Shown here: positions 1 to 64,000 of the stretch, piece after piece
Layout: every line of letters starts with the position of its first letter
Numbering within the stretch: position 1 is the stretch's first letter
Assembly (NCBI GenBank): GCA_041746715.1
Contig: JBGTGN010000095.1
Coordinates: 12,685 to 76,684, forward strand
DNA length: 64,000 nt
Source of the DNA: Pirellulales bacterium
GTDB taxonomy: Bacteria; Planctomycetota; Planctomycetia; Pirellulales; UBA1268
Direction: 5' to 3'
Translations under genes and position numbers: made by a program
The notes under the pieces: generated by a model
Told to the model about the DNA's origin: nothing
The model's input: only the letters and a program-made list of their open reading frames with translations
Databases searched by the model: none

Positions 1-2048
1 TGGCGATGGCGCACCGGGGCCGTCTCAATGTGCTGGCCAACATCATGGGCAAGAGCCCGCAGCGGATCTTCCGCGAATTCGCCGACATGGATCCCGAGCT
101 CCACGTCGGCCGTGGTGACGTCAAGTATCACCTCGGGCACTCGACCGACTACAAGGCTGCCAACGGCCGGAATGTCCATCTCACGCTCTGCTTTAATCCC
201 AGCCACCTCGAGTTCGTAAACCCTGTCGCCCTCGGGCGCATGCGGGCCAGGCAAGATCGAGCGAGCGACCAGGCCAGGCAACATGGCATGGTGATCCAGA
301 TCCATGGCGACGCTGCGTTTGCCGGCGAAGGGATCATTCAAGAAACGCTGAACCTTTCTGAGCTTGATGCCTACCGTGTCGGTGGCACGCTCCATGTGAT
401 CGTGAACAATCAAATCGGATTTACGACGGGGCCGGCGGAGTCTCGCTCGTGTACCTACGCCACCGACGTGGCCAAAATGCTCCAGAGCCCGATCTTCCAT
501 GTGAACGGCGAAGATCCCGAGGCCGTGGCCCAAGTCGTGAATCTCGCGATGGACTTCCGCCGCGAGTTTCAGCGAGATGTCGTCATCGACATGTATTGCT
601 TCCGACGTCGGGGGCATAACGAATCGGACGAGCCGGCCTTCACGCAACCGGCTCTCTATCGCGTCATCGATCGCCGGCCGAGTGTCCACGAGAGCTACCT
701 CGAACGATTGCTCAAGCTCGGCGAGATCACGCCCGAGGAAGCGAAGGCGATCGTCGAGCAGCAACAAGCGAAATTTGCAGCGGACCTGTCAGCCGCCAAG
801 AGCGAAGACTACGTCCACAAGAGCGACATCGGCGGTGTTTGGGCGTTCTATATCGGTGGCCGAGAGCGTGAGGCGGCCGATGTCGAGACCGGGCTGCCAC
901 GCGAAATGCTGGTCGATCTGCTCAAGCGGCTCGTGGAGATGCCCGACGGGTTTCAACCCCATCCCAAGATTCGCCGGTTCCTCGACGGTCGGCTCGAGAT
1001 GGCCGCGGGCACGGCACCGATTGACTGGTCGGCGGCCGAAGCGCTCGCCCTTGGAAGCCTTGCGGTGCAGGGGATTCGCGTTCGGCTCACCGGGCAAGAC
1101 AGCCAGCGGGGCACGTTCAGCCACCGCCACGCGGTGATTCACGATGTCGTCACCGACGAGACCTGGTGTTCCCTCGAGCATCTCGATGCCGACCAGGCAC
1201 CGGTGGAAATCGCCAATAGCCCTCTCTCGGAGGCGGGGGTGCTCGGCTTCGAATATGGCTACAGCATCGACTGTCCAGATGGCCTCGTCATGTGGGAGGC
1301 GCAGTTCGGAGACTTTGTGAACGCCGCGCAGGTGGTCATTGACCAGTTCATCGTGAGCGCCGAAGACAAATGGAACCGGCTGTCCGGCCTTGTGCTCCTG
1401 TTGCCCCACGGATTTGAAGGGCAGGGGCCTGAGCACTCGAGTGCGCGGCTCGAACGATTTCTGCTGCTGTCGGCGAAGGACAATATCCAAGTCGTGCAGC
1501 CGACCACGCCCGCCCAGATGTTTCACTGCCTTCGGCGGCAGGTGCTGCGGGTCTGGCGGAAGCCGCTCGTCGTCATGACACCCAAGAGCCTCCTTCGCCA
1601 CCCAGGGTGTGTGTCGAATCTCGAGGATCTCGTGTCGGGTGAGTTTCAGCGGGTGATCCCAGATGGGTCTGGCACCCCACCTGCCGACATTCGACGTGTC
1701 ATTCTCTGCACCGGCAAGGTTGCGTATGAGCTTGAGAAGCGACGGCAGGAGATCGGCCGCCGTGACGTGGCGATCATCCGCGTCGAACAGCTCTACCCGC
1801 TCCCGCGGCGGCCGCTCGAAGAGGCCCTTGCGGGCTACGCGGCAGGAACGCCTGTGGTCTGGGTTCAGGAAGAGCCCGAGAACATGGGTGCCTGGCGGTT
1901 TCTGCGGATCCACCTCGGCGACAAGCTCTCCGGCCAGTACCCTTTCTCGGGCGTCTGTCGGCAGAGCGCCGCGAGTCCGGCAACCGGATCAAAGAAGAGC
2001 CACGACCTCGAACAAAACGAACTGCTCACGGCGGCCTTCGAAAGCTGA
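1..2048 (+). CDS. sucA: 2-oxoglutarate dehydrogenase E1 component, C-terminal ~680 aa (5' end lies outside the window)
   Basis: Reading frame is open to the window start. Contains [15 protein letters not shown] and the rest of the E1o core. E2 and E3 genes follow directly. Confidence 0.93.
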
Positions 2049-2090
2049 ACCGCCTTTCCGTCTCCATCCTCATTCCCCACATGGCTCACC

Positions 2091-3362
2091 ATGCCCATTG
2101 AATTGAAGGTCCCTGAAGTCGGCGAGTCGATCACTGAAGTGATGATTGGTGCCTGGAAGAAGGGCGAGGGAGACGGCGTTGCTATAGACGACGCCGTCGT
2201 TGAAATCGAGAGTGACAAGGCGACCGTTGAACTGCCGGCACCGGCGGCTGGCACCATCGTGAAGATACTCAAGGGCAGTGGCGAGAAGGCTGTCGTCGGA
2301 GAAATCATCGGGTACCTGGAGCCGGCCGGTGCTGGCGCGCAGGCCACCGGAGCACCGGCGTCAGGTGCATCGCCTGCCTCGTCGTCGCCCGTGGTCGATG
2401 TCCGGCGGACCGAAGGACGGACCACAATCGGTTCCGTCCAGTCGCCTGCATCCTCTTCGGCGTCGCCCCAGCGGGTGATGCCTGCGGCGGCACGTGTGCT
2501 TGCCGAGGCTGGTGCCTCACCGGCTGGCGTCGCCGGTACGGGTCCAGGAGGGCGAGTGACCAAGGCCGATGCGTCGCGAGCCGTCGCACCGCCGCCGGCA
2601 CCGCGTGCAACGCCCCCAGCGCCGATACCTGCTGCGCCTTCACCGCTCGTCCAGACCGGTGGCCGTGAAGAACGGTCTCAACTTATCAGCCCGATTCGGC
2701 GGCGGATTGCTGAGCGGCTCGTCGAAGCCCAGCACCATGCGGCGCTCCTCACGACCTTCAACGAGGTCGATATGTCGGCCGTCATGGAGCTTCGGAAGAA
2801 GTTCAAGGATATTTTTCAGGAGCGGCATGGCGTGAAGCTCGGCTTCATGTCGTTCTTCGTGCGGGCGGCGGTCGAGGCGCTTCGCGCGGTGCCGCAGGTC
2901 AATGCGGAGTATCGCGATCCGCACATCGTGTTTCGCGACTACTACGACATTGGCATCGCAGTCGGCGGTGGCAAAGGCCTTGTGGTACCGGTGATCCGAA
3001 ACGCCGAAACAATGTCGTTTGCCCAGATCGAAGCAGTCATCTCGGACTTCGCCCGTCGTGCTGGCGACAATAAGCTCAAGCTCGAGGAGCTCCAAGGAGG
3101 CACCTTCACCATTTCCAATGGTGGCGTGTATGGCTCGATGCTCTCGACGCCGATCATCAATCCGCCGCAGAGCGGCATCCTGGGCCTGCATGCCATTCAA
3201 GAACGGCCGATGGCGGTCAACGGCCAGGTGGTGATTCGCCCGATGATGTACCTCGCCCTCACCTATGACCACCGGCTTGTCGACGGCCGCGAAGCGGTGA
3301 CCTTCCTCAAGCGGATCAAGGACACGATCGAGGACCCAAGTAGGCTCTTCCTAGAAGTGTGA
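2091..3362 (+). CDS. sucB: dihydrolipoyllysine-residue succinyltransferase (E2o)
   Basis: N-terminal lipoyl domain ([16 protein letters not shown]), an Ala/Pro-rich linker, and a C-terminal acyltransferase core with DHRLVDG. Confidence 0.93.
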
Positions 3363-3363
3363 C

Positions 3364-4752
3364 ATGCAGCAGCACGACGTGGTGATCATTGGTGGTGGGC
3401 CTGGCGGCTACGTGGCGGCTTTTCGGGCGGCTCAGCGGGGCCTGTCGGCGGCCGTCATCGAAAAGGAGCCGAAGCTCGGCGGCACCTGCCTGCGGGTCGG
3501 ATGCATTCCTTCCAAGGCGCTTCTCGAGTCGAGCCACAAGTATGAGGAGACGGCCCACGATCTCGAGGCTCATGGCGTGAAGGTTTCGGGCATATCGCTC
3601 GATCTCGCGCGGCTCATGCAGCGGAAGGACGAGGTCGTCTCGACGCTTGCCAAGGGCATCGACGCCCTCCTCAAGAAAAACAAGGTGACGCGCTATGTCG
3701 GTACCGGCCGGCTCGCAGGGCCAGGGAAGGTGACGGTCACGGCGGCGGACGGCGGCGTCACCACGCTCGACGCCCCGCGGGTCATCGTGGCGGTGGGCAG
3801 TCACCCCGTCGTGCTCCCGGGCATCGAAGTCGATGGCGACCGCGTGGGCACGAGTACCGAGGCAATCGCCTATCCCGAGGTGCCGGAGCACCTGGTCGTG
3901 ATTGGCGGCGGCTACATCGGGCTGGAGCTAGGAAGTGTTTGGCGACGCCTCGGATCCAAGGTCACCGTGCTCGAGTACGCCGACCGTATTCTTCTTGGCA
4001 TCGATGGCGACATTGCGTCCGAGGCCCTCGGCCTCTTCCGAAAGCAGGGGCTCGACATCCGCCTTGGCGTCAAGGTCACGGGGGCGCGAGTTGATGGCAA
4101 CGGGTGCATCGTTGAGATCGAGGGTGCCGATCCGATCCGGTGCGATCGCGTGCTTGCGGCCACAGGCCGACGTCCAGCCACCGATGACATCGGGCTCGAG
4201 ACCGTGGGAATCGTGCCCGACAAGCGAGGCGTGATCCCGGTCGATGATCATTTCCGCACGTCGGCCGACGGTGTCTGGGCGATCGGAGACTGTGTTCCCG
4301 GCCCGATGCTCGCGCACAAGGCTGAGGAAGACGGTGTTGCCTGCGCGGATGGAATGACCGGTGGCTGGAGCCACGTCGATTACGACCTCGTCCCTGCCGT
4401 CGTGTTTACGCATCCCGAGATCGCGGCCGTGGGCAAGACCGAAGAGCAGCTCGTGGCCGAAGGAGTGGCCTTCAAGAAGGGCGTCTTCCCATTCCGAGCG
4501 AATGGCCGGGCGCGGACGCTCGGCGACACCGTGGGTAAGGTGAAGGTGTTGGCCGATGCGGCGACCGATCGCGTCCTTGGGGTTCACATCATTGGTCCCG
4601 AGGCGGGCAACCTTGTCGCGGAGGCAGCCGCTGGAATGACCTTCGGTGCCACGGCCGAAGACATCGCCCGTGTCTGTCATGCCCACCCGACGCTGCCGGA
4701 AGCGCTCAAGGAAGCCGCGATGGCGGTGGCCGGCCAGGCCATCCACGCCTGA
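3364..4752 (+). CDS. lpdA: dihydrolipoyl dehydrogenase (E3)
   Basis: GGGPGGY FAD-binding motif and redox-active GGTCLRVGCIPSK. Starts 1 nt after the sucB stop. Confidence 0.93.
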   Translation: MQQHDVVIIGGGPGGYVAAFRAAQRGLSAAVIEKEPKLGGTCLRVGCIPSKALLESSHKYEETAHDLEAHGVKVSGISLDLARLMQRKDEVVSTLAKGIDALLKKNKVTRYVGTGRLAGPGKVTVTAADGGVTTLDAPRVIVAVGSHPVVLPGIEVDGDRVGTSTEAIAYPEVPEHLVVIGGGYIGLELGSVWRRLGSKVTVLEYADRILLGIDGDIASEALGLFRKQGLDIRLGVKVTGARVDGNGCIVEIEGADPIRCDRVLAATGRRPATDDIGLETVGIVPDKRGVIPVDDHFRTSADGVWAIGDCVPGPMLAHKAEEDGVACADGMTGGWSHVDYDLVPAVVFTHPEIAAVGKTEEQLVAEGVAFKKGVFPFRANGRARTLGDTVGKVKVLADAATDRVLGVHIIGPEAGNLVAEAAAGMTFGATAEDIARVCHAHPTLPEALKEAAMAVAGQAIHA

Positions 4753-4778
4753 GGTGTGTTCGCGAACTCACGTCAACC

Positions 4779-4920
4779 GTGGCTCGGGGAGGCCCGTGCC
4801 ACATCGCCGGACGCTTGCGACGGGCGTCGTGCCCGTCGCTTCGCTTGGAGAAAAATGAGCTTCGCCCTCCAGGCTGCGCTCATTTTTCTACGCCGGCTCT
4901 GCGGCACGGGCCACTCCGAG
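4779..4920. repeat. palindromic MITE/REP-like element, copy A (full length, diverged)
   Basis: Left arm ggctcggggaggcccgtgccacatcgccggacgc and right arm gccggctctgcggcacgggccactcc are inverted repeats. It matches the copies at 43064 and 56113. It lies between the convergent lpdA and OMP genes. Confidence 0.8.
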
Positions 4921-4940
4921 CATGGCCCGCTTTTGGGCGA

Positions 4941-5780
4941 TCAAAACAGAATCGCGAGGCCGGCGTCGGAGAAGAACGGGGCTGCCTGGTTGGTAAGCCC
5001 CCAGCCGACGCGGAGACCGATCTCGACGTTCTCACCGATCACGTAGTGCGTGCCGGGGCTGAAGAAGGGCTGGCTCGTGTTCTCGGGAAGCCCTTGGGTG
5101 TAATTGCCGAACCACTCGGTATGGATCTCCCAGTGATCCGTGATGGGCATCCGCAGCACGACGGAGGGCGTCCATCGGCTGAACCACTCGTGGAGCCCCT
5201 CCGCGTAGGCATAACGGATGGCACCATCGAGCCGCCAATCGCCAGGCAGCCCCCAGCCCGCGACGAGCGTAGCAACCGGTGAGGTGCCGAAGATGTCGCC
5301 GTAGACGGGTGTTGTGGCCTCGGCAATGAACGCGCTTTCGGGTCGCCAGCCGTCCTGCGAGGACGTGTTGACCTTGAATCCGTAGAGGATGCTCGTCTCG
5401 TAGAGCGAAGAGCCGTCGAGTGTTCCCTCGCCGACTTCGACACTCGTCACGACGTTGCCCTGCGAACCGATGCCGTAGTTCGCCCCAAATCGCAACTCGA
5501 ATTCTTCGGTCACTCCGTATCGCAGCAGCCATTCGGGAAAGTTGTTGGTCGGGAGACCTTCCAGGTTGTCGATGTAGACGTACGACGCTTCCGAAAGGAA
5601 TCGCCCCTCGTCAACCGTGTGCGTGCAGGGCGTGAAGGCATCACGGTCGGTACCGAGATCGGCCTCCTCTGCCCGCAGCACAGGCTGCCCGACGAGCGTA
5701 CCAATGCATACCGCGAGTGCGACAGGAGCGAAGCGGCAGGCAAAACAGAGCGGGCGCACAACGATCCCCTCAAACAACAT
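4941..5780 (-). CDS. outer-membrane beta-barrel protein (MetA-pathway/transporter-like family)
   Basis: N-terminal signal-like segment, alternating amphipathic Gly/aromatic-rich pattern, C-terminal Phe (GLAILF). The family assignment is from memory of similar proteins, not a search. Confidence 0.6.
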   Translation of the reverse strand: MLFEGIVVRPLCFACRFAPVALAVCIGTLVGQPVLRAEEADLGTDRDAFTPCTHTVDEGRFLSEASYVYIDNLEGLPTNNFPEWLLRYGVTEEFELRFGANYGIGSQGNVVTSVEVGEGTLDGSSLYETSILYGFKVNTSSQDGWRPESAFIAEATTPVYGDIFGTSPVATLVAGWGLPGDWRLDGAIRYAYAEGLHEWFSRWTPSVVLRMPITDHWEIHTEWFGNYTQGLPENTSQPFFSPGTHYVIGENVEIGLRVGWGLTNQAAPFFSDAGLAILF

Positions 5781-5790
5781 TGTCCCTGAG

Positions 5791-5839
5791 GATTCTTCGG
5801 TTCCGTGAGCTTATCGCAGGCCGAGTTTCCCGAAGAATC
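5791..5839 (-). promoter_or_regulatory. perfect 10-bp inverted repeat in the 5' leader of the OMP gene
   Basis: gattcttcgg (5791-5800) and ccgaagaatc (5830-5839), separated by a 29-nt loop. On the minus strand it ends 10 nt upstream of the ATG at 5780, abutting an AGGGA RBS-like motif. Confidence 0.3.
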
Positions 5840-5906
5840 GTCAACCGTAGCCAGGTCTTCCCAACTTCCCTGCGCCGCCCTGCTTCGCCATCAAGAAAGT
5901 TCGTAC

Positions 5907-5932
5907 TACGCCCGGGTGGATTCGAACCACCG
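5907..5932 (-). repeat. 26-bp exact duplicate of the tRNA-Arg 3' end (T-arm plus acceptor strand)
   Basis: tacgcccgggtggattcgaaccaccg is identical at 5907-5932 and 6030-6055. Confidence 0.9.
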
Positions 5933-6029
5933 GGCATTTTCCCGCTTCGCCTCGCCGTCCTGACTCGCTTCGCTTGGATGCCTCCGGCATCGAGAGTGGG
6001 CGGGCATCGTGCCCACCAGCTTTCACAAG
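5933..6029. repeat. degenerate fragment of the palindromic repeat family (copy F)
   Basis: ctcgccgtcctgactcgcttcgcttgg and gggcatcgtgccc resemble internal segments of copies A and D (ctcgccatcctggcttcgcttgc; gggcgtcgtgcccgtcgcttcgcttgg). Similarity was judged by eye. Confidence 0.35.
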
Positions 6030-6103
6030 TACGCCCGGGTGGATTCGAACCACCGACCCTGAGATTAGAAGTCTCATGCTCTATCCAACTGAGCTACGGG
6101 CGC
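6030..6103 (-). tRNA. tRNA-Arg (anticodon UCU)
   Basis: Reverse complement GCGCCCGTAGCTCAGTTGGATAGAGCATGAGACTTCTAATCTCAGGGTCGGTGGTTCGAATCCACCCGGGCGTA folds as a cloverleaf. Anticodon loop is CTTCTAA; T-loop is TTCGAAT. Confidence 0.93.
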
Positions 6104-6221
6104 GAAGGGGTTTTGGGGTCCCGGATGGGGGTTTGTCGTCGCGGGTATTCGGGCCGGCCACGGAATTTCATTTCTACCATGTCGTTCGCGAGGTCGCCGC
6201 TGAGGTCGTTGTGAGCGTCCG

Positions 6222-6584
6222 TCAGGCTTCTTCGTCGGTATCGGCCGAAGGGCCATCCCCCTCGCTCGTTGCGTCTGTTGGGCGTCGTCGTCGATCGCTC
6301 CGCCGGAAGACAGCCACGACGTCCTCGACCGGGACCACGAACAGCAGGTTGTTGCCCTCAAGATCGACCGGAATCGCGTTCTTGGGATGGAAGAGCACTT
6401 TGTCGTATTTCGCGATCGGCACGTCGGCGTCGCGTTCGACCTGAAGGCTCACCTCCACGACCCTCCCGCTGATTGTCGGAATCTCGGCCTTGTCGGGAAG
6501 CACGATCCCGCCACGCGTGGTCTGCCGGTTCTCGTCCTTGCGGATGAGCACCCGCGTTCCCAATGGCTCGACAAATTCATCCAT
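6222..6584 (-). CDS. groES: co-chaperonin GroES (Cpn10) family protein with acidic C-terminal tail
   Basis: LGTRVLIRKDENRQTTRGGIVLPDKAEIPTISGRVVEV is a typical Cpn10 mobile-loop region. Start chosen at MDEFVEPLG. No groEL is adjacent. Confidence 0.7.
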   Translation of the reverse strand: MDEFVEPLGTRVLIRKDENRQTTRGGIVLPDKAEIPTISGRVVEVSLQVERDADVPIAKYDKVLFHPKNAIPVDLEGNNLLFVVPVEDVVAVFRRSDRRRRPTDATSEGDGPSADTDEEA

Positions 6585-6696
6585 TACGTGCCCCTCTTGC
6601 TGCCCGTCAAGGCTCCTGGCCACGCGGGATGTCACCTTGCCGTTCTTCACACCACGGTTCTACCATACGCGACATTTCCGCCTCGCCGAGCGCACG

Positions 6697-8340
6697 ATGA
6701 CGCCACGCAGTCCTGATTTCCTATGCATCGGAGCCCAGAAGGCCGGAACCTGGTGGCTTCGGGAGAACCTCCGCAAGCACCCTGAAGTCTGGATGCCGAT
6801 GGTGCCGGAGTTGCATTACTTCGACGAGCCGCTCGAAGGGGCGGTCTTCCCTCCTCGCCGCGCGAGCGAGCGAGCTGCCAAGGAGCAGTGGAGGGCCGCG
6901 GCACTTGCGGAGCTTCAGCGATTGGCTTCCGGCGAGTCGATTTCGGCTGCGGCCTGGTGGGCCATCTACTCATTTGTCGATCGCGGCGACGAGTGGTATC
7001 GATCGCTCTTTGCATTTGCCCCGCCGACGAGCACCGTTGGCGAGATCACGCCTCGCTACATGCTCTGCGGCGCCGAGGAAATCGCCCACATGCACCGTGT
7101 CGCGCCGCATGCCAAGCTGATTTTTCTGCTCCGTCATCCGGTGGATCGATTCTGGTCGCAGTGCAAGATGAAGCACGCCGAAGGCACGCTGCCTCGTACG
7201 GAAGCCGATGCCATGCGGCTCTTCGACACGTCGAATGGTCGTCCTCGCGGGGAGTATTCCCAAGCGATTCTCCGATTCAGTAAGGTGTTTGCCCCGGAGC
7301 AGATGCTTCTTGTTTTCCAAGAGGGCATCATTCACCAGCCGGCCGCCGTTATGGAGGCGGTTCATGATTTTCTGGGGTTGCCCCATGTGCCACAAAGCCT
7401 TGCCGTGCTGCAGGAGCCGCGAAATCAGGCCGCCAGCCGTGAGCCGATGCCGCCAGGCCTGCGGGCGCGGATCGAAGCGGCGTATCGCTCGGAGATTGAG
7501 ACGATGGCCGGCGTGTTTGGTGGATACGCGACGGGCTGGCTGAGGAACGAGCGATCCCGAGAACCTTCACCGCCGATCGTCCGACTCTCGGGCCGCCACG
7601 TCGATGCTGTAGTCGATGCTTTGAAGGAACGTGAGGAACGAATCACCCGGCGACGATCCCGGCGAGGGAAGATCTTCTGCGTGTCGATGCAGCGGAGCGG
7701 AACGACCTCGGTTGGCGACTGGCTCGAATCGCATGGGTTTGTTCGCGCCGGCTGTCCGACCTCGGTGCGGCTCGGATGGACCAGGATGTGGATGGAAGGC
7801 AACTACGAGGCGATCTTCTCGAGCCCCGAGTTTATTCGGGCCGACGTCTTTGAAGACGACCCCTGGTGGTGCCCCGATTTTTTTCGGGTTGTGGCGAAGC
7901 GATATCCCGACGCTCGGTTTATCCTCCTCGAACGGGATCCCGACGCCTGGTTTGACTCGATGTGTCGTCACAGCGGCGGGCGAAATCCAGGATGGACCGA
8001 CGTTCACGCGCGGGTCTACGATCGCGAGGTTGATCTGCGGGATCTCCTCAGCCGGCATCCCGACCTTCGTCCAGACGCCTGGAGCCAGTTCTCCATTGTG
8101 GAGCATCGCGACCATTACAAGGCGGTTTATCAGCGGCATGGTCAGGCCGTGCGAGACGCCTTCCAGGATGAGCCTGGCCAGCTCTTTTCTGGTTGCCTCG
8201 ACGCCCCGGGTGTGTTTGAGGGCATCTGCGACTTTGTCGGTGTACCACACGATCCCGCCATTCCGGTACCGCGAACCAACGCCAGCACCGATGCCATGCG
8301 ATGCGCCCTCGAGGCGTATCTGGAAACGAGGATGTCATGA
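6697..8340 (+). CDS. fused tandem sulfotransferase (two PAPS-binding modules)
   Basis: Module 1 has GAQKAGTWWL (5'-PSB-like) and LRHPVDRFWSQ (3'-PB-like). Module 2 has SMQRSGTTSV and LLERDPDAWFDS. Start chosen at MTPRSPDF. Confidence 0.7.
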   Translation: MTPRSPDFLCIGAQKAGTWWLRENLRKHPEVWMPMVPELHYFDEPLEGAVFPPRRASERAAKEQWRAAALAELQRLASGESISAAAWWAIYSFVDRGDEWYRSLFAFAPPTSTVGEITPRYMLCGAEEIAHMHRVAPHAKLIFLLRHPVDRFWSQCKMKHAEGTLPRTEADAMRLFDTSNGRPRGEYSQAILRFSKVFAPEQMLLVFQEGIIHQPAAVMEAVHDFLGLPHVPQSLAVLQEPRNQAASREPMPPGLRARIEAAYRSEIETMAGVFGGYATGWLRNERSREPSPPIVRLSGRHVDAVVDALKEREERITRRRSRRGKIFCVSMQRSGTTSVGDWLESHGFVRAGCPTSVRLGWTRMWMEGNYEAIFSSPEFIRADVFEDDPWWCPDFFRVVAKRYPDARFILLERDPDAWFDSMCRHSGGRNPGWTDVHARVYDREVDLRDLLSRHPDLRPDAWSQFSIVEHRDHYKAVYQRHGQAVRDAFQDEPGQLFSGCLDAPGVFEGICDFVGVPHDPAIPVPRTNASTDAMRCALEAYLETRMS

Positions 8341-9152
8341 CGGGTGACGCAGGCCCTGCACGCGTCGTCAGCGACACGGAGGCTGATCCCATCACAGTGT
8401 TCATCATTTCATGGGGTCGCCCGCTCTACCTCTGGGCATGCCTCGATGCGCTCTACCGCTTGACACGCTCGCCGGCGCGGTTCGTCCTCCTCGACAATGC
8501 CCACCCCGATCCCATGGTAGGGGAAGTGATCGCTGGCTTTGAACGGCGAGGCTTCCTTTCCGAGGTGGTTCGGTTCGAGACCAACTCGTTTGCGAACATC
8601 ACCGAAGCGTATGCCGAACGACTCTCCGACGTGGGGCCGCTTCACGTCTATATGGAGAGCGACTGTGTCATCCAAACCGGGGCGACTTGCTGGCTTGCCG
8701 ACATGCGACGAATCATGGAGGCTCATCCCACCATCGGCGTTTTGGGTAGCCTGATCAATCCGATCGATTTTGTCTCCCGTAAGACCGCGGTAGAGATCAC
8801 CGGTGGAGATGGGGCGCGCGCGGGGTTTCTTGCGAAGCTGCACAGTCCAGAGCGGGCGTTCCTCGACGATTCCACATGGGCTGCCATGCGAGATGACTAT
8901 GTCGTGACGGAACCGCCGTTCCCGATCATCAATCCTCCAGGCCGTCTCATGATGCTGCGAACCGACGTCATGCAGCGGCTGGGTTTTCATGTTGATGGGC
9001 AACTTGCTGGCATGATTCGTGACCTAGGGCTTGAGCCTGCCGTGACTCCCCGCGTGCGTCATCGCCACCTGAGTCTGCTGAATGTGTTTGACTATCTCGA
9101 CTACGATCAGCGGGGACGGGACGATTTTTTTGCCCCTCGGCCGCCGGCCTGA
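8337..9152 (+). CDS. glycosyltransferase family 2-like protein
   Basis: ITVFIISWGRPLYLWACLDAL..FVLLDNAHPD..YMESDCV resembles a GT-A fold N-terminus with a DxD-like motif. ATGA overlap with the upstream gene. Confidence 0.5.
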   Translation: MTGDAGPARVVSDTEADPITVFIISWGRPLYLWACLDALYRLTRSPARFVLLDNAHPDPMVGEVIAGFERRGFLSEVVRFETNSFANITEAYAERLSDVGPLHVYMESDCVIQTGATCWLADMRRIMEAHPTIGVLGSLINPIDFVSRKTAVEITGGDGARAGFLAKLHSPERAFLDDSTWAAMRDDYVVTEPPFPIINPPGRLMMLRTDVMQRLGFHVDGQLAGMIRDLGLEPAVTPRVRHRHLSLLNVFDYLDYDQRGRDDFFAPRPPA

Positions 9153-9313
9153 CGGATTCAGTGCCGCCGTCGGGGCGGCCATAAAGCAGGCTCTTGGCCG
9201 TCTGCGCATTCGATTTCGTGACAGCACCCCGGGGTCTGTACAACGTGCGTCGGGTGTCTTGGCCGCCTGAGATGGATCGGCTTCAGAATGAACCCAGGGA
9301 GAAGGGAGCCCGC

Positions 9314-10441
9314 ATGATTTCAGTATTCGGTTCGGACCTCGGCGAGCGTGAAATCGAGGCCGTGGCCACGTGTATGCGATCGCAGTGGCCGGGATTCGGG
9401 AAGCTGGTCGAACAGTTTGAGCAGACCTTCGCGGCCCGCCTGGGCTTGCCGGCCTTCGCCATGGTCGACAGCGGCTCCAATGCCCTGTTTCTGGCTGCGA
9501 GGCTTCTTGATCTACCGCCTGGCTCAGAGGTCATCGTCCCCTCGTTCACGTGGGTTTCATGTGCCCAAGCCGTGCTGATGGCCAACCTCCATCCGGTGTT
9601 CTGCGATGTCGATCTCGACACGATGAACGTCCAGCGGGAGCACATCGAGGCCTGCTTGTCGCCCAGAACAGCAGCGATCATGGTCGTTCACTATGGCGGC
9701 CTCCCGGTTGATATCGACCCAATCCTCGACCTCAATCTTCCGGTGATCGAAGACGCCGCGCATGCCGTTGATGCCCTTTCACGAGGGCGGGCCTGCGGGG
9801 GAATCGGGGACGTCGGGATCTACAGCTTCGACGCCGTCAAGAACCTCACGGCTGGCGAGGGGGGCGGTATCACGGCTCGCGACGCAAAACGCATCGCAAG
9901 GGCGAAGCAGTTGCGGTACTGCGGGATCGGCAAGTCGGGCTTTGATGCCGCCACGTCCCGTCAGGGTCAGGCACAGCGCTGGTGGGAGTACGAGATTCGC
10001 GAACCCTTCATCAAGATGCTGCCCACGAATATCGCCGCATCGATCGGTCTCGTGCAGCTCGAGCGGCTCGACTCGCTCCAGGCTCGCCGGCGGGAGGTAT
10101 GGCAGACCTACCAGGATGCGCTCGCTGATATCCCCGAAGTGATCCGGCCCCAGGAGGCGAAGCCTGCCGACCAGCACGGCTATTTCACCTACTGCATCCG
10201 TGTGCCACGTCGAGATGCGCTCGCGAGAGCGATGCTCGAAGCCGGCGTCTACACCACGCTTCGCTATCACCCGCTTCATCTCAATCCTCTCTACGCGCAG
10301 GCTGATCGACGCCTGCCGAACGCCGAACGGCTCAACGACGAGGCGATTTCGATCCCGCTCCATCCGCGGCTGACCGACGCTGAAGTTGCGACCGTGGTCG
10401 AATCGATTCGGACGTTCTTCGGCCGCTCACCGCGGCAGTGA
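9314..10441 (+). CDS. DegT/DnrJ/EryC1/StrS family PLP-dependent sugar aminotransferase
   Basis: Family-typical core including DAAHA and the PLP-lysine context FDAVKNLTAGEGG. GGAG-type RBS lies before the ATG at 9314. Confidence 0.85.
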   Translation: MISVFGSDLGEREIEAVATCMRSQWPGFGKLVEQFEQTFAARLGLPAFAMVDSGSNALFLAARLLDLPPGSEVIVPSFTWVSCAQAVLMANLHPVFCDVDLDTMNVQREHIEACLSPRTAAIMVVHYGGLPVDIDPILDLNLPVIEDAAHAVDALSRGRACGGIGDVGIYSFDAVKNLTAGEGGGITARDAKRIARAKQLRYCGIGKSGFDAATSRQGQAQRWWEYEIREPFIKMLPTNIAASIGLVQLERLDSLQARRREVWQTYQDALADIPEVIRPQEAKPADQHGYFTYCIRVPRRDALARAMLEAGVYTTLRYHPLHLNPLYAQADRRLPNAERLNDEAISIPLHPRLTDAEVATVVESIRTFFGRSPRQ

Positions 10442-10742
10442 GGAGCTCACCACGCTGGTGAGAACCCTCATTTTTCCTTTGGAAAAGGCCCTTTTCGGGG
10501 CTGCTCCCGAGTGCCCTCGCCGTTCTGCCCACGCACGATGGTGAGACGTCACCTCGCGGTGTGAGTGTGGCCCAAATTTTTTTTGGAGCGCCACGCCGCT
10601 GCTTTCCTGCGGTTCTCACCCTCGTTTCATGCCGTGCTCAGGGTTTGGCACGCCACATGCATTTGCTTCTTGCGTCGCGAACAGTCGCGACGAGTTGGAG
10701 TTCAAGCAGTCGGCGGGACAGCCGCCGGGAAGGAGGAGACCG

Positions 10743-11231
10743 ATGATGGTCGTCGCAGTAGGAATTACGTCTGAGGAAGTGCGATCGCTCGCCGGGCAGG
10801 TTCCGGTGAATCGCACCGCACGAGCTCCCGGCGTCCTGAAGTGTCTGGTCGTGTCGGGGGACGAAAAGCTTCGTCACCGCCTCGGCATGATGGCCGATCT
10901 GGCCGACTGGTCGACGTGTGAGGCGCCGGCGGATGCCGCTGAGCTCCGGTCGCTCGTCGACAACGACTTTCACATGGTGATCACCGACATCGCTTGTCCG
11001 CTCGGTGAGCGGGTCAACGACACAGTCGAGATCACCGAAGAGTTTGCAAGCCGTTCCGGCACCGTCGTGGTGGTGTGTGGCTCAGGTGAGAGCGTGGATG
11101 AGGAGTTGTGGGCGAGGCAGCTCGGAGCCTGGGTGTATCTGCCCGGCGTTTCGGGAAGCGATGCCTTCATGTCGCTCTTCACCGAGGCGCGTCGAATCTT
11201 CGATCGCCGGGGAGCTTTCCAACTGGTCTAG
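10743..11231 (+). CDS. stand-alone receiver (REC)-like domain protein, probably atypical
   Basis: Alternating beta/alpha pattern: CLVVSGDE, HMVITDI (Asp at the phospho-site position), VVVVCGSG, GAWVYLPGV (conserved Lys apparently absent). Strong AGGAGG RBS before ATGATG at 10743. Confidence 0.45.
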   Translation: MMVVAVGITSEEVRSLAGQVPVNRTARAPGVLKCLVVSGDEKLRHRLGMMADLADWSTCEAPADAAELRSLVDNDFHMVITDIACPLGERVNDTVEITEEFASRSGTVVVVCGSGESVDEELWARQLGAWVYLPGVSGSDAFMSLFTEARRIFDRRGAFQLV

Positions 11232-11336
11232 GTCCGTCGATGAACCAGCTTTTGGTCGCGTTGGCCAAAAGCACGTCAGTGAATCGAGTTTGATTTCTTT
11301 CGCCCCAACGTGGGCCTTATTTAAAGGAGCAGTGTC

Positions 11337-12551
11337 ATGAGCGCAGCCGTGGAAACTTACCGTGATGAGATGGAGGCGACCTACGCGGTCGACTTCAACC
11401 GTGACCGCGAGCCAATCAAGTCGCGGAAGCGATTCCCCGAGTATCGCCGCACAGGCGGGGCCCCAACTCGGGTCAGCGGCATGCACTGTCGCCGCAGCAA
11501 GCGGTGGACGTGGGGCAGCGGCCGCGGTGCCCGGATGACGAATCTCCGGGCGTTTGCCGGAGCCTTGGCCTTGGCTTTAGCCGGCCTGGCATCCAGCGCA
11601 TCTGCCGTCACACTCTCAATGAACATCATCGGCGACCCGGGCAATGCCGGGAACGTCGGGTCCAGCCCGTCTGGGCTCGGAGCAGTGGCTGATGTCTTCC
11701 GAATGGCGACCACCGAGACGACGAACACAGACTACGTCGAGTTTCTCAACACGGTGGACCCGAACGGCACGTCGACCAGCGGCATTTACAATACGAACCA
11801 GACGGTGAGTGCCCTCGGCGGCATCAGCTACGACTTGATGGCCCCGATCGGGTCGAAGTACTCGGTCAAAGCGGGGGTCGCACCCACCGGTGCGAGCTAC
11901 GGCACCATGCCGGTGAACTTCGTCAGCTGGTTCTCCGCCGCACGCTTCGTCAACTGGCTCGAGAATGGCCAGACGTCGGATCCGCTCGACCTCGAGGACG
12001 GCACCTACACCCTCAATAACGTTCAGAACGGGCCAATCGTGGCACGCAACCCCGGTTCCAGCTACTTCCTCCCCAGCATCGACGAATGGTACAAGGCGGC
12101 CTTCTTCAACGGCACGACGTACACCACCTACCAGACCGATACGAATTCTGTTCCGACGGCCACGGCCGTGGTAGCGACGCCCAACGCGGCGAACTTCGGT
12201 GGTGTGGTGGGTGGTCCGCTCGACGTGGGTTCCTACACGGTCGATTCAACTTCTGCCTACGGCATGTTCGACATGCTCGGCAACGTGACGGAGCTCACCG
12301 ACTCGAGCACCCTCGGCCAGTACCGGGCCGTGGGTGGTGGCTACGCTGGCCTCCTCGCCTCGTGGGATGCCAACGCAAGTGCGATCTTGAAGAATGGAAA
12401 CTTCGTCAACGTCAACTACGGCTTCCGCGTCGCCGCGGTACCGGAGCCGGGCACGATCGCTCTCGCTGGAGCTGGCCTCGCCGGCCTCGCTGGCCTCGAG
12501 TGGAAGCGTCGCCGCAAGACGAAGGTGGCCAGCCCGGTCCTCGCCGCCTGA
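11337..12551 (+). CDS. FGE-sulfatase (SUMF1/C-type-lectin-fold) domain protein with PEP-CTERM anchor
   Basis: MPVNFVSWFSAARFVNWLENG, LPSIDEWYKAAF, GMFDMLGNVTE and GFRVA are FGE-family motifs. C-terminus VPEPGTIALAGAGLAGLAGLEWKRRRK is a PEP-CTERM sorting signal. AGGAG RBS precedes ATG 11337. The signal-peptide-like segment starts only at residue 67 (alternative start 11535). Confidence 0.75.
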   Translation: MSAAVETYRDEMEATYAVDFNRDREPIKSRKRFPEYRRTGGAPTRVSGMHCRRSKRWTWGSGRGARMTNLRAFAGALALALAGLASSASAVTLSMNIIGDPGNAGNVGSSPSGLGAVADVFRMATTETTNTDYVEFLNTVDPNGTSTSGIYNTNQTVSALGGISYDLMAPIGSKYSVKAGVAPTGASYGTMPVNFVSWFSAARFVNWLENGQTSDPLDLEDGTYTLNNVQNGPIVARNPGSSYFLPSIDEWYKAAFFNGTTYTTYQTDTNSVPTATAVVATPNAANFGGVVGGPLDVGSYTVDSTSAYGMFDMLGNVTELTDSSTLGQYRAVGGGYAGLLASWDANASAILKNGNFVNVNYGFRVAAVPEPGTIALAGAGLAGLAGLEWKRRRKTKVASPVLAA

Positions 12552-12607
12552 CCGGCTCAGCCGGTCCTCACCAGGACCGCATTACCTGACTCGAGCAAAC
12601 ACGCATG

Positions 12608-12642
12608 CCCCGCCCCTTGCAGCCGCAAGGGGCGGGGTTTTT
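12608..12642 (+). terminator. rho-independent terminator
   Basis: Perfect 11-bp stem ccccgcccctt/aaggggcgggg, 8-nt loop, followed by TTTTT. Lies 57 nt after the PEP-CTERM gene stop. Confidence 0.8.
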
Positions 12643-12675
12643 CGATTCCCAGTCCCGGCATGCACCAATGCCGCG

Positions 12676-12705
12676 TTGAACCCGCCCCAATTTTGGTGGT
12701 ACTGT
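12676..12705 (+). promoter_or_regulatory. candidate sigma70-like promoter (TTGAAC-N18-TGgTACTGT)
   Basis: -35-like TTGAAC (12676-12681) and extended -10-like TGGTACTGT (12697-12705). The kinase ATG at 12710 would then be at or near the TSS, implying a leaderless mRNA. Promoter rules for this lineage are uncertain. Confidence 0.2.
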
Positions 12706-12709
12706 CGAG

Positions 12710-14902
12710 ATGATGAGTGAACGAGATGACTCACGGCCTTCGACACCCCCGCAGGATGGGATGCGTGAAGGCCGTGGAGACGACGCGACCGTCATATCGG
12801 CGCCTGATGCCGAGGCTGTCGTCACGGGAGGCTCGACCGTCTCGCGGGCGAGCGAGAGCCGCGGCACGACCGCCGACATCGGTCGTGTGCTTGAGGGCAC
12901 GATGCTTGGGCCCTACCGGCTCGACCGCTTCATCGGCGGTGGCGGCATGGGGGCCGTGTTTCAGGCCCTCGACACCACGCTCCACCGAACGGTCGCGATC
13001 AAGGTGCTTGCCCGGCACCAATCCGAAGACGAGGAGAACCTCAAGCGGTTCCGCAATGAGGCCCAGTCGTCGGCACGGCTTGACCACGAGAACATCGGCC
13101 GGGTGTATGCCGTGGGTGGTGACCAGGGGTGGAACTACATCGTGCTCGAGTACATCGAGGGCGTGAACCTCCGTGATCTCGTGCGGGAAGAGGGGCCCTT
13201 CGATTCTGCCCGAACGGTTGACGTCACGATTCAAGTTGCCGAGGCACTCCAGCATGCCTCCGAGCGAAATGTCGTCCACCGTGATATCAAGCCCTCCAAC
13301 ATCGTGATGACACCGGCGGGCCGGGCCCGGATCGTCGATATGGGCCTCGCGCGTTTGCACCAGGTGGCTGGCGATGCCGAGTTGACCGTCAGCGGCATGA
13401 CTCTCGGCACTTTCGACTACATCTCACCCGAGCAGGCCCGCGATCCGCGGGTGGCCGATGTCCGGAGCGATCTCTACTCGCTCGGCTGCACGATGTTCTT
13501 CATGCTGGCGGGCAAGCCTCCCTTTGCCGATGGCACGATGGTGCAAAAGCTCCTCCAACACCAGCAGGCCGAGCCGCCGGCCATCGACCAGATTCGTTCC
13601 GACGTTCCGCGTCGCTTGGCAGCGATCATCGGCCGGCTCATGGCCAAGGATCCAGCAGACCGCTACCAGCGTCCGTTGGAGCTTGTCGCCGATCTCCTCG
13701 CCTGTGCCGACGAGGAAAGGTATGTCCTGTCGGCGCCGAGGGCACCCGCAGCGGTGGGAGTCCCACCGCCGCGGCCGCGGGCTTCGCGGCTCCCCTGGCT
13801 CCTCCCACTCGTGCTCCTGGCCGCGATGGTAGGTGTGCTCTGGTTTCGGGCCGCATCAGGTCGCAAACTGACCGTTGAAAATCCTTCTGTCGGGGGGCTG
13901 GCGGCACCGCCCGCGGTCATGGGCGAATTCGCCGAACCGCCTTTGACACCGCCACGGGTTGTCGCGGACGCGGAGGCGCTCCGGCTCGCGCTCCAGGCTG
14001 GCGACGCTGACAGTGTCATCGAGATCGATGGAGATGGCCCCTTCGACGTTACTTCATTCTCCGTGGACGGTCGGCGGCTGGCGCTTCGCGCCGCGGTGGG
14101 GCGAGAGCCTGTGGTGCGAATTCCACCAGCGACGGATGGCACGTCGATCCATGTTGGCACTGGAAGCCTGTCGCTCTCGGGGATTGCGGTTCACCTGATG
14201 GATGGCCCGAGGCCCGCGATCGGCAGGCGAGCGCTCTTTTCTATCGCTGGAGGCAACCTCACATGTACCGCCGTCGTTCTCCGAATGCCGACGCTCCGTC
14301 GGTCAGTGAGTGCTGGCGCCGAGCCAACTTCGTTCATTCACGTCGGCGACCCCGGCATGCCTGGTGCGCCGTCAGCTACCATGCTCGACTTCCAGAGTGT
14401 TCGCGTTGGAGGTGATGCCACGCTCGTCGCCGTCGAGATGCCACGAGGTGGCCGAATCGATTTCCAGTGGAATACCGGCGCGGCGTTGACAAGACGCCTG
14501 ATCGCAGCCGAGGGGGCACGAAGCGGAGACGTTGTCATCAGCGCACACTTTACTGATATCGTGGCGGCCTGCGGTGATGCCGTCGTGAGCCTCCGCGACT
14601 CACCCGAACTTCCTCGTGTCCCTCGGATCGACATGATCGCCACGGGCTGTCGGTTCGTGGTGGCCGACCCGGCGCGAGCGTTCATCGAACAAGCAGGGAT
14701 CGCCGAGCCCGCGGCCTACCTGGCGGCCATGTCGTGGGAGGACCGCCACGGCCGCTATGAGGGCACCGGCATATTCCAACGGATCGACGGGGCAGCGGAG
14801 CGGGTCGACACGCCGTTTGGGCCACCGGCCGCGCCGTTTGTCCACGATGGTCGCGTGGGGGCGGCGCTCGACCCTTCCACCTGGGCCGGCTGGGGCGACT
14901 GA
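12710..14902 (+). CDS. membrane Ser/Thr protein kinase with large uncharacterised extracytoplasmic C-terminal domain
   Basis: Hanks kinase motifs GGGGMGAVF, VAIKVL, HRDIKPSNIV, DMGLAR and SPEQ. TM segment LPWLLPLVLLAAMVGVLWF. About 360 aa C-terminal with no motif I recognise. Confidence 0.85.
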   Translation: MMSERDDSRPSTPPQDGMREGRGDDATVISAPDAEAVVTGGSTVSRASESRGTTADIGRVLEGTMLGPYRLDRFIGGGGMGAVFQALDTTLHRTVAIKVLARHQSEDEENLKRFRNEAQSSARLDHENIGRVYAVGGDQGWNYIVLEYIEGVNLRDLVREEGPFDSARTVDVTIQVAEALQHASERNVVHRDIKPSNIVMTPAGRARIVDMGLARLHQVAGDAELTVSGMTLGTFDYISPEQARDPRVADVRSDLYSLGCTMFFMLAGKPPFADGTMVQKLLQHQQAEPPAIDQIRSDVPRRLAAIIGRLMAKDPADRYQRPLELVADLLACADEERYVLSAPRAPAAVGVPPPRPRASRLPWLLPLVLLAAMVGVLWFRAASGRKLTVENPSVGGLAAPPAVMGEFAEPPLTPPRVVADAEALRLALQAGDADSVIEIDGDGPFDVTSFSVDGRRLALRAAVGREPVVRIPPATDGTSIHVGTGSLSLSGIAVHLMDGPRPAIGRRALFSIAGGNLTCTAVVLRMPTLRRSVSAGAEPTSFIHVGDPGMPGAPSATMLDFQSVRVGGDATLVAVEMPRGGRIDFQWNTGAALTRRLIAAEGARSGDVVISAHFTDIVAACGDAVVSLRDSPELPRVPRIDMIATGCRFVVADPARAFIEQAGIAEPAAYLAAMSWEDRHGRYEGTGIFQRIDGAAERVDTPFGPPAAPFVHDGRVGAALDPSTWAGWGD

Positions 14903-15037
14903 GCGTTTCCCTGGCGCCGTTAATTTCCTCGCCTTCCTTGACGAACCCTCGTTCCGGCGGTTTCATACAGGGTATTCCGGCAGGGATCGCTCCGGTGCAG
15001 CGTCGCCCGTCCCTGCCCACCACGGTGGAGAGATTCA

Positions 15038-15424
15038 ATGTTTCAGAGCAGCACACGTGTTCGGATCGCCGCCCTTGGCCTTGTCGTCGCCTTCGCCGCG
15101 ACGGGCCGCGAGGCGTTTGCCATCAAGCAATTCTCCGATGAGTTCAAGGCGGTCTACGTCAAGGAGGGAACGCCGCTGGCCGCCGAGGTCGAAACGGCCA
15201 AATGCAACGTATGCCACAAGGGCAAGAGCAAGAAGGATCGCAACGCCTACGGCGAGGCTCTCGGCAAACTCCTCGACAAGAAGGAAGACAAGTCAAACGT
15301 CGAGAAGATTCGTGAGGCGCTCGCGACGGTGGCCAAGGAGTCGAGCGACCCCGCCAAGCCCGATGCCCCGACCTTTGGTGACCTCATCGAGGCTGGCAAA
15401 CTGCCAGGCGGCCCCGCGGAATGA
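15038..15424 (+). CDS. small secreted mono-haem c-type cytochrome-like protein
   Basis: Signal peptide (RIAALGLVVAFAATG), a single CNVCH haem-binding motif, and a GGAGAG RBS. Confidence 0.6.
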   Translation: MFQSSTRVRIAALGLVVAFAATGREAFAIKQFSDEFKAVYVKEGTPLAAEVETAKCNVCHKGKSKKDRNAYGEALGKLLDKKEDKSNVEKIREALATVAKESSDPAKPDAPTFGDLIEAGKLPGGPAE

Positions 15425-15430
15425 GCCGAC

Positions 15431-16771
15431 TTATTCCCCCGCAGCCGAGAGGAGGAGCTGGTCGAGGTCATCGAGACCTGCGATAGCCTGAGCGACATCA
15501 GGCGGAGCGAATACGCGAACCCGTTTGACGAGGTCGTCGAATTGCTCGTGTGCCAAGCTCCGCACGACAGGGGAAAGCTCTTCGAGGGCTCGCCACACGT
15601 GGTGGGGCGACTTCGGGAGAGGACGTTCCTCGCGCACCTGCAATCGAAACTCCACCTCTCGCTCAGCCGGAGGTGCATCGACAATGAGTGTCTCCGATGC
15701 GACAGGCCGGCCGAGCTGGCGGCCGAGCAGGTCGGCAAGCCTGGCCGAGACCGTAGCCATCGCGGCGTAGCTTCGGCCGGCAAGGGTTCGGTGCACCGCC
15801 GGACTATGACGGGCGTCGAAGCTGCCAGCTCTCTTGAAAAGCCGCCGCGTTGGCCCGAAGAGACCGATCGCAAGGGCCTCGGCTGGCGTGCCAGCAGCCG
15901 TTTCCAAGAGCCATGTGGCAAAGCCACGGTCGTCCAAGCAGATCAGGGCTTGTGGATCGATCGCTGGTCGCACGAGCCAGATGGCCCGCTGGAGCATCGC
16001 CGTCGCGGCCCGAACCGCGTGATGCCAGTAGACCTCACTGAACATGACATACCGCGCGAAGACCATGAGCTCCGCAGCGGTGCGACCCTTGGACGTGATC
16101 GCGAGTGATCCTCCTGAATCGTCGAGGCAAAGACTCGCCAGCAGTCGCTCACGGTCGAAGTGGCTGCCGTAGGGCACGCCCGCATGGAGGCTGTCGCGTG
16201 CGAGGTAGTCCATCTTGTCGACATCCACCGGCCCCGAGAGGAGCGACTGGAGGAGGCGACCGGCAGGGTCGTTGGCGGTGCCTGTCACCAACGCGGCCAC
16301 ACGGGCCGGGTCGAGCTCCCACTCCGACATGAGCACGCCGGCAAGTTCATTGTGAGCGAGAATGTCGGGCACGAGTGACTCGTGCGTGGGAATTTCCGGG
16401 AGCCCCATATCTTCGAGCGGGTGGCAGTAGGCCCAGTGGCCCACATCGTGGAGCAGCGCGGCGGCCACAAATGCTGCCGCATCGTTCTCGGTCACCTGGG
16501 CTGCGAACCGCGGATCACTCCGAAGCCGCCGGAGAAACTCGAGAGCCAGGCGATAGACCCCCAATGAGTGCTCGAGCCGGGTATGGACAGCGCCCGGATA
16601 GACGAGCGACACGAGTCCGAGTTGGGAGATTCTGGCCAACCTTCGGACGGGCTGCGTGTCGAGCAGGCTGCGCACCCGCGGCGTGAGCGGCACGGTGTCG
16701 CCTGGCGGAATACGCACCCCATCGCCACCAGCGTCGAGGGCGACGAGCTCGGGGAGACGGTGAAGCGTCAT
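15431..16771 (-). CDS. HD-domain dNTP triphosphohydrolase-like protein (Dgt/SAMHD1 superfamily)
   Basis: HTRLEHSLGV, LLHDVGHWAYCH and DVDKMDYLARDS are metal-binding motifs of HD phosphohydrolases. Confidence 0.8.
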   Translation of the reverse strand: MTLHRLPELVALDAGGDGVRIPPGDTVPLTPRVRSLLDTQPVRRLARISQLGLVSLVYPGAVHTRLEHSLGVYRLALEFLRRLRSDPRFAAQVTENDAAAFVAAALLHDVGHWAYCHPLEDMGLPEIPTHESLVPDILAHNELAGVLMSEWELDPARVAALVTGTANDPAGRLLQSLLSGPVDVDKMDYLARDSLHAGVPYGSHFDRERLLASLCLDDSGGSLAITSKGRTAAELMVFARYVMFSEVYWHHAVRAATAMLQRAIWLVRPAIDPQALICLDDRGFATWLLETAAGTPAEALAIGLFGPTRRLFKRAGSFDARHSPAVHRTLAGRSYAAMATVSARLADLLGRQLGRPVASETLIVDAPPAEREVEFRLQVREERPLPKSPHHVWRALEELSPVVRSLAHEQFDDLVKRVRVFAPPDVAQAIAGLDDLDQLLLSAAGE

Positions 16772-16789
16772 GGGCGGCAGAGGGCCAGA

Positions 16790-17473
16790 TCAGAGTGGCA
16801 GCAGGCCGGCAAGCCAACGCAGAAGCGAGCAGAGGAGCACGTAGAAAGAGTAGTGAGCCACGGCGTTGCCCCAGTCGAGGTCAAACGACGCGAATGCTGC
16901 GAGCGCGCCAGCCGCGACGAACATCGGGCCGACGTAGAACCATTGCCACATCTCCGCCGTCTGCTCTGGAGGGAGCAGGCCGCGGAGGCCCCACAGGAGC
17001 GCATACACCGTGACACACGCCAAGGCCCGCTTTCCGAAATCCATTCCCTGCCACGGCTCGAGCTCGCGGTTCCGCACGGCGGCGTAGCCAAGCGTGACGC
17101 TCGGGATAGCCACCACGAACGCTCCGCCAAGCAGCAGCCAGGAAGGAATCGTGGTTTCTCCAGTGGCCGTTGGCGGAAACACCCGTGGGAGAATCGCGGC
17201 CACAACCATACACGCCACGGCCCCGGCCGCCGCCATGGCGAGGGCCGAAATCTGAACGGCTTTGTCGCGTCGCTTGAAAGGCGCTGTGGGAGCCCGCCCA
17301 ACTCCGGATGCTGCCGTTGGGGCGTCGGGTTCGTGGATCGTGACCGTTTGAGCCGCTGGCTTCGGAATCGTGATCGAGGCTTTGCACTTAGGGCAGGGCC
17401 CCGTGCGGCCAGCGAATTGGTCGCTGACGCTGAATCGCGCCTTGCACGCAGGGCAGATGACGGAGATCGGCAT
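16790..17473 (-). CDS. zinc-ribbon membrane protein
   Basis: N-terminal CPACKARFSVSDQFAGRTGPCPKCKASITIP followed by 4-5 hydrophobic helices. The overlapping + strand ORF (16568..) has a junk-like Arg/Gly/Glu-rich composition here. Confidence 0.7.
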   Translation of the reverse strand: MPISVICPACKARFSVSDQFAGRTGPCPKCKASITIPKPAAQTVTIHEPDAPTAASGVGRAPTAPFKRRDKAVQISALAMAAAGAVACMVVAAILPRVFPPTATGETTIPSWLLLGGAFVVAIPSVTLGYAAVRNRELEPWQGMDFGKRALACVTVYALLWGLRGLLPPEQTAEMWQWFYVGPMFVAAGALAAFASFDLDWGNAVAHYSFYVLLCSLLRWLAGLLPL

Positions 17474-17635
17474 GATGAGGCTCGGAACTCCCAGAAGGAT
17501 CCCTGGGGCAGAGAAGCGAGAATGGCAGTGTCAGAACCGCAGCGACTGGCGTCAAGTGACACCGCCTGGGGTACACTGATGATATCCCCGGGTGGCCCTG
17601 AGGCTCCCGGAAATGCCACTGCGGGAGCCGAATTG

Positions 17636-18568
17636 ATGAGCGATGACGACAAGACTCGAATCCTCGGCGGGCGAGCGGACGACGAAAAGACCCGCGTCCT
17701 TGGCGGCGGCGGGGTTGACGACGCCCGAACGCGTGTGCTCAAGGCTGCGGACGCCGCCCGGATAGCGGCCCAGAGCGAAGATGACATCGCCACCCGTGTG
17801 CTGTCGCGAGAGGCGGCAGCCGCGTTGGTCTCCGGCAGTGCTGCGGCCCAGCCAGCCCAGGTGGTGGCCCCGCAAGGCACCCCCGGTGACCGGATCGTTT
17901 TTCAATGCCCCAATGGGCATCGCATCGTGGTCGGGAAACAGTTTGCGGGCAAGCGGGGCAAGTGCAACAAATGTGGCGCCAACGTCCAGATCCCGACGCT
18001 GACCGACGAACCGGTGGATGACCCGTTTGCGTCCATCGGAAATGCCCCATCGGAGGCCGCATCACAGGAATTTGCGTTGCCCGGCGAGCCGACCGGCCCG
18101 GAAGGGGATGAGCCGCCGTCGCTTGAAGGGCTTCCATTTGAACGTCTCGGAAGCGGTGAGGAGGGGGCCGAGGCCACCGGCGAGTCCGAAGACGATGAGG
18201 GGGGAGCGGTTGACTGGAATTTCGACGCGGGCGATGACAACCGAAGCACGACGAGGAACGACGCGTCACCATGGGGCGAGGTCGATAACCTGCCCTCATT
18301 CGACGCAGGCGACGGCAACCCGACGGCGCGGCTCGTGGCCAGGCTGTGGATGGAGCGGGAACACGGGGGCATCATCGAGCTTCACGTTGTCGGGGGCAGC
18401 GTGCTTCTGCCCCAGTGGTACGACGCGAATTGGTCGCGTGGAACGCATGGCCTCTTCGCGAGCCCCGCGGCCGATGGATCGGTGACGATCACCGCCGTGG
18501 CATGGGAGAACGTGGAAAAGGTGATCGTTCGACAACTCGCCGCTGTCCCCGATGACATGTTCGCGTGA
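17636..18568 (+). CDS. zinc-ribbon protein with repeat-containing N-terminus and acidic linker
   Basis: DDKTRILGG/DEKTRVLGG/DARTRVL repeats. CPNGHRIVVGKQFAGKRGKCNKCGANVQIP zinc ribbon. Start chosen at MSDDDK (17636) inside the long track ORF. Confidence 0.65.
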   Translation: MSDDDKTRILGGRADDEKTRVLGGGGVDDARTRVLKAADAARIAAQSEDDIATRVLSREAAAALVSGSAAAQPAQVVAPQGTPGDRIVFQCPNGHRIVVGKQFAGKRGKCNKCGANVQIPTLTDEPVDDPFASIGNAPSEAASQEFALPGEPTGPEGDEPPSLEGLPFERLGSGEEGAEATGESEDDEGGAVDWNFDAGDDNRSTTRNDASPWGEVDNLPSFDAGDGNPTARLVARLWMEREHGGIIELHVVGGSVLLPQWYDANWSRGTHGLFASPAADGSVTITAVAWENVEKVIVRQLAAVPDDMFA

Positions 18569-18590
18569 GACAGGTTCGGCGACGGGGCGG

Positions 18591-19091
18591 TCACTCCTCC
18601 TCGTCGAGATCCGCCTCGGTGATCATGGAGAAGCCTTTGGAGGCGAGGGTCTCCATCCCCATCTCGGTGTTGTCGACCATGAGGGCGACCGCCGGCCGGC
18701 CATGGGGGCGAACCAGAATCGGATAGGCCTGGATAATGTTCACCTCGGCCTGGAGGAGTGCCGTGCAGATTCGCAGCAGAGGCTGCGCGTCGTCCTGAAG
18801 CTCTACGCCCAAGAGGTCGCTTTCGATGAGGGCGAGGCCCGCCCGTTCGAGGATCTCGCGGCCCTGTTCCGGATGGCTCAGCAGGAAGCGGACAAACGCA
18901 CACTCACCCGCATCGCTGATCGAGAGGGCGACGATGCGCACCCGGGAGCCCTCGAATCGCCGTACGACTTCGAGGAGCTGGCCCACACGATTTTCGAGAA
19001 AGACGGTGAATTGACGAAGTGTCGGCCAGTTGCGCCCGCGGGCCGTCGCAAAACCAATACCGCTTCCTTCCCCAGCGTCACCCAGGCTCAC
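18591..19091 (-). CDS. tandem ACT-domain protein
   Basis: FTVFLENRVGQLLEVVRRF and a second ACT-like half. Start is uncertain: the track ATG at 19214 would overlap the divergent thioesterase start, and an in-frame GTG exists at 19091. Confidence 0.6.
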   Translation of the reverse strand: MSLGDAGEGSGIGFATARGRNWPTLRQFTVFLENRVGQLLEVVRRFEGSRVRIVALSISDAGECAFVRFLLSHPEQGREILERAGLALIESDLLGVELQDDAQPLLRICTALLQAEVNIIQAYPILVRPHGRPAVALMVDNTEMGMETLASKGFSMITEADLDEEE

Positions 19092-19212
19092 GTCTACTTC
19101 TCCACAGGGGTCCGGCCTTGGCCGCTCGAGCAATGCCGTTCCCGGCGCGTTGCTGGCAGGATAAAGTCTCGTCGGCCGCCCGGTCAAACACGGGAGGCTC
19201 CAGGAGGCCGCC

Positions 19213-19596
19213 ATGCCCGACGTTCACGAGATGGAAATTCGCGTCCGCTACCAGGAAACCGACGGCCAACGGCGAGTACACCATGCCAACTACCTGACCT
19301 ATTTCGAGATGGGCCGAACAGAGATGCTCCGGTCTTACGGCCACGCCTACAAGGATTTTGAAGACGCGGGCCTCTTCATGGTCGTCAGCGAGGCCCACAT
19401 CCACTACCAGGCCCCTGGCGAATACGACGACCTGCTGCTGCTGCGAACCCGCGTCGAGAAGGTGGGCGCGGCCCACATTAAGCACGCCTACGAGGTGATC
19501 CGTGGCACTCGCATCATCGTCACCGGCTCCACGACCGTGGTGTGTGTCGATCCCGAGGGCAGGGTTCGGCGGCTTCCTGAATGGATCACGGGCTGA
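19213..19596 (+). CDS. YbgC/4HBT-family acyl-CoA thioesterase
   Basis: IRVRYQETDGQRRVHHANYLTYFE is the hot-dog fold signature with catalytic Asp. Confidence 0.85.
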   Translation: MPDVHEMEIRVRYQETDGQRRVHHANYLTYFEMGRTEMLRSYGHAYKDFEDAGLFMVVSEAHIHYQAPGEYDDLLLLRTRVEKVGAAHIKHAYEVIRGTRIIVTGSTTVVCVDPEGRVRRLPEWITG

Positions 19597-19608
19597 CGAT
19601 GCCCGGCG

Positions 19609-20046
19609 TCATTCCCCGATGTCTTCATTCCACAGTTCGGGGTGGCGTGTCATGAAGTCCTGCATGAGGGCCAGGCACCGGGCGTCATCCCGCACCTCGA
19701 TCGAAACGCCCCGCGATGCAAGCCACGCCTCCTCTCCCATGAACGATCGGTTCTCACCGATCACGACCCGTGGGATGCGGTAGAGCGCGATCGCCCCGCT
19801 GCACATTGGGCAGGGCGAGAGGGTCGTGTAGATCGTGCACTCGCGATAGAACGACGCTGGCCGCCTCCCCGTACGCTCAAGCGCGTCCATTTCCCCGTGG
19901 AGGATGGCGCTGCCCTGCTGAACACGCCGGTTGTGTCCTCGGCCCACGATCTCGCCGTCATGAACGATCACCGACCCAATCGGAATGCCGCCTTCGGCAA
20001 CTCCCGCCTCTGCTTCCTCGATCGCCGCTGCCATGAATGGGTCCAT
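19609..20046 (-). CDS. CMP/dCMP-type zinc deaminase (nucleoside/cytosine deaminase-like)
   Basis: HGEMDAL and PCPMCSGAI zinc-binding motifs. Confidence 0.85.
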   Translation of the reverse strand: MDPFMAAAIEEAEAGVAEGGIPIGSVIVHDGEIVGRGHNRRVQQGSAILHGEMDALERTGRRPASFYRECTIYTTLSPCPMCSGAIALYRIPRVVIGENRSFMGEEAWLASRGVSIEVRDDARCLALMQDFMTRHPELWNEDIGE

Positions 20047-20128
20047 CGTGTCGCCTCCTTTTGGGTTCGTGTTGGAGCATGGTAACGCATGCCCCTCTCA
20101 TTTTGGGAGGAGGTGATGCCAACTGGTA

Positions 20129-20215
20129 GCTCGGGGTTGCCCGTGCCGCGGCGAGACAGGATGCCCATGGACGACGTGCGATAGAATCCCGCGGTGGACG
20201 CATAGCGCCACGGCA
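20129..20215. repeat. degenerate copy (G) of the palindromic repeat family
   Basis: gctcggggttgcccgtgcc (20129-20147) is identical to the left arm of copy C. The remainder is diverged (gcgccacggcatc as a possible right-arm remnant). Confidence 0.45.
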
Positions 20216-20234
20216 TCACGAATCAGGAAATCGC

Positions 20235-20921
20235 ATGAAGGTCTTGATCCTGAGCGACAACGAGCGGGTGTACGGAAACATCCGGGAGGTTGTTGACAAA
20301 CACGCTATTGCTGGAGCCAGTTTCGACTTCAGGTGTCGGCCCGGGAGCAAGATTGCGCATGTCCTCGAGCCGATCGACGTAGACGCCATGCTGGCATACG
20401 ACGTGATCATCTCGACCCACTCGAATCACATTCTGCCGCCGAGCGTGGTGCAAAGTCGCTTGTGTGTCAATTTGCACCCTGGCTACAACCCATACAACCG
20501 AGGATGGCATCCGCATGTGTTCAGCATGCTCGATGGTTCGCCGGTTGGTGTGACCCTGCACCTCATGGACGAACGAATCGACACCGGCGCGATCATTGAT
20601 CGCGCGGCAGTGCCAGTCGAAGCCACCGATACGGGTGGGGATGTGCTCGAAAAAATCTACGATCTCGAGAAAGTGATGTTCGACCGGAACATCGAGAACC
20701 TCATTGCTGGAACCTTCTTGACACGTGCCCCGGAGTTCACCGGCAAACTCAATACGCGGAGAGACTTCGAGGCGCTCTGTGCGCTTGACCTTGACGCCGT
20801 AGGAACTCTACGTGAGCACATCCACTTGCTTCGGTCGCTCACGAATATCAACTACAGGAACGCTTTTTTCATTGACGATGGCCAAAAGATCTTCGTCAAC
20901 GTAGACCTCAAACGGAAATGA
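20235..20921 (+). CDS. sugar N-formyltransferase (dTDP-4-amino-4,6-dideoxyglucose formyltransferase-like)
   Basis: Formyl_trans_N core NLHPGYNPYNRGWHPHVFS and HLMDERIDTGAII. Codon third positions are visibly more A/T-rich than in neighbouring genes. Confidence 0.75.
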   Translation: MKVLILSDNERVYGNIREVVDKHAIAGASFDFRCRPGSKIAHVLEPIDVDAMLAYDVIISTHSNHILPPSVVQSRLCVNLHPGYNPYNRGWHPHVFSMLDGSPVGVTLHLMDERIDTGAIIDRAAVPVEATDTGGDVLEKIYDLEKVMFDRNIENLIAGTFLTRAPEFTGKLNTRRDFEALCALDLDAVGTLREHIHLLRSLTNINYRNAFFIDDGQKIFVNVDLKRK

Positions 20922-20938
20922 GGCGTGGCGAATAATAA

Positions 20939-20959
20939 TGGGCGGCGAGGGACTCGAAC
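20939..20959 (+). repeat. attL core (displaced tRNA-Val 3' fragment)
   Basis: tgggcggcgagggactcgaac is identical to 29758-29778. Confidence 0.9.
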
Positions 20960-20985
20960 GAACCGAGTTTTCGCCGCGAAACGGC

Positions 20986-21165
20986 ATGGTAGTAGATTCA
21001 CCCGGCACAGAATCCGGCACAGTGCCGCCCGGATTGGCTGATCTCGTCAAGCTCATGGCAGGGCTGACGCCGTCTCAAGTCAGTGCTCTCGTCACCCTGG
21101 CTCAATCTCTCGCCGGCTCTCCGGAGGGTGAGAAGGGCAAAAGGGTGATAAGGGGGAAAAGGTGA
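20986..21165 (+). CDS. small hypothetical protein (doubtful)
   Basis: The track ORF 20938..21165 begins inside attL. The C-terminal part (GLADLVKLMAGLTPSQVSALVTLAQSL) looks protein-like, but it overlaps repeat motifs. Confidence 0.25.
   Translation: MVVDSPGTESGTVPPGLADLVKLMAGLTPSQVSALVTLAQSLAGSPEGEKGKRVIRGKR
21001..21023 (+). repeat. candidate integrase arm-type site (left): CCGGCACAG-AAT-CCGGCACAG
   Basis: cccggcacagaatccggcacagt is identical to 29634-29656. Confidence 0.7.
21123..21165 (+). repeat. purine-rich iteron-like cluster (GGGTGA x3, 17-nt period)
   Basis: GGGTGA at 21126 and 21143, and AGGTGA at 21160. About 32/40 identity by eye to the reverse complement of 28161-28200. Confidence 0.55.
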
Positions 21166-21474
21166 TGAGCCCCGCGGACGCGGAGAGTCGATAAGCATGG
21201 GCTTTCGACGGTAGCACACCCTTAGACGCGAGGCGTTCTAGGGAGCCGTGGCTCCCTCGCCACCCTTTTCTCCCTTATCCCCGTCAATCGAACGCCTCCT
21301 TGGCTATCCCCCTGCCTCCCTATCGACGGCAACCGCTCGCTCATCGTCGCATCATCGACGCTCATCGTCGGATCAAAGCCGATCCCGTGAGCCTCGCTCC
21401 ATCGCCGGAGGATGGTACTGTACGGGCATACACTACCCGTGATATACTGGCGGTATCCCAAAGATGGAGCCGCG

Positions 21475-21735
21475 ATGACACACGATGCCGTAGTTCTCAA
21501 TCGACGCGAAGCCGCCCGCTATGTCGGCAGGGCGGAGAGCACACTCCGCGAGTGGGCGAGGTGGGATATCGGCCCGCCCTTCTACAAAAGCGGACCGCAT
21601 CGGCAGAGCAAGGTCTGCTACCCGCTCGCGGGACTTTCCGCATGGGTGGCCGCCGGATGCCGGCTCGATCGCCGCGGCAGTAAGCCCGCCGGCATGCCAT
21701 CGTTCACGCCACCGCCCCGGAGCCGGGCATCGTGA
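21475..21735 (+). CDS. AlpA/excisionase-type HTH (HTH_17-like) DNA-binding protein
   Basis: VVLNRREAARYVGRAESTLREWARWDIGPPFYKSG...LAGLSAWV fits the MerR-superfamily Xis/AlpA pattern. Start chosen at MTHDAV. Confidence 0.65.
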   Translation: MTHDAVVLNRREAARYVGRAESTLREWARWDIGPPFYKSGPHRQSKVCYPLAGLSAWVAAGCRLDRRGSKPAGMPSFTPPPRSRAS

Positions 21736-22463
21736 GCATGGAAGCCCTCGCGAACGCCGTGATCGATCGGGCGGAATCGCTCCTGGCAGCGGTTCAGTGT
21801 GACGAGCCCGCGATTCACGTTCTCGACATGGCGGCGACCGATGGCACGGGCGGATTGTCGCACGGCAGCGGTCACCACGTCGCCCAGGCTCACGGCCTCG
21901 CCGGCTGTGCGGTCATGGTTCGCGTGGCTCCGTTTCTCGCGGAATTCCTCGCCGACATTCCCGCCCGGCATCTCGCTCACGTCAGACCGGCTCTCGTGGC
22001 GATGCCGATCGAATTCCTCGCGGCTCACGAGGCCGGGCATGCCATCGTGAGCCCGCTCGATCCGTCCGAACTAGACGCGACCGAAGCCGAACGGCTCCGC
22101 GGCCTCGCGACTGCCGACACGGTGACGCTCCGCGATCGTGCCGAGTCTCATCATCCCGCATGGGCGGCAGCGGTGGCGATTCTGTACGCCCGCGGCATGG
22201 CTCTCCGGCCCGATCATGCAACTCAGTGGCGAAAGCTCGCCGTGGCTGAATTTGAGGGCTACGGGTTCGACTTTGCCACGGTCGCGGCCCTTGTGGCTGA
22301 CGTGCCGGCGGGAGCCTCGATCCGGCAGCTTGTGGCCGATGCCGATTGGCTCGATCGCATCACGGCAGCATGCCCGACGATCGAAGAACGTCGCCGGCTC
22401 ATGGCCGAACGAAACAACGTGCCGGGTGTGCCGGCTCGTGAACTTGCGGCGGTGGCCGCGTAA
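21732..22463 (+). CDS. hypothetical protein with HExxH (HEAGH) putative zinc-metallopeptidase motif
   Basis: FLAAHEAGHAIV. 4-nt overlap with the upstream HTH gene. The family was not verified. Confidence 0.5.
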   Translation: MSMEALANAVIDRAESLLAAVQCDEPAIHVLDMAATDGTGGLSHGSGHHVAQAHGLAGCAVMVRVAPFLAEFLADIPARHLAHVRPALVAMPIEFLAAHEAGHAIVSPLDPSELDATEAERLRGLATADTVTLRDRAESHHPAWAAAVAILYARGMALRPDHATQWRKLAVAEFEGYGFDFATVAALVADVPAGASIRQLVADADWLDRITAACPTIEERRRLMAERNNVPGVPARELAAVAA

Positions 22464-22480
22464 CTGGGAGGGATTCTTTC

Positions 22481-23206
22481 ATGTCGAGTCTTTTGGAACT
22501 GATCCGCGGCCGCAAACGTGAGCGAGCCTCCGGCGTTGTCGATCTCGCCAAACGTGTCGCCGATGGCGAGCGAGTCGATCTCGACCGCATCGAAGATGCC
22601 CTCCTCAGAGCCGGCATGGAGCCCGAAGAATTCGACACGCTCACGGAACTGTGCCGGCAGCGTGCCGCATGGCGGAAGCGTGCCGCGGGGCTGCCGGGTG
22701 CCGAGCGTGAAGCCGCCGCAACTCAGGCGAAGATCGACGCCGAAGATGCCAAGCTCGCCGCCGCTCGCCGGGCTCACGAGTCAGTAACGGAGCCGATGTA
22801 CGAAACGCTCCGGGTGATCGAGTCTCGCATTCTCGACTGCCGAACGGCTCACGGTGAACTTGCAAGCGAGCACAACGTGCCGGAGGCTCTCCGCACGAAA
22901 CGACGCGAAGCCGCAAGGGCTCATGAGCAAGCCGCGGCGGCTCTCAGGACCGCCAAGGCATCCCTCGCGACAGCGGAGAGCCATGCCGAAGGGCATCGGC
23001 GTACCCTCGGTGCCGACGTTCCCAAGCAGCTTTCGGCACACGAGAAGGGGCTTTTGCAACACGCTGACGCTCTCGCCGCCGAACGGCTCCGCAATGCAGA
23101 GCGAACGATCGCGAGACTCGCTCCCGAAGTCGCCGACTTGGCCCGACGCGAAGCCGAAGCCCGTGCCGCCCTCACGGCTGCCGACAAAGCGATCCTCGAT
23201 TTTTGA
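22481..23206 (+). CDS. hypothetical coiled-coil protein
   Basis: Ala/Glu/Arg-rich heptad-like sequence throughout. GGGAGGG RBS. Confidence 0.6.
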   Translation: MSSLLELIRGRKRERASGVVDLAKRVADGERVDLDRIEDALLRAGMEPEEFDTLTELCRQRAAWRKRAAGLPGAEREAAATQAKIDAEDAKLAAARRAHESVTEPMYETLRVIESRILDCRTAHGELASEHNVPEALRTKRREAARAHEQAAAALRTAKASLATAESHAEGHRRTLGADVPKQLSAHEKGLLQHADALAAERLRNAERTIARLAPEVADLARREAEARAALTAADKAILDF

Positions 23207-23316
23207 TTCTCGTGAGAGGGTGCCAAACCGTGGAGAGCCGGTGTTGGACGGCCCTCCGCGGGGCGGTGCCGGAAGTTGTACCGAGTACAAGATCGATCAT
23301 CACTCGAAAGGAAACC

Positions 23317-23541
23317 ATGTCCGCTCAGTCTGTATCCGCTGAAATTGTCGCCGAAGCCCGCCGGCTTGATTCGATCGGGCATCCCGTGATCGTCTCAACT
23401 GCCGAGCCCGCGACCGTGACCGATGCCGCGGAGCAATATCGTCTCGCATGCCGGCACGGTGACGGTGAGCACGCTCTACGTCGTCTCGCGTTGGCTCTCG
23501 CTGATGGCGGGCGTGGCGTGGCAGGCAGGATCGAGACGTGA
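23317..23541 (+). CDS. small hypothetical protein
   Basis: AAGGAAACC RBS before ATG 23317. The track ORF starts further upstream at 23203. Confidence 0.45.
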   Translation: MSAQSVSAEIVAEARRLDSIGHPVIVSTAEPATVTDAAEQYRLACRHGDGEHALRRLALALADGGRGVAGRIET

Positions 23542-23917
23542 GCCATGCCGCCAATGTGTCCCCGGCGATTGTGTCCGGTCAAGAAACCGCCGCCACCGCC
23601 GCCGGAGAATCCGCCACCGCCGACAACCGGCCCGACTTGAGGGGTATCACGAGTCGGCTCGATCCCCGATCGGGCGTTACACGCGAAATACGGAGGCCGT
23701 TTTTTTGGAGAGCGAGCAAGTCGAACGCGATCCGGGGACCGGGGACGTTCACACTGCCGGAGAGGGCACGATTGATTTTGCTCCGGGCGTGGCGGCTCGC
23801 GTTGTTGAACTCCGGGCGACGGTTCCGAACTGGCCCTTCGGATTGACGGGGAAGCCTCGCCCGACCGGCTTGGCTCAATTTTTGGCGTTGACGGACAGCA
23901 GGTATCGGACAGATTGA
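23538..23917 (+). CDS. hypothetical coding region, frame ambiguous (possible -1 shift at T7 run 23700-23706)
   Basis: GTGA-overlap start at 23538 gives a natural-looking N-terminus that becomes Arg-rich junk downstream. The -1 frame (track ORF 23423..23917) shows the opposite pattern. Confidence 0.3.
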
Positions 23918-24016
23918 AACACGGCTCGCGGACTGATCCTCCGCATAGGCAGGCGTGGCGGCTGTTCTCCCAGACGGCCGCCCGCCCGCCGGCCGAAACA
24001 CACTGGGAGAAACACC

Positions 24017-24730
24017 ATGCCGCAAGGCATCACGCGACTGATCGAGATTGCCCGACGATGGCACGAAACACTGTGGGCATATCAACCGCCGCCGGGCTCC
24101 ACGATCGACGTGAGTTTCCTCCGGCAATTCGAGCCGGCTGATTCCGTTGTCGATGCCGCGGCTCAAGATGCCGCCCGCGAAGCCCTCGCGGCCTCGATCC
24201 CCGATCGTGCATTCGATGCCGTCGAAAGCCTCGCGACGGCATGCCGATCCCTCCACGGCATCATGGGTGACGAGCAAGTACAGGCGGCTCTGGACTCGCT
24301 CACGTTAGCGATCCGAAAGGCGGAAGTGTTCGCGGCCGTGGCGGCGGAGCAAAGTGACACGATGCCACTTTGCTCCGATGCCGGCGGTGCGGTGGACACG
24401 AAAACGGAGCCACCACAGAAACGACCGCCGCGACGGTATAGCCCCGAACTGAAAGCGGACATCTTGAAGTATGTCGTCAGCAGGGGCAGCGAGGGCATAT
24501 GGGAATTGGTGATCGACTTTTGCAATTCGCGGCGTGCTAGATGGAATGACATTCTCAAGGCCCACGATGGCGAGACTCCGCAGCAAGCCGCTCTGCGAGT
24601 ATGGGAAGCCGTCACGACATGGGAACGGCGAGAGGAAGAACGCCGCCACCGACAAACACCGACAAAGGCACCGACAAGCCCGAAGCCCAGGCAGTCAGGG
24701 GCGAGCCGTGGAAAAGCCCGGCATCGGTAG
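24017..24730 (+). CDS. hypothetical protein (C-terminal part RRYSPELKADILKYVV resembles HTH_Tnp_1-type DNA-binding helices)
   Basis: GGGAGA RBS. Basic Pro/Lys/Arg-rich tail. Confidence 0.55.
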   Translation: MPQGITRLIEIARRWHETLWAYQPPPGSTIDVSFLRQFEPADSVVDAAAQDAAREALAASIPDRAFDAVESLATACRSLHGIMGDEQVQAALDSLTLAIRKAEVFAAVAAEQSDTMPLCSDAGGAVDTKTEPPQKRPPRRYSPELKADILKYVVSRGSEGIWELVIDFCNSRRARWNDILKAHDGETPQQAALRVWEAVTTWERREEERRHRQTPTKAPTSPKPRQSGASRGKARHR

Positions 24731-24745
24731 GCGTGGCTCCATTGT

Positions 24746-24764
24746 GGGGACAAAGTTTGTCCCC
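24746..24764 (+). terminator. perfect 9-bp-stem hairpin between two island transcription units
   Basis: ggggacaaa-g-tttgtcccc followed by gtttgt. Lies 16 nt after the stop at 24730. Confidence 0.4.
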
Positions 24765-24843
24765 GTTTGTCGGTGTAACTCGTGAACGCTCACGAAGAAG
24801 GCACCGCGAAAACCCGTGATGATGAACGTGTACATCCGTCAAT

Positions 24844-25113
24844 GTGACGGGTGACGTTCACCACGAGGTTTTACAAATGCTTCGCAAGACAGTCACCACG
24901 AGTGACAAGCCGGCGATCGAGCCGGATGGAGCGATCGACGTTCACGCGGTCGCGAGTTTGTACGGGTGCTCGGTTCGCCACGTTCTCCGCATGGCAGACA
25001 CGGGCGAAATTCCTCCCGGGTTCCGGCTCCGGAATCTTCGCCGATGGAAACGATCGGTGATCGTCGCCGACATCGCGAGCAAGGCTGACGCGAGCAACGG
25101 GGCGAAGCCGTGA
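24844..25113 (+). CDS. excisionase/AlpA-type HTH (HTH_17-like) protein
   Basis: IDVHAVASLYGCSVRHVLRMADTGEIPPGFRLRNLRRWKRSVI. GTG start at 24844, or ATG at 24877. Confidence 0.65.
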   Translation: MTGDVHHEVLQMLRKTVTTSDKPAIEPDGAIDVHAVASLYGCSVRHVLRMADTGEIPPGFRLRNLRRWKRSVIVADIASKADASNGAKP

Positions 25114-25328
25114 ACCGGCAGCAGCTTGTTCGCCGCCGGGCTCACGAGTCAGTAGAGGCCGGCAAGTTTTTTCACTCACAAGCCCGGGCGGCTCAACGCT
25201 CCGGTGATCTTGCGGGTGCGATCCGTTGGGCTCAGAGGGCGGTCAACGCTCTCAGGCACGATCGGATTTTGTGTGCGGAAGCGGATCGTTTTTTGAATCG
25301 TCTCAACAATGGAGGTGCCGACCGATGA
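25110..25328 (+). CDS. small hypothetical protein
   Basis: GTGA overlap upstream and ATGA overlap downstream, suggesting translational coupling. Confidence 0.45.
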   Translation: MNRQQLVRRRAHESVEAGKFFHSQARAAQRSGDLAGAIRWAQRAVNALRHDRILCAEADRFLNRLNNGGADR

Positions 25329-25690
25329 TCGATGAGAACTTCTACGGATTGCCGTGCCCAGTGCCGGTATCAGAATCGAAAAATGACAAAGTGGCGTGGG
25401 TCTATCGCCTCGCCCTTTCGGCTCGCTCGGAATTGCTTCGGTATGAAATCGGCGACACGCTGACGCCGATCGCAACCGGAGTGAGTGCGGCCGTCACACG
25501 GTGGTGCCTGGCATGTGACGACGATGACCCGCTCGCTCGCGACTGGCTCACGGTCAATGGGTGCGACCCGTTCGCGGTGGCGTGGCTCGCGGCTGCGATC
25601 GCGGAGATTCTCTGTCTCGATCCCGTGACCCAAGCGTGGCTCTCGTCGCATCGGCTGCCGTCGCGGGTTATGCGAAAGGATGGTGAGTGA
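25325..25690 (+). CDS. hypothetical protein
   Basis: Start at MIDENFYG is coupled to the previous stop. No recognisable motif. Confidence 0.5.
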   Translation: MIDENFYGLPCPVPVSESKNDKVAWVYRLALSARSELLRYEIGDTLTPIATGVSAAVTRWCLACDDDDPLARDWLTVNGCDPFAVAWLAAAIAEILCLDPVTQAWLSSHRLPSRVMRKDGE

Positions 25691-27861
25691 GAATGGAAGC
25701 TCTCCAACAATGCCGTGATTTTCTTTCGGTGATCTTCGATCCCGACGACGTGATCGAGTTTCGATGCTTGACGACCGGACAGCGACCGCAGCAGCGGTGG
25801 GGCTCGATCGGTGATCTTCCCTCGATCGTCCCCTGGCTCGTGAAGTGCAACGCGAAGCTATCGTGCTACTTCGGCGGCAACCCTCGCCGGGAGCACGGTG
25901 GTGGCGAAGCAAAAGACGTGCTCATGGCAAGGTGCCACTATGCCGACTTTGACGGTGGCGAGACAGCCGAGAGTGCATGGGCGAAGATCGAGGCTGCGGG
26001 GCTTCCCAAGCCCACGGTGACGCTCTCGACCGGCGGTGGCGTGCATGCATGGTGGCGGCTGGCAGAGCCGTTGCACGACCTTGCCGAGTGGCAAGTGCGG
26101 CAACGCAAGCTCAACGCGAAGCTAGGCTCCGATCCCACGATCAAAGATGCCGCTCGCATCATGCGACTGCCGGGCTTCGCGAACGTGAAGAGTAAGTATC
26201 CGGACCCGAAGCCGGTGTGCATGATCGAGGATATAGACGCAAGCCGCGTCTATCCGGCCGATGCCGTCACGCCAGCAGTCATGAGCAAGATGACGCGGGC
26301 ATTCATCGACCGCGGGGAATGTCACAAGAATGACGGCAGGCGTGACACTTGTTTCCTCGCCGCTACTGATCTCCGCGATCATGGGTGGGCAGTAGAGGAA
26401 GCGGTCGCCGTGCTCATGAAACGGATGGAGACATTCGCCGATATTCCTCAAGACGAAATCGAGGATTGCCGGCGGCAGATTCCGAACGCATGGAAGCGGG
26501 AGCCGCGGACGGAGCCCTTCGGTACTGCCGGTGGAAGGCAAGTGCCGGCGGTCACCGATGAAGATATCGACGCTATCCCGCTCGATACCCGCCCGTGGCC
26601 GGCTCGCCCTTCGGCGATGCTCTCGCATGGCGTGGTGGGCGAACTTTTGGATCGAGTCGAGAGCGAGACGGAAGCCGATCCGGTCGCCATCGCAACTACG
26701 TTTCTCGTGAGTCTCGGCAGCGTGATCGGGCGTGGCCCGCATGCCGTTGTCGATGGCAACCGCCACGGCGTGAACTTGTTCGCGACGATCGTGGGCGGAA
26801 CCAGCGAGGGCAGGAAAGGCACGTCTATGTCGATCGTCCGGGCAGTGTTTCGCGGCATCGATGACGAGTGGGTGCGGAACTGCCGGACGCCGAGCCTCAC
26901 GAGTGGCGAGGGGCTCATCGATCTTATCCGCGATGACGAGCACGTCGTGAAAGTGGACTCGAAAACGGGCGAGCCGAAAACGATCGTCGTGCCGGGTGTC
27001 GCGGACAAGCGATTGCTATTCGAGTGCCAAGAGTTGGCGTCAGTCATGCGTGCGGGCAAGTCGGAACGATCGACGCTCTTTCCCACGATCCGCGAGGCGT
27101 GGGATGGTCAAGACCTTCGGACGCCGACAAAGAACAATCCGCGAAAGGTGACGGACCCTCACGTCTCAGGCGTGGCCCATATCACGCCGGAGGAACTCGC
27201 GAAGCTCCAAACGGACGCCGACATTTTTGGCGGGACGTGGAATCGGTTTCTGTGGATCGCCTCACGTCGTGCTCGGCTGTGCCCTCACGGTGGCGATTTT
27301 GAAGACGTGCGGCATCTTCAGGACAAAGTGCGATCGGTTGTCGTGAACGCTCAGAATGCCGGACGCATGCGACGGACCGTGGCGGCTGATCGATTGTGGG
27401 AGCAGGAATACTACCGCCGTGCCGAGAGCCTCCCCGGCGGCATGGTGGGTGCGATCCTCGGTCGTGCCGAAGCTCAGCTCCTCCGGTTGTCGATGCTCGC
27501 GGCATTGTGCCGTGGCGAAAGCGTTGTCGATGAAGTCGATCTCGCCGCCGCCCTCGGTCTCTGGCGGTACGTCGATGAGACGGTGCGAATGCTATTCGGT
27601 CACGATGAAGACCCGCTCATCCCCAAGATCGTCGCGGCCGTGCGGGCGTCACCGGGCATAAGCCGATCGGAACTCCATCGGACGGTGGCGAAAACGAAAC
27701 CCGCGGCGGCATTCGTGGCAACGCTCGGTCGTGCCGAGAGTATGGGCGTGGTGGTCCGCGAGGTGATCGAGACGGGCGGACGGCCCCGGGAAGCGTGGAA
27801 GCCTCGCGAGATGGAGCGAGTCGCGAGAGTGCCGGCCGTGAACTTCGGGAGGGTACTGTGA
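25687..27861 (+). CDS. bifunctional AEP-type primase-polymerase / P-loop (DUF3987-like) helicase
   Basis: AEP motifs IFDPDDVIEF, TGGGVHAWWRL and RIMRLPGFAN. C-terminal Walker-A-like GGTSEGRKGTS. Confidence 0.8.
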   Translation: MRMEALQQCRDFLSVIFDPDDVIEFRCLTTGQRPQQRWGSIGDLPSIVPWLVKCNAKLSCYFGGNPRREHGGGEAKDVLMARCHYADFDGGETAESAWAKIEAAGLPKPTVTLSTGGGVHAWWRLAEPLHDLAEWQVRQRKLNAKLGSDPTIKDAARIMRLPGFANVKSKYPDPKPVCMIEDIDASRVYPADAVTPAVMSKMTRAFIDRGECHKNDGRRDTCFLAATDLRDHGWAVEEAVAVLMKRMETFADIPQDEIEDCRRQIPNAWKREPRTEPFGTAGGRQVPAVTDEDIDAIPLDTRPWPARPSAMLSHGVVGELLDRVESETEADPVAIATTFLVSLGSVIGRGPHAVVDGNRHGVNLFATIVGGTSEGRKGTSMSIVRAVFRGIDDEWVRNCRTPSLTSGEGLIDLIRDDEHVVKVDSKTGEPKTIVVPGVADKRLLFECQELASVMRAGKSERSTLFPTIREAWDGQDLRTPTKNNPRKVTDPHVSGVAHITPEELAKLQTDADIFGGTWNRFLWIASRRARLCPHGGDFEDVRHLQDKVRSVVVNAQNAGRMRRTVAADRLWEQEYYRRAESLPGGMVGAILGRAEAQLLRLSMLAALCRGESVVDEVDLAAALGLWRYVDETVRMLFGHDEDPLIPKIVAAVRASPGISRSELHRTVAKTKPAAAFVATLGRAESMGVVVREVIETGGRPREAWKPREMERVARVPAVNFGRVL

Positions 27862-28376
27862 TGGCCGGCATGGCATTGTCGGATGCCCTCGCCGCAGTGG
27901 ATGCCGCCGGCGGGCGGCTCTCGCTCGCGGGTGATCGCGTCCGGGTGGACGTGACACGGGAACTGCCGGAGCCGGTATGGCAGGCTCTCGCGGCTCACCG
28001 GGCGGAATTGGTGGCGAGCCTCGGGCGGCGTTACAACCGGGCGAAGAAGACAGCCGAAGAGTCTGGCCGAGATGGTAAGTCAAGGGTGGGACAAAATGCC
28101 CCACCCTCCGAAAGAACATCGTCGAAGCTCGCCAAAGAGCACGGCGTTGACGACCCGCCGACCTTTTCACCCTTTCCACCCTTTTCCCCTTTCCACCCTG
28201 ACAGACGCGGCGAGCAACCGCTACCGCTCCCGCCGGGCGTGGCATGCTGCGATCGGTGCGGATCGACAGAGACGACCGACAGCGTGATTCACGGTGGGCA
28301 GTCTCTACGGCAGGACTGCCGGCAGTGTGGACGGTTCCGGAAGTTTGTCCGATGGCACGGTATCACGATGCCGTGA
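27861..28376 (+). CDS. hypothetical protein with C-terminal CxxC...CxxC zinc ribbon
   Basis: CCDRCGS...CRQCGRF. The ATG overlaps the primase stop by 1 nt. Contains the PFPPFSPFHP segment encoded by the CACCC repeat cluster. Confidence 0.5.
   Translation: MAGMALSDALAAVDAAGGRLSLAGDRVRVDVTRELPEPVWQALAAHRAELVASLGRRYNRAKKTAEESGRDGKSRVGQNAPPSERTSSKLAKEHGVDDPPTFSPFPPFSPFHPDRRGEQPLPLPPGVACCDRCGSTETTDSVIHGGQSLRQDCRQCGRFRKFVRWHGITMP
28161..28200 (-). repeat. CACCC(TTT) repeat cluster, inverted partner of 21123-21165
   Basis: ttcaccctttccacccttttcccctttccaccctg. Lies about 240 bp upstream of the integrase start. Confidence 0.55.
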
Positions 28377-28436
28377 TCGACGTGGCAGCGGTGACGGTGA
28401 ACGGGTACGTTCTCAGACATCCCCAGGGAGGAAATC

Positions 28437-29798
28437 ATGGCAACAATCGGCAGCGAGAAATTCACACGCAAGAATGGCAGCACGACCACGACCTACCGCA
28501 TCTTGTGGTGCGATGAAGATGGCCGGCGGAAAACTCTCCGGCTCGGGGCAGTGCCGAAGCGGGTAGCCCAGGAATACAAAACCCACCTAGAGACGATCAT
28601 CGCGGCCCAGCGTGGCGGGTGGGCCGTGGACGCCGATACTGCCGCGTGGATTGGCTCGCGACCGAATGACGTTCACGAGAGGCTCGTGACGGCGGGGCTA
28701 TTCGAGCCGCGGGCGGAGTCTCAGGCGAAAGCGATCGTGACCCTCGGTGAGTTGTGCGAGACGTTCAAGGGCAGAAAAACCGTCAAGCCGTCCACGGCGG
28801 CGGCATACGATCAAACTCTCGATTCACTCAAGGCAGTGCTCGGGGCGGATCGTGACATAGCAACCCTCACGACGGCTGACGCTGACGAGTGGAAAAAGGC
28901 GATATCCACGGCAACCAAGGGCGAGGGCAAGCGGAAGAAAAAACGCACGACCGAAGATGGCCGGCTCTCGCATGCCACCGTGGCGAAGCGGGTGTGCGTC
29001 GGCAAGCAAGTTTTCGGGAAAGCGGTGTCATGGGGGCTTTTGGAGAAAAACCCGTTCTCAGGGCTCAAGGCGGGCTCCCAGGTGAATGCAGCACGGCAGC
29101 GGTATATCGACGTGCCGACGATCGAGCGAGTGCTCGCGGTGGCTCCCGGCCCGCAGTGGCGAGCCCTCATCGGGCTGTGCCGGTATGCCGGGCTCCGATG
29201 CCCTTCGGAAGTCGGGCTCCTGACGTGGGACGACGTGGATCGCGACACGGGCAAGCTCACGGTACGATCTCCGAAAACGGAGGGACACGGGGCAGGGCAT
29301 GCGGTTCGGTTCGTGCCGATCATGCCGCGGCTCATGTCGCTCCTGGCTGACGCATTCGACGCGGCCCCGCCTGGCAGTACGCTCGTCGTGCCGATGGCCT
29401 CGGATGGAGGCGTGAACCTTCGGACGGGTTTCGAGAGGATCATCACGCGGGCGAAGTGCGAGACGTGGCCTCGATTGTTCCAAGCCCTACGGGCGAGCGT
29501 GGAAACCGATTGGGTTCAACGTTACCCGGCTCACGTTGTCGCCAAATGGCTCGGGCATTCGCCACGGATCGCACAGGCTCACTATCTCATCACGACCGAA
29601 GCGGACTTCCGGGCAGCGATCGAGTACGACCTACCCGGCACAGAATCCGGCACAGTCAGTGCCGGCAGGCGGGTGTCAGCAGTGGACAAGAGTACACGTC
29701 GTGGTTTCGTAACTCTCGGGAAACTCGCTAATCGCGATGTACTGAACAAGTGTCTACTGGGCGGCGAGGGACTCGAACCCCCAACCCCCTCGGTGTAA
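28437..29798 (+). CDS. tyrosine-type site-specific recombinase/integrase
   Basis: AGLRCPSEVGLLTWDDV (Arg I), LRASVETDW, WLGHS, AQAHY (catalytic Tyr). The ORF runs 41 nt into the tRNA-Val gene. Confidence 0.88.
   Translation: MATIGSEKFTRKNGSTTTTYRILWCDEDGRRKTLRLGAVPKRVAQEYKTHLETIIAAQRGGWAVDADTAAWIGSRPNDVHERLVTAGLFEPRAESQAKAIVTLGELCETFKGRKTVKPSTAAAYDQTLDSLKAVLGADRDIATLTTADADEWKKAISTATKGEGKRKKKRTTEDGRLSHATVAKRVCVGKQVFGKAVSWGLLEKNPFSGLKAGSQVNAARQRYIDVPTIERVLAVAPGPQWRALIGLCRYAGLRCPSEVGLLTWDDVDRDTGKLTVRSPKTEGHGAGHAVRFVPIMPRLMSLLADAFDAAPPGSTLVVPMASDGGVNLRTGFERIITRAKCETWPRLFQALRASVETDWVQRYPAHVVAKWLGHSPRIAQAHYLITTEADFRAAIEYDLPGTESGTVSAGRRVSAVDKSTRRGFVTLGKLANRDVLNKCLLGGEGLEPPTPSV
29634..29656 (+). repeat. 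candidate integrase arm-type site (right)
   Basis: Identical 23-mer to 21001-21023, lying inside the integrase 3' coding region. Confidence 0.7.
29758..29778 (+). repeat. attR core (within tRNA-Val 3' end)
   Basis: Identical 21-mer to 20939-20959. Confidence 0.9.
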
Positions 29799-29831
29799 GC
29801 GAGGTGCTCTGACCAATTGAGCTAGCCGCCC
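29758..29831 (-). tRNA. tRNA-Val (anticodon UAC)
   Basis: Reverse complement GGGCGGCTAGCTCAATTGGTCAGAGCACCTCGCTTACACCGAGGGGGTTGGGGGTTCGAGTCCCTCGCCGCCCA. Anticodon loop is CTTACAC. Confidence 0.93.
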
Positions 29832-31621
29832 TCTGCAGGCTGAACCACCGGCTTCGGAGCCGGTGCGACAACCCTCACGCCAAGTTCCGTAAGCTGCCGC
29901 TGGGCCACCGTCGATGGTGCCCCCGTCATCAAGTCACTTGCCTTCTGCGTTTTGGGAAACGCGATCACGTCGCGAATGCTGTCCAGACGGCCAAAAAGCA
30001 TAACCCACCGATCGATGCCCAGCGCGATCCCACCATGCGGAGGGGCACCACTGGCCAGGGCGTCGAGGAGAAACCCAAAACGATCGCGAGCGGTTTCGGC
30101 GTCAATGCCCAGAAGCCCAAACACTTTGGCCTGCGTCGCAGAGTCGTGGATGCGGATCGTGCCGCCACCGGCCTCCGAGCCGTTGATAACGAGGTCGTAG
30201 GCCACAGCGCGGCAGGCGGATGGGTTGGTGTCGAGCAGGTGGAGGTCTTCGGGCCGCGGGGCCGTGAAGGGATGATGCATCGCGGCCCAGCCGCCGGTTT
30301 CGGTGTCGCGGGCAAACATCGGGAAATCGACCACCCACGAAAAATTCATGGCGGCCGGATCGAAAAGCCCGAGCTGGCTGCCGAGCCGTTTGCGGAGCGT
30401 ATGCAGGGCCTTGCAGGTCACTTCAAAGGAGTCGGCCACGATGAGGGCCAGGTCGCCCGGCTCACACCCGAGCCGTTCCTTCACGCCAGCAGCGATACCT
30501 GTGAGATTCTTGGCGACGGGGCCGCTCCATGAGCCGTCTGGCTCGCACTTGAGCCAGACGAGGCCCTTGGCGCCGGCTTCGACCGCCACGCCAGTGAGCT
30601 CGTCGAGCTCCTTGCGGGAGAATTTTCCGGCGGCCCCCGGTACTCGAATACCTCGGACCCGTCCGCCGCTTTCGGCCGTGCCGCGGAAGACCCGAAAATC
30701 GCTCTCGCCGGCCAGGGCAGTGAGATCGATGAGTTCGAGCCCGAAGCGAAGGTCAGGGGCGTCATGTCCGAATCGCTCCATGCACTCCGCGTAGGTCAGA
30801 CGTGAGAGGGGCAGGGGCACATCGAGGCCCAGGACCTCGCGAGCCGTGCGGCGGACGAGCCCTTCGATCACGCCGATAATGTCATCGGCTTCGACGAACG
30901 ACATCTCGACGTCGAGCTGGGTGAACTCGGGCTGGCGATCAGCGCGGAGGTCTTCGTCGCGGAAGCATTTGGCCACCTGCACATACCGGTCAAAGCCGGC
31001 GATCATCAGGAGCTGCTTGTAGAGCTGCGGTGACTGGGGCAGGGCGAAGAACGACCCGTGGTCGAGGCGGCTCGGCACGAGAAAGTCGCGGGCGCCTTCG
31101 GGCGTGCTCTTGCCGAGCATCGGCGTTTCCACATCGACAAACCCAAGCTCGTCGAAATGGTCCCGCATGATCTTCACAATCCGGCTGCGGAGGAATAGGT
31201 TTTCCTGCATCGCGGGGCGGCGGAGATCGAGCCAGCGGCTGGTGAGCCGCACCTCTTCACCCGGCAGCTCGCTGGCACCTGGCTGGAACACAGGCGTGGC
31301 GGCCTCGTTGAGCACTTCGATCGAGTCGCATACGAGCTCGATGCCACCAGTGGAAAGCTTCGGGTTCGTGGTGCCCTCGGGTCGCGGGGCCACCGTGCCC
31401 GTCCCTCGAATCACCCACTCCGAACGAGCCGAGCGTGCCGCCGCGATGGTGGCGGCGGGAGCGTCGGGGCCGACCACGACCTGCGTGCGGCCCCAGCGAT
31501 CGCGGAGATCGATGAACAGCACTCCCTTGTGGTCGCGAACGCGATCGACCCAGCCGCACAAGGTCACTCGGCTCCCGGCATGCTCGGGACGCAATTCTCC
31601 ACAGGTGTGAGTTCTCAGCAC
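29822..31621 (-). CDS. aspS: aspartate--tRNA ligase
   Basis: 599 aa with class IIb motifs (FFALPQSPQLYKQLLM, GGGTIRIHD, GIALGIDR). Confidence 0.95.
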   Translation of the reverse strand: MLRTHTCGELRPEHAGSRVTLCGWVDRVRDHKGVLFIDLRDRWGRTQVVVGPDAPAATIAAARSARSEWVIRGTGTVAPRPEGTTNPKLSTGGIELVCDSIEVLNEAATPVFQPGASELPGEEVRLTSRWLDLRRPAMQENLFLRSRIVKIMRDHFDELGFVDVETPMLGKSTPEGARDFLVPSRLDHGSFFALPQSPQLYKQLLMIAGFDRYVQVAKCFRDEDLRADRQPEFTQLDVEMSFVEADDIIGVIEGLVRRTAREVLGLDVPLPLSRLTYAECMERFGHDAPDLRFGLELIDLTALAGESDFRVFRGTAESGGRVRGIRVPGAAGKFSRKELDELTGVAVEAGAKGLVWLKCEPDGSWSGPVAKNLTGIAAGVKERLGCEPGDLALIVADSFEVTCKALHTLRKRLGSQLGLFDPAAMNFSWVVDFPMFARDTETGGWAAMHHPFTAPRPEDLHLLDTNPSACRAVAYDLVINGSEAGGGTIRIHDSATQAKVFGLLGIDAETARDRFGFLLDALASGAPPHGGIALGIDRWVMLFGRLDSIRDVIAFPKTQKASDLMTGAPSTVAQRQLTELGVRVVAPAPKPVVQPAEGG

Positions 31622-31634
31622 GGGGGCAACAGTC

Positions 31635-31889
31635 CTAGGCTTCGTCTGATGAGGTGAACGCAGCGGTCATGAGAAGGGCGACCACGAGCACAAGCGCGAG
31701 CGACAGGAGGACCACCGTGCTCCAAAACCCGATGGCCTGGCTCGTCTCAAACTGCTCCATGGCCTTGGGCGCTTCATTCACGAACCCGACGAGCGGCAGG
31801 CGACCGTACGCAAAGATTGCCACTCCCGCGAGAATCGCGAAGAGAATCGCCGAAGCGAGAGACACCCATGCCAAAACTTTGAGCACCAT
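31635..31889 (-). CDS. small two-TM membrane protein
   Basis: Two hydrophobic helices. Sits tightly between aspS and dcd. Confidence 0.5.
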   Translation of the reverse strand: MVLKVLAWVSLASAILFAILAGVAIFAYGRLPLVGFVNEAPKAMEQFETSQAIGFWSTVVLLSLALVLVVALLMTAAFTSSDEA

Positions 31890-31895
31890 CGCTGC

Positions 31896-32510
31896 TTACC
31901 TCACCGCCTCATTGGCCGCCAGGAGTTGACGCTGACGGGCCGCGCCGTCCGCCTCAAAGGTTAGCTCCAATTGTTGGGCCGCGTCGCCTTCCGGGCAGAG
32001 CTCGCGGAAGAGCATGCTGGGCTGGATGTCGCGGTTGTGCTGATATTTCGTGCTGGTGTATTCGGTGATCTCGCCGACCACCTGATGGAAGAAAATCTGG
32101 CAGATCGGCACGCCCGGATAAATTTTCACCGGCTGAACGGCGAACATCTCAAGCGTCCAATACCCGGAGAACCCGACGTCACCGAAGCCGGCCGTCACGT
32201 GGACGAAAAGCCCGAGCCGGCCGATCGAGCTCCGCCCCTCGATCATCGGTACGAGGTTGTGGGTCTCGGTTCGCTCGATCGTGCGACCGAGGTAAAGCTG
32301 GTTGGGCGTGAGTACGAGCCCGTCCGGAGGAATCGTGATCCGCTCCACACGGTTGCTCTTCCGCATGTCGAGCACCACCTCCTCATACACGAGCAACTCG
32401 TCGTGGAGCGAGAGGTTGTAGCTATTGGGATTGAGCCGATCCTCATCGAACGGGTCGATGACGATGTTGCGGCCGAGCTGACGGCGGATCTCGTGGCCGG
32501 AGAGAATCAT
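31896..32510 (-). CDS. dcd: dCTP deaminase
   Basis: MILSGHEIRRQL...NPNSYNLSL...EGRSSIGRLGL...TLEM. Start chosen at MILSGHEI rather than the upstream track ATG. Confidence 0.88.
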   Translation of the reverse strand: MILSGHEIRRQLGRNIVIDPFDEDRLNPNSYNLSLHDELLVYEEVVLDMRKSNRVERITIPPDGLVLTPNQLYLGRTIERTETHNLVPMIEGRSSIGRLGLFVHVTAGFGDVGFSGYWTLEMFAVQPVKIYPGVPICQIFFHQVVGEITEYTSTKYQHNRDIQPSMLFRELCPEGDAAQQLELTFEADGAARQRQLLAANEAVR

Positions 32511-32575
32511 GACGGGCTCCCGTGCAGCCGAGGACAATCCGCTCGAGTCTATGCCGAGCCGCCAGGAAGTGACAG

Positions 32576-33328
32576 TCACCGTCGGCGTGCGGCCACCGCA
32601 ATACCCTTCTTCGGACAGAGATTCTCGAGCGGGCATTGGTCACAGCGAGGGCTTCGGGCCGAGCAGGCCGTGCGGCCCAGAGCAATGAGCCGGTGACTCA
32701 TCGCGATCCAGTGCTCCTGCGGAAGGCACGCCACAAGGTCTTGTTCCGCCCGCACGGCATCGGTCTGGGTGGTGAGGCCGAGCCTGCGGGAGATCCGGCC
32801 GACATGCGTATCCACCACGACCCCCACCGCCAGCCCAAAGGCCGATCCAAGCACCACATTGGCCGTCTTTCGCCCTACGCCAGGGAGTTTCACGAGCTCC
32901 TCGAGTGTCCGCGGCACCTCGCTGCCATGCCGCTCCACGAGGGCTTGTGCGCAGCCCTGGATGCTTTTGGCCTTGGCACGAAAAAACCCGGTGCTCCGGA
33001 TCGCCTCCTCGACGGCGGTCCGGCTGGCGGCCGCGAGCGTGGCGGGCGTGGGCCATCGGCGAAAGAGTGGCCCTGTGACCATATTGACCCGCCGGTCGGT
33101 GCATTGGGCCGAGAGAATCGTGGCGATGAGGAGCTCGAAGGGCGAACGAAAGTCGAGTGAGCAGGTGGCATCTGGATACGCTTCGGCGAGCTCGTGGCAG
33201 ATCCTCGCAGCCCGCTCTCGGCGGCCCGTGGCCGATTCCCGCCGACCCACCGAGGCCGCAGACTGCCCCCGTTTCCCCTCAGTGCTACGATTCACGGTCG
33301 GGAGCCTCACCTTTTTGGCGTGCCACAA
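32576..33328 (-). CDS. nth: endonuclease III
   Basis: HhH-GPD motif LPGVGRKTANVVLG and C-terminal 4Fe-4S cluster CX6CX2CX5C. Confidence 0.9.
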   Translation of the reverse strand: MWHAKKVRLPTVNRSTEGKRGQSAASVGRRESATGRRERAARICHELAEAYPDATCSLDFRSPFELLIATILSAQCTDRRVNMVTGPLFRRWPTPATLAAASRTAVEEAIRSTGFFRAKAKSIQGCAQALVERHGSEVPRTLEELVKLPGVGRKTANVVLGSAFGLAVGVVVDTHVGRISRRLGLTTQTDAVRAEQDLVACLPQEHWIAMSHRLIALGRTACSARSPRCDQCPLENLCPKKGIAVAARRR

Positions 33329-33357
33329 CGGGATAAACGCTACCGGCAGGAGCCATC

Positions 33358-33771
33358 ATGACGACCGAACAGCCCGTCGCAGACTACGAACCGCTCTACC
33401 TGGCTGGGATCGTCCACTTCAACGACTGCGACTATTTTGAGAGCCATGAGGTCTGGGAGGAGCTCTGGACTGACTACCGGGGCCCGTCGCGAAAGTTTTA
33501 TCAGGGGCTCATCCAGGCAGCGGTAGCACTCTACCATTTCGGGAACGGCAACCTCCGCGGCGCCCGCAAACTCCACACGAGCGTCCACGGCTACCTCGAA
33601 GCCTACGCTCCGCAACACCTCGGCCTCGACATCGACGCTTTTCTCAGTTCCTTCGACACCTGCCTGGCCGAGGTCGTGGCCGATACCGAAGACCGCCGCG
33701 AGATTCCACTCGATCCGGAGCTGCTTCCGGAAATCCACCTCGACCCGCCCCCCGCCGCGCCGTCGGCCTGA
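33358..33771 (+). CDS. DUF309 domain protein
   Basis: FNDCDYFESHEVWEELW...GLIQAAVALYH. Confidence 0.75.
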   Translation: MTTEQPVADYEPLYLAGIVHFNDCDYFESHEVWEELWTDYRGPSRKFYQGLIQAAVALYHFGNGNLRGARKLHTSVHGYLEAYAPQHLGLDIDAFLSSFDTCLAEVVADTEDRREIPLDPELLPEIHLDPPPAAPSA

Positions 33772-33780
33772 CGCACTGCT

Positions 33781-34473
33781 ATGTCCGACGAGCCACTCGC
33801 CTTTTCACCGGACCAGTTCTCGGGCCACGCACGGGTGTTTCCGCTCCCGAATCTCGTGATGTTTCCCCACGTGATGCAGGCCCTCCATATCTTCGAGCCC
33901 CGCTACCGGGCGATGTTTGAAGAGGCGATCGAAGACGACCGGCTCATCGCGCTCGGGTCACTCGCCGCGGGCTGGGACGGCGACTACGAGGGCCGGCCAC
34001 CGCTGCGATCAACCGCCTGCCTCTGCCGCATCGCTACCCACCAGCGGACCGACCAAGGCACCTACAACGTGCTTGTGCTCGGTGTGCGACGGCTGCGGCT
34101 CGTGCGGGAGTTGCCCCCCAAAAAGCTCTTTCGGGTCGTGGAATCCGAGCTGCTCGACGACATCGAGCCCGCGGACGCAGGCCCAGACACCGCTGCGGCC
34201 ATGCAAAAAAAACTCCTTGCTGCTTTCAAGAAGGCCATGCCTCGCATTCCTGATGCGTATGAGCAGCTCGATCAGCTTCTCGGAAGCCAGATCACGCTCG
34301 GCATGCTCGCCGACATCGTTTCATACACGATCGACCTCGACCTCGAGACCAAGGCGCGACTGCTGGCCGAGTGCGACGTATTCCGGCGGACGACGATCCT
34401 CCTGGAGGCGATCGCGGCTCGGGCAAAAGCTGGTCCTCGCCGCCCGTTCCCCCCCGAGTTCAGCCCGAACTGA
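33781..34473 (+). CDS. LON N-terminal (substrate-binding) domain protein
   Basis: [28 protein letters not shown]. Confidence 0.8.
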
Positions 34474-34485
34474 CGCCGCGACGAC

Positions 34486-34564
34486 GGGTTGCCCATGCCG
34501 CATCGCCATCCTGGCTGCGCTCAGCCTCCAACGCCGGCTCTGCGGCATAGGCAACCCATCGCGG
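34486..34564. repeat. palindromic repeat family, copy B (short, internally deleted form)
   Basis: gggttgcccatgccgcatcgcc joined directly to atcctggctgcgctcagcctccaacgccggctctgcggcataggcaaccc. Confidence 0.8.
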
Positions 34565-34624
34565 GAAGCGTACGGGAGTTGGCATCCGTACGATGCACTC
34601 CCCCGTCGATTACACTCGATCGCC

Positions 34625-35218
34625 ATGAGTGACGCTTCATCCCACCAGGTTGATCAGCCCCGCATCGAGCGGGCGGTCCGCGAGATTCTTGCTGCCGTCG
34701 GGGAAGACCCTGAGCGTGAGGGACTCCTTGAAACACCGGCCCGCGTGGCGCGGATGTATATCGAGCTCTTCAGCGGTCTCGGGCAAGACCCACGCATCCA
34801 CCTCGGCAAGGCATTCGAGGAAAAGTACGACGAGATCGTGCTCGTTCGCGACATCGCTTTCGACAGTGTCTGCGAACACCATCTGCTGCCGTTCATGGGC
34901 CGGGCTCATGTAGGCTATCTGCCGAATGGGCGCGTGCTGGGCTTGAGCAAGCTTGCTCGCGTGGTCGAAACGCTCTCGCGGCGACCGCAGGTGCAGGAAC
35001 GGCTCACCGAGCAGATCGCGGCGCTCCTTGAGGAAGACCTCGGAGCGAAGGGTGTGGCCGTGGTCGTGGAAGCCACGCACACCTGCATGACGATTCGCGG
35101 CATCCGTAAGCCGGGCAGCATGTGTGTGACCTCGGCCATGAAAGGTATCTTTCGGGCGAATGTCTCGAGCCGGGCGGAAGTGATGTCGCTCATCTTCGGG
35201 CACCGGCCCGCCTGCTGA
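34625..35218 (+). CDS. folE: GTP cyclohydrolase I
   Basis: [10 protein letters not shown] and [19 protein letters not shown]. The upstream part of track ORF 33917.. overlaps the LON-domain gene and the repeat, and is not coding. Confidence 0.92.
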
Positions 35219-35255
35219 GAAGGGCCAGGTCAGCCGGATCACTTCCGCCACATCC

Positions 35256-35996
35256 ATGAATCTTCTGCTCGACTTTCTGTGCCGGTTCGGCTGGGGCATG
35301 TCGGCTGGGCTTGTGCTGACCCCGTCCGCGATCGTGCCCGCTGGCTTCTTTCGCGTGAACCTCCTCGTGGTACTCGGGCTCGCGACCGCCGCGGCACTTG
35401 TGAGCCGGAGCCTTGAGAACACCGGGAGTGTCTGGGTGCCGGCCGCCGCCGCCGCGGTGGTGGCGTGGATCGGAAGCGTGGCCTGGCTCGCCGAGCGGAC
35501 GCGGGCTGGCCAGTGGGCCTGCGGCATTGCGTCGGTGCTCATGGCGGGCGCGACGATCTCGACGGCGACCATGAGCGGCAGCGAACGTGGCGGCCTGGCA
35601 TGGCTCGCTGGAGGATCGACGCTCGTGTCGGGCCTCGTTACCGGGCTCACCGTCCACGCGATGCTCCTCGGCCACTGGTACTTAAACGCCCCTGGCATGC
35701 GGGTCGATGCGCTTCGTCGGATGATTGATGTGGCGCTGGCGGCATGGGCCTTGGAGGTCTGCGCGTCGGTGTTTGAGCTCGTCGCTGGCCCGGCGTTTCC
35801 GACGGATTTGACCGCGACCGCGCTGCTTTCCCTGCGCTGGCTTGCTGGCCTCGTCGGCCTTCCGGTGCTCCTCGTCATGGCCCGCAAGACGCTCGACATC
35901 CCCAACACCCAGAGTGCGACGGGTATCCTGTATGTGGCCTGCCTGGCAGCGATCCTGGGGGAACTCACCTCCCAGCTCCTCCAGGCAGCAACATGA
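35256..35996 (+). CDS. multi-pass membrane protein, unknown function
   Basis: 6-7 hydrophobic helices. LLGHWYLNAPGM motif. Confidence 0.6.
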   Translation: MNLLLDFLCRFGWGMSAGLVLTPSAIVPAGFFRVNLLVVLGLATAAALVSRSLENTGSVWVPAAAAAVVAWIGSVAWLAERTRAGQWACGIASVLMAGATISTATMSGSERGGLAWLAGGSTLVSGLVTGLTVHAMLLGHWYLNAPGMRVDALRRMIDVALAAWALEVCASVFELVAGPAFPTDLTATALLSLRWLAGLVGLPVLLVMARKTLDIPNTQSATGILYVACLAAILGELTSQLLQAAT

Positions 35997-36544
35997 CGCT
36001 GAGCCCCTCAATGCGAATCACCTACGCCTGCCCGTCCTGCGACGCCACCGTCTCCCTCGCAGGGGTTGAGACGGCCCGGTCGCTCGCGTGCCCGCAGTGC
36101 GGCGGGGAGGTGATGGTGCCCGCTGATTCTGTTGTGTGGACAAACGCCGCTGGCGGCGTCGTTGAGCCAGGCGCCGGCGAGGCGGTGCTTCGGCGGTGCA
36201 TGGTCTGCCCGAGCACCGAGCTTTTTCTTCGGAAGGACTTTCCACAACGGCTCGGCGTTGCCATCGTGGTCGCGGGCTTCGCGGCGAGCTGCGTCACCTG
36301 GGCCTGGCAGATGCTCCTGCCCACGTTCGCGATCCTCTTTGCTACGGCGCTCGTCGATGTGGCCCTCTACCTCGTCATGCCCGAATGCCTCACCTGCTAC
36401 CGCTGTGCCGCGCGATACCGCGGCGCCGGCGGACCGCATGGGGGCTTCGACCTCGAGACCCACGAGCGGCATCGGCAGCAACGGATTCGCCTCGCGGAGG
36501 CTGTAAGCCATCGGGGCGGCGAGATCGCTTCCCCAACACCGTAG
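35993..36544 (+). CDS. zinc-ribbon membrane protein
   Basis: CPSCDATV...CPQCGGEV, CMVCPS and CLTCYRC motifs flank two TM helices. ATGA overlap with the upstream gene. Confidence 0.6.
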   Translation: MTLSPSMRITYACPSCDATVSLAGVETARSLACPQCGGEVMVPADSVVWTNAAGGVVEPGAGEAVLRRCMVCPSTELFLRKDFPQRLGVAIVVAGFAASCVTWAWQMLLPTFAILFATALVDVALYLVMPECLTCYRCAARYRGAGGPHGGFDLETHERHRQQRIRLAEAVSHRGGEIASPTP

Positions 36545-36563
36545 ACGCCCTGTCGCAGAGACC

Positions 36564-39563
36564 ATGGATTCCGATAAGGCACGCATCGAGGAAGACCTGC
36601 GGGGCGTTGTCTCGGGCGACGTGGTCTGCGACGACGTCGGTCGTTCGCTCTATGCGACAGACGGCAGCCTTTTTGAGGAATGGCCGCTGGCGGTCGTGCG
36701 GCCTCGCTCCACCGATGATGTCGTAGCCACGGTCCGCTGGGCCGCCGAACGGGGCGTGAGCATCCATCCCCGCGGCGCTGGCACGAGCATCTGCGGAGGC
36801 CCGTTGGGCCGGGGAATTGTGATTGACTGTTCACGATTTATGCGACGCATCTTGGGCGGGGTCGATAACACCGTACGCGTGCAGCCGGGCGTTCTCGGCA
36901 CGCAGCTCGATACGTTTCTCGGACGCCGCCGCCGCTGCCTCGGCCCCGATCCTTCCAATGCCGCGTCGAGCACGATTGGCGGCATGATCGGACGCGACGC
37001 GTCGGGAAGTCGGTTTCTTGCGCGTGGCTCGATGCGATCGCGGATTGTTTCGGCCGAAGTGGTGCTGGCCGATGGCGAGGCTGTTCACCTCACCACGATG
37101 GCTTCGGCCCCACCCCTCCCGGAGGCGTCCCTCAGCCATGGCATCACCGCCACCGCCATCAACCGCACCACGGCCCTGGCGACAGGCCTTTCGGCCATCC
37201 TCGAACGGCATCGCGACGTGATTGCCCGCGGGCAGCCCCCCTCGCGGGTTCGCCACGGCGGCTATCGGCTGCACGATCTCCATCAGAACGGGCTCATCCA
37301 TCTGCCGCGGCTCCTCTGCGGTGCCGAAGGCACGCTCGGCATCGTGACGGCAGCAACCTTCGAGACGATCCCAGTCGATTCGGCCACCGCCGTTGGGCTC
37401 TTGTTGTTTGACTCCCTCGAAGCAGCGGCCGCTGCGGCGCTGCGGCTGCTCACGCTCTCCCCGAGCGCCTGCGACCTCCTGGATCGTCGTCACCTCGCGC
37501 TCGCCCGTGGCACGCGACCAGCCTTTGATCTCCTGATTCCACCGGTCGCGGAGGCGGGCCTGCTGATCGAGTTCACCGCCGACGAGCCCGCCGATTGCAA
37601 TGCTCGTCTGGAGCAGGCGCTCGCATCAATGCCCCGAGGCCGACGTGGCTGCATCGACGTCCGTCGCGCGGAAGATGCCCACGACGCGGCCTTTTTCTGG
37701 GAGCTTTCGCGAAGTGTGATGTCAACACTCCACGGCGTACGAGCGGCCGTGCGACCGGTGCCCTTCATCGAAGACATCGTCGTGCCGCCGCCGGCGCTCC
37801 CCGATTTCCTACGACGGCTCCAGGCCGTGCTCCAGCGGCTCAATCACACGGCGATGATTTTCAGCCACGCGGGCCATGGCCAGCTCCATGTGAGGCCCCA
37901 TGCGGTGCCTCGCGACCCCGCGGAGCGGCCGCGGCTCGAAGCCCTCGCGGAAGCTGTGTACACGGAGGTGGTGGCCGTCGGAGGTTCGATCGGCGCGGAG
38001 CTCGGGCTCGGGTTGTCGCGAACACCGTTCTTCACGAGATTCTTTCCTGAGCTGTCAGCCGTCTTCGCAGAGGTGAAGCAGCTCTTCGACCCCGCTGGCA
38101 TTCTGAACCCCGGGCGGGTGGTGTCGGCCGACATCCCCGCAGCCGGATGGCTTCGTTCGCTCGAACCGGCCACTGCGGCGGTTACGGACAAAGATGGAGC
38201 TCAGCCCGCGCCCCAGATCGTGCCGTTGACGACCTGGAATCGCGACCGTCTTGCGGTGGAAGTCGATGCCTGCAACGGCTGCGGCGCCTGCCGGGGCGTC
38301 GCCGCCACCACGCGGATGTGCCCGAGATATCGTGAGAATCCCTCGGAGGAAGCCTCGCCCAGGGCCAAGGCCAATGTGATGGCGGCGCTTCTCTCCGGAA
38401 CGCTCGACCCGCGAACCATCTCCCGCGAGGCGGTGCGGGCCGTGGCTGACACCTGCTTCAACTGCCACCGCTGCCGGATCGACTGTGACGCCGGCATTGA
38501 CATCCCCGCGCTCGTCATGGAGCTCAAGGCCGCTCACTACGCCACCAACGCCACGAAGATGGTGCCGTGGCTTCTGTCGCGGATCGACTCGCTCTCGGCT
38601 GCCGCAGGCCGGGTGAAGTCGCTGTCGAACTGGGCTCTTGCCAACCCGCAGGCCCGATGGGTCATCGAAAAAACGCTTGGGATTGCTCGCGGCCGCAAGC
38701 TGCCGCTCGTGAGCGGCAATCAGGTGATGCGATGGGCCGCCCGTCGCGGCCTGACTCGCCCGTCACGACGCAGTGGGCCGCGGGTGCTTTATTTTCTCGA
38801 CACGTATGCGAGGCGGCACGACCCGCTTTTGGCTGAGTCGTTCGTGGCCGTGCTCGAACGCAACGGCATCGGCGTGTTCATCGATCCACGGCAGGTCGCC
38901 GCGGGGATGCCGATGGTCACCGAGGGCGACCTCGACGGGGCACGGAAGCTCGCTCGCACGAATCTCCGGGTTCTTGCGGAGGCTGTGAGGCTTGGCTATC
39001 GCATCGTGTGCACCGAGCCTGCGGCAGTGACCTGCATCACGCGGCACTATCCGCTCCTGATCGACGATGAAGAGTTGCCGCGCGTGGCAGCGGCAACGTG
39101 TGACGCGGCGAGCTATCTCTGGGAACTCCATCGCGAAGGGAAGCTGCGGCTCGACTTTCGGCCGGTTCCAGCCAAGATTCTTTATCACGCCGGCTGCCAT
39201 GAACGAGGCACCGGCGGCACCTCGCCTGCTGAAAACCTTCTGCGGCTCATCCCCGGTCTCGCCCTCGAAGCGGCCGACCACGGCTGCTCGGGCATGGCAG
39301 GCACGTTTGGGCTGGCGCGGGAGCACTACCGGGCAAGCCTTCGAATGGGTCTCGGCCTCGTGTCAGGGATGCGGGCAGCCGGCATCGAGGCTGGGTCGAC
39401 GGGCTGTAGTTCGTGTCGGATCCAGATGGAGCAGGGCACGACGAAGCCGACGGTCCATCCCGTCAAGATTTTGGCCAAGGCGTACGGCTTGCTCGACGGG
39501 CCGCCCCCCTTCGGGCTCGACACATTGTTCACCACAACAAGCGGCCGACTCACCACCACCTGA
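36564..39563 (+). CDS. YdiJ-like FAD-binding and Fe-S/CCG-domain oxidoreductase
   Basis: N-terminal FAD_binding_4-type region (IHPRGAGTS), two CxxCxxCxxxCP ferredoxin motifs, and C-terminal CCG-type cysteine motifs. 999 aa. Confidence 0.8.
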   Translation: MDSDKARIEEDLRGVVSGDVVCDDVGRSLYATDGSLFEEWPLAVVRPRSTDDVVATVRWAAERGVSIHPRGAGTSICGGPLGRGIVIDCSRFMRRILGGVDNTVRVQPGVLGTQLDTFLGRRRRCLGPDPSNAASSTIGGMIGRDASGSRFLARGSMRSRIVSAEVVLADGEAVHLTTMASAPPLPEASLSHGITATAINRTTALATGLSAILERHRDVIARGQPPSRVRHGGYRLHDLHQNGLIHLPRLLCGAEGTLGIVTAATFETIPVDSATAVGLLLFDSLEAAAAAALRLLTLSPSACDLLDRRHLALARGTRPAFDLLIPPVAEAGLLIEFTADEPADCNARLEQALASMPRGRRGCIDVRRAEDAHDAAFFWELSRSVMSTLHGVRAAVRPVPFIEDIVVPPPALPDFLRRLQAVLQRLNHTAMIFSHAGHGQLHVRPHAVPRDPAERPRLEALAEAVYTEVVAVGGSIGAELGLGLSRTPFFTRFFPELSAVFAEVKQLFDPAGILNPGRVVSADIPAAGWLRSLEPATAAVTDKDGAQPAPQIVPLTTWNRDRLAVEVDACNGCGACRGVAATTRMCPRYRENPSEEASPRAKANVMAALLSGTLDPRTISREAVRAVADTCFNCHRCRIDCDAGIDIPALVMELKAAHYATNATKMVPWLLSRIDSLSAAAGRVKSLSNWALANPQARWVIEKTLGIARGRKLPLVSGNQVMRWAARRGLTRPSRRSGPRVLYFLDTYARRHDPLLAESFVAVLERNGIGVFIDPRQVAAGMPMVTEGDLDGARKLARTNLRVLAEAVRLGYRIVCTEPAAVTCITRHYPLLIDDEELPRVAAATCDAASYLWELHREGKLRLDFRPVPAKILYHAGCHERGTGGTSPAENLLRLIPGLALEAADHGCSGMAGTFGLAREHYRASLRMGLGLVSGMRAAGIEAGSTGCSSCRIQMEQGTTKPTVHPVKILAKAYGLLDGPPPFGLDTLFTTTSGRLTTT

Positions 39564-39594
39564 GCGACAGGCTACCCAGCCGGGAGCGTTTTTG

Positions 39595-39852
39595 ATGCGC
39601 GACGATACACCAACCGTGCGAGTGACCATGTTTGCAGGGGTGGCCGAGGCAGTTGGCACACGGAGCGTGGACGTGCCGTGGAACGGCGGCACGGTCGTGG
39701 ATCTTCGCACAGCCATCACGACGATGTTTCCGGTGGCGGAACCTCTGCTCTCACGAAGCGCCTTCGCCCTTGGTGATCGTTACGCTGCGGCCGACGAGCG
39801 AGTTCCCGCGGGTGCCGACGTGGCCATCATCCCTCCGGTCAGCGGAGGATGA
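39595..39852 (+). CDS. moaD: molybdopterin synthase sulfur-carrier subunit
   Basis: 85 aa, ubiquitin-like, ends in IIPPVSGG. Confidence 0.85.
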   Translation: MRDDTPTVRVTMFAGVAEAVGTRSVDVPWNGGTVVDLRTAITTMFPVAEPLLSRSAFALGDRYAAADERVPAGADVAIIPPVSGG

Positions 39853-39858
39853 GCACGC

Positions 39859-40356
39859 ATGCCCCACGGGACCCTTGAAACGAGACTGAACCACCAGGAC
39901 GTCGCGCTTACTCGGGAGCCGATTGACGCGAAGGCGCTCCTGTCTGCGGTGACCGATGTGACCGCAGGAGGGAGCGTCCTCTTTGTGGGAAGCACACGGA
40001 GCCAGACCGCCGGTGCGATGACCACATGCCTCACCTACGAAGCCCACGAACCGCTGGCCCGCGCGGTCCTCGCGGCGCTCGTGGCCGAAGCCCGAGAGCG
40101 GTTCGCGCTTGTGGGCTGCGGCGTGGTGCATCGTCTCGGCGAGGTGGCCGCCGGCGAGGCGAGCATTGCCGTGGCCGCGAGTGCTCCGCATCGGAAGGAG
40201 GCCTTTGCAGCGACCGAGTGGCTCATGGACCGGATCAAGCGAGACGTGCCAATTTGGAAGTGTGAACACAGCCCTGACGGTAGCCGCACGTGGGTGCATG
40301 GCGACATGCCGCCCAACACCTCGGGCCGCGCGGCGGAGGTCATGACCCACCCATGA
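39859..40356 (+). CDS. moaE: molybdopterin synthase catalytic subunit
   Basis: HRLGEV..GE.SI.VA..APHRKEAF...WLMDRIKRDVPIWK. Confidence 0.88.
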   Translation: MPHGTLETRLNHQDVALTREPIDAKALLSAVTDVTAGGSVLFVGSTRSQTAGAMTTCLTYEAHEPLARAVLAALVAEARERFALVGCGVVHRLGEVAAGEASIAVAASAPHRKEAFAATEWLMDRIKRDVPIWKCEHSPDGSRTWVHGDMPPNTSGRAAEVMTHP

Positions 40357-41342
40357 GCACTCTCGTCGACGACTTTGGCCGTGTGCATACCGACCTCCGG
40401 ATCAGTGTGACGGATCGCTGCAACCTGCGATGTGGCTACTGCATGCCCGAGGAAGTCGTCTTTCGTCCGCGGGAGGAGTTGCTGACCTACGAGGAAATCA
40501 CCCGCGTCGCGCGAGTGGCGGCTCACCTCGGTATCCGCACGATCAGGCTGACCGGTGGTGAGCCACTGCTTCGACGAGACATCGCCGCACTCGTGCGGCT
40601 CCTCGTGAACGTGCCAGGCATCGACGAGGTGTCGCTCACTACCAACGGCATGGTGCTGGCCGAGCAGGCAGCGGACCTGCGGGCGGCGGGGCTTGCCCGG
40701 CTCAATGTCAGCCTCGATGCCCTGACACCAGAAACCTTCGAGGGAATCGCTCGGCGACGCGGTCTCGACCGCGTGCTCGCGGGCATCGCCGCAGCCCACG
40801 ACGCGGGCTTTGAATCAATTCGGATCAACGCTGTCTCGATTCGTGGCCTCACCGAAAATGAAATCGTGCCGCTGGCTCTTTTCTGTCGTCGTGAGGGCTT
40901 GTGTCTTCGGTTCATCGAGTTCATGCCGCTTGACGGAGACGGTGCCTGGGAGGGCGATCGTGTGCTTTCGGGCGAGGATGTGCGTGGCATCCTCGTTCGC
41001 GAGGTTGGCCCACTCGAGCCGCTTCCCGTGGTCGATCCCGGTCAGCCGGCGGTCGATTGGCGGTGGGCCGACGGCGAGGGAATGGTCGGGTTTATCAATC
41101 CAGTGACGGAGCCGTTTTGCGACCGCTGTGATCGGCTGCGGCTCACGGCCGACGGGCAGTTTCGCAACTGCCTTTTTGCAACCACGGAGTGGGATGTGCG
41201 ACGCGTACTTCGCGGTGATGGCGACGACGACGCGATCGTCTCCCTGTTGCTAGCCTGTGTTGCAGCCAAACGGGCGGCCCACGGGATCGGGTCGCCTGCC
41301 TTCGAGCGGCCTGCCCGCGCGATGTATCAGATCGGGGGGTGA
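40353..41342 (+). CDS. moaA: GTP 3',8-cyclase (radical SAM)
   Basis: CNLRCGYCMPEE radical-SAM cluster and C-terminal CDRCDRLRLTADG. ATGA overlap with moaE. Confidence 0.92.
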   Translation: MSTLVDDFGRVHTDLRISVTDRCNLRCGYCMPEEVVFRPREELLTYEEITRVARVAAHLGIRTIRLTGGEPLLRRDIAALVRLLVNVPGIDEVSLTTNGMVLAEQAADLRAAGLARLNVSLDALTPETFEGIARRRGLDRVLAGIAAAHDAGFESIRINAVSIRGLTENEIVPLALFCRREGLCLRFIEFMPLDGDGAWEGDRVLSGEDVRGILVREVGPLEPLPVVDPGQPAVDWRWADGEGMVGFINPVTEPFCDRCDRLRLTADGQFRNCLFATTEWDVRRVLRGDGDDDAIVSLLLACVAAKRAAHGIGSPAFERPARAMYQIGG

Positions 41343-41345
41343 TCT

Positions 41346-42491
41346 GTGGGGCTTCCTCGCCGGTATCTCGACAACGCCGCCACCACATGGCCCAAGCCCC
41401 CCGAGGTTTTTGCGGCGTGGCAGCATGCCGCTGTGGAGATCGGCGCCACGGCTGGGCGAGGCACGTACCGCGAAGCAGTCGAAGCGTCGGCGATCAGGGC
41501 GCGGGCCCGCGCCGCTGTGGCGAGGCTTCTTGGAGGCGTTGATCCTGAGCGAGTGGCTCTGCCCTCGGGCTGCACGCTCGCCCTCAACACCGCGATTCAA
41601 GGACTCGTGCGACCGGGCGATCATGTCATAGCCACGGTCGCCGACCACAACGCCACGCTTCGGCCGCTCCATGCGCTTGCGGCTCGCGGCGTCATCACAT
41701 GGTCCGTCGTGCCCTGCGATGGCACCGGCTTGGTTGATCCTGCGGCCATCGCAGACGCCTGGATGCCAGCCACGCGACTGGTCGTCTTCTCGCATGCCTC
41801 GAATGTGACCGGGGCCATCCAGGATGCGGCTGCGATTGCCGCCATTGCCCACGACCGCGGGGGCATCGTTTTGCTCGACGCATCACAGACACTCGGCCAG
41901 GTGCCATACGATGCCCCGGCGTGGTCTGCCGACATCGTCGCCGCGCCGGCTCATAAGTGGCTTCTTGGCACAGGTGGCGCGGCGATCCTCTGGGCCCGCG
42001 AGGGCATCGAGCCTGAGCCACTCGTGCTCGGGGGCACGGGCTCGGCAAGTGACTCCCTCGCCATGCCGGATGCGTTTGCAGACCGCATGGAGGCTGGGTC
42101 ACCCGACGTGCCGGCGGCGGCGGCGCTGGCCGCAGCGATTGAATGGCTCGAAAAGCAGCCAATCGCAGCCCTGGGTGATCGCTGTCGGCAGGTGGCCGAC
42201 GCATGTGCCGCTGAGCTTGCGTCGATCCCTGGGGTGCGGGTCGTGGGTGGGCGACGCGGACCGCCGATTGTGAGCTTTGTGGTCGAAGGCTATGATCCCG
42301 CCGATATCGCCGCGATACTCGAGGCGAGTGCAGGTGTGCAAGTGAGATCTGGATTTCACTGCGCGGCCGGCATCCACGAGCAGCTCGGCACTCGGAACGG
42401 TGGCACCGTGCGGGCAAGCTTTGGCCCGTTCAATGATGAGAGCGACGCCGATGCCTTTGTGCGGGGTGTCGCGGCAATGGCAACGGGCTGA
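41346..42491 (+). CDS. class-V aminotransferase / cysteine desulfurase-like
   Basis: YLDNAATTWP N-terminus, SHASNVTG, and the PLP-Lys context AAPAHKWL. Confidence 0.8.
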   Translation: MGLPRRYLDNAATTWPKPPEVFAAWQHAAVEIGATAGRGTYREAVEASAIRARARAAVARLLGGVDPERVALPSGCTLALNTAIQGLVRPGDHVIATVADHNATLRPLHALAARGVITWSVVPCDGTGLVDPAAIADAWMPATRLVVFSHASNVTGAIQDAAAIAAIAHDRGGIVLLDASQTLGQVPYDAPAWSADIVAAPAHKWLLGTGGAAILWAREGIEPEPLVLGGTGSASDSLAMPDAFADRMEAGSPDVPAAAALAAAIEWLEKQPIAALGDRCRQVADACAAELASIPGVRVVGGRRGPPIVSFVVEGYDPADIAAILEASAGVQVRSGFHCAAGIHEQLGTRNGGTVRASFGPFNDESDADAFVRGVAAMATG

Positions 42492-42522
42492 CGAGGCGAC
42501 AAAATCGAAGAGGAGTTGGATC

Positions 42523-42948
42523 ATGGCGGGCATTCCGAAGAACACGTGGTACGCCGATGGCCTGCGATTCGCGTGTACGCAGTGTGGCGACTGCTGCACG
42601 GGCGCCGAAGGCTATGTGTGGGTCAATCAGGCTGAGATCGACGCAATGGCCGCCCGGCTCGACATGACCCCGGCCGACTTCGAGGCCGCGCATGTCTACC
42701 GTGTGGGTATCCGTCGCTCGCTCAAAGAGCGAAAGAACGGCGACTGCGTCCTGCTCGATCCCAAGACCAAGAAATGCACCACCTATCTCGAACGTCCAAG
42801 GCAGTGCCGCACATGGCCGTTTTGGGACTCCAACCTCCGCTCACCGCAGGCATGGGCTGACGCCGCCGAGCACTGCCCCGGCTGCAACAAGGGCAACCTC
42901 GTGCCCCTCGAACGCATCATCGAGCAGGCGTCGCAAATCCGGGTGTGA
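42523..42948 (+). CDS. YkgJ-family (UPF0153) cysteine-cluster protein
   Basis: CTQCGDCC...C..L......C..Y..RP..C pattern. Confidence 0.75.
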   Translation: MAGIPKNTWYADGLRFACTQCGDCCTGAEGYVWVNQAEIDAMAARLDMTPADFEAAHVYRVGIRRSLKERKNGDCVLLDPKTKKCTTYLERPRQCRTWPFWDSNLRSPQAWADAAEHCPGCNKGNLVPLERIIEQASQIRV

Positions 42949-43063
42949 CGATGGTTGCTTGATGTCGCGTCGTGCGGTGCCCCGCGCACTGTCGCTCGAC
43001 TCACCAAGCCGAGCCAGGCTGCGCTGACGTCGGTTCCCGTGTTTCAGGAATCGACGCGTTGCG

Positions 43064-43207
43064 GTGGCTCGGGGTTGCCCGTGCCACATCGCCGGACGCT
43101 TCCTTCGGGCATCCTGCCCTTCGGTCGCTCGGTGTAGCCTTCGCTTCGCCATCCTGGCTGCGCTCAGCCTACAACGCCGGCTCCGTGGCACGGGCAACCC
43201 CTCGCGG
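43064..43207. repeat. palindromic repeat family, copy C (full length, best consensus)
   Basis: Left end gtggctcggggttgcccgtgccacatcgccggacgc; right end cgccggctccgtggcacgggcaacccctcgcgg. Confidence 0.85.
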
Positions 43208-43440
43208 ATGGCGCGAGCACCGAGGCACGAAGCAACCACAACCGTGAGCTCCGCGCAGCGAATCCGGAAGCGCCCCATCTGTTCAGGCGAGCCATGCCGA
43301 CTTGCCCACAGCGAATCCGCGAGCGCCCCGTCTGTTCAGGCGAACCACACCGCAGCGCGCCCGGAATCGGGAGCCTGGATGGCTCCCGGCCGCCCGGAGG
43401 GGCGGCAAGGCCTCGGGGCCATGGATGGCCCGAGGCCGCT
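43208..43440. repeat. repeat tail module: 35-nt imperfect tandem pair plus three GC-rich hairpins
   Basis: cagcgaatccg..agcgcccc.tctgttcaggcga at 43256-43290 and 43309-43343. Hairpins gggagcc/ggctccc, gccgccc/gggcggc and ggcctcggg/cccgaggcc. Confidence 0.6.
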
Positions 43441-43442
43441 AC

Positions 43443-43661
43443 CTACAGTATCCCGCCGTGGGTTCGCCACGGGGTCATGTGTGAGGGCTGGTCGAGGAAC
43501 CAGATGCGTTCCCACTCGTCGCTGAGCGCTCGAAGATCTTCCGACGTGTAGATGAGCTCTTGGGCCCGACGAAGCGGGTCGCCTGAGTACATCGGGATGA
43601 GGCAGCCCGTGGATGTCGCCACGAGGGTCACCGCACACAGCAGCCACACTGCCTTCCTCAT
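43443..43661 (-). CDS. small lipoprotein
   Basis: Signal peptide with lipobox-like TSTGC. Confidence 0.5.
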   Translation of the reverse strand: MRKAVWLLCAVTLVATSTGCLIPMYSGDPLRRAQELIYTSEDLRALSDEWERIWFLDQPSHMTPWRTHGGIL

Positions 43662-43836
43662 CGCCTGGTCCTCCTGACCCGTGATCGTGATTTGCTTGCG
43701 TTGTCAGTCACGTCGCGAACTGCGGATCCAACCGCTCGTCTCGGACGTGGAAATATCAGAAACCCGGAGTTGGCCGCGAGAGGAGGTTGGCCGAAGGCAG
43801 GGCGCATGGGCTTGCCTGGCTTTCCTCGCCTTCGCG

Positions 43837-44214
43837 TCACTCCCCGACTGTCTCCCCGCTCCCCGACGTGTCGGGGGGCGGGGGGGCTTCCGGGGTCGCC
43901 TTCGCCGTCCTAGCGGCCTTTTTCTTGGCCGCCTGTGAAAACTCTCTGACCCTTGCCTCCATCTCCTTGCCCGGTTTGAACGTCACCACGCTTCTTGCCC
44001 GCACCATGACCGCCTCGCCAGTTCGCGGGTTGCGGGCCTGGCGGGCCTCACGGTGTTTGATCTGGAACACGCCGAAATTCCTCAGTTCAATCCGGCCTTC
44101 GCGAACCAGCGCGTCGATCAGGGCCTCGAACGTCTGCTGGACAAGCTTGTGCGTATGAACCTGGGGCAGATCGATCTGCTCCGAAATCGACCGAACGATG
44201 TCTTTTTTGGTCAC
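43837..44214 (-). CDS. HU/IHF-family DNA-binding protein with Lys/Ala/Pro-rich C-terminal tail
   Basis: ELRNFGVFQIKHREARQARNPRTGEAVMVRARSVVTFKPGKEM. Confidence 0.88.
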   Translation of the reverse strand: MTKKDIVRSISEQIDLPQVHTHKLVQQTFEALIDALVREGRIELRNFGVFQIKHREARQARNPRTGEAVMVRARSVVTFKPGKEMEARVREFSQAAKKKAARTAKATPEAPPPPDTSGSGETVGE

Positions 44215-44496
44215 GGCTTGGCGGCTCCGACCACGAACGATCAGCCAATCTCCCGGTGGGGAAGTGGGCGTGACGAGGGGCCTGAAAACGACCGAAGCCT
44301 AGGTCTGGCAAGCACTAGTGTCAACCAACTGCCCCTGTGGCAGGCGGTGCACGAGTACCGTTCCAGAGGATGGTATCGACCTCCCATCCGGCAAACTTGA
44401 TGCGATCGGTACGACCGGCTCCTGGGTGGCTTGGGGGCTTTGGAAAAGCCACTACACTCCAGTCGGGTTCGCCCTCACCAAGACTCGATTCGCCTC

Positions 44497-45498
44497 ATGC
44501 CTGATTCCTCTGCTGGGCCCGTGTTGCCCGAAGCCTCGATCGATTTGGCGGTCAGCCTCGGCCGCCTCTCCCTGCCGAATCCGATCCTGGTGGCCTCGGG
44601 CACGTTTGGGTATGGCCGCGAGATGACGGGGTTTGTCGACCTGGCCAGGCTTGGCGGCATTGTGCCCAAGACGATCACGCCCCAGCCCCGCATCGGGAAT
44701 GTTCCCTGGAGGACCGTGGAGACCGCCTCAGGCCTCCTGAACTCGATCGGCCTCGACAACGACGGCGTCGAAGCCTTCATCCTCAAACAACTTCCGTTCC
44801 TGGCCGACTGCGGCGCGCCGGTGATCGTGAGCATCGCTGGTGCGAACGCTGATGAGTTTGTCGCGCTCGCCCGACGTCTCGATGGCGTGCCAGGCATCGC
44901 GGCGCTCGAGCTCAATGTTTCGTGCCCGAATGTGAGCCATGGCGTCGATCTTGGCACCGACCCCGAAACATGCCGCGGGGTCGTGGCGGGCGTGCGAGCG
45001 GCCACGAGCCTGCCGGTCATCGCGAAGCTCACGCCCAATGTGACCAACATCGTGGCGGTCGCTCGCGGCGCCGCCGACGGCGGTGCCGACGCCGTCACGC
45101 TCATCAACACGCTTCAGGGCATGGCGATCGACTGGCGGCGACGCCGGCCCCTCCTCGGCAATGTGGTCGGCGGCCTGAGCGGCCCTGCGATCAAGCCCGT
45201 GGCCCTTCGATGTGTACACCAGGTGCACCGCGGTGTCGGTATCCCGATCATCGGTGTCGGAGGCATCATGACGATCGACGACTGCATGGAGTTTTTTGTT
45301 GCGGGGGCTGCGGCCGTGCAGATTGGTACCGCGAACTTCGCTGAGCCTGTTGTCTCAGGGCGACTCCTCGACGAACTTCCGAGAGCGCTTGCCGAAGCGG
45401 GCGTTTCAAAATTCGCCGACGTCATCGGCACGCTCACACTGCCACAGCCTGCGGGCTGCGGCACACCATCATCACAGGAAGCCTCCCATGCCACCTGA
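44497..45498 (+). CDS. pyrD: dihydroorotate dehydrogenase (class 1B-type catalytic subunit)
   Basis: [25 protein letters not shown] and [10 protein letters not shown]. Confidence 0.9.
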
Positions 45499-46531
45499 CG
45501 CGGCGCCCGCTCGCACCACGCGTGCCCTTTCGGGCATCCAGCCAACCGGCCGTTTTCACTGGGGAAACTACTTCGGTGCGATCCGGCAATACATCGACCT
45601 GCAGCCGGGTGCCCACCAGGCGGCCGACGAGGCGTACTATTTCATCGCCGATCTCCATGCGCTCACAACGGTTCGCGATCCAGAGACGCTTCGTGGCTTT
45701 GTCCGCGACGCCGCCATCGACCTCGTGGCCCTCGGCCTTGACCCTGAGCGAGCCGTCCTCTTCGTGCAGTCCGATGTGCCCGAGGTGACCGAGCTCACAT
45801 GGCTCCTCATGACCGTCACACCGATGGGCCTCCTCGAGCGGTGCCACGCCTTCAAAGACAAGAAAAACCGCGGGCTGCCGGCCGACGCAGGGCTCTTCAC
45901 CTACCCGGTGCTCATGGCCGCCGACATCCTCGCCTACGATGCCACCGTGGTGCCAGTGGGCGAAGATCAGGTGCAGCACATCGAGGTCTGCCGTGATCTC
46001 GCGGGCACGTTCAACCATCTCTATGGCGACGTCTTTACGTTGCCAAAGCCGCGGCTCGTGGAAGGCGGCGGGAAGGTACCGGGCACCGACGGCCAGAAGA
46101 TGAGCAAGAGCTACGAAAACACGATCGAGGTTTTTGAGGAGCCGGGCCCGCTCAAGAAAAAGATCATGCGGATGACGACCGACTCGCGTGCCATGGAAGA
46201 ATCCAAGGAACCGGAAGGGGATCACCTGTACGAGCTTTTTGCTCTCTTCGCTCCAGACGCCGATCGCCAGGCCATGGCGGACCTCTATCGTCGCGGCGGT
46301 TTTGGGTATGGCGAGGTGAAGAAGAAGCTCCACGAGGCCGCCGAGCAGTTTTTTGCCGACGCCCGATCGCGGCGGGCCGAGCTTGCGGCCGACTCAGATC
46401 GTATCGAAGTGATTCTCGCTGCTGGTGCTGCCAAGGCCAGGGCCAAGGCAGGAGAAGTGCTCGCGCGGGCGAGGCTGGCCTGTGGTCTCGATCGGAAGTC
46501 TCCCGCAGGCAAGCCAGGAAGGAAACGATGA
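45488..46531 (+). CDS. trpS: tryptophan--tRNA ligase
   Basis: [15 protein letters not shown] (HIGH-like) and KMSKS. Start chosen at MPPDAAP, overlapping the pyrD end by 11 nt. Confidence 0.9.
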
Positions 46532-46926
46532 ACGTCCTTGGCATCGGCACCGACATCACCGAGTGTCTCCGGATCGCCCAGATGATCGAGCGGCATGGGG
46601 AGCTTTTTGTGGGGAGGGTCTACACGCCTCACGAGATCGAATATTGCCGCAGCCGGCGGATGGCCACACAGCATTTCGCGGGCCGCTGGGCGGCGAAGGA
46701 AGCGGTGCTCAAGGCGCTTGGCACCGGCTGGAAGCGGGGCATCAGTTGGAGGGACGTGGAGGTCCGAAACCTCCCAGGTGGCCGGCCGATTGCGTTTCTC
46801 ACTGGCGGCACGCAGGAAGTCGCCGACGCGCTCGGCATTCGGTGTGTGCTCGTAAGCATCTCGCACTGCCGCTCTCACGCCACAGCCTACGCCATCGCCC
46901 TCGACGAGCTCCCGACCACGGGGTAG
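46528..46926 (+). CDS. acpS: holo-[acyl-carrier-protein] synthase
   Basis: GIGTDITE and [20 protein letters not shown] overlap with trpS. Confidence 0.9.
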
Positions 46927-47100
46927 CAAACGACAAGAACGATCGGGCTCGATCGCGTCTTGTCACACGCGGTGCTCGCCAAACGCCTCGGCTACTTGAG
47001 CCCGGGCCAATTCTCACGGTCGTTCCACAAGCTCGTCGGTATGACACCAAGCGAGTTTCGGCGAAAGCAAGCCGAAGAAGATCGCTGGCGATCCGGCTAG
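46927..47100 (+). pseudogene. AraC-family regulator remnant (C-terminal second HTH only)
   Basis: Hand translation gives ...IGLDRVLSHAVLAKRLGYLSPGQFSRSFHKLVGMTPSEFRRKQAEEDRWRSG*. There is no N-terminal domain or start codon. It is in frame directly after the acpS TAG. Confidence 0.6.
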
Positions 47101-47115
47101 GGGTGGGGCCAGGGA

Positions 47116-49914
47116 TCATTCTGCGGCAGCGTCGTCCCACTGCTCGAGCTCGGCGGAGCCGCCGGGGAGGAGGAGCAAGGCAAGCGGCGTGCCTTCTTCG
47201 ACCGGCGTGACGCCATCACGGCGGGTGAGCTGGATTCGCTCGTGGCCACGAAGATGGTCGGCAAGCTGCTTCGTGAGATCTTGTTGTTGCGATTCCGGGA
47301 GCTTGGCAAATGCGGCGCGGCCGCGGCATTTTGGAAACTTCTGGCAGCCAAGCCACGGGCCCCGCTTGCCATCACGAAGATTCATCATCGCCCCACATTT
47401 GTCGCAGGCGATGTCGGTCACCAGCGGCGCGGCTGCCGGAAACTTGACCAGGCCCTTGCGGTCAAGGTTGAGAATGAGTGGAGGTGGTTCCGTCGGTTCG
47501 GCCGCGGCAGCCTTCTTTCCCTTAGGCTTTACCGGCCTCGGGCGATCCTCAACCAGAAAATCTCCGAATCGGCCGGTCCGCTTCACCATCGCCACACCCG
47601 CGGGCGACAGCAGGTCGAGTTGCTCCGGAAGCTGCGGCCGGCCTTCGCGATCACACGGCATGGCATAGTCACACGCCGGCACATGCTTTTGTTTTTTGGG
47701 TCGCGCTGGCGCAGCCTTTTTGCCCCCCTTGGTGGTGCGGGCCTTCGGAGGAGGTGGTGGCTCGGCCACGTTTACGTTGTAGCCGGAGCACGATAGAAAT
47801 CTCCCCTTCTTGCCGAGCCGATACTCCAATCGTCGTTCGCATTTCGGGCACTTGTAGGGCGAAGGTTCGGCCGATGCTTTGACGTGTTCCTTCTCGATGG
47901 CCCCCGCGAGCTTGGGCCGAAGCTCGTCGTGAAACTCGTGGAGCATCGCCTGCCAGCCTTTTGAACCTTCGGCGACTTGGTCGAGTTCCCGCTCGATCTC
48001 GCGGGTGTAGCCAATCTCAATGAACTGATTCGAGAATCCGTCTTTGAGAAACTCGGTGACTGCTTCACCGATCGCCGTGGCATGAAACCGCCGCTCATGC
48101 TGCTCGACATAGCCGCGACTTTCGATCGTGTTGATGATGCTCGCGTACGTGGACGGGCGGCCGATGCCCTCTTCCTCGAGTTTTTTGACGAGCGAGGCCT
48201 CGCTAAACCGAGGCGGTGGCGCCTGGAATTTCTGGCGTGCGTCGATGTCGAAAGGGGCGAGCACCGCTCCCTCTGAAAAATCGGGCAACACTTGCTCGCC
48301 ATCGTCCTTTGGAACACCGCTGATGGCATAAAAACCGTCGAACCGCAGGACGCGACCGTTGGCCTTGAACACGGCCCCGGTATCGCGGTCGGTCCGCCGC
48401 AACCGCACGGCCGTGGAATCCCACTCAGCATCCGTGGCCTGGCAGCCAACAAAACTCTGCCAGATCAGCCGGTAGAGACGGTATTGCTCCTCGGTCAGGG
48501 CCGAACGGATCGCGTCGGGCTCGCGGGCGGGATCGGTCGGTCGAATCGCCTCGTGGGCCTCTTGAGCCCCCTTGTTGCTGGTCGCGTAGAAGCGGGGCTT
48601 TTCGGGCACATACTTCTCGCCGTGCTTCTTCGTGAGGTAGTCGCGGGCCATTGAAATGGCCTCGCCCGAAAGGTTCGTCGAGTCGGTTCGCATGTAGGTG
48701 ATGAGACCTACGCGGCCCTCCGACGGAAGATCGATGCCCTCATAGAGCTGCTGGGCCACCCGCATCGTGCGGTCGGTGCTCATCCCGAGCCGGCTGCTCG
48801 CCGCCTGTTGGAGCGTGCTCGTGATGAAGGGGGGATAGGGCCGCGACTTCGTTCGTGTGACCGCGATGTTCTCGACGGTGTAGCGGGCCGCGGGGCTTGG
48901 GCGGCCGGCGAGCTTCACGACGTTTTTGCCGCGGCCACGGCCATCGGGATTCGTCTCGCGACTGATCTCGATATCAATGAGGCCGGCCGCCTCGGCGGCA
49001 GTGACGGCATCGCTCGTGAGGTCGGCGTCAGACGTGTTCTCGGCTTCGAGGGAAAACGGCTTGCCCCCGATCTCGATGAGATTGCACGAGAGCGCCCGCT
49101 GCTCGGCAAGCCAGGCCATGCGGTCTCGCACCAGTGGGCCACGACCGCGTTCATCTCGTGTGGCCAGCAGGGCCATCCAGGCATCGTGGAGCCCCGTGGC
49201 TGCGGCCACGTCGAATGTCATGCAGCCCGAAATTTCCCACGATTCCGATGGCGTGAACGCCCGGATCTCCTGCTCCCGTTCGACTACGATCCGCAGCGCC
49301 ACGCTCTGCACGCGGCCGGCCGAGAGACCGCCGGCGACCTTTTTCCAGAGCACCGGCGACACCTCGTAGCCGACGATCCGGTCCACGATTCGGCGCGCCT
49401 GCTGGGCCTCGACGCGGGGCATATTAATGCCCCGTGGCGACTGGAAGGCCCGCTGGACCTCGCTCTTCGTAATCGCGTCAAACGTCACCCGCTTGGCCAC
49501 GGCCGGATCGACGTCAAGCACCTGAGTGAGATGCCAGGCGATGGCTTCGCCCTCGCGATCAAGGTCGGTCGCAAACCAGATGTCAGACGCTCCCTTGGCC
49601 AGCTTCCGCAGCTCGGTGACGGTTTTGAGTTTCTCCGAGGCGATTTCGTAGGTGGGCTCGAAATCGTGGTCGAGATCGACCCCAGGCACCGGCTGCTTCG
49701 ATCCCTTCGGCGCCCGCTTGGGGAGGTCACGGATGTGGCCAATCGAGGCCTTCACCACGAAACCAGGACCGAGGTATTTCTCGATTGTCTTCGCCTTTGC
49801 GGGGCTTTCGACGATCACGAGCTGGTAGTCGCCTCGGGCCGCGGGAGACGTTCCCGAGGCCTTCGAGGTCGAGCCGCGGGATTTCCGTCCGGTGGTGCGG
49901 GTTTTCTTCGCCAT
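47116..49914 (-). CDS. topA: DNA topoisomerase I with multiple C-terminal zinc ribbons
   Basis: Toprim domain (LVIVESPAKAKTI), the active-site Tyr region, and several C4 zinc-finger repeats. Confidence 0.95.
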   Translation of the reverse strand: MAKKTRTTGRKSRGSTSKASGTSPAARGDYQLVIVESPAKAKTIEKYLGPGFVVKASIGHIRDLPKRAPKGSKQPVPGVDLDHDFEPTYEIASEKLKTVTELRKLAKGASDIWFATDLDREGEAIAWHLTQVLDVDPAVAKRVTFDAITKSEVQRAFQSPRGINMPRVEAQQARRIVDRIVGYEVSPVLWKKVAGGLSAGRVQSVALRIVVEREQEIRAFTPSESWEISGCMTFDVAAATGLHDAWMALLATRDERGRGPLVRDRMAWLAEQRALSCNLIEIGGKPFSLEAENTSDADLTSDAVTAAEAAGLIDIEISRETNPDGRGRGKNVVKLAGRPSPAARYTVENIAVTRTKSRPYPPFITSTLQQAASSRLGMSTDRTMRVAQQLYEGIDLPSEGRVGLITYMRTDSTNLSGEAISMARDYLTKKHGEKYVPEKPRFYATSNKGAQEAHEAIRPTDPAREPDAIRSALTEEQYRLYRLIWQSFVGCQATDAEWDSTAVRLRRTDRDTGAVFKANGRVLRFDGFYAISGVPKDDGEQVLPDFSEGAVLAPFDIDARQKFQAPPPRFSEASLVKKLEEEGIGRPSTYASIINTIESRGYVEQHERRFHATAIGEAVTEFLKDGFSNQFIEIGYTREIERELDQVAEGSKGWQAMLHEFHDELRPKLAGAIEKEHVKASAEPSPYKCPKCERRLEYRLGKKGRFLSCSGYNVNVAEPPPPPKARTTKGGKKAAPARPKKQKHVPACDYAMPCDREGRPQLPEQLDLLSPAGVAMVKRTGRFGDFLVEDRPRPVKPKGKKAAAAEPTEPPPLILNLDRKGLVKFPAAAPLVTDIACDKCGAMMNLRDGKRGPWLGCQKFPKCRGRAAFAKLPESQQQDLTKQLADHLRGHERIQLTRRDGVTPVEEGTPLALLLLPGGSAELEQWDDAAAE

Positions 49915-49960
49915 GTGCGGATCGGAGGCTTTCGGGGCTCGGGGCGTACGGACATCGGGA

Positions 49961-49988
49961 TTGGCGCCAGCAGGCCTGGCGCTACAAT
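49961..49988 (+). promoter_or_regulatory. candidate sigma70-type promoter TTGGCG-N16-TACAAT
   Basis: -35 at 49961-49966 and -10 at 49983-49988, in the divergent topA/ppiD-like intergenic region. Confidence 0.3.
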
Positions 49989-50053
49989 CGCGGCCTGACC
50001 TGGAGCAGACAGCGTTACCCTGCTTGCTTCAGACTTGTCAAGTGGCTGCGTTT

Positions 50054-50088
50054 ACGCCGTTCCCCGAGCGGGAACGGCGTGTTTTTTC
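50054..50088 (+). terminator. canonical intrinsic terminator structure inside a 5' leader
   Basis: 11-bp stem acgccgttccc/gggaacggcgt with a 5-nt loop, then gTTTTTTc. It ends 26 nt upstream of the ATG at 50114, and no + strand gene lies upstream. Confidence 0.6.
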
Positions 50089-50113
50089 TTCCGTATCTCA
50101 TTTGGGCGACACC

Positions 50114-52399
50114 ATGGCCGGTTCTTTCCACCTTTTCCGCCGCTACCAGAAGACCGCCATCGTCGGCCTTGCCGTTATGGCGATGCTCGCCTTTTTCGTG
50201 CTTCCGCCGCTCCTCCAGATGGACGCCGGCAGCGCCGGGCCAGACAACGGGCTCGTGGTTCGCTGGGACGGCGGAGGCCTGCGGGAAAGCGACCTGGAGC
50301 GAGCGGTGAGGGTCCGCCGGGAAGTCAACCGATTTCTCATGGCCCTCCAGGCGGCCGCCACCGGGAACGATGATGTCGAGCCCCCGTTTCCGGGCGATGA
50401 GCTCTCGATCGTCAGCACGATGCTCTTTGCCCACGAGGCCAAGGCCAACGGGTTTGTCGTCAGCGATATGGTGATCAACGACTACCTCGGTCAGTGGACT
50501 GGCGACATGGTGCCGGCTGCTCAGATGGAAAACGTGATCAAGCAGATCAACGAACGGGCCGGCGTGACCGAGGCCGACATTTTCGATGCCCTTCGGACGG
50601 TGATTCTCGCCCAACGGCTCCAGGTGTTTTTCCTGCGGGGAACCGACTTTGCGGGTGCGCCTCCCGGCTGGCGGTGGGATGCGTTTCGGAAGCTCGAGCA
50701 AGGAGCCACGGTCGAGGTCGTTCCGGTCGTGGTGGAGTCGCTTTCCAGCGAGGTAGGCGAACCATCCACCGCGGCCCTCGAAAAGCTCTACAAGGAGTAT
50801 GGCGATGAGCTGCCGCAGGCCCGCAGCACCACGCCGGGGTTCCGTGAGCCGGCCCGCGCCCGGTATGACGCGATCGTCGCCGCAGCGGATGTGTTTGTGG
50901 CGGAAGCCGAAAAGGCCGTCACGGATGAGGAGATCACAAAGTTCTATGACGAGAACAAGGAAGCGCTTTTCAAGAAGACGGCCGAGCCTCCTGCGGATGC
51001 GGCGGCCGAGCCGCCGGCTACGGGTGAGGCAGCCAAGCCGGATTCGGAGCCCGCCCCGAAACCTGAGCCAGCCGTGGATGCTCTGCCGACGGAGGAGCCC
51101 ACGAGCGAGTCTGAGGCTGCTCCTGAAGACGGTGCCGGAATGCCGTCAAGCGTCATTCGAGCGGTGTCGTTCCGGCAGCAAGGCGACGATGAGATTGCTG
51201 AGGCGAAAGCCGCCACGGAACCTGTCGCGGCCCCCGCAGACGCCCCGGAAACCGACGCGGGAGCAAAGCCGGCCGACGAGAGTTCCCCCAAAGCATCGAA
51301 GGAGGAGCCCGCTGACGAGAAGCCCGCTGCCACGGACCCAGCCGAGTCCAAGCCAGCCAGCGAGAAGCCAGCCGAGGAAAGTGGCGGTGACAAACCAGTG
51401 GATGGCAAACCTGCCGAGGAAGGTACTGCCGAGAAGCCGGCCGATTTTGAGCCGCTCGAAAAGGTTCGAGACGACATTCGCAAGCGGCTTGCCCAGCAGG
51501 CGGCCGGCCAGAAACTTTCGGAGGCGTTTAGCTCGGTGGCAGCCAAGATCGCCGCCCACTCCGACGCGGTCGAGTTGGCCATCGGGCTGGGCGAGAAGGT
51601 GCCCCCGGCGCCCGACGTCTCAAAACTCGCAGCCGAGTATGGCCTCGAAGGGGTACGGTCAGACTTTATAACCCCGAGTGAGGCTGGCGCCGGAGGCGGT
51701 ATTGGCGGGAGCTTCGACCTTGTGCGGTCTGCGCGGTTCGGGATGCAGCAGCTCCGTTGGATCGACATGGTGCTCTCACCAAGTGCTCCTCGTTTCCGAC
51801 CAGTCGTCACTCGAGACATCACAGGCGTTCGATACCTGTCATGGAAGACGGAAGACCGGCCTCAAATCACGCCGGCATTTTCTGAGATCAGGCCCGAGGT
51901 GGAGCGGGTCTGGAAACTTCTCGAGGCCCGACCGCTCGCGCGAAAGAAGGCCGAGGAGGTCGCGGCGAGTGCCAAAAGCAAGACGCTGGCCGAGGCGATT
52001 GCTGGCGGCGAAGGGCTCGAGGCCACGACGGTCGGTCCGTTTACCTGGCTGACCAGGGGTACGGCTCCGTTTGGCTCAGGGCCCATGCTGTCAAACCCTG
52101 ACGGCATCGAGATGGCGGGCGAGGCCTTCATGAGGGCGGTGTTCTCGCTCGAACCGGGCGGCACGGCCGTCGCGTTCAACGAGCCGGAAACCGTTTGCTA
52201 TGCCGTCCGACTGGTGGCGTTTGAGCCCGACGACGAGACACTTCGGCAGCGGTTTCGTGACGTGGAGCTCGACCCACGCCGTCTCGAGACGCTGGCCGCG
52301 GTGGAGTCTCGCGACGCCTTCGCCCGCTGGATGGCCGACATCGAGAAGCGCCGTGGCGTCACCTGGGTGCGTCCACCGCGGGAGAGTGAATCGCGTTAG
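50114..52399 (+). CDS. PpiD/SurA-N-like periplasmic chaperone with long acidic Pro/Ala/Glu/Lys-rich linker
   Basis: N-terminal anchor FRRYQKTAIVGLAVMAMLAFFV, a SurA_N-like region, and a low-complexity AEPPA/KPAxE stretch. Start chosen at MAGSFHLF. Confidence 0.6.
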   Translation: MAGSFHLFRRYQKTAIVGLAVMAMLAFFVLPPLLQMDAGSAGPDNGLVVRWDGGGLRESDLERAVRVRREVNRFLMALQAAATGNDDVEPPFPGDELSIVSTMLFAHEAKANGFVVSDMVINDYLGQWTGDMVPAAQMENVIKQINERAGVTEADIFDALRTVILAQRLQVFFLRGTDFAGAPPGWRWDAFRKLEQGATVEVVPVVVESLSSEVGEPSTAALEKLYKEYGDELPQARSTTPGFREPARARYDAIVAAADVFVAEAEKAVTDEEITKFYDENKEALFKKTAEPPADAAAEPPATGEAAKPDSEPAPKPEPAVDALPTEEPTSESEAAPEDGAGMPSSVIRAVSFRQQGDDEIAEAKAATEPVAAPADAPETDAGAKPADESSPKASKEEPADEKPAATDPAESKPASEKPAEESGGDKPVDGKPAEEGTAEKPADFEPLEKVRDDIRKRLAQQAAGQKLSEAFSSVAAKIAAHSDAVELAIGLGEKVPPAPDVSKLAAEYGLEGVRSDFITPSEAGAGGGIGGSFDLVRSARFGMQQLRWIDMVLSPSAPRFRPVVTRDITGVRYLSWKTEDRPQITPAFSEIRPEVERVWKLLEARPLARKKAEEVAASAKSKTLAEAIAGGEGLEATTVGPFTWLTRGTAPFGSGPMLSNPDGIEMAGEAFMRAVFSLEPGGTAVAFNEPETVCYAVRLVAFEPDDETLRQRFRDVELDPRRLETLAAVESRDAFARWMADIEKRRGVTWVRPPRESESR

Positions 52400-54279
52400 C
52401 GACGCGGCTTGAGGACGACGCAGCCCAAAGGCGGAAGCGTCACGGCGATCGAATGGCTTCGGCCGTGGTGTGACTCGGCCTTGGCCACAAGGGCCCCCGA
52501 GTTGCCGACGTTGCCACCGCCATACCAGGCGGAGTCGCTGTTGAAGACCTCGTCGTAGTCGCCCCCGCAGGGCACGCCCATTCGGTAGCCGTGGCGGGGA
52601 ACGGGTGTGAAATTGCAGCACACCACCACGAAGTCATCGGGGTCGCGGGCCCGTCGGGCGAAGGCCAGCACGCTATCCTGCCAGTTGTGGCAGTCGATCC
52701 AGTCGAAGCCTCGGCTGTCGAAGTCGAGTTCGTGGAGGGCGGGCTCACGGCGAACGAGGTCGTTCAAATCCGCGACGGCCCGCGAAAGGCCGCGGTGGCT
52801 CTCCCACTCAAGGAGGTGCCACTGCAAGCTCTCATCAAAGTTCCATTCGTTCCATTGCCCGAACTCGCCTCCCATGAAAAGCACCTTCTTGCCTGGGTGG
52901 CACCACATGTAGGCAAAGAGGAGACGGAGGTTTGCAAACTTCTGCCAGAGGTCGCCTGGCATCTGGGTGAGGAGCGAGCCTTTGCCGTGAACCACCTCGT
53001 CGTGCGACAGCGGCAGGACGAAGTTTTCGTGAAAGGCATAAATGAGGCTGAAGGTGAGCTCGTCGTGGTGAAACTTGCGGTGGATCGGGTCGTGCCGCAT
53101 GTATCGCAGTGTGTCGTTCATCCAGCCCATGTTCCACTTGAGCGTGAAGCCGAGGCCGCCGACATACGTTGGCCGCGACACTCCCGCCCAGGCAGTCGAT
53201 TCCTCCGCGATCGTGATTGTGCCCGGATGGTGCTCGTGGGTTTGGATGTTGAACTGCTTCAGGAACTCGATCGCCTCGAGGTTTTCACGGCCGCCAAAGC
53301 AGTTGGGCGTCCATTCGCCGTCCTTGCGGCTGTAGTCGAGGTAGAGCATCGAGGCCACGGCATCCACCCGAAGGCCATCGATGTGGTAGCGGTCGAGCCA
53401 GAAGAGCGCCGACGAGATGAGATAGTTGGCCACTTCGTTGCGGCCATAGTTGAAGATCATCGTGCCCCAGTCGGGGTGTTCGCCCTTGCGGGGATCCTCA
53501 TGCTCGTAGAGCGCCGTGCCGTCAAACTGCCGAAGGCCGTGGCCGTCTCGCGGGAAATGGGCCGGCACCCAGTCGATGAACACACCAACACCGGCGAGAT
53601 GGAGCGCGTCGATAAGCGACATGAAGTCCTGCGGCGACCCGAATCGGCTTGTCGCGGCAAAGAGGCCGATCGTTTGGTAGCCCCAGCTCGCCGAAAGCGG
53701 ATGCTCCGTCGGCGGAAGAAACTCGACGTGGGTAAACCCCATCTCGACGACATAGGGCACGAGCTCCCGTTCGAGGTCGGCGTAGGTGAGCCACCGGGTG
53801 GGCGAGTCTCCCGGTCGCCGCCAGCTTCCGAGATGAACCTCGTAGGCATTCATTGGGGCATCGAGCGCGTTCTTGGCCGCCCGCGTCGCCATCCAGTCGG
53901 CGTCTTTCCACTGGTAGGCCGTCAGGTCGGTCACGATCGACGCGGTGCGAGGGGGCACCTCAGCCCCAAAACCGTAGGGGTCAGTGCGGTCGGAGGCAGT
54001 GCCATGGCAGTGGACGCGGTACTTGTATGTCATGCCTGCGGAAAGTCCGGGCACGAAGAGCTCCCAGATGCCCGACGGAATCCGCTTGAGCATCCGGTGG
54101 CTGCCACTTTTCCATTGGTTGAAATCGCCCACGACCTCGACCAGGTCGGCGTTTGGCGCCCAGACGCTGAAGTTCACGCCCGAGGTGCCGTTGTGTGACT
54201 CGAGCTGTGCCCCGAGCTTCTCGTAGCTTTTCCAGTGGCGGCCTTCGCCAAGGAGGTACAGGTCATAGTCGGTGATCAT
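52396..54279 (-). CDS. glgB: 1,4-alpha-glucan branching enzyme
   Basis: GH13 motifs DWVPAHF, GLRVDAVASM, IAEEST and SHDEVVHGK. Start chosen at MITDYDLY. Confidence 0.93.
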   Translation of the reverse strand: MITDYDLYLLGEGRHWKSYEKLGAQLESHNGTSGVNFSVWAPNADLVEVVGDFNQWKSGSHRMLKRIPSGIWELFVPGLSAGMTYKYRVHCHGTASDRTDPYGFGAEVPPRTASIVTDLTAYQWKDADWMATRAAKNALDAPMNAYEVHLGSWRRPGDSPTRWLTYADLERELVPYVVEMGFTHVEFLPPTEHPLSASWGYQTIGLFAATSRFGSPQDFMSLIDALHLAGVGVFIDWVPAHFPRDGHGLRQFDGTALYEHEDPRKGEHPDWGTMIFNYGRNEVANYLISSALFWLDRYHIDGLRVDAVASMLYLDYSRKDGEWTPNCFGGRENLEAIEFLKQFNIQTHEHHPGTITIAEESTAWAGVSRPTYVGGLGFTLKWNMGWMNDTLRYMRHDPIHRKFHHDELTFSLIYAFHENFVLPLSHDEVVHGKGSLLTQMPGDLWQKFANLRLLFAYMWCHPGKKVLFMGGEFGQWNEWNFDESLQWHLLEWESHRGLSRAVADLNDLVRREPALHELDFDSRGFDWIDCHNWQDSVLAFARRARDPDDFVVVCCNFTPVPRHGYRMGVPCGGDYDEVFNSDSAWYGGGNVGNSGALVAKAESHHGRSHSIAVTLPPLGCVVLKPRR

Positions 54280-54416
54280 GAAGGGCCTGTCGTGGGTGGT
54301 GGTCGGAGAACGGGACCGTACAATCGTGCCACATTGTGGGGCAGGACGCGATACGCGGGGCAGAAATCCCCCGGTCGGTGCCCTGTCGACGGTGACGGTG
54401 AGGAGGCCGTTCGACC

Positions 54417-55106
54417 ATGCATGCGCCGTCACCGGCCGGTTCAAATCCTCCGACTGCCGCCGGGTATGACCGGTTTTCCCCAGTCGAGCGGGTCATTGAT
54501 GTTCGGGGAACGGTGTATCGCTTCTGGTGCCCGCCCGATGTCGATGCGCTCATCGATGAGGAGGCCTTTGCCCACGACGAAAGGATTCCCTACTGGGCCA
54601 ATGTCTGGGAATCGGCGATCGTCCTTGCCGAGGAGCTTGCCCTCATGGACGGGCATGGCCAGCGGCTGCTGGAGCTCGGCTGCGGTCTCGCGCTCCCTGC
54701 GATCGTGGCCGTTCGCCAAAATTTTGACGCGACGGCGAGCGACTACGAGGAGGCAGCGCTCGAGGGTGTTCGGTACAACGCCGATCGCAACGCCGCCGGG
54801 TCACTCCATGTGACACTTCTCGATTGGCGAAAGCCCCCCAACGACCTCGGGACATACGACGTCGTCGTGGCGGCAGACGTGCTCTACGAGAAGCACCACG
54901 CAATCGCGCTTGCGGGAATGATCGGGCGGACGCTTGCAGTTGGAGGCTCGGCCCTTGTGGCCGACCCAGGCCGGGCTCGCGCCGTCGAATTTGGGCCCGC
55001 TTGCCGTGGCGTGGGTCTCGCGGTGGAAAGACTGCCGGCCCGCCGGCCGCTGGGAGCGACTGACGGGCCGGCCATTGATATCTACCGTGTCACGCAGGGA
55101 GCCTGA
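54417..55106 (+). CDS. class I SAM-dependent methyltransferase (Methyltransf_16/protein-lysine MTase-like)
   Basis: WESAIVLAEEL..LLELGCGLALPAIVA..DVVVAADVLYE. Confidence 0.7.
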   Translation: MHAPSPAGSNPPTAAGYDRFSPVERVIDVRGTVYRFWCPPDVDALIDEEAFAHDERIPYWANVWESAIVLAEELALMDGHGQRLLELGCGLALPAIVAVRQNFDATASDYEEAALEGVRYNADRNAAGSLHVTLLDWRKPPNDLGTYDVVVAADVLYEKHHAIALAGMIGRTLAVGGSALVADPGRARAVEFGPACRGVGLAVERLPARRPLGATDGPAIDIYRVTQGA

Positions 55107-55130
55107 TAGCGCCTCGGGGGTTCGGTCTGG

Positions 55131-55877
55131 CTAGGCCACGAGTCGCATTTCGGGCACTTCGCCGGTGATCCCGATGATGAACTCCTCGAAAATCTTCACG
55201 TCGAGCGCTGATGCAGAATCGGCCTCGGGGTGGAACTGCACACCGATGACGGTCCAGTTTTCGACCGCGCTCTCGAACGCCTCGACAACCCCATCGGGGG
55301 CCCGAGCCGTGACGCGGAAGCTGTTGGCCAGGTCGTCGATGGCCATGTGGTGCATGCTGTTCACGCGAATCTCACCATCGCCGTAGACCCGCTCCATGAC
55401 GGAGCCGCGCTCGACGAGCAGGGCATGACGATGGGCCAGGTCGGTCGGATCTTTGTGGGGGATCGCCTTGGGGAGATCTTCCGGAAGGTGGAGGAAGAGT
55501 GTGCCCCCCTCGGTGATGTTCAGGAGCTGCATTCCGCAGCCGATCCCGAGCACCGGCAAGTGGCGAGCACAGGCATGCTTGGCGAGCATGCGGTCGAAAT
55601 CCTCACGGCGAGGTTCCATCGGGCGGACGGCCGGATGCGGCATGTAGCCGTCGCGGCGGGGGTCGAGGTCAGAACCGCCTACGAGCACGATGCCATCGAG
55701 CATGTCGAGCACGCGAACGACGTCCTCCTCGTCGGTCAGCGGAGGCAGGATCACGGGAATGCCACCCGACGCCAGGATCCCGTCGTAGTAGCCGGCTGCG
55801 ATGAACGAGAGAGCGGCGTGCTCCTTGCGGCCAGAGCGATAGTCGGTGTTGATGCCAATCAGCGGCTTTGCAGCCAT
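55131..55877 (-). CDS. gamma-glutamyl-GABA hydrolase-like class I glutamine amidotransferase (peptidase C26)
   Basis: GGSDLDP, GIGCGMQLLN and FHPE. Start chosen at MAAKPLIGI. Confidence 0.8.
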   Translation of the reverse strand: MAAKPLIGINTDYRSGRKEHAALSFIAAGYYDGILASGGIPVILPPLTDEEDVVRVLDMLDGIVLVGGSDLDPRRDGYMPHPAVRPMEPRREDFDRMLAKHACARHLPVLGIGCGMQLLNITEGGTLFLHLPEDLPKAIPHKDPTDLAHRHALLVERGSVMERVYGDGEIRVNSMHHMAIDDLANSFRVTARAPDGVVEAFESAVENWTVIGVQFHPEADSASALDVKIFEEFIIGITGEVPEMRLVA

Positions 55878-56112
55878 GGGGGTCCTCCGTGACAGAGAAT
55901 CAAGCCGGCTCCCATCCATGGGTACCGGGCCGCGTGGTTGCGACGGCGGCGAGGATAGGCGTGACAAGTCCGATTGCAACGATTTTTCCGATTTTGTGGT
56001 GTGGATGGGCGGTGGCCACTATATGGTGTGCTAGCACCGCAAGTGCTAGCACGCGAGACACGCTGGCGGCCCGGTTCAGCGCCGCATGGAAACGCCTGCG
56101 ATCGGGGGCGCT

Positions 56113-56257
56113 GTGGGGCTCGGGGTTGCCCATGCCACATCGCCGGACGTTTGCTACGGGCATCCATGCCCTTCGCTCACTCGATGTTTGCTGCGCTCTC
56201 GCCATCCTGGCTTCGCTTGCAAACAACGCCGGCTCTGTGGCACGTGCAACCCCTCGC
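56113..56257. repeat. palindromic repeat family, copy D (full length)
   Basis: Left arm gtggggctcggggttgcccatgccacatcgccggacg; right arm cgccggctctgtggcacgtgcaacccctcgc. Confidence 0.85.
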
Positions 56258-56401
56258 TGGAACGCCGTTGATGGCGCCCCGGCTGCCACGGCGCACTACA
56301 CACCGTAGCGCGTACGAGCACGGGAGCCCGGAGGTGCGACCGCCGGGCGGAGGCCCGGCAAGGCCGGCGGGAGCATGGATGCCCCGACGGCCGAAAAGCC
56401 A
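56258..56401. repeat. GC-rich tail module related to 43350-43440
   Basis: Shares gggagcc, ggcaaggcc and catggatgSccc.a.ggcc segments with the copy C tail. Similarity was judged by eye. Confidence 0.45.
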
Positions 56402-56473
56402 GTTTGCTGCGCTCTCGCCATCCTGGCTTCGCTTGCAAACAACGCCGGCTCTGTGGCACGTGCAACCCCTCGC
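56402..56473. repeat. copy E: 72-bp exact duplicate of the right half of copy D
   Basis: gtttgctgcgctctcgccatcctggcttcgcttgcaaacaacgccggctctgtggcacgtgcaacccctcgc is identical at 56186-56257 and 56402-56473. Confidence 0.9.
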
Positions 56474-56527
56474 GTGAAGCGTGATGAAGGACTCAATTCT
56501 ACGGCCGCCAGGAGGCTGGGCCGCTGC

Positions 56528-57526
56528 CTACGCCCCGATCCAGGTCGCGTTCTTAAAGCTTCGCATCCAGGTTCGCTGTCGCTTCGCGAGCTGGTGGGTG
56601 CGGAGCTGTGTGCGTGCGATGGCCTCGGCGCGGTTGATGCGACCGGCGAGGAGGTCGATTGCCTCGGCGTATCCGGCAGCCTGGCGGGCGGTCGGGCCGA
56701 TGCCGCCGGGGGAGGCGAGAGCGGCTTCGGTCTCTTCAAGGATGCCGCCTGTAAACATCGACTCGACGCGTCGGTTGATGCGATCTCGGAGCGTTTGCCG
56801 TGTGACATCGAGAATCATGAGTCGCTGCTCGAAGAGCGGACTGGGGGTCGCGGTGTGAGACGCCGAAAGCGGGCGGCCTGTGATCGTGGCGACTTCGAGC
56901 GATCGTACGATCCGCGTGGCGTCATGGGGATGGATGCGGGCTGCCGATGCGGGGTCGATCGTGGCCAAACGGGCATGGAGGTGCTCGGGGCCATCGGCGG
57001 CGACCTGGGCCATGAGCGCTGCGCGGACGACCGGGTCTGCGGCGGGGAGCTCGGCGAGTCCATCCCGCATGCCTCTGAGATAGAGCGGTGTTCCGCCGAC
57101 AAACAGAATGGCACGGCCCCGCGAGCGGCAGTCTTCGACGGCCACGGCGGCGGCCTCGAGCCACGCTGCCACACTGAACGTTTTGGCCGGCGAAACGAGG
57201 TCGAGGCAGTGGTGGGGGACGGCGGCTCGATCGGCGTTCGACGGTTTTGCAGTGCCGATATCGAGGCCCCGGTATACGGCAATCGAGTCAACACTCACGA
57301 TTTCCGCCCCGAGCCTTTGGGCCAGGGCGATGCCAAGGGCCGACTTGCCGGCGGCCGTCGGCCCGGTGAGAAACCAGCAGTCTTCCCCGAGAACGGGGCC
57401 GATGGGGCAGGGAGAGCCCGGGGGGCATGCTAGAGTTGAGCAGTTCGCCGCTGGCGGCCGGAGCGGATCCGGTGGCCCAGCGGTCGGCCCTGGCTCCGGA
57501 GTCGTTCGTGGCGGATTTCCAGACAT
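56528..57526 (-). CDS. miaA: tRNA dimethylallyltransferase
   Basis: P-loop GPTAAGKS, VDSIAVYRGLDIGTAKP and GGTPLYL. The only in-frame ATG upstream of the P-loop (57526) gives a ~50-aa Pro-rich extension, so the start is uncertain. Confidence 0.85.
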   Translation of the reverse strand: MSGNPPRTTPEPGPTAGPPDPLRPPAANCSTLACPPGSPCPIGPVLGEDCWFLTGPTAAGKSALGIALAQRLGAEIVSVDSIAVYRGLDIGTAKPSNADRAAVPHHCLDLVSPAKTFSVAAWLEAAAVAVEDCRSRGRAILFVGGTPLYLRGMRDGLAELPAADPVVRAALMAQVAADGPEHLHARLATIDPASAARIHPHDATRIVRSLEVATITGRPLSASHTATPSPLFEQRLMILDVTRQTLRDRINRRVESMFTGGILEETEAALASPGGIGPTARQAAGYAEAIDLLAGRINRAEAIARTQLRTHQLAKRQRTWMRSFKNATWIGA

Positions 57527-57870
57527 CAAAGCGGTCAGCAGGCGATGTGCTCGAGGCGCTCGAGCAGGTGATTGTCGCGCGGAAGGGGGGCGACGGGAGT
57601 CGATCCTACACCGCCCGGCTACTCGCTGGCGGCGTCGAGGTAGCCGGGGCGAAGGTGACCGAAGAGGCCCGTGAGTTCGTGCAGGCCGCCGAGGCCGAGG
57701 CCGATGAGAGAGTCGTCTCTGAGGCAGCCGATCTCTTCTACCACGCGATGGTACTGCTGGCGTGTAGGGATGTCTCGCTTGACCAGGTCGCTGGCGAGCT
57801 ATCCCGAAGGTTTGGCGTGTCGGGGCTTGCAGAGAAGGCGGCCAGGGCAAGCGGCGGAGGAAACGGATGA
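57508..57870 (+). CDS. hisE: phosphoribosyl-ATP pyrophosphatase
   Basis: VLEALEQVIVARK...SYTARLL...KVTEEA.E......E..DL.YH..VLL. Start is ambiguous (GTG 57508 or ATG 57427). Confidence 0.8.
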   Translation: MADFQTSKRSAGDVLEALEQVIVARKGGDGSRSYTARLLAGGVEVAGAKVTEEAREFVQAAEAEADERVVSEAADLFYHAMVLLACRDVSLDQVAGELSRRFGVSGLAEKAARASGGGNG

Positions 57871-58739
57871 CCGATCACGATGGCGAATGGCTCCTGCGGA
57901 TTGGTGTACCGAGCAAGGGTCGGCTGGCCGAGCTTGCCGCGCAGCTCTTGGCTGACGCCGGTCTTTCGTTTCGACGGACGGATCGGAGCCTGTTCGCCCG
58001 CTGCAAAGACATGCCGGTCGAGATCACGTTCCTCCGCACCGACGACATCCCTGTTCTTGTGGCCGAGGGTGCGATAGGGCTAGGGATCACCGGGGCAGAC
58101 CTCGTTGCCGAGAGTGGGGCCGAGGTGGTGCATCGGCTTGATCTGGGGGTCGGAAGTTGCCGGCTGGCCCTCTGTGTGCCCGACGACTCCCCCATCAGTG
58201 GCCCAGAAGGGCTGGCGGGGTGTCGCCTTGCCACGAGTTTTCCGAGGATCACGAGTGAGTGGCTCGCTGATCGCGGCGTGACCGACGCGCATTTCGTAAC
58301 CCTCTCGGGAAGCGTTGAGGTCATGATCACGCTCGGCGTTGCCGACGCGATCGTCGACCTTGTCGAGACGGGAAGCACGCTGGCCGCCAACCGGCTTCGT
58401 GTGCTCGAAGAGATCGGTCGCTATGAGACGGTCCTGGTGCAGGACCCGAACCTGTCACATCCGGAACTGGCCGACCGTATCGTCCGACGGCTCGAAGGCA
58501 TTGTTATTGCGCGCGGCTGGTCGCTCCTCGAATACAACGTGCCCCGGGCAAGGCTGGCCGAGGCCGAACGACTCACGCCCGGGTTCAAGTCGCCCACGGT
58601 CATGGGCCTCGAGGATCCTTCATGGTGCGCCATCCGGTCGATGGTACGGCGAGGTGATGTGCATGCTGTGATCGAGCGTCTCGAAGCGATCGGCGCCTCC
58701 GCCATCATCGAGACCAGGATCACGAACTGCCGACTGTGA
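57867..58739 (+). CDS. hisG: ATP phosphoribosyltransferase (long form)
   Basis: LRIGVPSKGRL, LRTDDIPVLV, DLVETGSTL, and a C-terminal regulatory domain. ATGA overlap with hisE. Confidence 0.92.
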   Translation: MTDHDGEWLLRIGVPSKGRLAELAAQLLADAGLSFRRTDRSLFARCKDMPVEITFLRTDDIPVLVAEGAIGLGITGADLVAESGAEVVHRLDLGVGSCRLALCVPDDSPISGPEGLAGCRLATSFPRITSEWLADRGVTDAHFVTLSGSVEVMITLGVADAIVDLVETGSTLAANRLRVLEEIGRYETVLVQDPNLSHPELADRIVRRLEGIVIARGWSLLEYNVPRARLAEAERLTPGFKSPTVMGLEDPSWCAIRSMVRRGDVHAVIERLEAIGASAIIETRITNCRL

Positions 58740-58798
58740 AGCGGCACGGGGCGAGCCCTCGCGGATGACGTCGCGATGGGCGCACCGGCCGTGACGCA

Positions 58799-59932
58799 TC
58801 ACTTTCCGTACGTGATGCCTTTGCGGGCGGCCTGTTCGCGGACGGTGCTCGCCACCTCGCCATCAAAGGCGTCTCCCTCGCCTTCCTTAGCCAGTCTCTT
58901 TCGCTCAGCGACGATGTGGGCATTTCGCTCGGCGAGCAGCGTGTCGAGCTTCGCCTGAAGCTCTTTTCGCTTGGCCCGTTTGGCTTCAACAAAGGCCTCG
59001 CGGGCTTCAGGGGCGAGTGACCGGAGCTCCTCGGGGAGCTCTTCATCCTTCAGGTCGGCGAGCTTCGCCTCGTCGCGATCGATCGCGTCGATCAGTTCGC
59101 CGGTTCCTTGAACCGCTCTGCCAGTGGCGGCGTTGTATCGGAGGCGGTCGGCTGTCGCACTCGCCGGAGCAGCTTCGGAAGCTGCCTGCTTGGCTACCAC
59201 CTCACGGCGTGCGTCCTCCTTCCCGTAACAGACCAGCGTTTCACCGATCGCGGAGTTGAGCACGGCGATCTCCTTGTCTTGCGGGGCGTCGATCCGCACC
59301 ATGCCGCCGGTCTGCACGAGCGGGATATATTTTCCTTCACCGAGCTTGGCAATCTCTTTCCACACGCGGGCCGTGTCGTCCTGCTGGCCACACTGCACGG
59401 CGTTGATGACGAGGTCCCGCTTCATCGCGGCCTGGCAGACTTCGGGGTAACGGACGTCTTGGTCGTAGTCCATGTGGGGCGGTGCGTCGCCGACAAGAAA
59501 AATGATCTTGAGAACGTTGCGGTCGTCGCTCCAGGAAACCTTGGAGACCGCTTCATGGAGGGCCTGGTTGACCGACTCGGGCCCGTCACCGCCTCCTCCG
59601 GCGGAGAACTCCATGAGACGGGCATGGATTGTGTCGATGTCGGCGGTCAGATCGGTGACCTTCGTGATGTAGACATCGCCGCGGTCGCGGTAGCCCACGA
59701 GGGCGAGTTCGAGATCGGGTGTGGGCTTCGCCGCGATCATGTCGTTGGCAATGCTCCATATTTTTTCCTTCGCTCCGTCGATGAGGCCCGACATGGAGCC
59801 GGTCGTATCGAGGACGAAGCAGACCTGGATGCGTGGCTTCGTCGCGTCCTTCACGTCTTTGGGAGCCTCGCCGCGAACGGGAGATGCCACCATCGCGACC
59901 AGGCAACAGACGAATGAGAAAAAGGGTTTCAT
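58799..59932 (-). CDS. secreted von Willebrand factor A domain protein with C-terminal coiled coil
   Basis: Signal peptide, MIDAS motif VLDTTGSMSG, and GGGDGPES...FLVGDAPPH. Confidence 0.8.
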   Translation of the reverse strand: MKPFFSFVCCLVAMVASPVRGEAPKDVKDATKPRIQVCFVLDTTGSMSGLIDGAKEKIWSIANDMIAAKPTPDLELALVGYRDRGDVYITKVTDLTADIDTIHARLMEFSAGGGGDGPESVNQALHEAVSKVSWSDDRNVLKIIFLVGDAPPHMDYDQDVRYPEVCQAAMKRDLVINAVQCGQQDDTARVWKEIAKLGEGKYIPLVQTGGMVRIDAPQDKEIAVLNSAIGETLVCYGKEDARREVVAKQAASEAAPASATADRLRYNAATGRAVQGTGELIDAIDRDEAKLADLKDEELPEELRSLAPEAREAFVEAKRAKRKELQAKLDTLLAERNAHIVAERKRLAKEGEGDAFDGEVASTVREQAARKGITYGK

Positions 59933-59965
59933 GGCACAGGGCTCCTCAGGAGAATTTCAGGCGAG

Positions 59966-62239
59966 TCACTCCACAACTTCGACAACCGTGTCGCCGACGA
60001 GGACGACAACGTTTCGGCCGAGGGCGAGCCATCGGGCCGCCGAAGGATCACGGTCGAGAAGCTTGAAATAGGCGTCGGAGTTGAACCGAACCTTCTCGCG
60101 GCGTGCCCCCGGATGCTCCTGCACGCGGGAGTCGATCCACTGGGACGCGTTGGCGTAGAACGTGCGGCTCGCGATGGTGCGAGTCTGTTGACCATCAACA
60201 ACCCGCCGCACGGCGGCTGCTTCGCCAGCCTCCTCACCAGCCTGTCCTCGCCATGACTTCGCGTTCGCGATCGCGGGGGCGGCGACATTTTCGGCGTCGC
60301 GAAGGGCATCGAACGCGAGGGCATCGCCGACAGCACCTGAACCGCTCTGCTTCTCCCGGACTGCACCATACATCCGCGCCGCTTCGGCTCGAGCTGGCTG
60401 GTCTGCGTCGAATGATTGCAGCGTTCGATTATGGCCCGCCACGTTCCGCCGGCCCTCATCTTCGAGGATGAGCCATGACGTGTAGGGCGTCACGATCCCG
60501 TAGCGGCGAGCGAGCGTGGCTGCTTCGTCACGAAGCTCCTTGCTCTCGCCGTGGAGCCGAATCTGATCAAGCAGAAAGCCGACGCGGCGGGTGGCCCAAA
60601 GCCGTGGGAGAAACTCTCGGCGATCATCGGCATCCGAGAATGACTTGGTGATCGTGAACTTCCGCTGCTCGCCGGCGACCGTGCCGGTCAGCGTGATCGT
60701 GGCCCGCCCATCTCCCGAATAGCGCCCGAGGACGACGAGCTGCTCTCCCTTGAAGAGGTCGGGGAGCGGTGAGGGATGGAGCTTTGTGATCCGAACGGGC
60801 CCATCGGCGGTGATCTCGAGGTCAGCCAACACGGGGCTCGCGATCTTGCCGTAGAAGCTCGCCAGAGCAAGCTCGAGATCCTCGTCGGGAAGGACATACT
60901 CGCTCGCGGCTCGCGTCTTCTCGACGATCCGGTCCAGCAGGTGTGTATTGACATCGGTGCCCACGCCAAAACAGAAGACGCGCACGGCCTTCGTTCTGGT
61001 TGCATCCGTCACAAGGGTCACGAGCTTGTCGACATCCGTCGTGCCCACCGTGGGCAGGCCGTCAGTGAGAAACACAACGAAGCAGGGCCGCGTGGCGTCA
61101 TGGTCGGCCGTGGCGAGCTTCAGACCCCGCGCCAAAGCATCCGCGATGGCCGTGCCCCCGATCGGCTTGAAGCTCTTTGTGAAGGCGATGGCCTTGTTTC
61201 GTGACGCCTCGTCCGCAGGCAGAAGCGTGTCGGAAAGTGTCTCGGCCTCGGTCGCAAATCGAACGACTCCAAAACGGTCGCGTTCGTCGAGGTTCCGGAG
61301 GCAAAACTCAAGCGCCCGGCGGGCCTGGCCGAGCTTGTCGCCATCGGCCATCGAGCCAGAGGTGTCAATCACAAAGACGATGTCTTTTGCCTGCGGCGAG
61401 GCATCGATCGCCGAGGGCGACGGTGCGGCGAACAGGGCAAAGGTGCCTTCATCGTCGCCACCTTCACGATGGCAGAGCATCCCCAGTCCGATGTCGTCAG
61501 TCGGCTCGACGCCGTAGACGACCTGAAAATCGGTGTCAGGCCGAACGTCTGTTGCCTCGAACCCAAGAACAGCTCTCGTGTCACCATCTCGCTTGATATC
61601 GACGTCGTGGCTGGGCGAGGTGATGGTCGTAAGGGGCTCTGACGTCTCGAGCTTCACGGTGACGCTCACCGAGTCGATAGGTTTGGCCGAAAACTTTTCG
61701 GTGTTCAAGGGATAGCGATACTCGACGAGCCCGCTATCCAGCCGAAGCAGTTGGGTGTATTTCAGCCGCACTCGCTTTTCCTTGTGGGCCTCGAGCGGGA
61801 AGATTCGCACCTTGAAGAGATCCTGGCCCACATACTCGAGAAGGGCCGGGTCTTTCATGCTGCGAACGATGTCTTCGTAGATCTTTCGGGCTTTCGTGGC
61901 ATCGAGCAGCTCTGCCTCAGTGAGCTTCCCGTCGATGTCCATCGCGAAGGAATCGATCTTCGCGCCCTTGGGGACGGGAAAGAGATAGGTTCCCTCGAGC
62001 TGCTGGGCGTTCGGGTTGAAGAATGTCTGGTCGACTTCGGTCGTGGCCAGTTGGTCTTTGATGGAGACGGTCACGTGATGACGCCGCACCTCGAGCGGGG
62101 CGAAGGCGTAGGGAACATGCGGCTGCGGCCGCCAGCCCGGCGGGGGGCGGTCGATAACGATGAGCCCATCGGCCCTGGCGATCGTGGCCACGAGGCAAAG
62201 AAGCAATACGAGCAGGAGACCGCCGTGACGGGATGACAT
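59966..62239 (-). CDS. VIT domain plus vWA domain protein (inter-alpha-trypsin-inhibitor-like architecture)
   Basis: Signal peptide. VIT region (VTVSIKDQLATTEVDQTFFNPNAQQLEGTYLFPVP). vWA MIDAS motif VIDTSGSMADG. Confidence 0.85.
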   Translation of the reverse strand: MSSRHGGLLLVLLLCLVATIARADGLIVIDRPPPGWRPQPHVPYAFAPLEVRRHHVTVSIKDQLATTEVDQTFFNPNAQQLEGTYLFPVPKGAKIDSFAMDIDGKLTEAELLDATKARKIYEDIVRSMKDPALLEYVGQDLFKVRIFPLEAHKEKRVRLKYTQLLRLDSGLVEYRYPLNTEKFSAKPIDSVSVTVKLETSEPLTTITSPSHDVDIKRDGDTRAVLGFEATDVRPDTDFQVVYGVEPTDDIGLGMLCHREGGDDEGTFALFAAPSPSAIDASPQAKDIVFVIDTSGSMADGDKLGQARRALEFCLRNLDERDRFGVVRFATEAETLSDTLLPADEASRNKAIAFTKSFKPIGGTAIADALARGLKLATADHDATRPCFVVFLTDGLPTVGTTDVDKLVTLVTDATRTKAVRVFCFGVGTDVNTHLLDRIVEKTRAASEYVLPDEDLELALASFYGKIASPVLADLEITADGPVRITKLHPSPLPDLFKGEQLVVLGRYSGDGRATITLTGTVAGEQRKFTITKSFSDADDRREFLPRLWATRRVGFLLDQIRLHGESKELRDEAATLARRYGIVTPYTSWLILEDEGRRNVAGHNRTLQSFDADQPARAEAARMYGAVREKQSGSGAVGDALAFDALRDAENVAAPAIANAKSWRGQAGEEAGEAAAVRRVVDGQQTRTIASRTFYANASQWIDSRVQEHPGARREKVRFNSDAYFKLLDRDPSAARWLALGRNVVVLVGDTVVEVVE

Positions 62240-62464
62240 GGTTCATGGGCTCCGGATGAGACTGGGATACGAGACGCATTATCCACGACGGGGCCGCTTG
62301 CTTCGGTAACACGTCTGTCACTGAGACGACGGGTGAGCAGGGAAGTTCCCGATGGCGCCCGGGGCCCTTCTTTGCGGGCAAAACAAGCCTTGCCCGCAAC
62401 GCCTGTGGCTGCGACCCTCTCAGCCCTCGTGGGTTTGGCCCGCGTGAACGACAGGTGTGTTGCT

Positions 62465-63442
62465 ATGAGACGGCTGCGACGACTTCGGGCGGGAATACGT
62501 CTCGACCATGAGGTGCTCGAGATCGGGCCGTACCATGCGCCGATCGCGCCAAAGGCACTTGGCTATCAGACGACAACGCTGGATCTTGTGGATGCCAGTG
62601 AGCTTCGCCGTCGGGCTGCTGCCGACCCATCGATCGATGACGCTGGCCTCCAGGCGATCGAGGACGTCGATCTGGTCGGTTCGGCATGTGACGTGGCCGA
62701 CCTCGTGCGAAAGCGTTTTGGGCCCGAAAAGCGCTTCGACTGGGTGCTCTCATCGCACACCATCGAGCACACGCCTGACCCGATCCGGTTCCTCGAGCAG
62801 TGTGCCGAGGTGCTCACCGTCGGAGGCATTCTCCGCATGGCCGTGCCCGACAAGCGAGGGTGTTTCGATCACTTTCGACCATCGAGCGATGTCAGCGAAT
62901 GGGTGCAGGCCTACCGGGAACGCCGCACGCGGCCCACCGTCTACCAGGTGTTTCGCGAGGAGTGTTATCGAGCCGAGGTGACGAATCGTAGTGGCGAGCC
63001 GATCGTGTGGCGGCTGGGGGAAGTGCCCGCCCGAGATGCCAAGCCCGTGGAGCGCAGCCTCGAGGTTTTTCGGGCATGGTTCGGCCCAAACGGAGCCGAA
63101 CCGGCAGACTATATCGACACCCACTGCTGGGCATTCACCCCCGAATCATTCGAGCTTCTGATTCGCGATACCATCGCGTTCGGTCTGGTGCCACTCGCCG
63201 TCGATCGTGTCTCACGCACGCACGGCCATGAGTTTTTTATCGACCTTCGTCGGACCGCGCCGACCGGCACGTTCGATGAGCGCGACTACTTCGAAGCCCG
63301 CCGCCGACTCCTCAGGCGCACGGTGTGGCACGACTCCATGGGGCTCTCCCTCGCCATGCCACTGGCTGTCATCCGTCGCACGATTCGCCGACTGGCTCGG
63401 CTCGTAAAGTCGGGGTTGCAACCGGCAGCGTGCCTGCGATAA
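62465..63442 (+). CDS. class I SAM-dependent methyltransferase
   Basis: VLEIGPYHAP, FDWVLSSHTIEHTPDP and GGILRMAVPD. Start chosen at MRRLRRL. Confidence 0.7.
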   Translation: MRRLRRLRAGIRLDHEVLEIGPYHAPIAPKALGYQTTTLDLVDASELRRRAAADPSIDDAGLQAIEDVDLVGSACDVADLVRKRFGPEKRFDWVLSSHTIEHTPDPIRFLEQCAEVLTVGGILRMAVPDKRGCFDHFRPSSDVSEWVQAYRERRTRPTVYQVFREECYRAEVTNRSGEPIVWRLGEVPARDAKPVERSLEVFRAWFGPNGAEPADYIDTHCWAFTPESFELLIRDTIAFGLVPLAVDRVSRTHGHEFFIDLRRTAPTGTFDERDYFEARRRLLRRTVWHDSMGLSLAMPLAVIRRTIRRLARLVKSGLQPAACLR

Positions 63443-64000
63443 CGCGGCCACGACGCAGCGTGGTCACGACGACGGTACCAGGATCGATCGCGGCAGCATA
63501 CGGATCCGTCACAGGAAGTGGCGATCGCAGCACGACAAGATCGGCCGGTCGCCCGGCATCGATGTGGCCGGCGCGGTCTTCGAGATCGAGCGCCCAGGCG
63601 GCGTGAACGGTCGCCATGCGAAGGGCTTCCGCTGGGCGAGCGAGCCCGGCATCCTCCAGCGTGCGACATTCGGCGAGCACCGACAGATCGGGATTGCTTG
63701 CCCGGCTGTCGGTGCCGATCGCCACGCGAATGCCAGCGGCGGCCAGGAGCGGAACGGGTGGGAGCCGTCCTGCGATCGCACGCGTCGTCCGCGGACAGAC
63801 CGCGACGGCGAGGCGGTCACGGTGCCTCGCAAGCCTCGCAAGAGCCTCAGGATCTTGCTCGATGTGCGTGGCATGGACGACGATGCCGCGGTGAGCGCTC
63901 GCAAGCCGATCAATCCATTCGGCCGCGGGCACAAGCGACGGGGGATATCGCGAGTCCCAGGCTCCGAGGTCCTCGAGGAGTTGCCGAAAGGGACCGATGC
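63369..64000 (-). CDS. amidohydrolase-family protein (chlorohydrolase/MtaD/aminofutalosine-deaminase-like), C-terminal part; gene continues beyond the window
   Basis: Frame is open to position 64000. IGTDSRASNPDLS and ALRMATVHAAWALDLEDRAGHIDAGRPADLVVL. Confidence 0.7.
   Translation of the reverse strand, partial: IGPFRQLLEDLGAWDSRYPPSLVPAAEWIDRLASAHRGIVVHATHIEQDPEALARLARHRDRLAVAVCPRTTRAIAGRLPPVPLLAAAGIRVAIGTDSRASNPDLSVLAECRTLEDAGLARPAEALRMATVHAAWALDLEDRAGHIDAGRPADLVVLRSPLPVTDPYAAAIDPGTVVVTTLRRGRVIAGTLPVATPTLRAEPVGESCDG

Follow-up and report, generated by a model that had tools for sequence, protein, structure and literature searches.

The block between positions 20,939 and 29,778 of the 64,000-nucleotide Pirellulales sequence analysed here (the window) is probably an intact site-specific integrative and self-replicating element without packaging genes, for which a helper phage would be the likeliest vehicle. 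Related genomes carry the same locus empty, which identifies the block as a true insertion; its site is the 3′-end of a tRNA-Val gene on a Planctomycetota chromosome. It is very likely to be functional as an integrative and replicative element. An earlier note on this DNA had suggested a Planctomycetota-like host, in agreement with the nearest species representatives, which were Planctomycetaceae and Pirellulales MAGs. The features of the element are listed below.

20938–21165, plus strand: severed 3′-end of the int ORF (tail of the attP-form integrase), from joining attR to attL
20939–20959, no strand: attL core, exact copy of the last 21 nt of tRNA-Val
21000–21023, plus strand: putative P′ arm-type repeat, 2 x CCGGCACAG at 12-nt spacing, exact 24-nt repeat
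21125–21163, plus strand: iteron-like cluster A, 9-nt GGGTGAAAA-like units (regular-expression count)
21254–21282, minus strand: iteron-like cluster B, in opposite orientation to cluster A, with 101 nt separating the arms
21475–21735, plus strand: HTH_17/AlpA-Xis-like protein 1, ORF open from 21412
21732–22463, plus strand: 243-aa protein with an invariant HExxH motif (2 database relatives)
22481–23206, plus strand: 241-aa Ala/Glu/Arg-rich protein, partner of the HExxH gene (tblastn)
23230–23541, plus strand: 103-aa hypothetical protein (gene call in L001)
23705–23917, plus strand: 70-aa hypothetical protein, gene call uncertain (alternative ORF 23538–23846)
24017–24730, plus strand: 237-aa ORFan, no full-length relative
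24877–25113, plus strand: HTH_17/AlpA-Xis-like protein 2, ORF open from 24844
25110–25328, plus strand: 72-aa hypothetical ORF, translationally coupled on both sides, absent from the public annotation
25325–25690, plus strand: 121-aa conserved partner upstream of the replicase (o10; relatives)
25693–27861, plus strand: replicase, AEP primase (RepB_primase type) fused to a DUF3987-type helicase (profiles)
27861–28376, plus strand: 171-aa conserved partner downstream of the replicase (Zn-ribbon, o12; relatives)
28152–28199, minus strand: iteron-like cluster C, 4–5 units, within the linker of the 171-aa partner gene
28437–29798, plus strand: tyrosine integrase, integrated (truncated) form, 453 aa (phrog_1; lambda-Int-like, arm-binding N-domain)
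29633–29656, plus strand: putative P arm-type repeat, 2 x CCGGCACAG, within the 3′ part of int
29758–29778, no strand: attR core, identical to the tRNA gene 3′-end (exact repeat, tRNA call)
29758–29831, minus strand: tRNA-Val(TAC), target gene, intact after integration

Insertion in tRNA-Val

The tRNA-Val(TAC) was called on the minus strand by both ARAGORN and Rfam (69.2 bits). The earlier note had described a second copy of the last 21 nt of this gene, and a search of the 64 kb located the 21-mer TGGGCGGCGAGGGACTCGAAC at exactly two positions, 20939–20959 and 29758–29778, with 0 expected from shuffled sequences. The former copy was not called as a tRNA by ARAGORN or Rfam; the same core was found in the related attL copies of L158, L184 and L179. 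Between them the repeats enclose 8,819 bp in which, as had been described, a chain of ORFs on one strand ends with the integrase reading into the tRNA gene. The coupled overlaps reported for this chain were 4 nt long at 21732, 23538, 25110, 25325 and 25687, whereas the one at 27861 proved to be a 1-nt TGATG overlap.

Comparison of the tRNA-Val locus between genomes, a check proposed in the earlier note, revealed empty sites in related metagenomic genomes. The empty sites in L132, L146, L165 and L201 have the order deaminase, ~40 bp, tRNA-Val and aspS, in genomes that are non-isogenic with the window (76–79% nucleotide identity). A sister occupied site was found on a single contig (L158, attL; L153, attR), and over its final ~45 nt the left flank of L158 was nearly identical (2 differences) to L146 and L165, both of them empty. 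In the nearest GTDB species (L007) ordinary host genes follow tRNA-Val, and no homologue of any ORF of the element was present. The same tRNA is occupied elsewhere by other integrases, and the closest host relatives, L117 and L145, encode a symporter and a 50-aa integrase relic beside it, so that these are not clean empty sites.

The integrase and its attP-spanning ORF

Profile searches recovered both the integrase and the primase that the earlier note had proposed. The integrase, whose ORF extends 41 nt into the tRNA gene, matched phrog_1 (E=1.6e-34) and, below the gathering score, Pfam Phage_integrase (PF00589, 19.6 bits), a domain carried by most of the close ones among its 680 homologues. 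The catalytic residues R245, R346, H368 and Y377 (P0189 numbering) were invariant in 39 sequences including the window protein; in the same set K272 was nearly invariant and the first His of HxxR was replaced by Gln. An AF2 model of the homologue P0189, which was modelled in place of the window integrase and is 48% identical to it, aligned with full-length lambda Int (1z1b; E=4e-9, 394 columns). The 24-nt arm repeat has exact copies only at its two listed positions, and the arm 9-mer was enriched (7 observed vs 0.9 expected). L004 and L254 have paired repeats at equivalent positions, with a sequence specific to each element.

Joining attR to attL extended int from 453 to 515 codons. The severed tail encodes ...GGEGLE-RTEF...GTESGTV...LADLVKLMAGLTPSQVSALVTLAQ, and tails homologous to it occur where int is uninterrupted, on three contigs that are circular or in attP form (L002, L159 and L254), as well as in about 16 database integrases of the long form; the frame is open for 65–108 codons in 5/5 attL/attP copies. 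An ORF at 20938–21165, which starts in attL, was considered as an independent gene and ruled out, being the severed int 3′-end. The new point here is that the int ORF spans attP and that integration therefore replaces the conserved C-terminal tail, a disordered linker plus helical hairpin of roughly 60 aa, with a 6-residue end from the tRNA gene. This pattern is conserved throughout the integrase family, whose targets are several tRNAs.

Replication genes and iteron-like clusters

The replicase, which starts at 25693 in the public gene call (722 aa), matched RepB_primase (39.8 bits, cut-off 24.3), helicase PHROGs and the PrimPol AEP domain of PDB 6zp9 (1.6e-8). It has >1000 homologues, and its C-terminal ~58% showed 65–81% identity to proteins whose N-terminus is Prim-Pol instead. 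The 121-aa partner matched its counterparts in L004 (53%) and L002 (37%), and the L159 version forms the N-terminal part of a fusion with a DnaG/Toprim-DUF3987 replicase. The 171-aa partner, which consists of a ~55-aa N-terminal domain, a variable linker and a C-terminal CxxC...CxxC zinc ribbon, follows the replicase in all seven compared relatives of the primase/helicase lineage.

A regular expression for the iteron-like units found 10 in the whole 64 kb, and two clusters of the element account for 7 of these. The motif of cluster A also lies directly downstream of the attP-form int stop codon in L002 and L004, and in relatives iteron-like clusters lie either where the replicase gene ends or within the 171-aa partner gene. 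Cluster C is a candidate origin. The iteron and arm-site roles are putative, being assigned solely from position and conservation.

Other proteins of the element

Two AlpA/Xis-type HTH genes had been predicted, and both products matched HTH_17 and phrog_66, albeit below the Pfam cut-off: protein 1 with E=0.0014 for HTH_17 (below the gathering score) and 6.5e-5 for phrog_66, protein 2 with 5.4e-5 (23.8 bits; gathering score 27) and 1.8e-6. Homologues of both in sister elements carry PF12728. The gene for protein 1 is called in L001 and has a homologue in the L002 circle; a homologue of protein 2 is present in L004.

Only 2 database relatives of the 243-aa protein were found, in which H99, E100 and H103 are invariant, and its AF2 model was too poor to use (pLDDT 53). 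In other small integrase elements the HExxH gene is constantly beside a homologue of the downstream 241-aa gene. The product of the latter, probably a coiled-coil protein, gave zero family matches in profile searches and was detected by tblastn in L002 (40%) and in L250 and L251 (33%). Neither homologues nor family matches were found for the 103-aa protein, and ORF 23538–23846 is doubtful by codon-position GC. The 237-aa ORFan, possibly cargo, had a full-length match only to itself among 1.84 billion representative proteins and matched nothing in Pfam, PHROG, PADLOC or PDB. In all, five to six ORFs of the element, one of them this ORFan, are without detectable function, and the middle block is element-specific. 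The earlier note had recognised no capsid, portal, tail, lysis, relaxase or T4SS genes, and searches for these and for defence genes in Pfam, PHROGs, NCBIfam and PADLOC likewise gave zero matches.

Circular relatives and packaging genes

The closest relative is an 8,628-bp circle found twice (L002 and L003), with a replicase 78% identical to that of the window and with genes o2, o3, o4, o10, o12 and int collinear with it. This circle also lacks packaging genes, and its presence in a metagenome is no evidence of encapsidation; IMG/VR contained neither this circle nor any close relative. Other excised or attP forms were seen in L006, L159 and L253/L254. L006 is a 13,728-bp circle with 99.98% identity to an element integrated at tRNA-Arg in L005, with which it shares a 47-bp core. 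The core of the window element recurs in L159, a contig in attP form.

Packaging genes were found in cousins linked to the window element through the helicase block or the integrase family. L005/L006 encode an endonuclease and a TerS (Terminase_4 26 bits, gathering score 24.7; phrog_83), a layout with TerS that was found again in L244, L245 and L247. L254, a 7.3-kb circle with an integrase of the same family as that of the window (48.6% identity) and 1 mismatch in the att core, encodes TerS (2.4e-40), HNH (2.2e-24) and a head protease (3.4e-39). The window element belongs to a so far undescribed family whose other members occur as free circles, sometimes with phage-packaging genes. At the core of this large family are an integrase of the lambda type, the replication block [o10]-[primase/helicase]-[Zn-ribbon o12] and HTH genes resembling AlpA/Xis.

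Comparison with known satellites

Satellite P4 of E. coli integrates in a tRNA gene, has in alpha one large primase-helicase whose iteron binding sites, ori and crr, lie apart, and depends on the cos packaging of its helper, having no terminase of its own. The window element shares the tRNA integration, the single large primase-helicase, iteron-like clusters at separated sites and the lack of a terminase. It differs in gene order, in its primase (AEP type, whereas that of P4 is Toprim) and in its DUF3987-type helicase, and no PHROG or Pfam match to Sid, Psu, Delta or Epsilon was found on any uncharacterised ORF. With PICI/SaPI it shares an integrase, an AlpA/HTH regulator, a primase-replicase with iterons nearby, a size of 8–15 kb, flanking att sites and the lack of tail and lysis genes, but it has no terS, no capsid-morphogenesis components and no divergent repressor/int module. 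The larger cousins L005/L006, L244 and L254 (TerS, with or without HNH and head protease) fit the PICI model better.

The earlier note had taken an integrase, an alpA-type regulator and a primase without structural genes to define PICI/P4-like satellites. This gene set is present in the att-flanked element, but it is not the PICI definition of SatelliteFinder, in which terS and capsid morphogenesis are among five core components (PMC10085698). The element has the integrase, the regulator (AlpA, MerR or Stl type; here two weak HTH_17/phrog_66 proteins) and the primase-replicase, and PHROGs revealed no tail or holin genes, as in a PICI. No ORF matched Terminase or TerS in Pfam or PHROGs, a very divergent TerS being conceivable; no head-and-packaging PHROG, such as a cpm-like capsid morphogenesis or redirection gene, was matched, and no cos or pac feature was detected in the element. 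By the SatelliteFinder criteria it is only a 'Type C', a three-component set of the sort that the authors set aside as potential defective PICI, mobile elements of another kind or aggregates arisen by chance (PMC10085698), and the satellite claim is therefore unproven for it.

PICMI, the phage-inducible chromosomal minimalist islands of Vibrionaceae, have a core of only integrase, AlpA-type regulator and primase, are about 6 kb, integrate next to fis, need the int-overlapping gene iolg and have experimentally proven helper dependence (PMC10803314). The window element is likewise small, with the same recognisable core and neither terS, capsid-remodelling nor other packaging genes. PICMI excise to a replicating circle (PMC10803314); for the window element circles are known from relatives. 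The phylum differs, the target is tRNA-Val rather than fis, the replicase is a primase-helicase fusion, and int, which closes a single array of genes running in one direction, is preceded by a gene that ends 60 nt before its start. Satellite status is plausible for the window element, and is strengthened because relatives carry TerS, HNH or head protease and because the PICMI, whose satellite nature is proven, make do with int, alpA and primase (PMC10803314).

Tycheposons of Prochlorococcus and other marine bacteria have a tyrosine recombinase abutting a tRNA, a partial tRNA repeat and xis plus primase/helicase genes; a single backbone occurs in PICI-like (terS/MCP) and non-packaging versions, and integrase relics and foreign DNA build up at the tRNA (bioRxiv 10.1101/2020.12.28.424599). 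The window element has the same recombinase position, tRNA repeat and replication hallmark genes and is set alongside tycheposons by these features, but its host is of another phylum and it has no recognisable nutrient-acquisition cargo. The earlier note knew of no such elements in this lineage, and the literature library searched contained no paper linking phage satellites with Planctomycetes.

Proposed life cycle and alternative explanations

Excision would give an 8,819-bp circle. The heterobivalent integrase would bind the paired CCGGCACAG arm repeats and recombine the 21-nt core, assisted by one HTH_17 protein as excisionase or activator, and excision would reconnect the int ORF over attP into a 515-aa form with the C-terminal helical hairpin missing from the integrated copy. 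The AEP-primase/DUF3987-helicase would replicate the circle on the GGGTGAAAA-like iterons beside and downstream of its gene. As there are no virion, packaging or conjugation genes, the element must presumably hitch-hike, and the likeliest vehicle would be a helper phage, in which case the element would be a minimal satellite of the PICMI/P4-like kind, because cousins sharing the helicase block or integrase family carry TerS, HNH or head protease. Taken by itself, a phage as the vehicle has a little under an even chance.

Less probable, but still to be taken seriously, is an integrative plasmid or tycheposon-like shuttle that excises and replicates without parasitising a phage, carries the ORFans of the middle 23.2–24.8 kb as cargo and spreads vertically or through vesicles, transformation or generalized transduction. 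The element-specific middle block and the lack of detected packaging or interference genes are consistent with this, as is a tRNA-Val locus that resembles an accreting island, with a low-GC formyltransferase, a symporter and an integrase relic in relatives. Among tycheposons one int/replication backbone can be combined with terS/MCP or with cargo, and transport in vesicles is possible (bioRxiv 10.1101/2020.12.28.424599). However, the supposed cargo shows no recognisable host-benefit function, TerS, HNH or head protease genes occur in cousins linked by the helicase as well as in those linked by the integrase, and PICMI show that satellite life is possible without packaging genes (PMC10803314).

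An island that was formerly mobile and is now fixed and decaying in the lineage is improbable: the exact element was found in one genome only, integrase relics lie at the same tRNA in relatives and DNA beside attL is missing relative to them, yet the two att cores, like the two 24-nt arm repeats, have stayed identical, the replicase has the full length of its 78% relative, int and its severed tail are both open and in frame, and translational coupling is kept. Actinomycete AICEs of the pSAM2 type also have a backbone of Int, Xis and a Prim-Pol-type Rep, which, with the genes all on one strand, would suit an IME or AICE-like element mobilised by helper conjugation machinery. This is very improbable, as no library searched gave a relaxase, oriT-associated, FtsK/Tra or T4SS match and none of the examined relatives carries such genes, several having phage packaging genes. 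The least credible reading makes the five to six ORFs without assignable function very divergent structural proteins of a miniature prophage; once the replicase (2.2 kb) and the integrase (1.4 kb) are subtracted from 8.8 kb the space is too small, PHROGs gave no capsid, portal, terminase large subunit, tail or lysis match, and the uncharacterised proteins are small, one being probably a coiled-coil.

A possible integrase switch

We consider it possible, though doubtful, that small hitch-hikers of this kind, integrating in tRNA genes, form a family found throughout the Planctomycetota, which would be the first phage satellites of the phylum and whose lambda-type integrase would switch with integration state. 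Speculatively, different integrases in the integrated and episomal states could act as a built-in state switch. If so, integration would clip the conserved hairpin, and a switch at the level of the recombinase would set directionality or stability without a classical repressor. Another gene spanning attP is reportedly the intP/intX gene of Myxococcus phage Mx8. In mycobacteriophages BPs, Brujita and Charlie, which have integration-dependent immunity, attP also lies within a gene (PMC3694055), and as in the window element the episomal and integrated genomes make proteins with different C-termini. In those phages the repressor is split and a degradation tag is lost, whereas in the window element it is the integrase itself that is split, losing a ~60-aa linker and conserved helical hairpin.

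Element boundaries and organisation

We conclude with high confidence that the 8,819 bp block between 20939 and 29778 is an intact element of a Planctomycetota family not described before, whose small members integrate at tRNA genes and replicate themselves. ARAGORN and Rfam placed the target tRNA-Val(TAC) gene at 29758–29831 on the minus strand, and this tRNA was the sole Rfam match. The terminal 21 nt of the gene (TGGGCGGCGAGGGACTCGAAC) had two exact copies in the window, at 20939–20959 (attL core) and 29758–29778 (attR core), with none expected from shuffled sequences, which confirmed the repeat that the earlier note had reported at both ends. The attP junction predicted from the window was ...GTGTCTAC followed by the core and GAACCGAGTTTTCG; the predicted attB junction was the core-proximal flank AATAATAA, the core and CCCCAACCCC.

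The chain of coupled plus-strand ORFs described in the earlier note was present with its 4 nt start/stop overlaps, except that the overlap at 27861 is a single nucleotide (TGATG). Codon-position GC favoured most of the element ORFs, the exception being 23538–23846. The last ORF, the integrase gene (28437–29798), enters the tRNA gene by 41 nt and so reads into it as had been claimed. The GC content of the block (0.58–0.69) was near that of its flanks, and the formyltransferase gene just left of attL was lower (0.54–0.57). A sigma-70 promoter and terminator scan gave no signal exceeding that of shuffled sequences.

Insertion status of the tRNA-Val locus

The AspRS encoded beside the tRNA was closest to those of Planctomycetaceae and Pirellulales MAGs (80% and 62–67%). 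Both flanks were syntenic in L007, the nearest species representative; there, ordinary genes of metabolism and regulation come after tRNA-Val, and the element ORFs have no homologues. A metagenome scan with the 21 nt core returned 120 loci. Four of these (L132, L146, L165 and L201; 76–79% nucleotide identity) carried the deaminase gene found at 19609–20046 of the window, then approximately 40 bp, tRNA-Val and aspS, and are empty sites; the presence/absence polymorphism anticipated at this locus thus exists among relatives. The left flank of another locus, L158, differed from empty sites L146 and L165 at two positions in the last ~45 nt before the core, and its element DNA after the core started with GAACCG, as in the window. 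Integrase, core and tRNA followed one another at L153, on the same contig as L158. Together with the empty sites, L158 and L153 form a matched attB/attL/attR set of a sister element.

At least 1 kb upstream of such a tRNA end was available for 83 loci, which encoded an integrase homologue (8), an integrase relic (2) or neither (73). The closest relatives, L117 and L145 (82–86% identity), were not clean sites: a symporter gene and a 50 aa integrase fragment lie between formyltransferase and tRNA. The symporter (441 aa; L145 3657–5710, and L117) is missing from the whole window, as is the integrase relic. These insertions, with the integrase homologues and relics among the 83 loci, show that the tRNA-Val locus is a hotspot of repeated integration where DNA has accreted and is decaying; it looks like an accreting, eroding tRNA island.

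Homology of the window to L117 and L145 stopped 9 nt past the formyltransferase stop codon and was followed by AATAATAA and the core (20235–20938). The formyltransferase was also absent from more distant relatives. On a further contig, L184, the core occurred twice (8631–8651 and 10005–10025), 1.37 kb apart, each copy following similar sequence that ended ...GGTGGTAG and resembled the pre-core 3′-end of the L173 integrase gene. The arrangement at tRNA-Val is suggestive of a tandem or a relic; integrase queries found no match on L184.

Circular and integrated relatives

The closest replicase relative, P0002 (78% identity), was encoded on contigs L002 and L003 from two assemblies, which may share one sample of origin. 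With terminal overlaps of 127 and 28 nt, both contigs resolved to one circle of 8,628 bp with the gene order of the window: HTH, o3-like/o4-like pair, HTH genes, o10-like gene, replicase, o12-like gene and integrase. A cousin whose helicase domain is 66% identical was integrated by tRNA-Arg(tct) in a MAG (L005), and a 13,728 bp circular contig (L006) was 99.98% identical to it; the two shared a 47 bp core comprising the 3′ part of the tRNA. Additionally, the attP-form contig L159 had the exact core of the window between its integrase gene and non-tRNA DNA. L002/L003, L005/L006 and L159 thus document that members of this family excise and occur as episomes; the copy in the window is known in its integrated form.

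Gene content and replication module

The integrase was called from phrog_1 (E 1.6e-34), with Pfam Phage_integrase falling under its cut-off. The replicase (722/724 aa; 25693–27861) had a RepB_primase-type AEP domain (39.8 bits against a cut-off of 24.3) that matched the PrimPol AEP domain of PDB 6zp9 (1.6e-8); its helicase part matched helicase PHROGs, and DUF3987 was found in its homologues. Two small proteins gave weak HTH_17/phrog_66 matches ('excisionase and transcriptional regulator'), and their counterparts in sister elements bore PF12728. The remaining element ORFs had no match in Pfam, PHROGs, NCBIfam, PADLOC or PDB sequences. For all unknown ORFs, Pfam at E≤10 returned noise only (TMP_4, TPR and Rotamase, E 0.05–0.9); o3, o7, o12 and the integrase had no matches among PDB sequences, and PADLOC found no defence systems. 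On these profile, PADLOC and PDB results, the list of genes present and absent in the earlier note was correct, with weaker statistical backing for the integrase and HTH genes than it had implied.

More than 1000 replicase homologues were found. The C-terminal ~58% of the protein was 65–81% identical to proteins with a Prim-Pol N-terminus in place of the RepB-type domain, and the L159 replicase (3140–5818, minus strand) had a DnaG zinc-ribbon/Toprim primase on the same helicase, fused to an o10-like N-terminus. Since the shared DUF3987 helicase carries three unrelated primase domains, RepB-type AEP (window), Prim-Pol with PriCT_1 (L005, 10001–12235) or DnaG zinc-ribbon with Toprim (L159), primase domains have been exchanged on a helicase that is itself conserved. 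Counterparts of o10, the ORF upstream of the replicase gene, occurred on L002, L004 and L159. Those of o12, directly downstream, were found in seven relatives, all in the primase/helicase lineage. In o12 a linker of variable sequence joins a conserved N-domain to a zinc ribbon at the C-terminus.

Nine-nucleotide units resembling GGGTGAAAA were nearly restricted to the element (10 regex matches in 64 kb) and formed three clusters:

21125–21163, plus strand: cluster A
21254–21282, inverted relative to cluster A, with 101 nt between the arms: cluster B
28152–28199, within the coding linker of o12, where it encodes FSPFPPFSPFHP: cluster C

Such clusters are conserved across the family: in relatives they lay in o12 or where the replicase gene ends (3′-end), and directly past the stop codon of the attP-form integrase gene; those of L004 were at 1577–1605, 7534–7561, 12419–12445 and 12703–12730. 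The origins of SaPIs sit 3′ of rep, and P4 has ori/crr. By this analogy the clusters are candidate origin iterons, and they may be either iterons or operators.

The HExxH protein o3 gave an AF2 model of pLDDT 53 from three sequences, and one idea is that it is a candidate ImmA/IrrE-like protease. A weak o3 match at 58128–58658 of the window proved spurious, being HisG. The pair of o3 and the coiled-coil protein o4 (21732–23206) recurred on L250 (5049–6568), L251 (3656–5046) and L003 (1421–2853), this module moving among small integrase elements with differing replicases (DnaB-like, or an unknown 508 aa protein); it might be a protease-based sensor. A search of 1.84 billion representative proteins gave no relative over the full length of the ORFan o7 (237 aa; 24017–24730). 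A likeness of its 'RRYSPELK' stretch to an IS3 or terminase HTH motif was unsupported by protein-database and Pfam searches.

Recombination module and the integrase ORF across attP

A 24 nt exact direct repeat (ACCCGGCACAGAATCCGGCACAGT), consisting of two CCGGCACAG units 12 nt apart, was found only at 29633–29656, 125 nt before the attR core, and 21000–21023, 40 nt after the attL core. The two copies are candidate P and P′ arm-type integrase sites that would flank the core in attP. L004 (tRNA-Leu) and L254 had paired repeats at equivalent positions, with sequence specific to each element. The AlphaFold model of P0189, a 48% identical long-form homologue of the window integrase (mean pLDDT 76.5), had three domains: N-terminal (three-stranded beta), core-binding and catalytic. 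Its best PDB matches were to full-length lambda integrase. The model fits a heterobivalent, arm-binding integrase.

Joining attR to attL lengthened the integrase ORF from 453 to 515 codons, the gain being an ORF (20938–21165) that 'starts' in attL. The extension was contiguous in the episomal contigs L002 (500 aa; 5590–7092), L159 (559 aa; 1375–3054, minus strand) and L254 (505 aa; 3538–5055), and was present in ~16 long-form database integrases. It reads, in order, an arm-repeat-encoded G(A/T)ESGA, a variable stretch, a core-encoded vGxxGxE, a second GAESGA and LAxxVxxWxxL(T/S)PxxRxxIxxI. The frame was open for 65–108 codons in all five attL/attP copies bearing the window core, and the tRNA side stopped after 12 codons. 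Since the ORF spans attP in this way, integration is predicted to swap ~62 integrase residues for six tRNA-encoded residues, PPTPSV. In the P0189 model the residues around the core (398–473) were disordered (pLDDT 31–41) and the final 30 formed a confident and conserved helical hairpin (pLDDT ~90), for which we infer a role in directionality or stability. The A before the attL core makes an in-frame ATG, from which translation of the severed tail could in principle give a 75 aa peptide.

Mx8 intP/intX is also a gene across attP. In BPs-type mycobacteriophages the repressor gene spans attP, and its viral and prophage forms differ (PMC3694055); the split gene there is the repressor, whereas here it is the integrase, across the whole family. 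The attP-spanning ORF was kept both in the small elements and in viral contigs of 40–64 kb. Three IMG/VR viral contigs of 42–64 kb (L256, L257 and L258) encoded integrases of the same family (37–39% identity), some in the long attP-spanning form with matches over residues 1–504; these contigs are possible helper-type phages.

Relationship to phage satellites

The earlier note treated int, alpA and primase as the operational definition of a satellite. The SatelliteFinder model contradicts this: a PICI has five components (int, regulator, pri-rep, capsid morphogenesis and terS) and is accepted with four or five only, three-component 'Type C' sets being left out by its authors, who saw in them possible defective PICI, mobile elements of other kinds or genes aggregated by chance (PMC10085698). 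As the element has exactly three components (int, regulator and pri-rep), it falls outside both PICI and P4-like elements. No look-alikes of packaging or interference genes were found in the element or its closest circular relative, and IMG/VR contained no close replicase relative and no exact attL/attP signature. The proposal of a satellite or minimal replicative element thus stands for an integrative element with replication genes, and satellite status goes no further than Type C.

Members of the family must hitch-hike to move, and we tentatively consider it quite possible that transfer depends on phage. The absence of packaging and interference genes bears against a satellite, but PICMI, with only int, alpA and primase, are experimentally proven satellites that are packaged as concatemers (PMC10803314). 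The satellite reading is kept alive by this precedent and by two groups of relatives. Prim-Pol cousins (L005/L006, L244, L245 and L247) encoded a Terminase_4 small terminase, an endonuclease and a weak HNH match in a conserved 11–14 kb layout, with the integrase at tRNA-Arg as end gene. Two circular IMG/VR contigs of roughly 7.3 kb, L253 (7437 bp) and L254 (7355 bp), had 78–85% identical DNA and long-form integrases of the window's family (48.6% identity). L254, whose attP core was one base off that of the window, encoded TerS (2.4e-40), HNH (2.2e-24), a head maturation protease (3.4e-39), a DnaB-like helicase, an AlpA-like protein and Int, and its integrase tail resembled the attL tail of L179, a contig syntenic with the host genes of the window. 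Gene annotation covered L254; both contigs are strong candidates for genuine phage satellites within this host clade.

An integrative plasmid or shuttle that is no satellite is less likely; it has a precedent in tycheposons, in which a single int/replication backbone also serves non-satellite shuttles (bioRxiv 10.1101/2020.12.28.424599), and the same lack of packaging genes speaks for it. A fixed relic, a conjugatively mobilised element and a mini-prophage are, even taken together, improbable. On the evidence weighed here, we rejected the readings as prophage, AICE/IME and relic. The element is of like kind to PICI, PICMI, P4 and tycheposons, and differs from them in its co-directional layout with int last at the tRNA, its integrase ORF across attP and its swappable primase domains.

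As the earlier note supposed, no paper in the literature searched linked phage satellites with Planctomycetes. To our knowledge, hardly any mobile genetic elements of Planctomycetota have been characterised, genetic tools for them are almost lacking, and their gene-transfer routes are poorly understood. We define here a compact cassette for integration and replication that appears to be complete (attL, attR, reconstructed attP, arm sites and candidate origin), with empty sites and circular relatives documented alongside; the cassette is a starting point for integrative and replicative vectors and for asking whether Planctomycetota have phage satellites. The attP-spanning integrase ORF yields a testable hypothesis on the control of recombination direction. 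Were the block merely an ordinary 'Type C' island, it would be a worked example that int, alpA and primase alone do not make a satellite.

The window also contains a tRNA-Arg(tct) gene (6029–6103), the target type of the TerS-bearing Prim-Pol cousins (L005 and L244), which appears unoccupied because no second integrase was detectable in the window. On L244 (12037–13366) ARAGORN placed tRNA-Arg on the integrase strand; the tRNA and int converge on L005 and in the window.

Follow-up and report, generated by a model that had tools for sequence, protein, structure and literature searches.

The 64,000-nucleotide stretch of Pirellulales DNA analysed here (the window; 63.7% G+C) carries a dispersed family of intergenic palindromic repeats, represented by five copies at four loci and one arm fragment as determined with a covariance model and blastn. 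The reading we favour, with a probability of about 0.6, is that these are ~140-bp non-autonomous, modular palindromic repeats of a MITE/REPIN-like kind, moved in trans by a structure-specific enzyme, which by analogy with known systems may be an HUH-Y1 (RAYT-like) enzyme. The label MITE/REPIN-like is used, rather than either class proper, because the elements show neither the target-site duplications of the former nor the canonical foot of REP sequences. The family is a new one among the small non-autonomous palindromes of intergenic DNA, a known kind, and not a new type of system. It is real and apparently undescribed so far: Rfam returned no match at the gathering threshold for the window, nor at E ≤ 1 for three loci with full copies, and a literature search based on the arm sequence and on reports of MITEs or REPs in Planctomycetes found no description of the element.

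Copies in the window were delineated by repeat search, MAFFT alignment, and blastn, and by a covariance model built from 36 copies (model R1) and run on all 64 kb with filters off (Table 1). All three of the former approaches recovered full units of ~140 nt at A, C, and D, running from GGCTCGGGG to CCCC(TC/GA)GC, and R1 scored them at 134–157 bits (E-values of 1e-25 to 1e-30). Copies B and E scored ~40 bits (E ~2e-6), and the only further R1 matches in the window at E < 0.5 were the reverse strands of A, B, C, and D. Copy A has a divergent arm pair (GGGGAGGCCC/GGGCCACTCC) and a 12-bp hairpin-2 stem, copy D is 91% identical to a copy in another genome (L010), and copy E matches positions 56186–56257 of D at 100% identity. 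Predicted RNA folds of A, B, C, and D were better than 200 of 200 shuffles, as were the DNA folds of A, C, and D, while the DNA fold of B was equalled by one shuffle in 200 (z-scores of −3.6 to −9.6 across these four copies, RNA or DNA). For copy C, the RNA fold reaches −79.9 kcal/mol on the plus strand and −90.6 kcal/mol on the minus strand (z = −5.2 and −7.8, respectively), with a DNA z-score of −4.9.

Table 1 Coordinates of repeat copies, substructures of copy C, and associated features in the window.
Feature	Position	Strand	Evidence
Copy A, full	4781..4921	+	R1, 134 bits
G, isolated 22-nt 5'-arm fragment GCTCGGGGTTGCCCGTGCCGCG, in a divergent intergenic region	20129..20150	+	blastn, E = 2.8e-5
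Copy B, internally deleted; arms and inner hairpin 2 retained	34486..34562	+	39.7 bits
Copy C, full, 140 nt, GGCTCGGGG to CCCCTCGC	43066..43205	+	R1, 157 bits
Copy C, 5' arm	43067..43095	+	folds, helices 1 and 2
Copy C, outer-helix strand GC..GGGGTTGCCCGTGCCAC; then loop ATC	43067..43087	+	
Copy C, helix-2 strand GCCGG	43091..43095	+	
Copy C, hairpin 1, GGGCA-TCC-TGCCC core with extended foot	43098..43128	+	fold, helices 3–5
Copy C, hairpin 2, variable outer stem, inner GCCA-TCC-TGGC	43130..43175	+	fold, helices 6–7
Copy C, 3' arm: helix-2 strand CCGGC, loop TCC, outer strand GTGGCACGGGCAACCCC..GC	43176..43204	+	
Companion repeat R2, first copy; minus-strand hairpins with CCATCCATGG-type loops	43346..43440		
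Copy D, full	56117..56257	+	R1, 155 bits
Companion repeat R2, second copy, D–E spacer	56299..56400		
Copy E, 3' half (hairpin 2 and 3' arm)	56402..56473	+	~40 bits

These results place copies A to E within a few bases of where the initial annotation had put them, and lower its count of at least seven copies to five and one arm fragment. Of the two sequences it had listed as degenerate copies, G retains family sequence solely as a 22-nt arm fragment: it has no partner arm, was missed by R1, and folds no better than its shuffles (z = −0.1). The other, F (5935–6029), was discarded as a family member, since it was undetected by R1, folds no better than shuffles (z = −0.2), and shares one short hairpin module (GGGCATCGTGCCC) with the family and nothing more.

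All full copies adopt the same predicted fold. The terminal inverted repeats extend over ~22–27 bp, with arm consensus GGC(NN)GGGGTTGCCCGTGCCACA..TCGCCGG and CCGGCTCC..TGTGGCACGGGCAACCCC(NN)GC, and the consensus ends previously proposed for the family are correct and do pair, both in the folds and in the 36-copy alignment. The paired region exceeds an earlier estimate of 17–18 bp: an outer helix, in which GC..GGGGTTGCCCGTGCCAC forms 17 pairs with GTGGCACGGGCAACCCC..GC, is followed by a small asymmetric internal loop and then by a nearly invariant 5-pair GCCGG/CCGGC helix. The inner helix closes a three-way junction that bears two hairpins. On one and the same strand, each loop reads (C)ATCC(A)TG, which places the two occurrences of the motif in direct rather than inverted orientation. 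Invariant bases are found at the junction and in the loops (TCGCCGGACG, ACGCCGGCTC, GCGCT, and the loop TCC), and the stems are variable.

Covariation across the family was evaluated on a MAFFT alignment of the 36 copies (~12 other genomes) that was not fitted to any structure. Across these copies, 96.5% of the 1476 pair cells held standard pairs, and 24 of the 41 pairs showed compensatory changes on both sides. In 500 column shuffles, no observed measure was ever matched, and sliding the partners by 1–3 columns left only 34–51% of cells paired. Compensatory changes affected 10 of the 17 pairs of helix 1, while helix 2 was nearly invariant; in hairpin 2, they affected 7 of 8 and 2 of 3 pairs of helices 6 and 7, respectively. 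The hairpin-1 stem covaries (GGGC/GCCC, GGCC/GGCC, and GCCC/GGGC) around a loop that retains TCC or TCG, and hairpin 2 has several versions of its outer stem that differ entirely from one another yet are each internally complementary (GGAAACC/GGTTTCC, GCAGAC/GTCTGC, GCCAGC/GCTGGC, GTTTGC/GCAAAC, and AAAAATGAGC/GCTCATTTTT). Stem versions coexist within a single genome, with A, C, and D mutually different, and one version recurs across genomes; compensated variants also occur in the arms (e.g., GGGGCTGCCCACGCCCC/GGGGCGTGGGCAGCCCC). Compensatory changes keep up the pairing, and the bases of the junction and loops stay invariant. Covariation alone is no proof of a recognised fold, however, because compensatory change in DNA palindromes can come without selection, through template-switch 'quasipalindrome correction' or arm-to-arm conversion, and such templated repair between arms leaves the same signature.

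The pattern of wobble pairs and the orientation of the copies bear on the level at which this constraint acts. Next to 1409 Watson–Crick cells, the alignment includes 16 G.U cells on the plus strand and 20 A.C cells, the latter equivalent to G.U on the minus strand. Long open reading frames (ORFs) with high third-position G+C end within 60 nt to the left of ~14 copies and to the right of ~10, so transcripts enter the element in either orientation. With no strand bias among wobble pairs and both orientations represented, yet with a conserved asymmetric loop, these data argue for a constraint on DNA, or one that bears equally on the two strands, rather than one on the RNA of a single defined strand, which neither the wobble counts nor the orientations support.

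Within the window, the copies lie 9–30 kb apart among housekeeping genes, and elements elsewhere likewise neighbour ordinary housekeeping genes such as those for enolase, GDP-mannose dehydratase, and an rRNA dimethylase. Copy A is located between lpdA (stop at 4752) and a convergent hypothetical gene (stop at 4941), 28 and 19 nt from the respective stops; copy B also lies between convergent genes, 12 nt past a LON-domain gene that faces a hypothetical gene; and D and E are flanked, both on the minus strand, by the miaA stop at 56528 and the peptidase C26 start at 55979. Three copies had initially been described as sitting directly after stop codons, which holds for A and B; copy C, in contrast, begins 117 nt past the CxxCxxCC (YkgJ-like) gene. 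Elsewhere, about 22 of 37 copies are at most 60 nt from the stop codon of a long ORF, based on rough gene calls, and convergent gene pairs are over-represented (three of four window loci and 13 of 32 loci elsewhere), with tandem and divergent contexts also seen; one orthologous copy lies ~25 nt upstream of a start codon. The preferred location is intergenic DNA shortly beyond the 3' ends of genes. Neither a sigma-70-like promoter motif nor, on either strand, a hairpin followed by a U-tract (T-run) was found at A, C, or D/E, which removes both the promoter and the intrinsic-terminator readings. Integron attC sites are defined by R''/R' boxes (RYYYAAC and GTTRRRY) and form co-oriented cassette arrays beside intI; this candidate was also rejected, as the arm cores GGGCAAC and GTTGCCC do not fit these boxes and the copies are dispersed among housekeeping genes.

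This gene-end context raises the alternative of a host-selected structured RNA, i.e., a 3'-UTR or intergenic module acting as a bidirectional terminator or insulator, as a barrier to RNase III or exonucleases, or as a protein-binding RNA. Besides the proximity to stops and the excess of convergent pairs, such a role is consistent with the very stable folds on both strands, the strong covariation around invariant junction and loop bases, the resemblance of the minus-strand loops CAGGAUG to a GGA-in-loop site, and the fact that some orthologous copies are better conserved than their coding flanks. We nevertheless regard it as quite improbable: wobble pairs are unbiased (16 vs. 20), incoming transcripts meet copies in either orientation despite a conserved asymmetric loop, promoter-like and intrinsic-terminator motifs are absent at the loci inspected, Rfam gives no match even at E ≤ 1, and some copies lie upstream of start codons. 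Elements are also present or absent, or swapped between subfamilies, at orthologous sites, and truncated, deleted, and IS-interrupted copies persist. The terminator or mRNA-stabiliser activity proposed in the initial annotation is accordingly given here as speculation.

Comparison of orthologous sites bears on the mobility and turnover of the element. At the lpdA site, which we compared in four relatives with the same gene order and LpdA proteins 91–93% identical, two genomes (L055 and L056) are empty, with 18 and 22 nt between the convergent stops; their intergenic flanks are too diverged to fix the exact ends of the element. A third relative (L054) carries a canonical copy whose hairpin-1 loop is split by a ~590-nt decayed IS, and the fourth (L053) carries a sibling element of ~195 nt that shares these termini (GGCTCGGGG...CCCCGAGC) and has a different interior, made of hairpins with CCATCCATGG and CCTCC loops. 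With the site empty in two relatives and occupied by other elements in two, the element evidently comes and goes. Density differs sharply, from four loci in the 64-kb window to two in 85 kb of the four relatives, these two being the IS-interrupted canonical copy and the sibling element. In syntenic pairs of loci, some orthologous copies exceed their coding flanks in identity (95.6% vs. 79.9%, 97.8% vs. 85.3%, and 99.3% vs. ~95%), and others have been swapped for another subfamily or inverted (74% identity, vs. 85% for the flanks).

Such turnover also weighs on the possibility that the repeats serve the host at the DNA level, as sites for a chromosomal protein or as cruciforms that affect supercoiling, and spread mainly by recombination rather than by a transposase. 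Binding of gyrase-, IHF-, or nucleoid-type proteins has been proposed for REP/BIME sequences, and a role of this type would fit the strand-symmetric constraint, the invariant loop and junction sequences, the lack of a transposase in the sampled DNA, and the in-place swaps of interiors, which recombination among copies could produce. The sharply different densities between close relatives speak against this reading, though, presence/absence at orthologous sites argues against an essential chromosomal role, and no line of evidence identified a binding protein, so we consider this explanation very unlikely.

The arms define the unit. The same arms hold unrelated 84-nt tandem units at four loci (L005, L034, L039, and L045), and at another enclose a 1.5-kb segment with a SAM-methyltransferase gene (L038). 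The latter was rejected as a transposing or autonomous form, since it represents one locus in four assemblies (L038 = L064 = L078 = L068) and its gene is no transposase. Shared arms around unrelated interiors, together with long and well-conserved terminal inverted repeats (17 + 5 pairs across 36 copies) and a size (~140 bp) and intergenic dispersal typical of Correia, RUP, and Nezha elements, are what would be expected of a classical terminal-inverted-repeat (TIR) MITE, i.e., an internally deleted derivative of a DDE-transposase IS mobilised in trans by cut-and-paste through the same ~26-bp termini. Two checks suggested by the initial annotation bear directly on this model. No direct repeat of 2–9 bp, at any offset, rose above a permuted-flank null among 31 non-orthologous copies, and thus no target-site duplication was detected; and neither an autonomous copy nor an IS combining these arms with a transposase was found among 83 loci, where the only long interior is the methyltransferase locus. 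The classical model is therefore unsupported, and, since a DDE enzyme reading only the termini would have no need for a conserved and covarying interior, we rate it as unlikely; a REPIN/RAYT-like or other structure-dependent route fits better.

Copy B had been taken as evidence that a pair of arms suffices for a viable unit, but it lacks ~66 nt between two TCGCC direct repeats (CA[TCGCC]GGACG ... CT[TCGCC]ATCC), and the resulting junction, CATCGCC-ATCC, occurs within an element in copy B only across 478 kb. Copy B is a one-off internal deletion derivative and gives no evidence for propagation of the bare arms.

The search for a mover extended over 659 kb of sampled DNA, comprising the 83 loci, the window, and five lpdA loci. 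Among 145 neighbouring ORFs, the 25 most frequent Pfam families included no transposase and no recurrent partner, a tally in which a single match could hide. Neither a tblastn search with approximate IS200 and E. coli RAYT query sequences, which found no Y1-HUH ORF, nor a six-frame HUH/Y motif scan, which found no class 3 motif (NHVH ... YV[VI]xEQ), yielded a candidate in these 659 kb, and the cognate transposase or IS with matching termini for which the initial annotation suggested a search was likewise not found in this sample. The Y1-HUH negatives are weak, because such genes are usually single-copy and the searches covered sampled DNA.

The family extends well beyond the window. A single exact-pattern scan of species-representative genomes yielded 51 loci, and the element is present at 50 of them; a locus in Actinoplanes was dismissed as a chance 22-mer match. 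These 50 loci derive from 13 metagenome-assembled genomes (MAGs), of which at least 12 are high-GC and Planctomycetota-like, labelled as Planctomycetota, Planctomycetia, Pirellulales, or 'Candidatus Kuenenia' (the last implausible at 60–68% G+C), and one, which has a partial copy, belongs to the Acidimicrobiales. A metagenome scan added 32 further loci, many from microbial-mat samples, and no match was found in the viral contigs scanned. Whole units are 81–91% identical between the window and other genomes, in unrelated flanks, and close homologues of the window LpdA belong to Planctomycetota and Pirellulales MAGs. Under the favoured reading, the family is specific to one clade of high-GC Planctomycetota, probably the Pirellulales. 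The original proposal of a genuine dispersed family of intergenic palindromes of the MITE/REP kind is thus borne out, with multiple copies here and in at least 12 other Planctomycetota genomes. In at least 13 of the 51 genome loci, the match lies within ~130 nt of a contig end, and a Logan contig with an exact match to the window lpdA (L052) stops 70 nt past the lpdA stop codon. As repeats typically do, the family breaks assemblies.

Among known systems, the nearest look-alikes are Correia-type MITEs, and the nearest functional analogues, by comparison of features, are REPIN/BIME-type elements moved by Y1-HUH enzymes. Correia elements of Neisseria (CREE/NEMIS) duplicate a TA target and contain an IHF site and promoter elements. 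Like these and similar MITEs (ERIC, RUP, and Nezha), which are 100–160 bp long with ~26-bp TIRs, the present elements lie near genes from which they can be co-transcribed into stable hairpins, occur in full and internally deleted forms, and cause assembly breaks and spurious ORFs. Unlike Correia elements, they show no duplication and no promoter-like motif, and their interior is a covarying three-way junction.

REPINs and BIMEs associated with RAYTs are similarly high-copy, intergenic, GC-rich hairpins that together form one long hairpin, occur without target duplication and in several subfamilies per genome, and build mosaics with other repeat modules (PMC3733652, PMC6006769). The differences are nonetheless substantial. 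A REP is a hairpin of 20–40 nt whose 5' foot, GT[AG]G (or CGTC), stays unpaired, and a REPIN consists of two inverted REPs, whereas the present unit is ~140 nt long, ends in 22–27-bp true TIRs that are not hairpins, and has internal hairpins in direct orientation. Across the 36 copies, no GTAG or CGTC foot is conserved at the internal hairpins, and the minus-strand GTAG of some subfamilies sits inside a covarying stem. A REPtron is marked by a single-copy tnpA_REP gene with the repeats on its flanks; the 659 kb sampled yielded neither a tnpA_REP nor a class 3 gene. A third comparison is with TIRYTs, Y1 transposase genes flanked by long inverted repeats with consensus GGGG[AT][CG]A[CG] (PMC3733652, PMC6006769). 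These are also moderately abundant long inverted repeats starting with GGGG, and are believed to be moved by a RAYT-like enzyme and not by one of the DDE type; the present arms have the sequence GGGGTTGC (GGGGAGGC in A), which departs from the TIRYT consensus at positions 6–7, and no TIRYT-type gene was found between or beside the arms at the sampled loci.

A more specific lead comes from the sequences around the helices and in the loops. Class 3 TnpA_Y1 proteins are found mainly in Planctomycetes, and atypical hairpins of high copy number, which have a CnGA foot on their 5' side, flank the corresponding genes, e.g., ACGAGCCGGAAGC... in Planctomyces limnophilus; class 3 hairpins also occur in Acidobacteria or Proteobacteria (PMC6006769). 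The minus strand of the present elements similarly has C(G/A)GA directly 5' of the GCCGG helix in roughly two thirds of the 36 copies, the remaining copies having TGGA, AGGA, or AAGA at this position. The loops of the elements (ATCC, ATCG, or CTCC) also resemble those of subclass 2.7 REPs, which are of the TCC type (e.g., GTGGGGCAGCCAATCCTGGCTG in Solibacter; PMC6006769). Published class 3 hairpins, however, are 26–30 nt long with GTAA-type loops (PMC6006769), compared with a ~140-nt unit here. We treat these CnGA-foot and TCC-loop likenesses to HUH-Y1 substrates as a lead, i.e., a resemblance in sequence and not a test.

Under the favoured reading of a non-autonomous repeat moved in trans, a structure-specific enzyme, whose gene would lie elsewhere in the genome, would copy or move the element in a folded single-stranded or cruciform DNA form, and an HUH-Y1 protein (RAYT/TnpA_Y1-type) is the leading candidate. 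This mover would recognise the element by its conserved junction and loops, and recombination or gene conversion among copies could exchange interiors and subfamilies in place. Where a copy is read by a neighbouring gene, a hairpin of −70 to −100 kcal/mol should form in either transcript, and would probably act as a 3'-end barrier or processing site as a side effect. Less conventionally, the family might reflect a domesticated structure-specific system, and not just selfish DNA, in which the junction and (C)ATCC(A)TG loops form a code for a dedicated single-copy host enzyme or binding protein, one candidate being the poorly understood class 3 HUH-Y1 proteins. We see this as an outside chance; if true, the family would constitute the first defined substrate of a class 3 HUH-Y1 protein, or a new dispersed 3'-end regulatory DNA or RNA module.

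The family accounts for broken contigs in Planctomycetota MAGs and for recurrent spurious ORFs and peptides in their annotation (e.g., GCPCHIAGR), and the covariance model and consensus can be used to mask or track element sites. It also adds an apparently undescribed repeat, with unusually clear covariation and a modular build, to a phylum whose mobile DNA has been little studied, and offers a concrete candidate substrate for uncharacterised planctomycete Y1-HUH proteins.

Other repeats and insertions are found beside and within the elements. The first copy of companion repeat R2 (Table 1) lies 140 nt downstream of C and is preceded by two 53-nt tandem units (43256–43352), and R2 also adjoins elements in L010, L018, and L038. 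Like the covarying interior with its three-way junction, the companion repeats had gone unnoticed in the initial annotation. The (C)ATCC(A)TG loops are common to the elements, R2, and the sibling element of L053. A simple REP formed by ATCC-loop hairpins throughout the genome was rejected, since such hairpins occur in the window only in the elements, R2, and F. Finally, the IS in the hairpin loop of the L054 copy represents an independent IS that targeted the element at this position.

In these intergenic regions, several kinds of repeat module are combined into mosaics, a pattern also seen in BIMEs. The main element, a palindromic repeat of ~140 nt with terminal inverted repeats as arms and a three-way junction carrying hairpins 1 and 2, is accompanied by a companion repeat, R2, which lies 70-200 nt away, both after copy C and between copy D and the half copy E. 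R2 contains many hairpins, whose minus-strand loops are CCATCCATGG or CCATCCAGG, and downstream of C it is preceded by two 53-nt tandem units. It also adjoins main-element copies in three loci fetched from other genomes or metagenomes (L010, L018, and L038).

Features associated with the main element and its surroundings (L-numbers denote fetched loci)
Feature	Source	Coordinates	Strand or related loci
Sibling element	L053	11417-11612	orthologous site to window copy A
R2 and associated tandem units	window	43256-43352, 43346-43440, 56299-56400	
Copy with 1.5-kb interior	L038	620-2270	locus also represented by L064, L078, L068
Tandem array, 124-nt period	L065	12710-13027	
Decayed IS	L054	about 11470-12065	
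Decayed IS	L058	about 3155-3975	locus also represented by L031
tRNA-Arg(tct) gene	window	6029-6103	minus
26-nt tRNA-Arg duplicates	window	5908-5933, 6030-6055	
"Copy F"	window	5935-6029	
miaA longest ORF (440 aa)	window	56528-57850	minus
Long ORF spanning repeats	window	43064-43525	

Comparison of loci revealed that the arms can enclose very different interiors. The sibling element in L053 has the same termini as the main element (GGCTCGGGG...CCCCGAGC), with a different interior of ~180 nt that forms several hairpins with loops CCATCCATGG and CCTCC, and a predicted fold of -130 kcal/mol (z -4.9). Since this sibling was not found by model R1, the covariance model of the canonical unit, the superfamily is broader than that unit. 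In L038, the interior is replaced by 1.5 kb containing R2 pieces and a gene for a SAM-dependent methyltransferase (290 aa; Methyltransf_25 match, E = 1e-12), the whole segment being bounded by canonical arms; this form was observed in four assemblies, all representing one locus. Hairpin 1 is a hot spot of expansion: in L005/L074, L034/L073, L045/L086, and L039, its place is taken by an unrelated unit of ~84 nt (TTTCGCGCCGNCGCCGCCGTCCCGGCGTCGGC...GGGCAAAGCCCGGC), present in 2-5 copies in tandem. Separate tandem arrays in L065 and L076, with a 124-nt period, consist of units without the 3' arm.

The hairpin-1 loop also hosts a decayed IS, which has an ORF fragment matching DDE_Tnp_1 (E = 2.4e-5) and terminal repeats AATCSYGTTCGGYACGGC. 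It occupies the identical insertion point in two unrelated main-element copies, in opposite orientations, and both insertions are associated with a ~11-12 bp duplication of hairpin sequence, GCCATCC(A)TGGC. This IS seems to target the hairpin of the main element, a preference like that of E. coli IS1397 for the loops of REPs.

A different type of insertion may be recorded at the tRNA-Arg(tct) gene, the final 26 nt of which (TACGCCCGGGTGGATTCGAACCACCG) recur 96 nt downstream. These duplicates look like the attL/attR pair of an integrase-type insertion at the tRNA 3' end, the present content of which would be just ~95 nt. They flank on both sides "copy F", which the initial annotation had considered a degenerate copy and which is not a member of the main-element family; the stretch between them includes hairpin modules (GGGCATCGTGCCC, GATGCCTCCGGCATC) resembling modules of that family.

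Many element-bearing MAGs (including the sources of loci L002, L005, L006, L008, and L009) are labelled "Candidatus Kuenenia", and one Chitinophagaceae. The contigs fetched from these MAGs have a G+C content of 60-70%, against ~41% for Kuenenia stuttgartiensis, so these labels look wrong; the MAGs are probably Pirellulales-like Planctomycetota.

Within the longest miaA ORF, the IPPT domain begins only at residue 192. The actual start is probably well downstream, in which case the 5' part of this ORF is likely spurious, as are, in all likelihood, other long ORFs spanning repeats.
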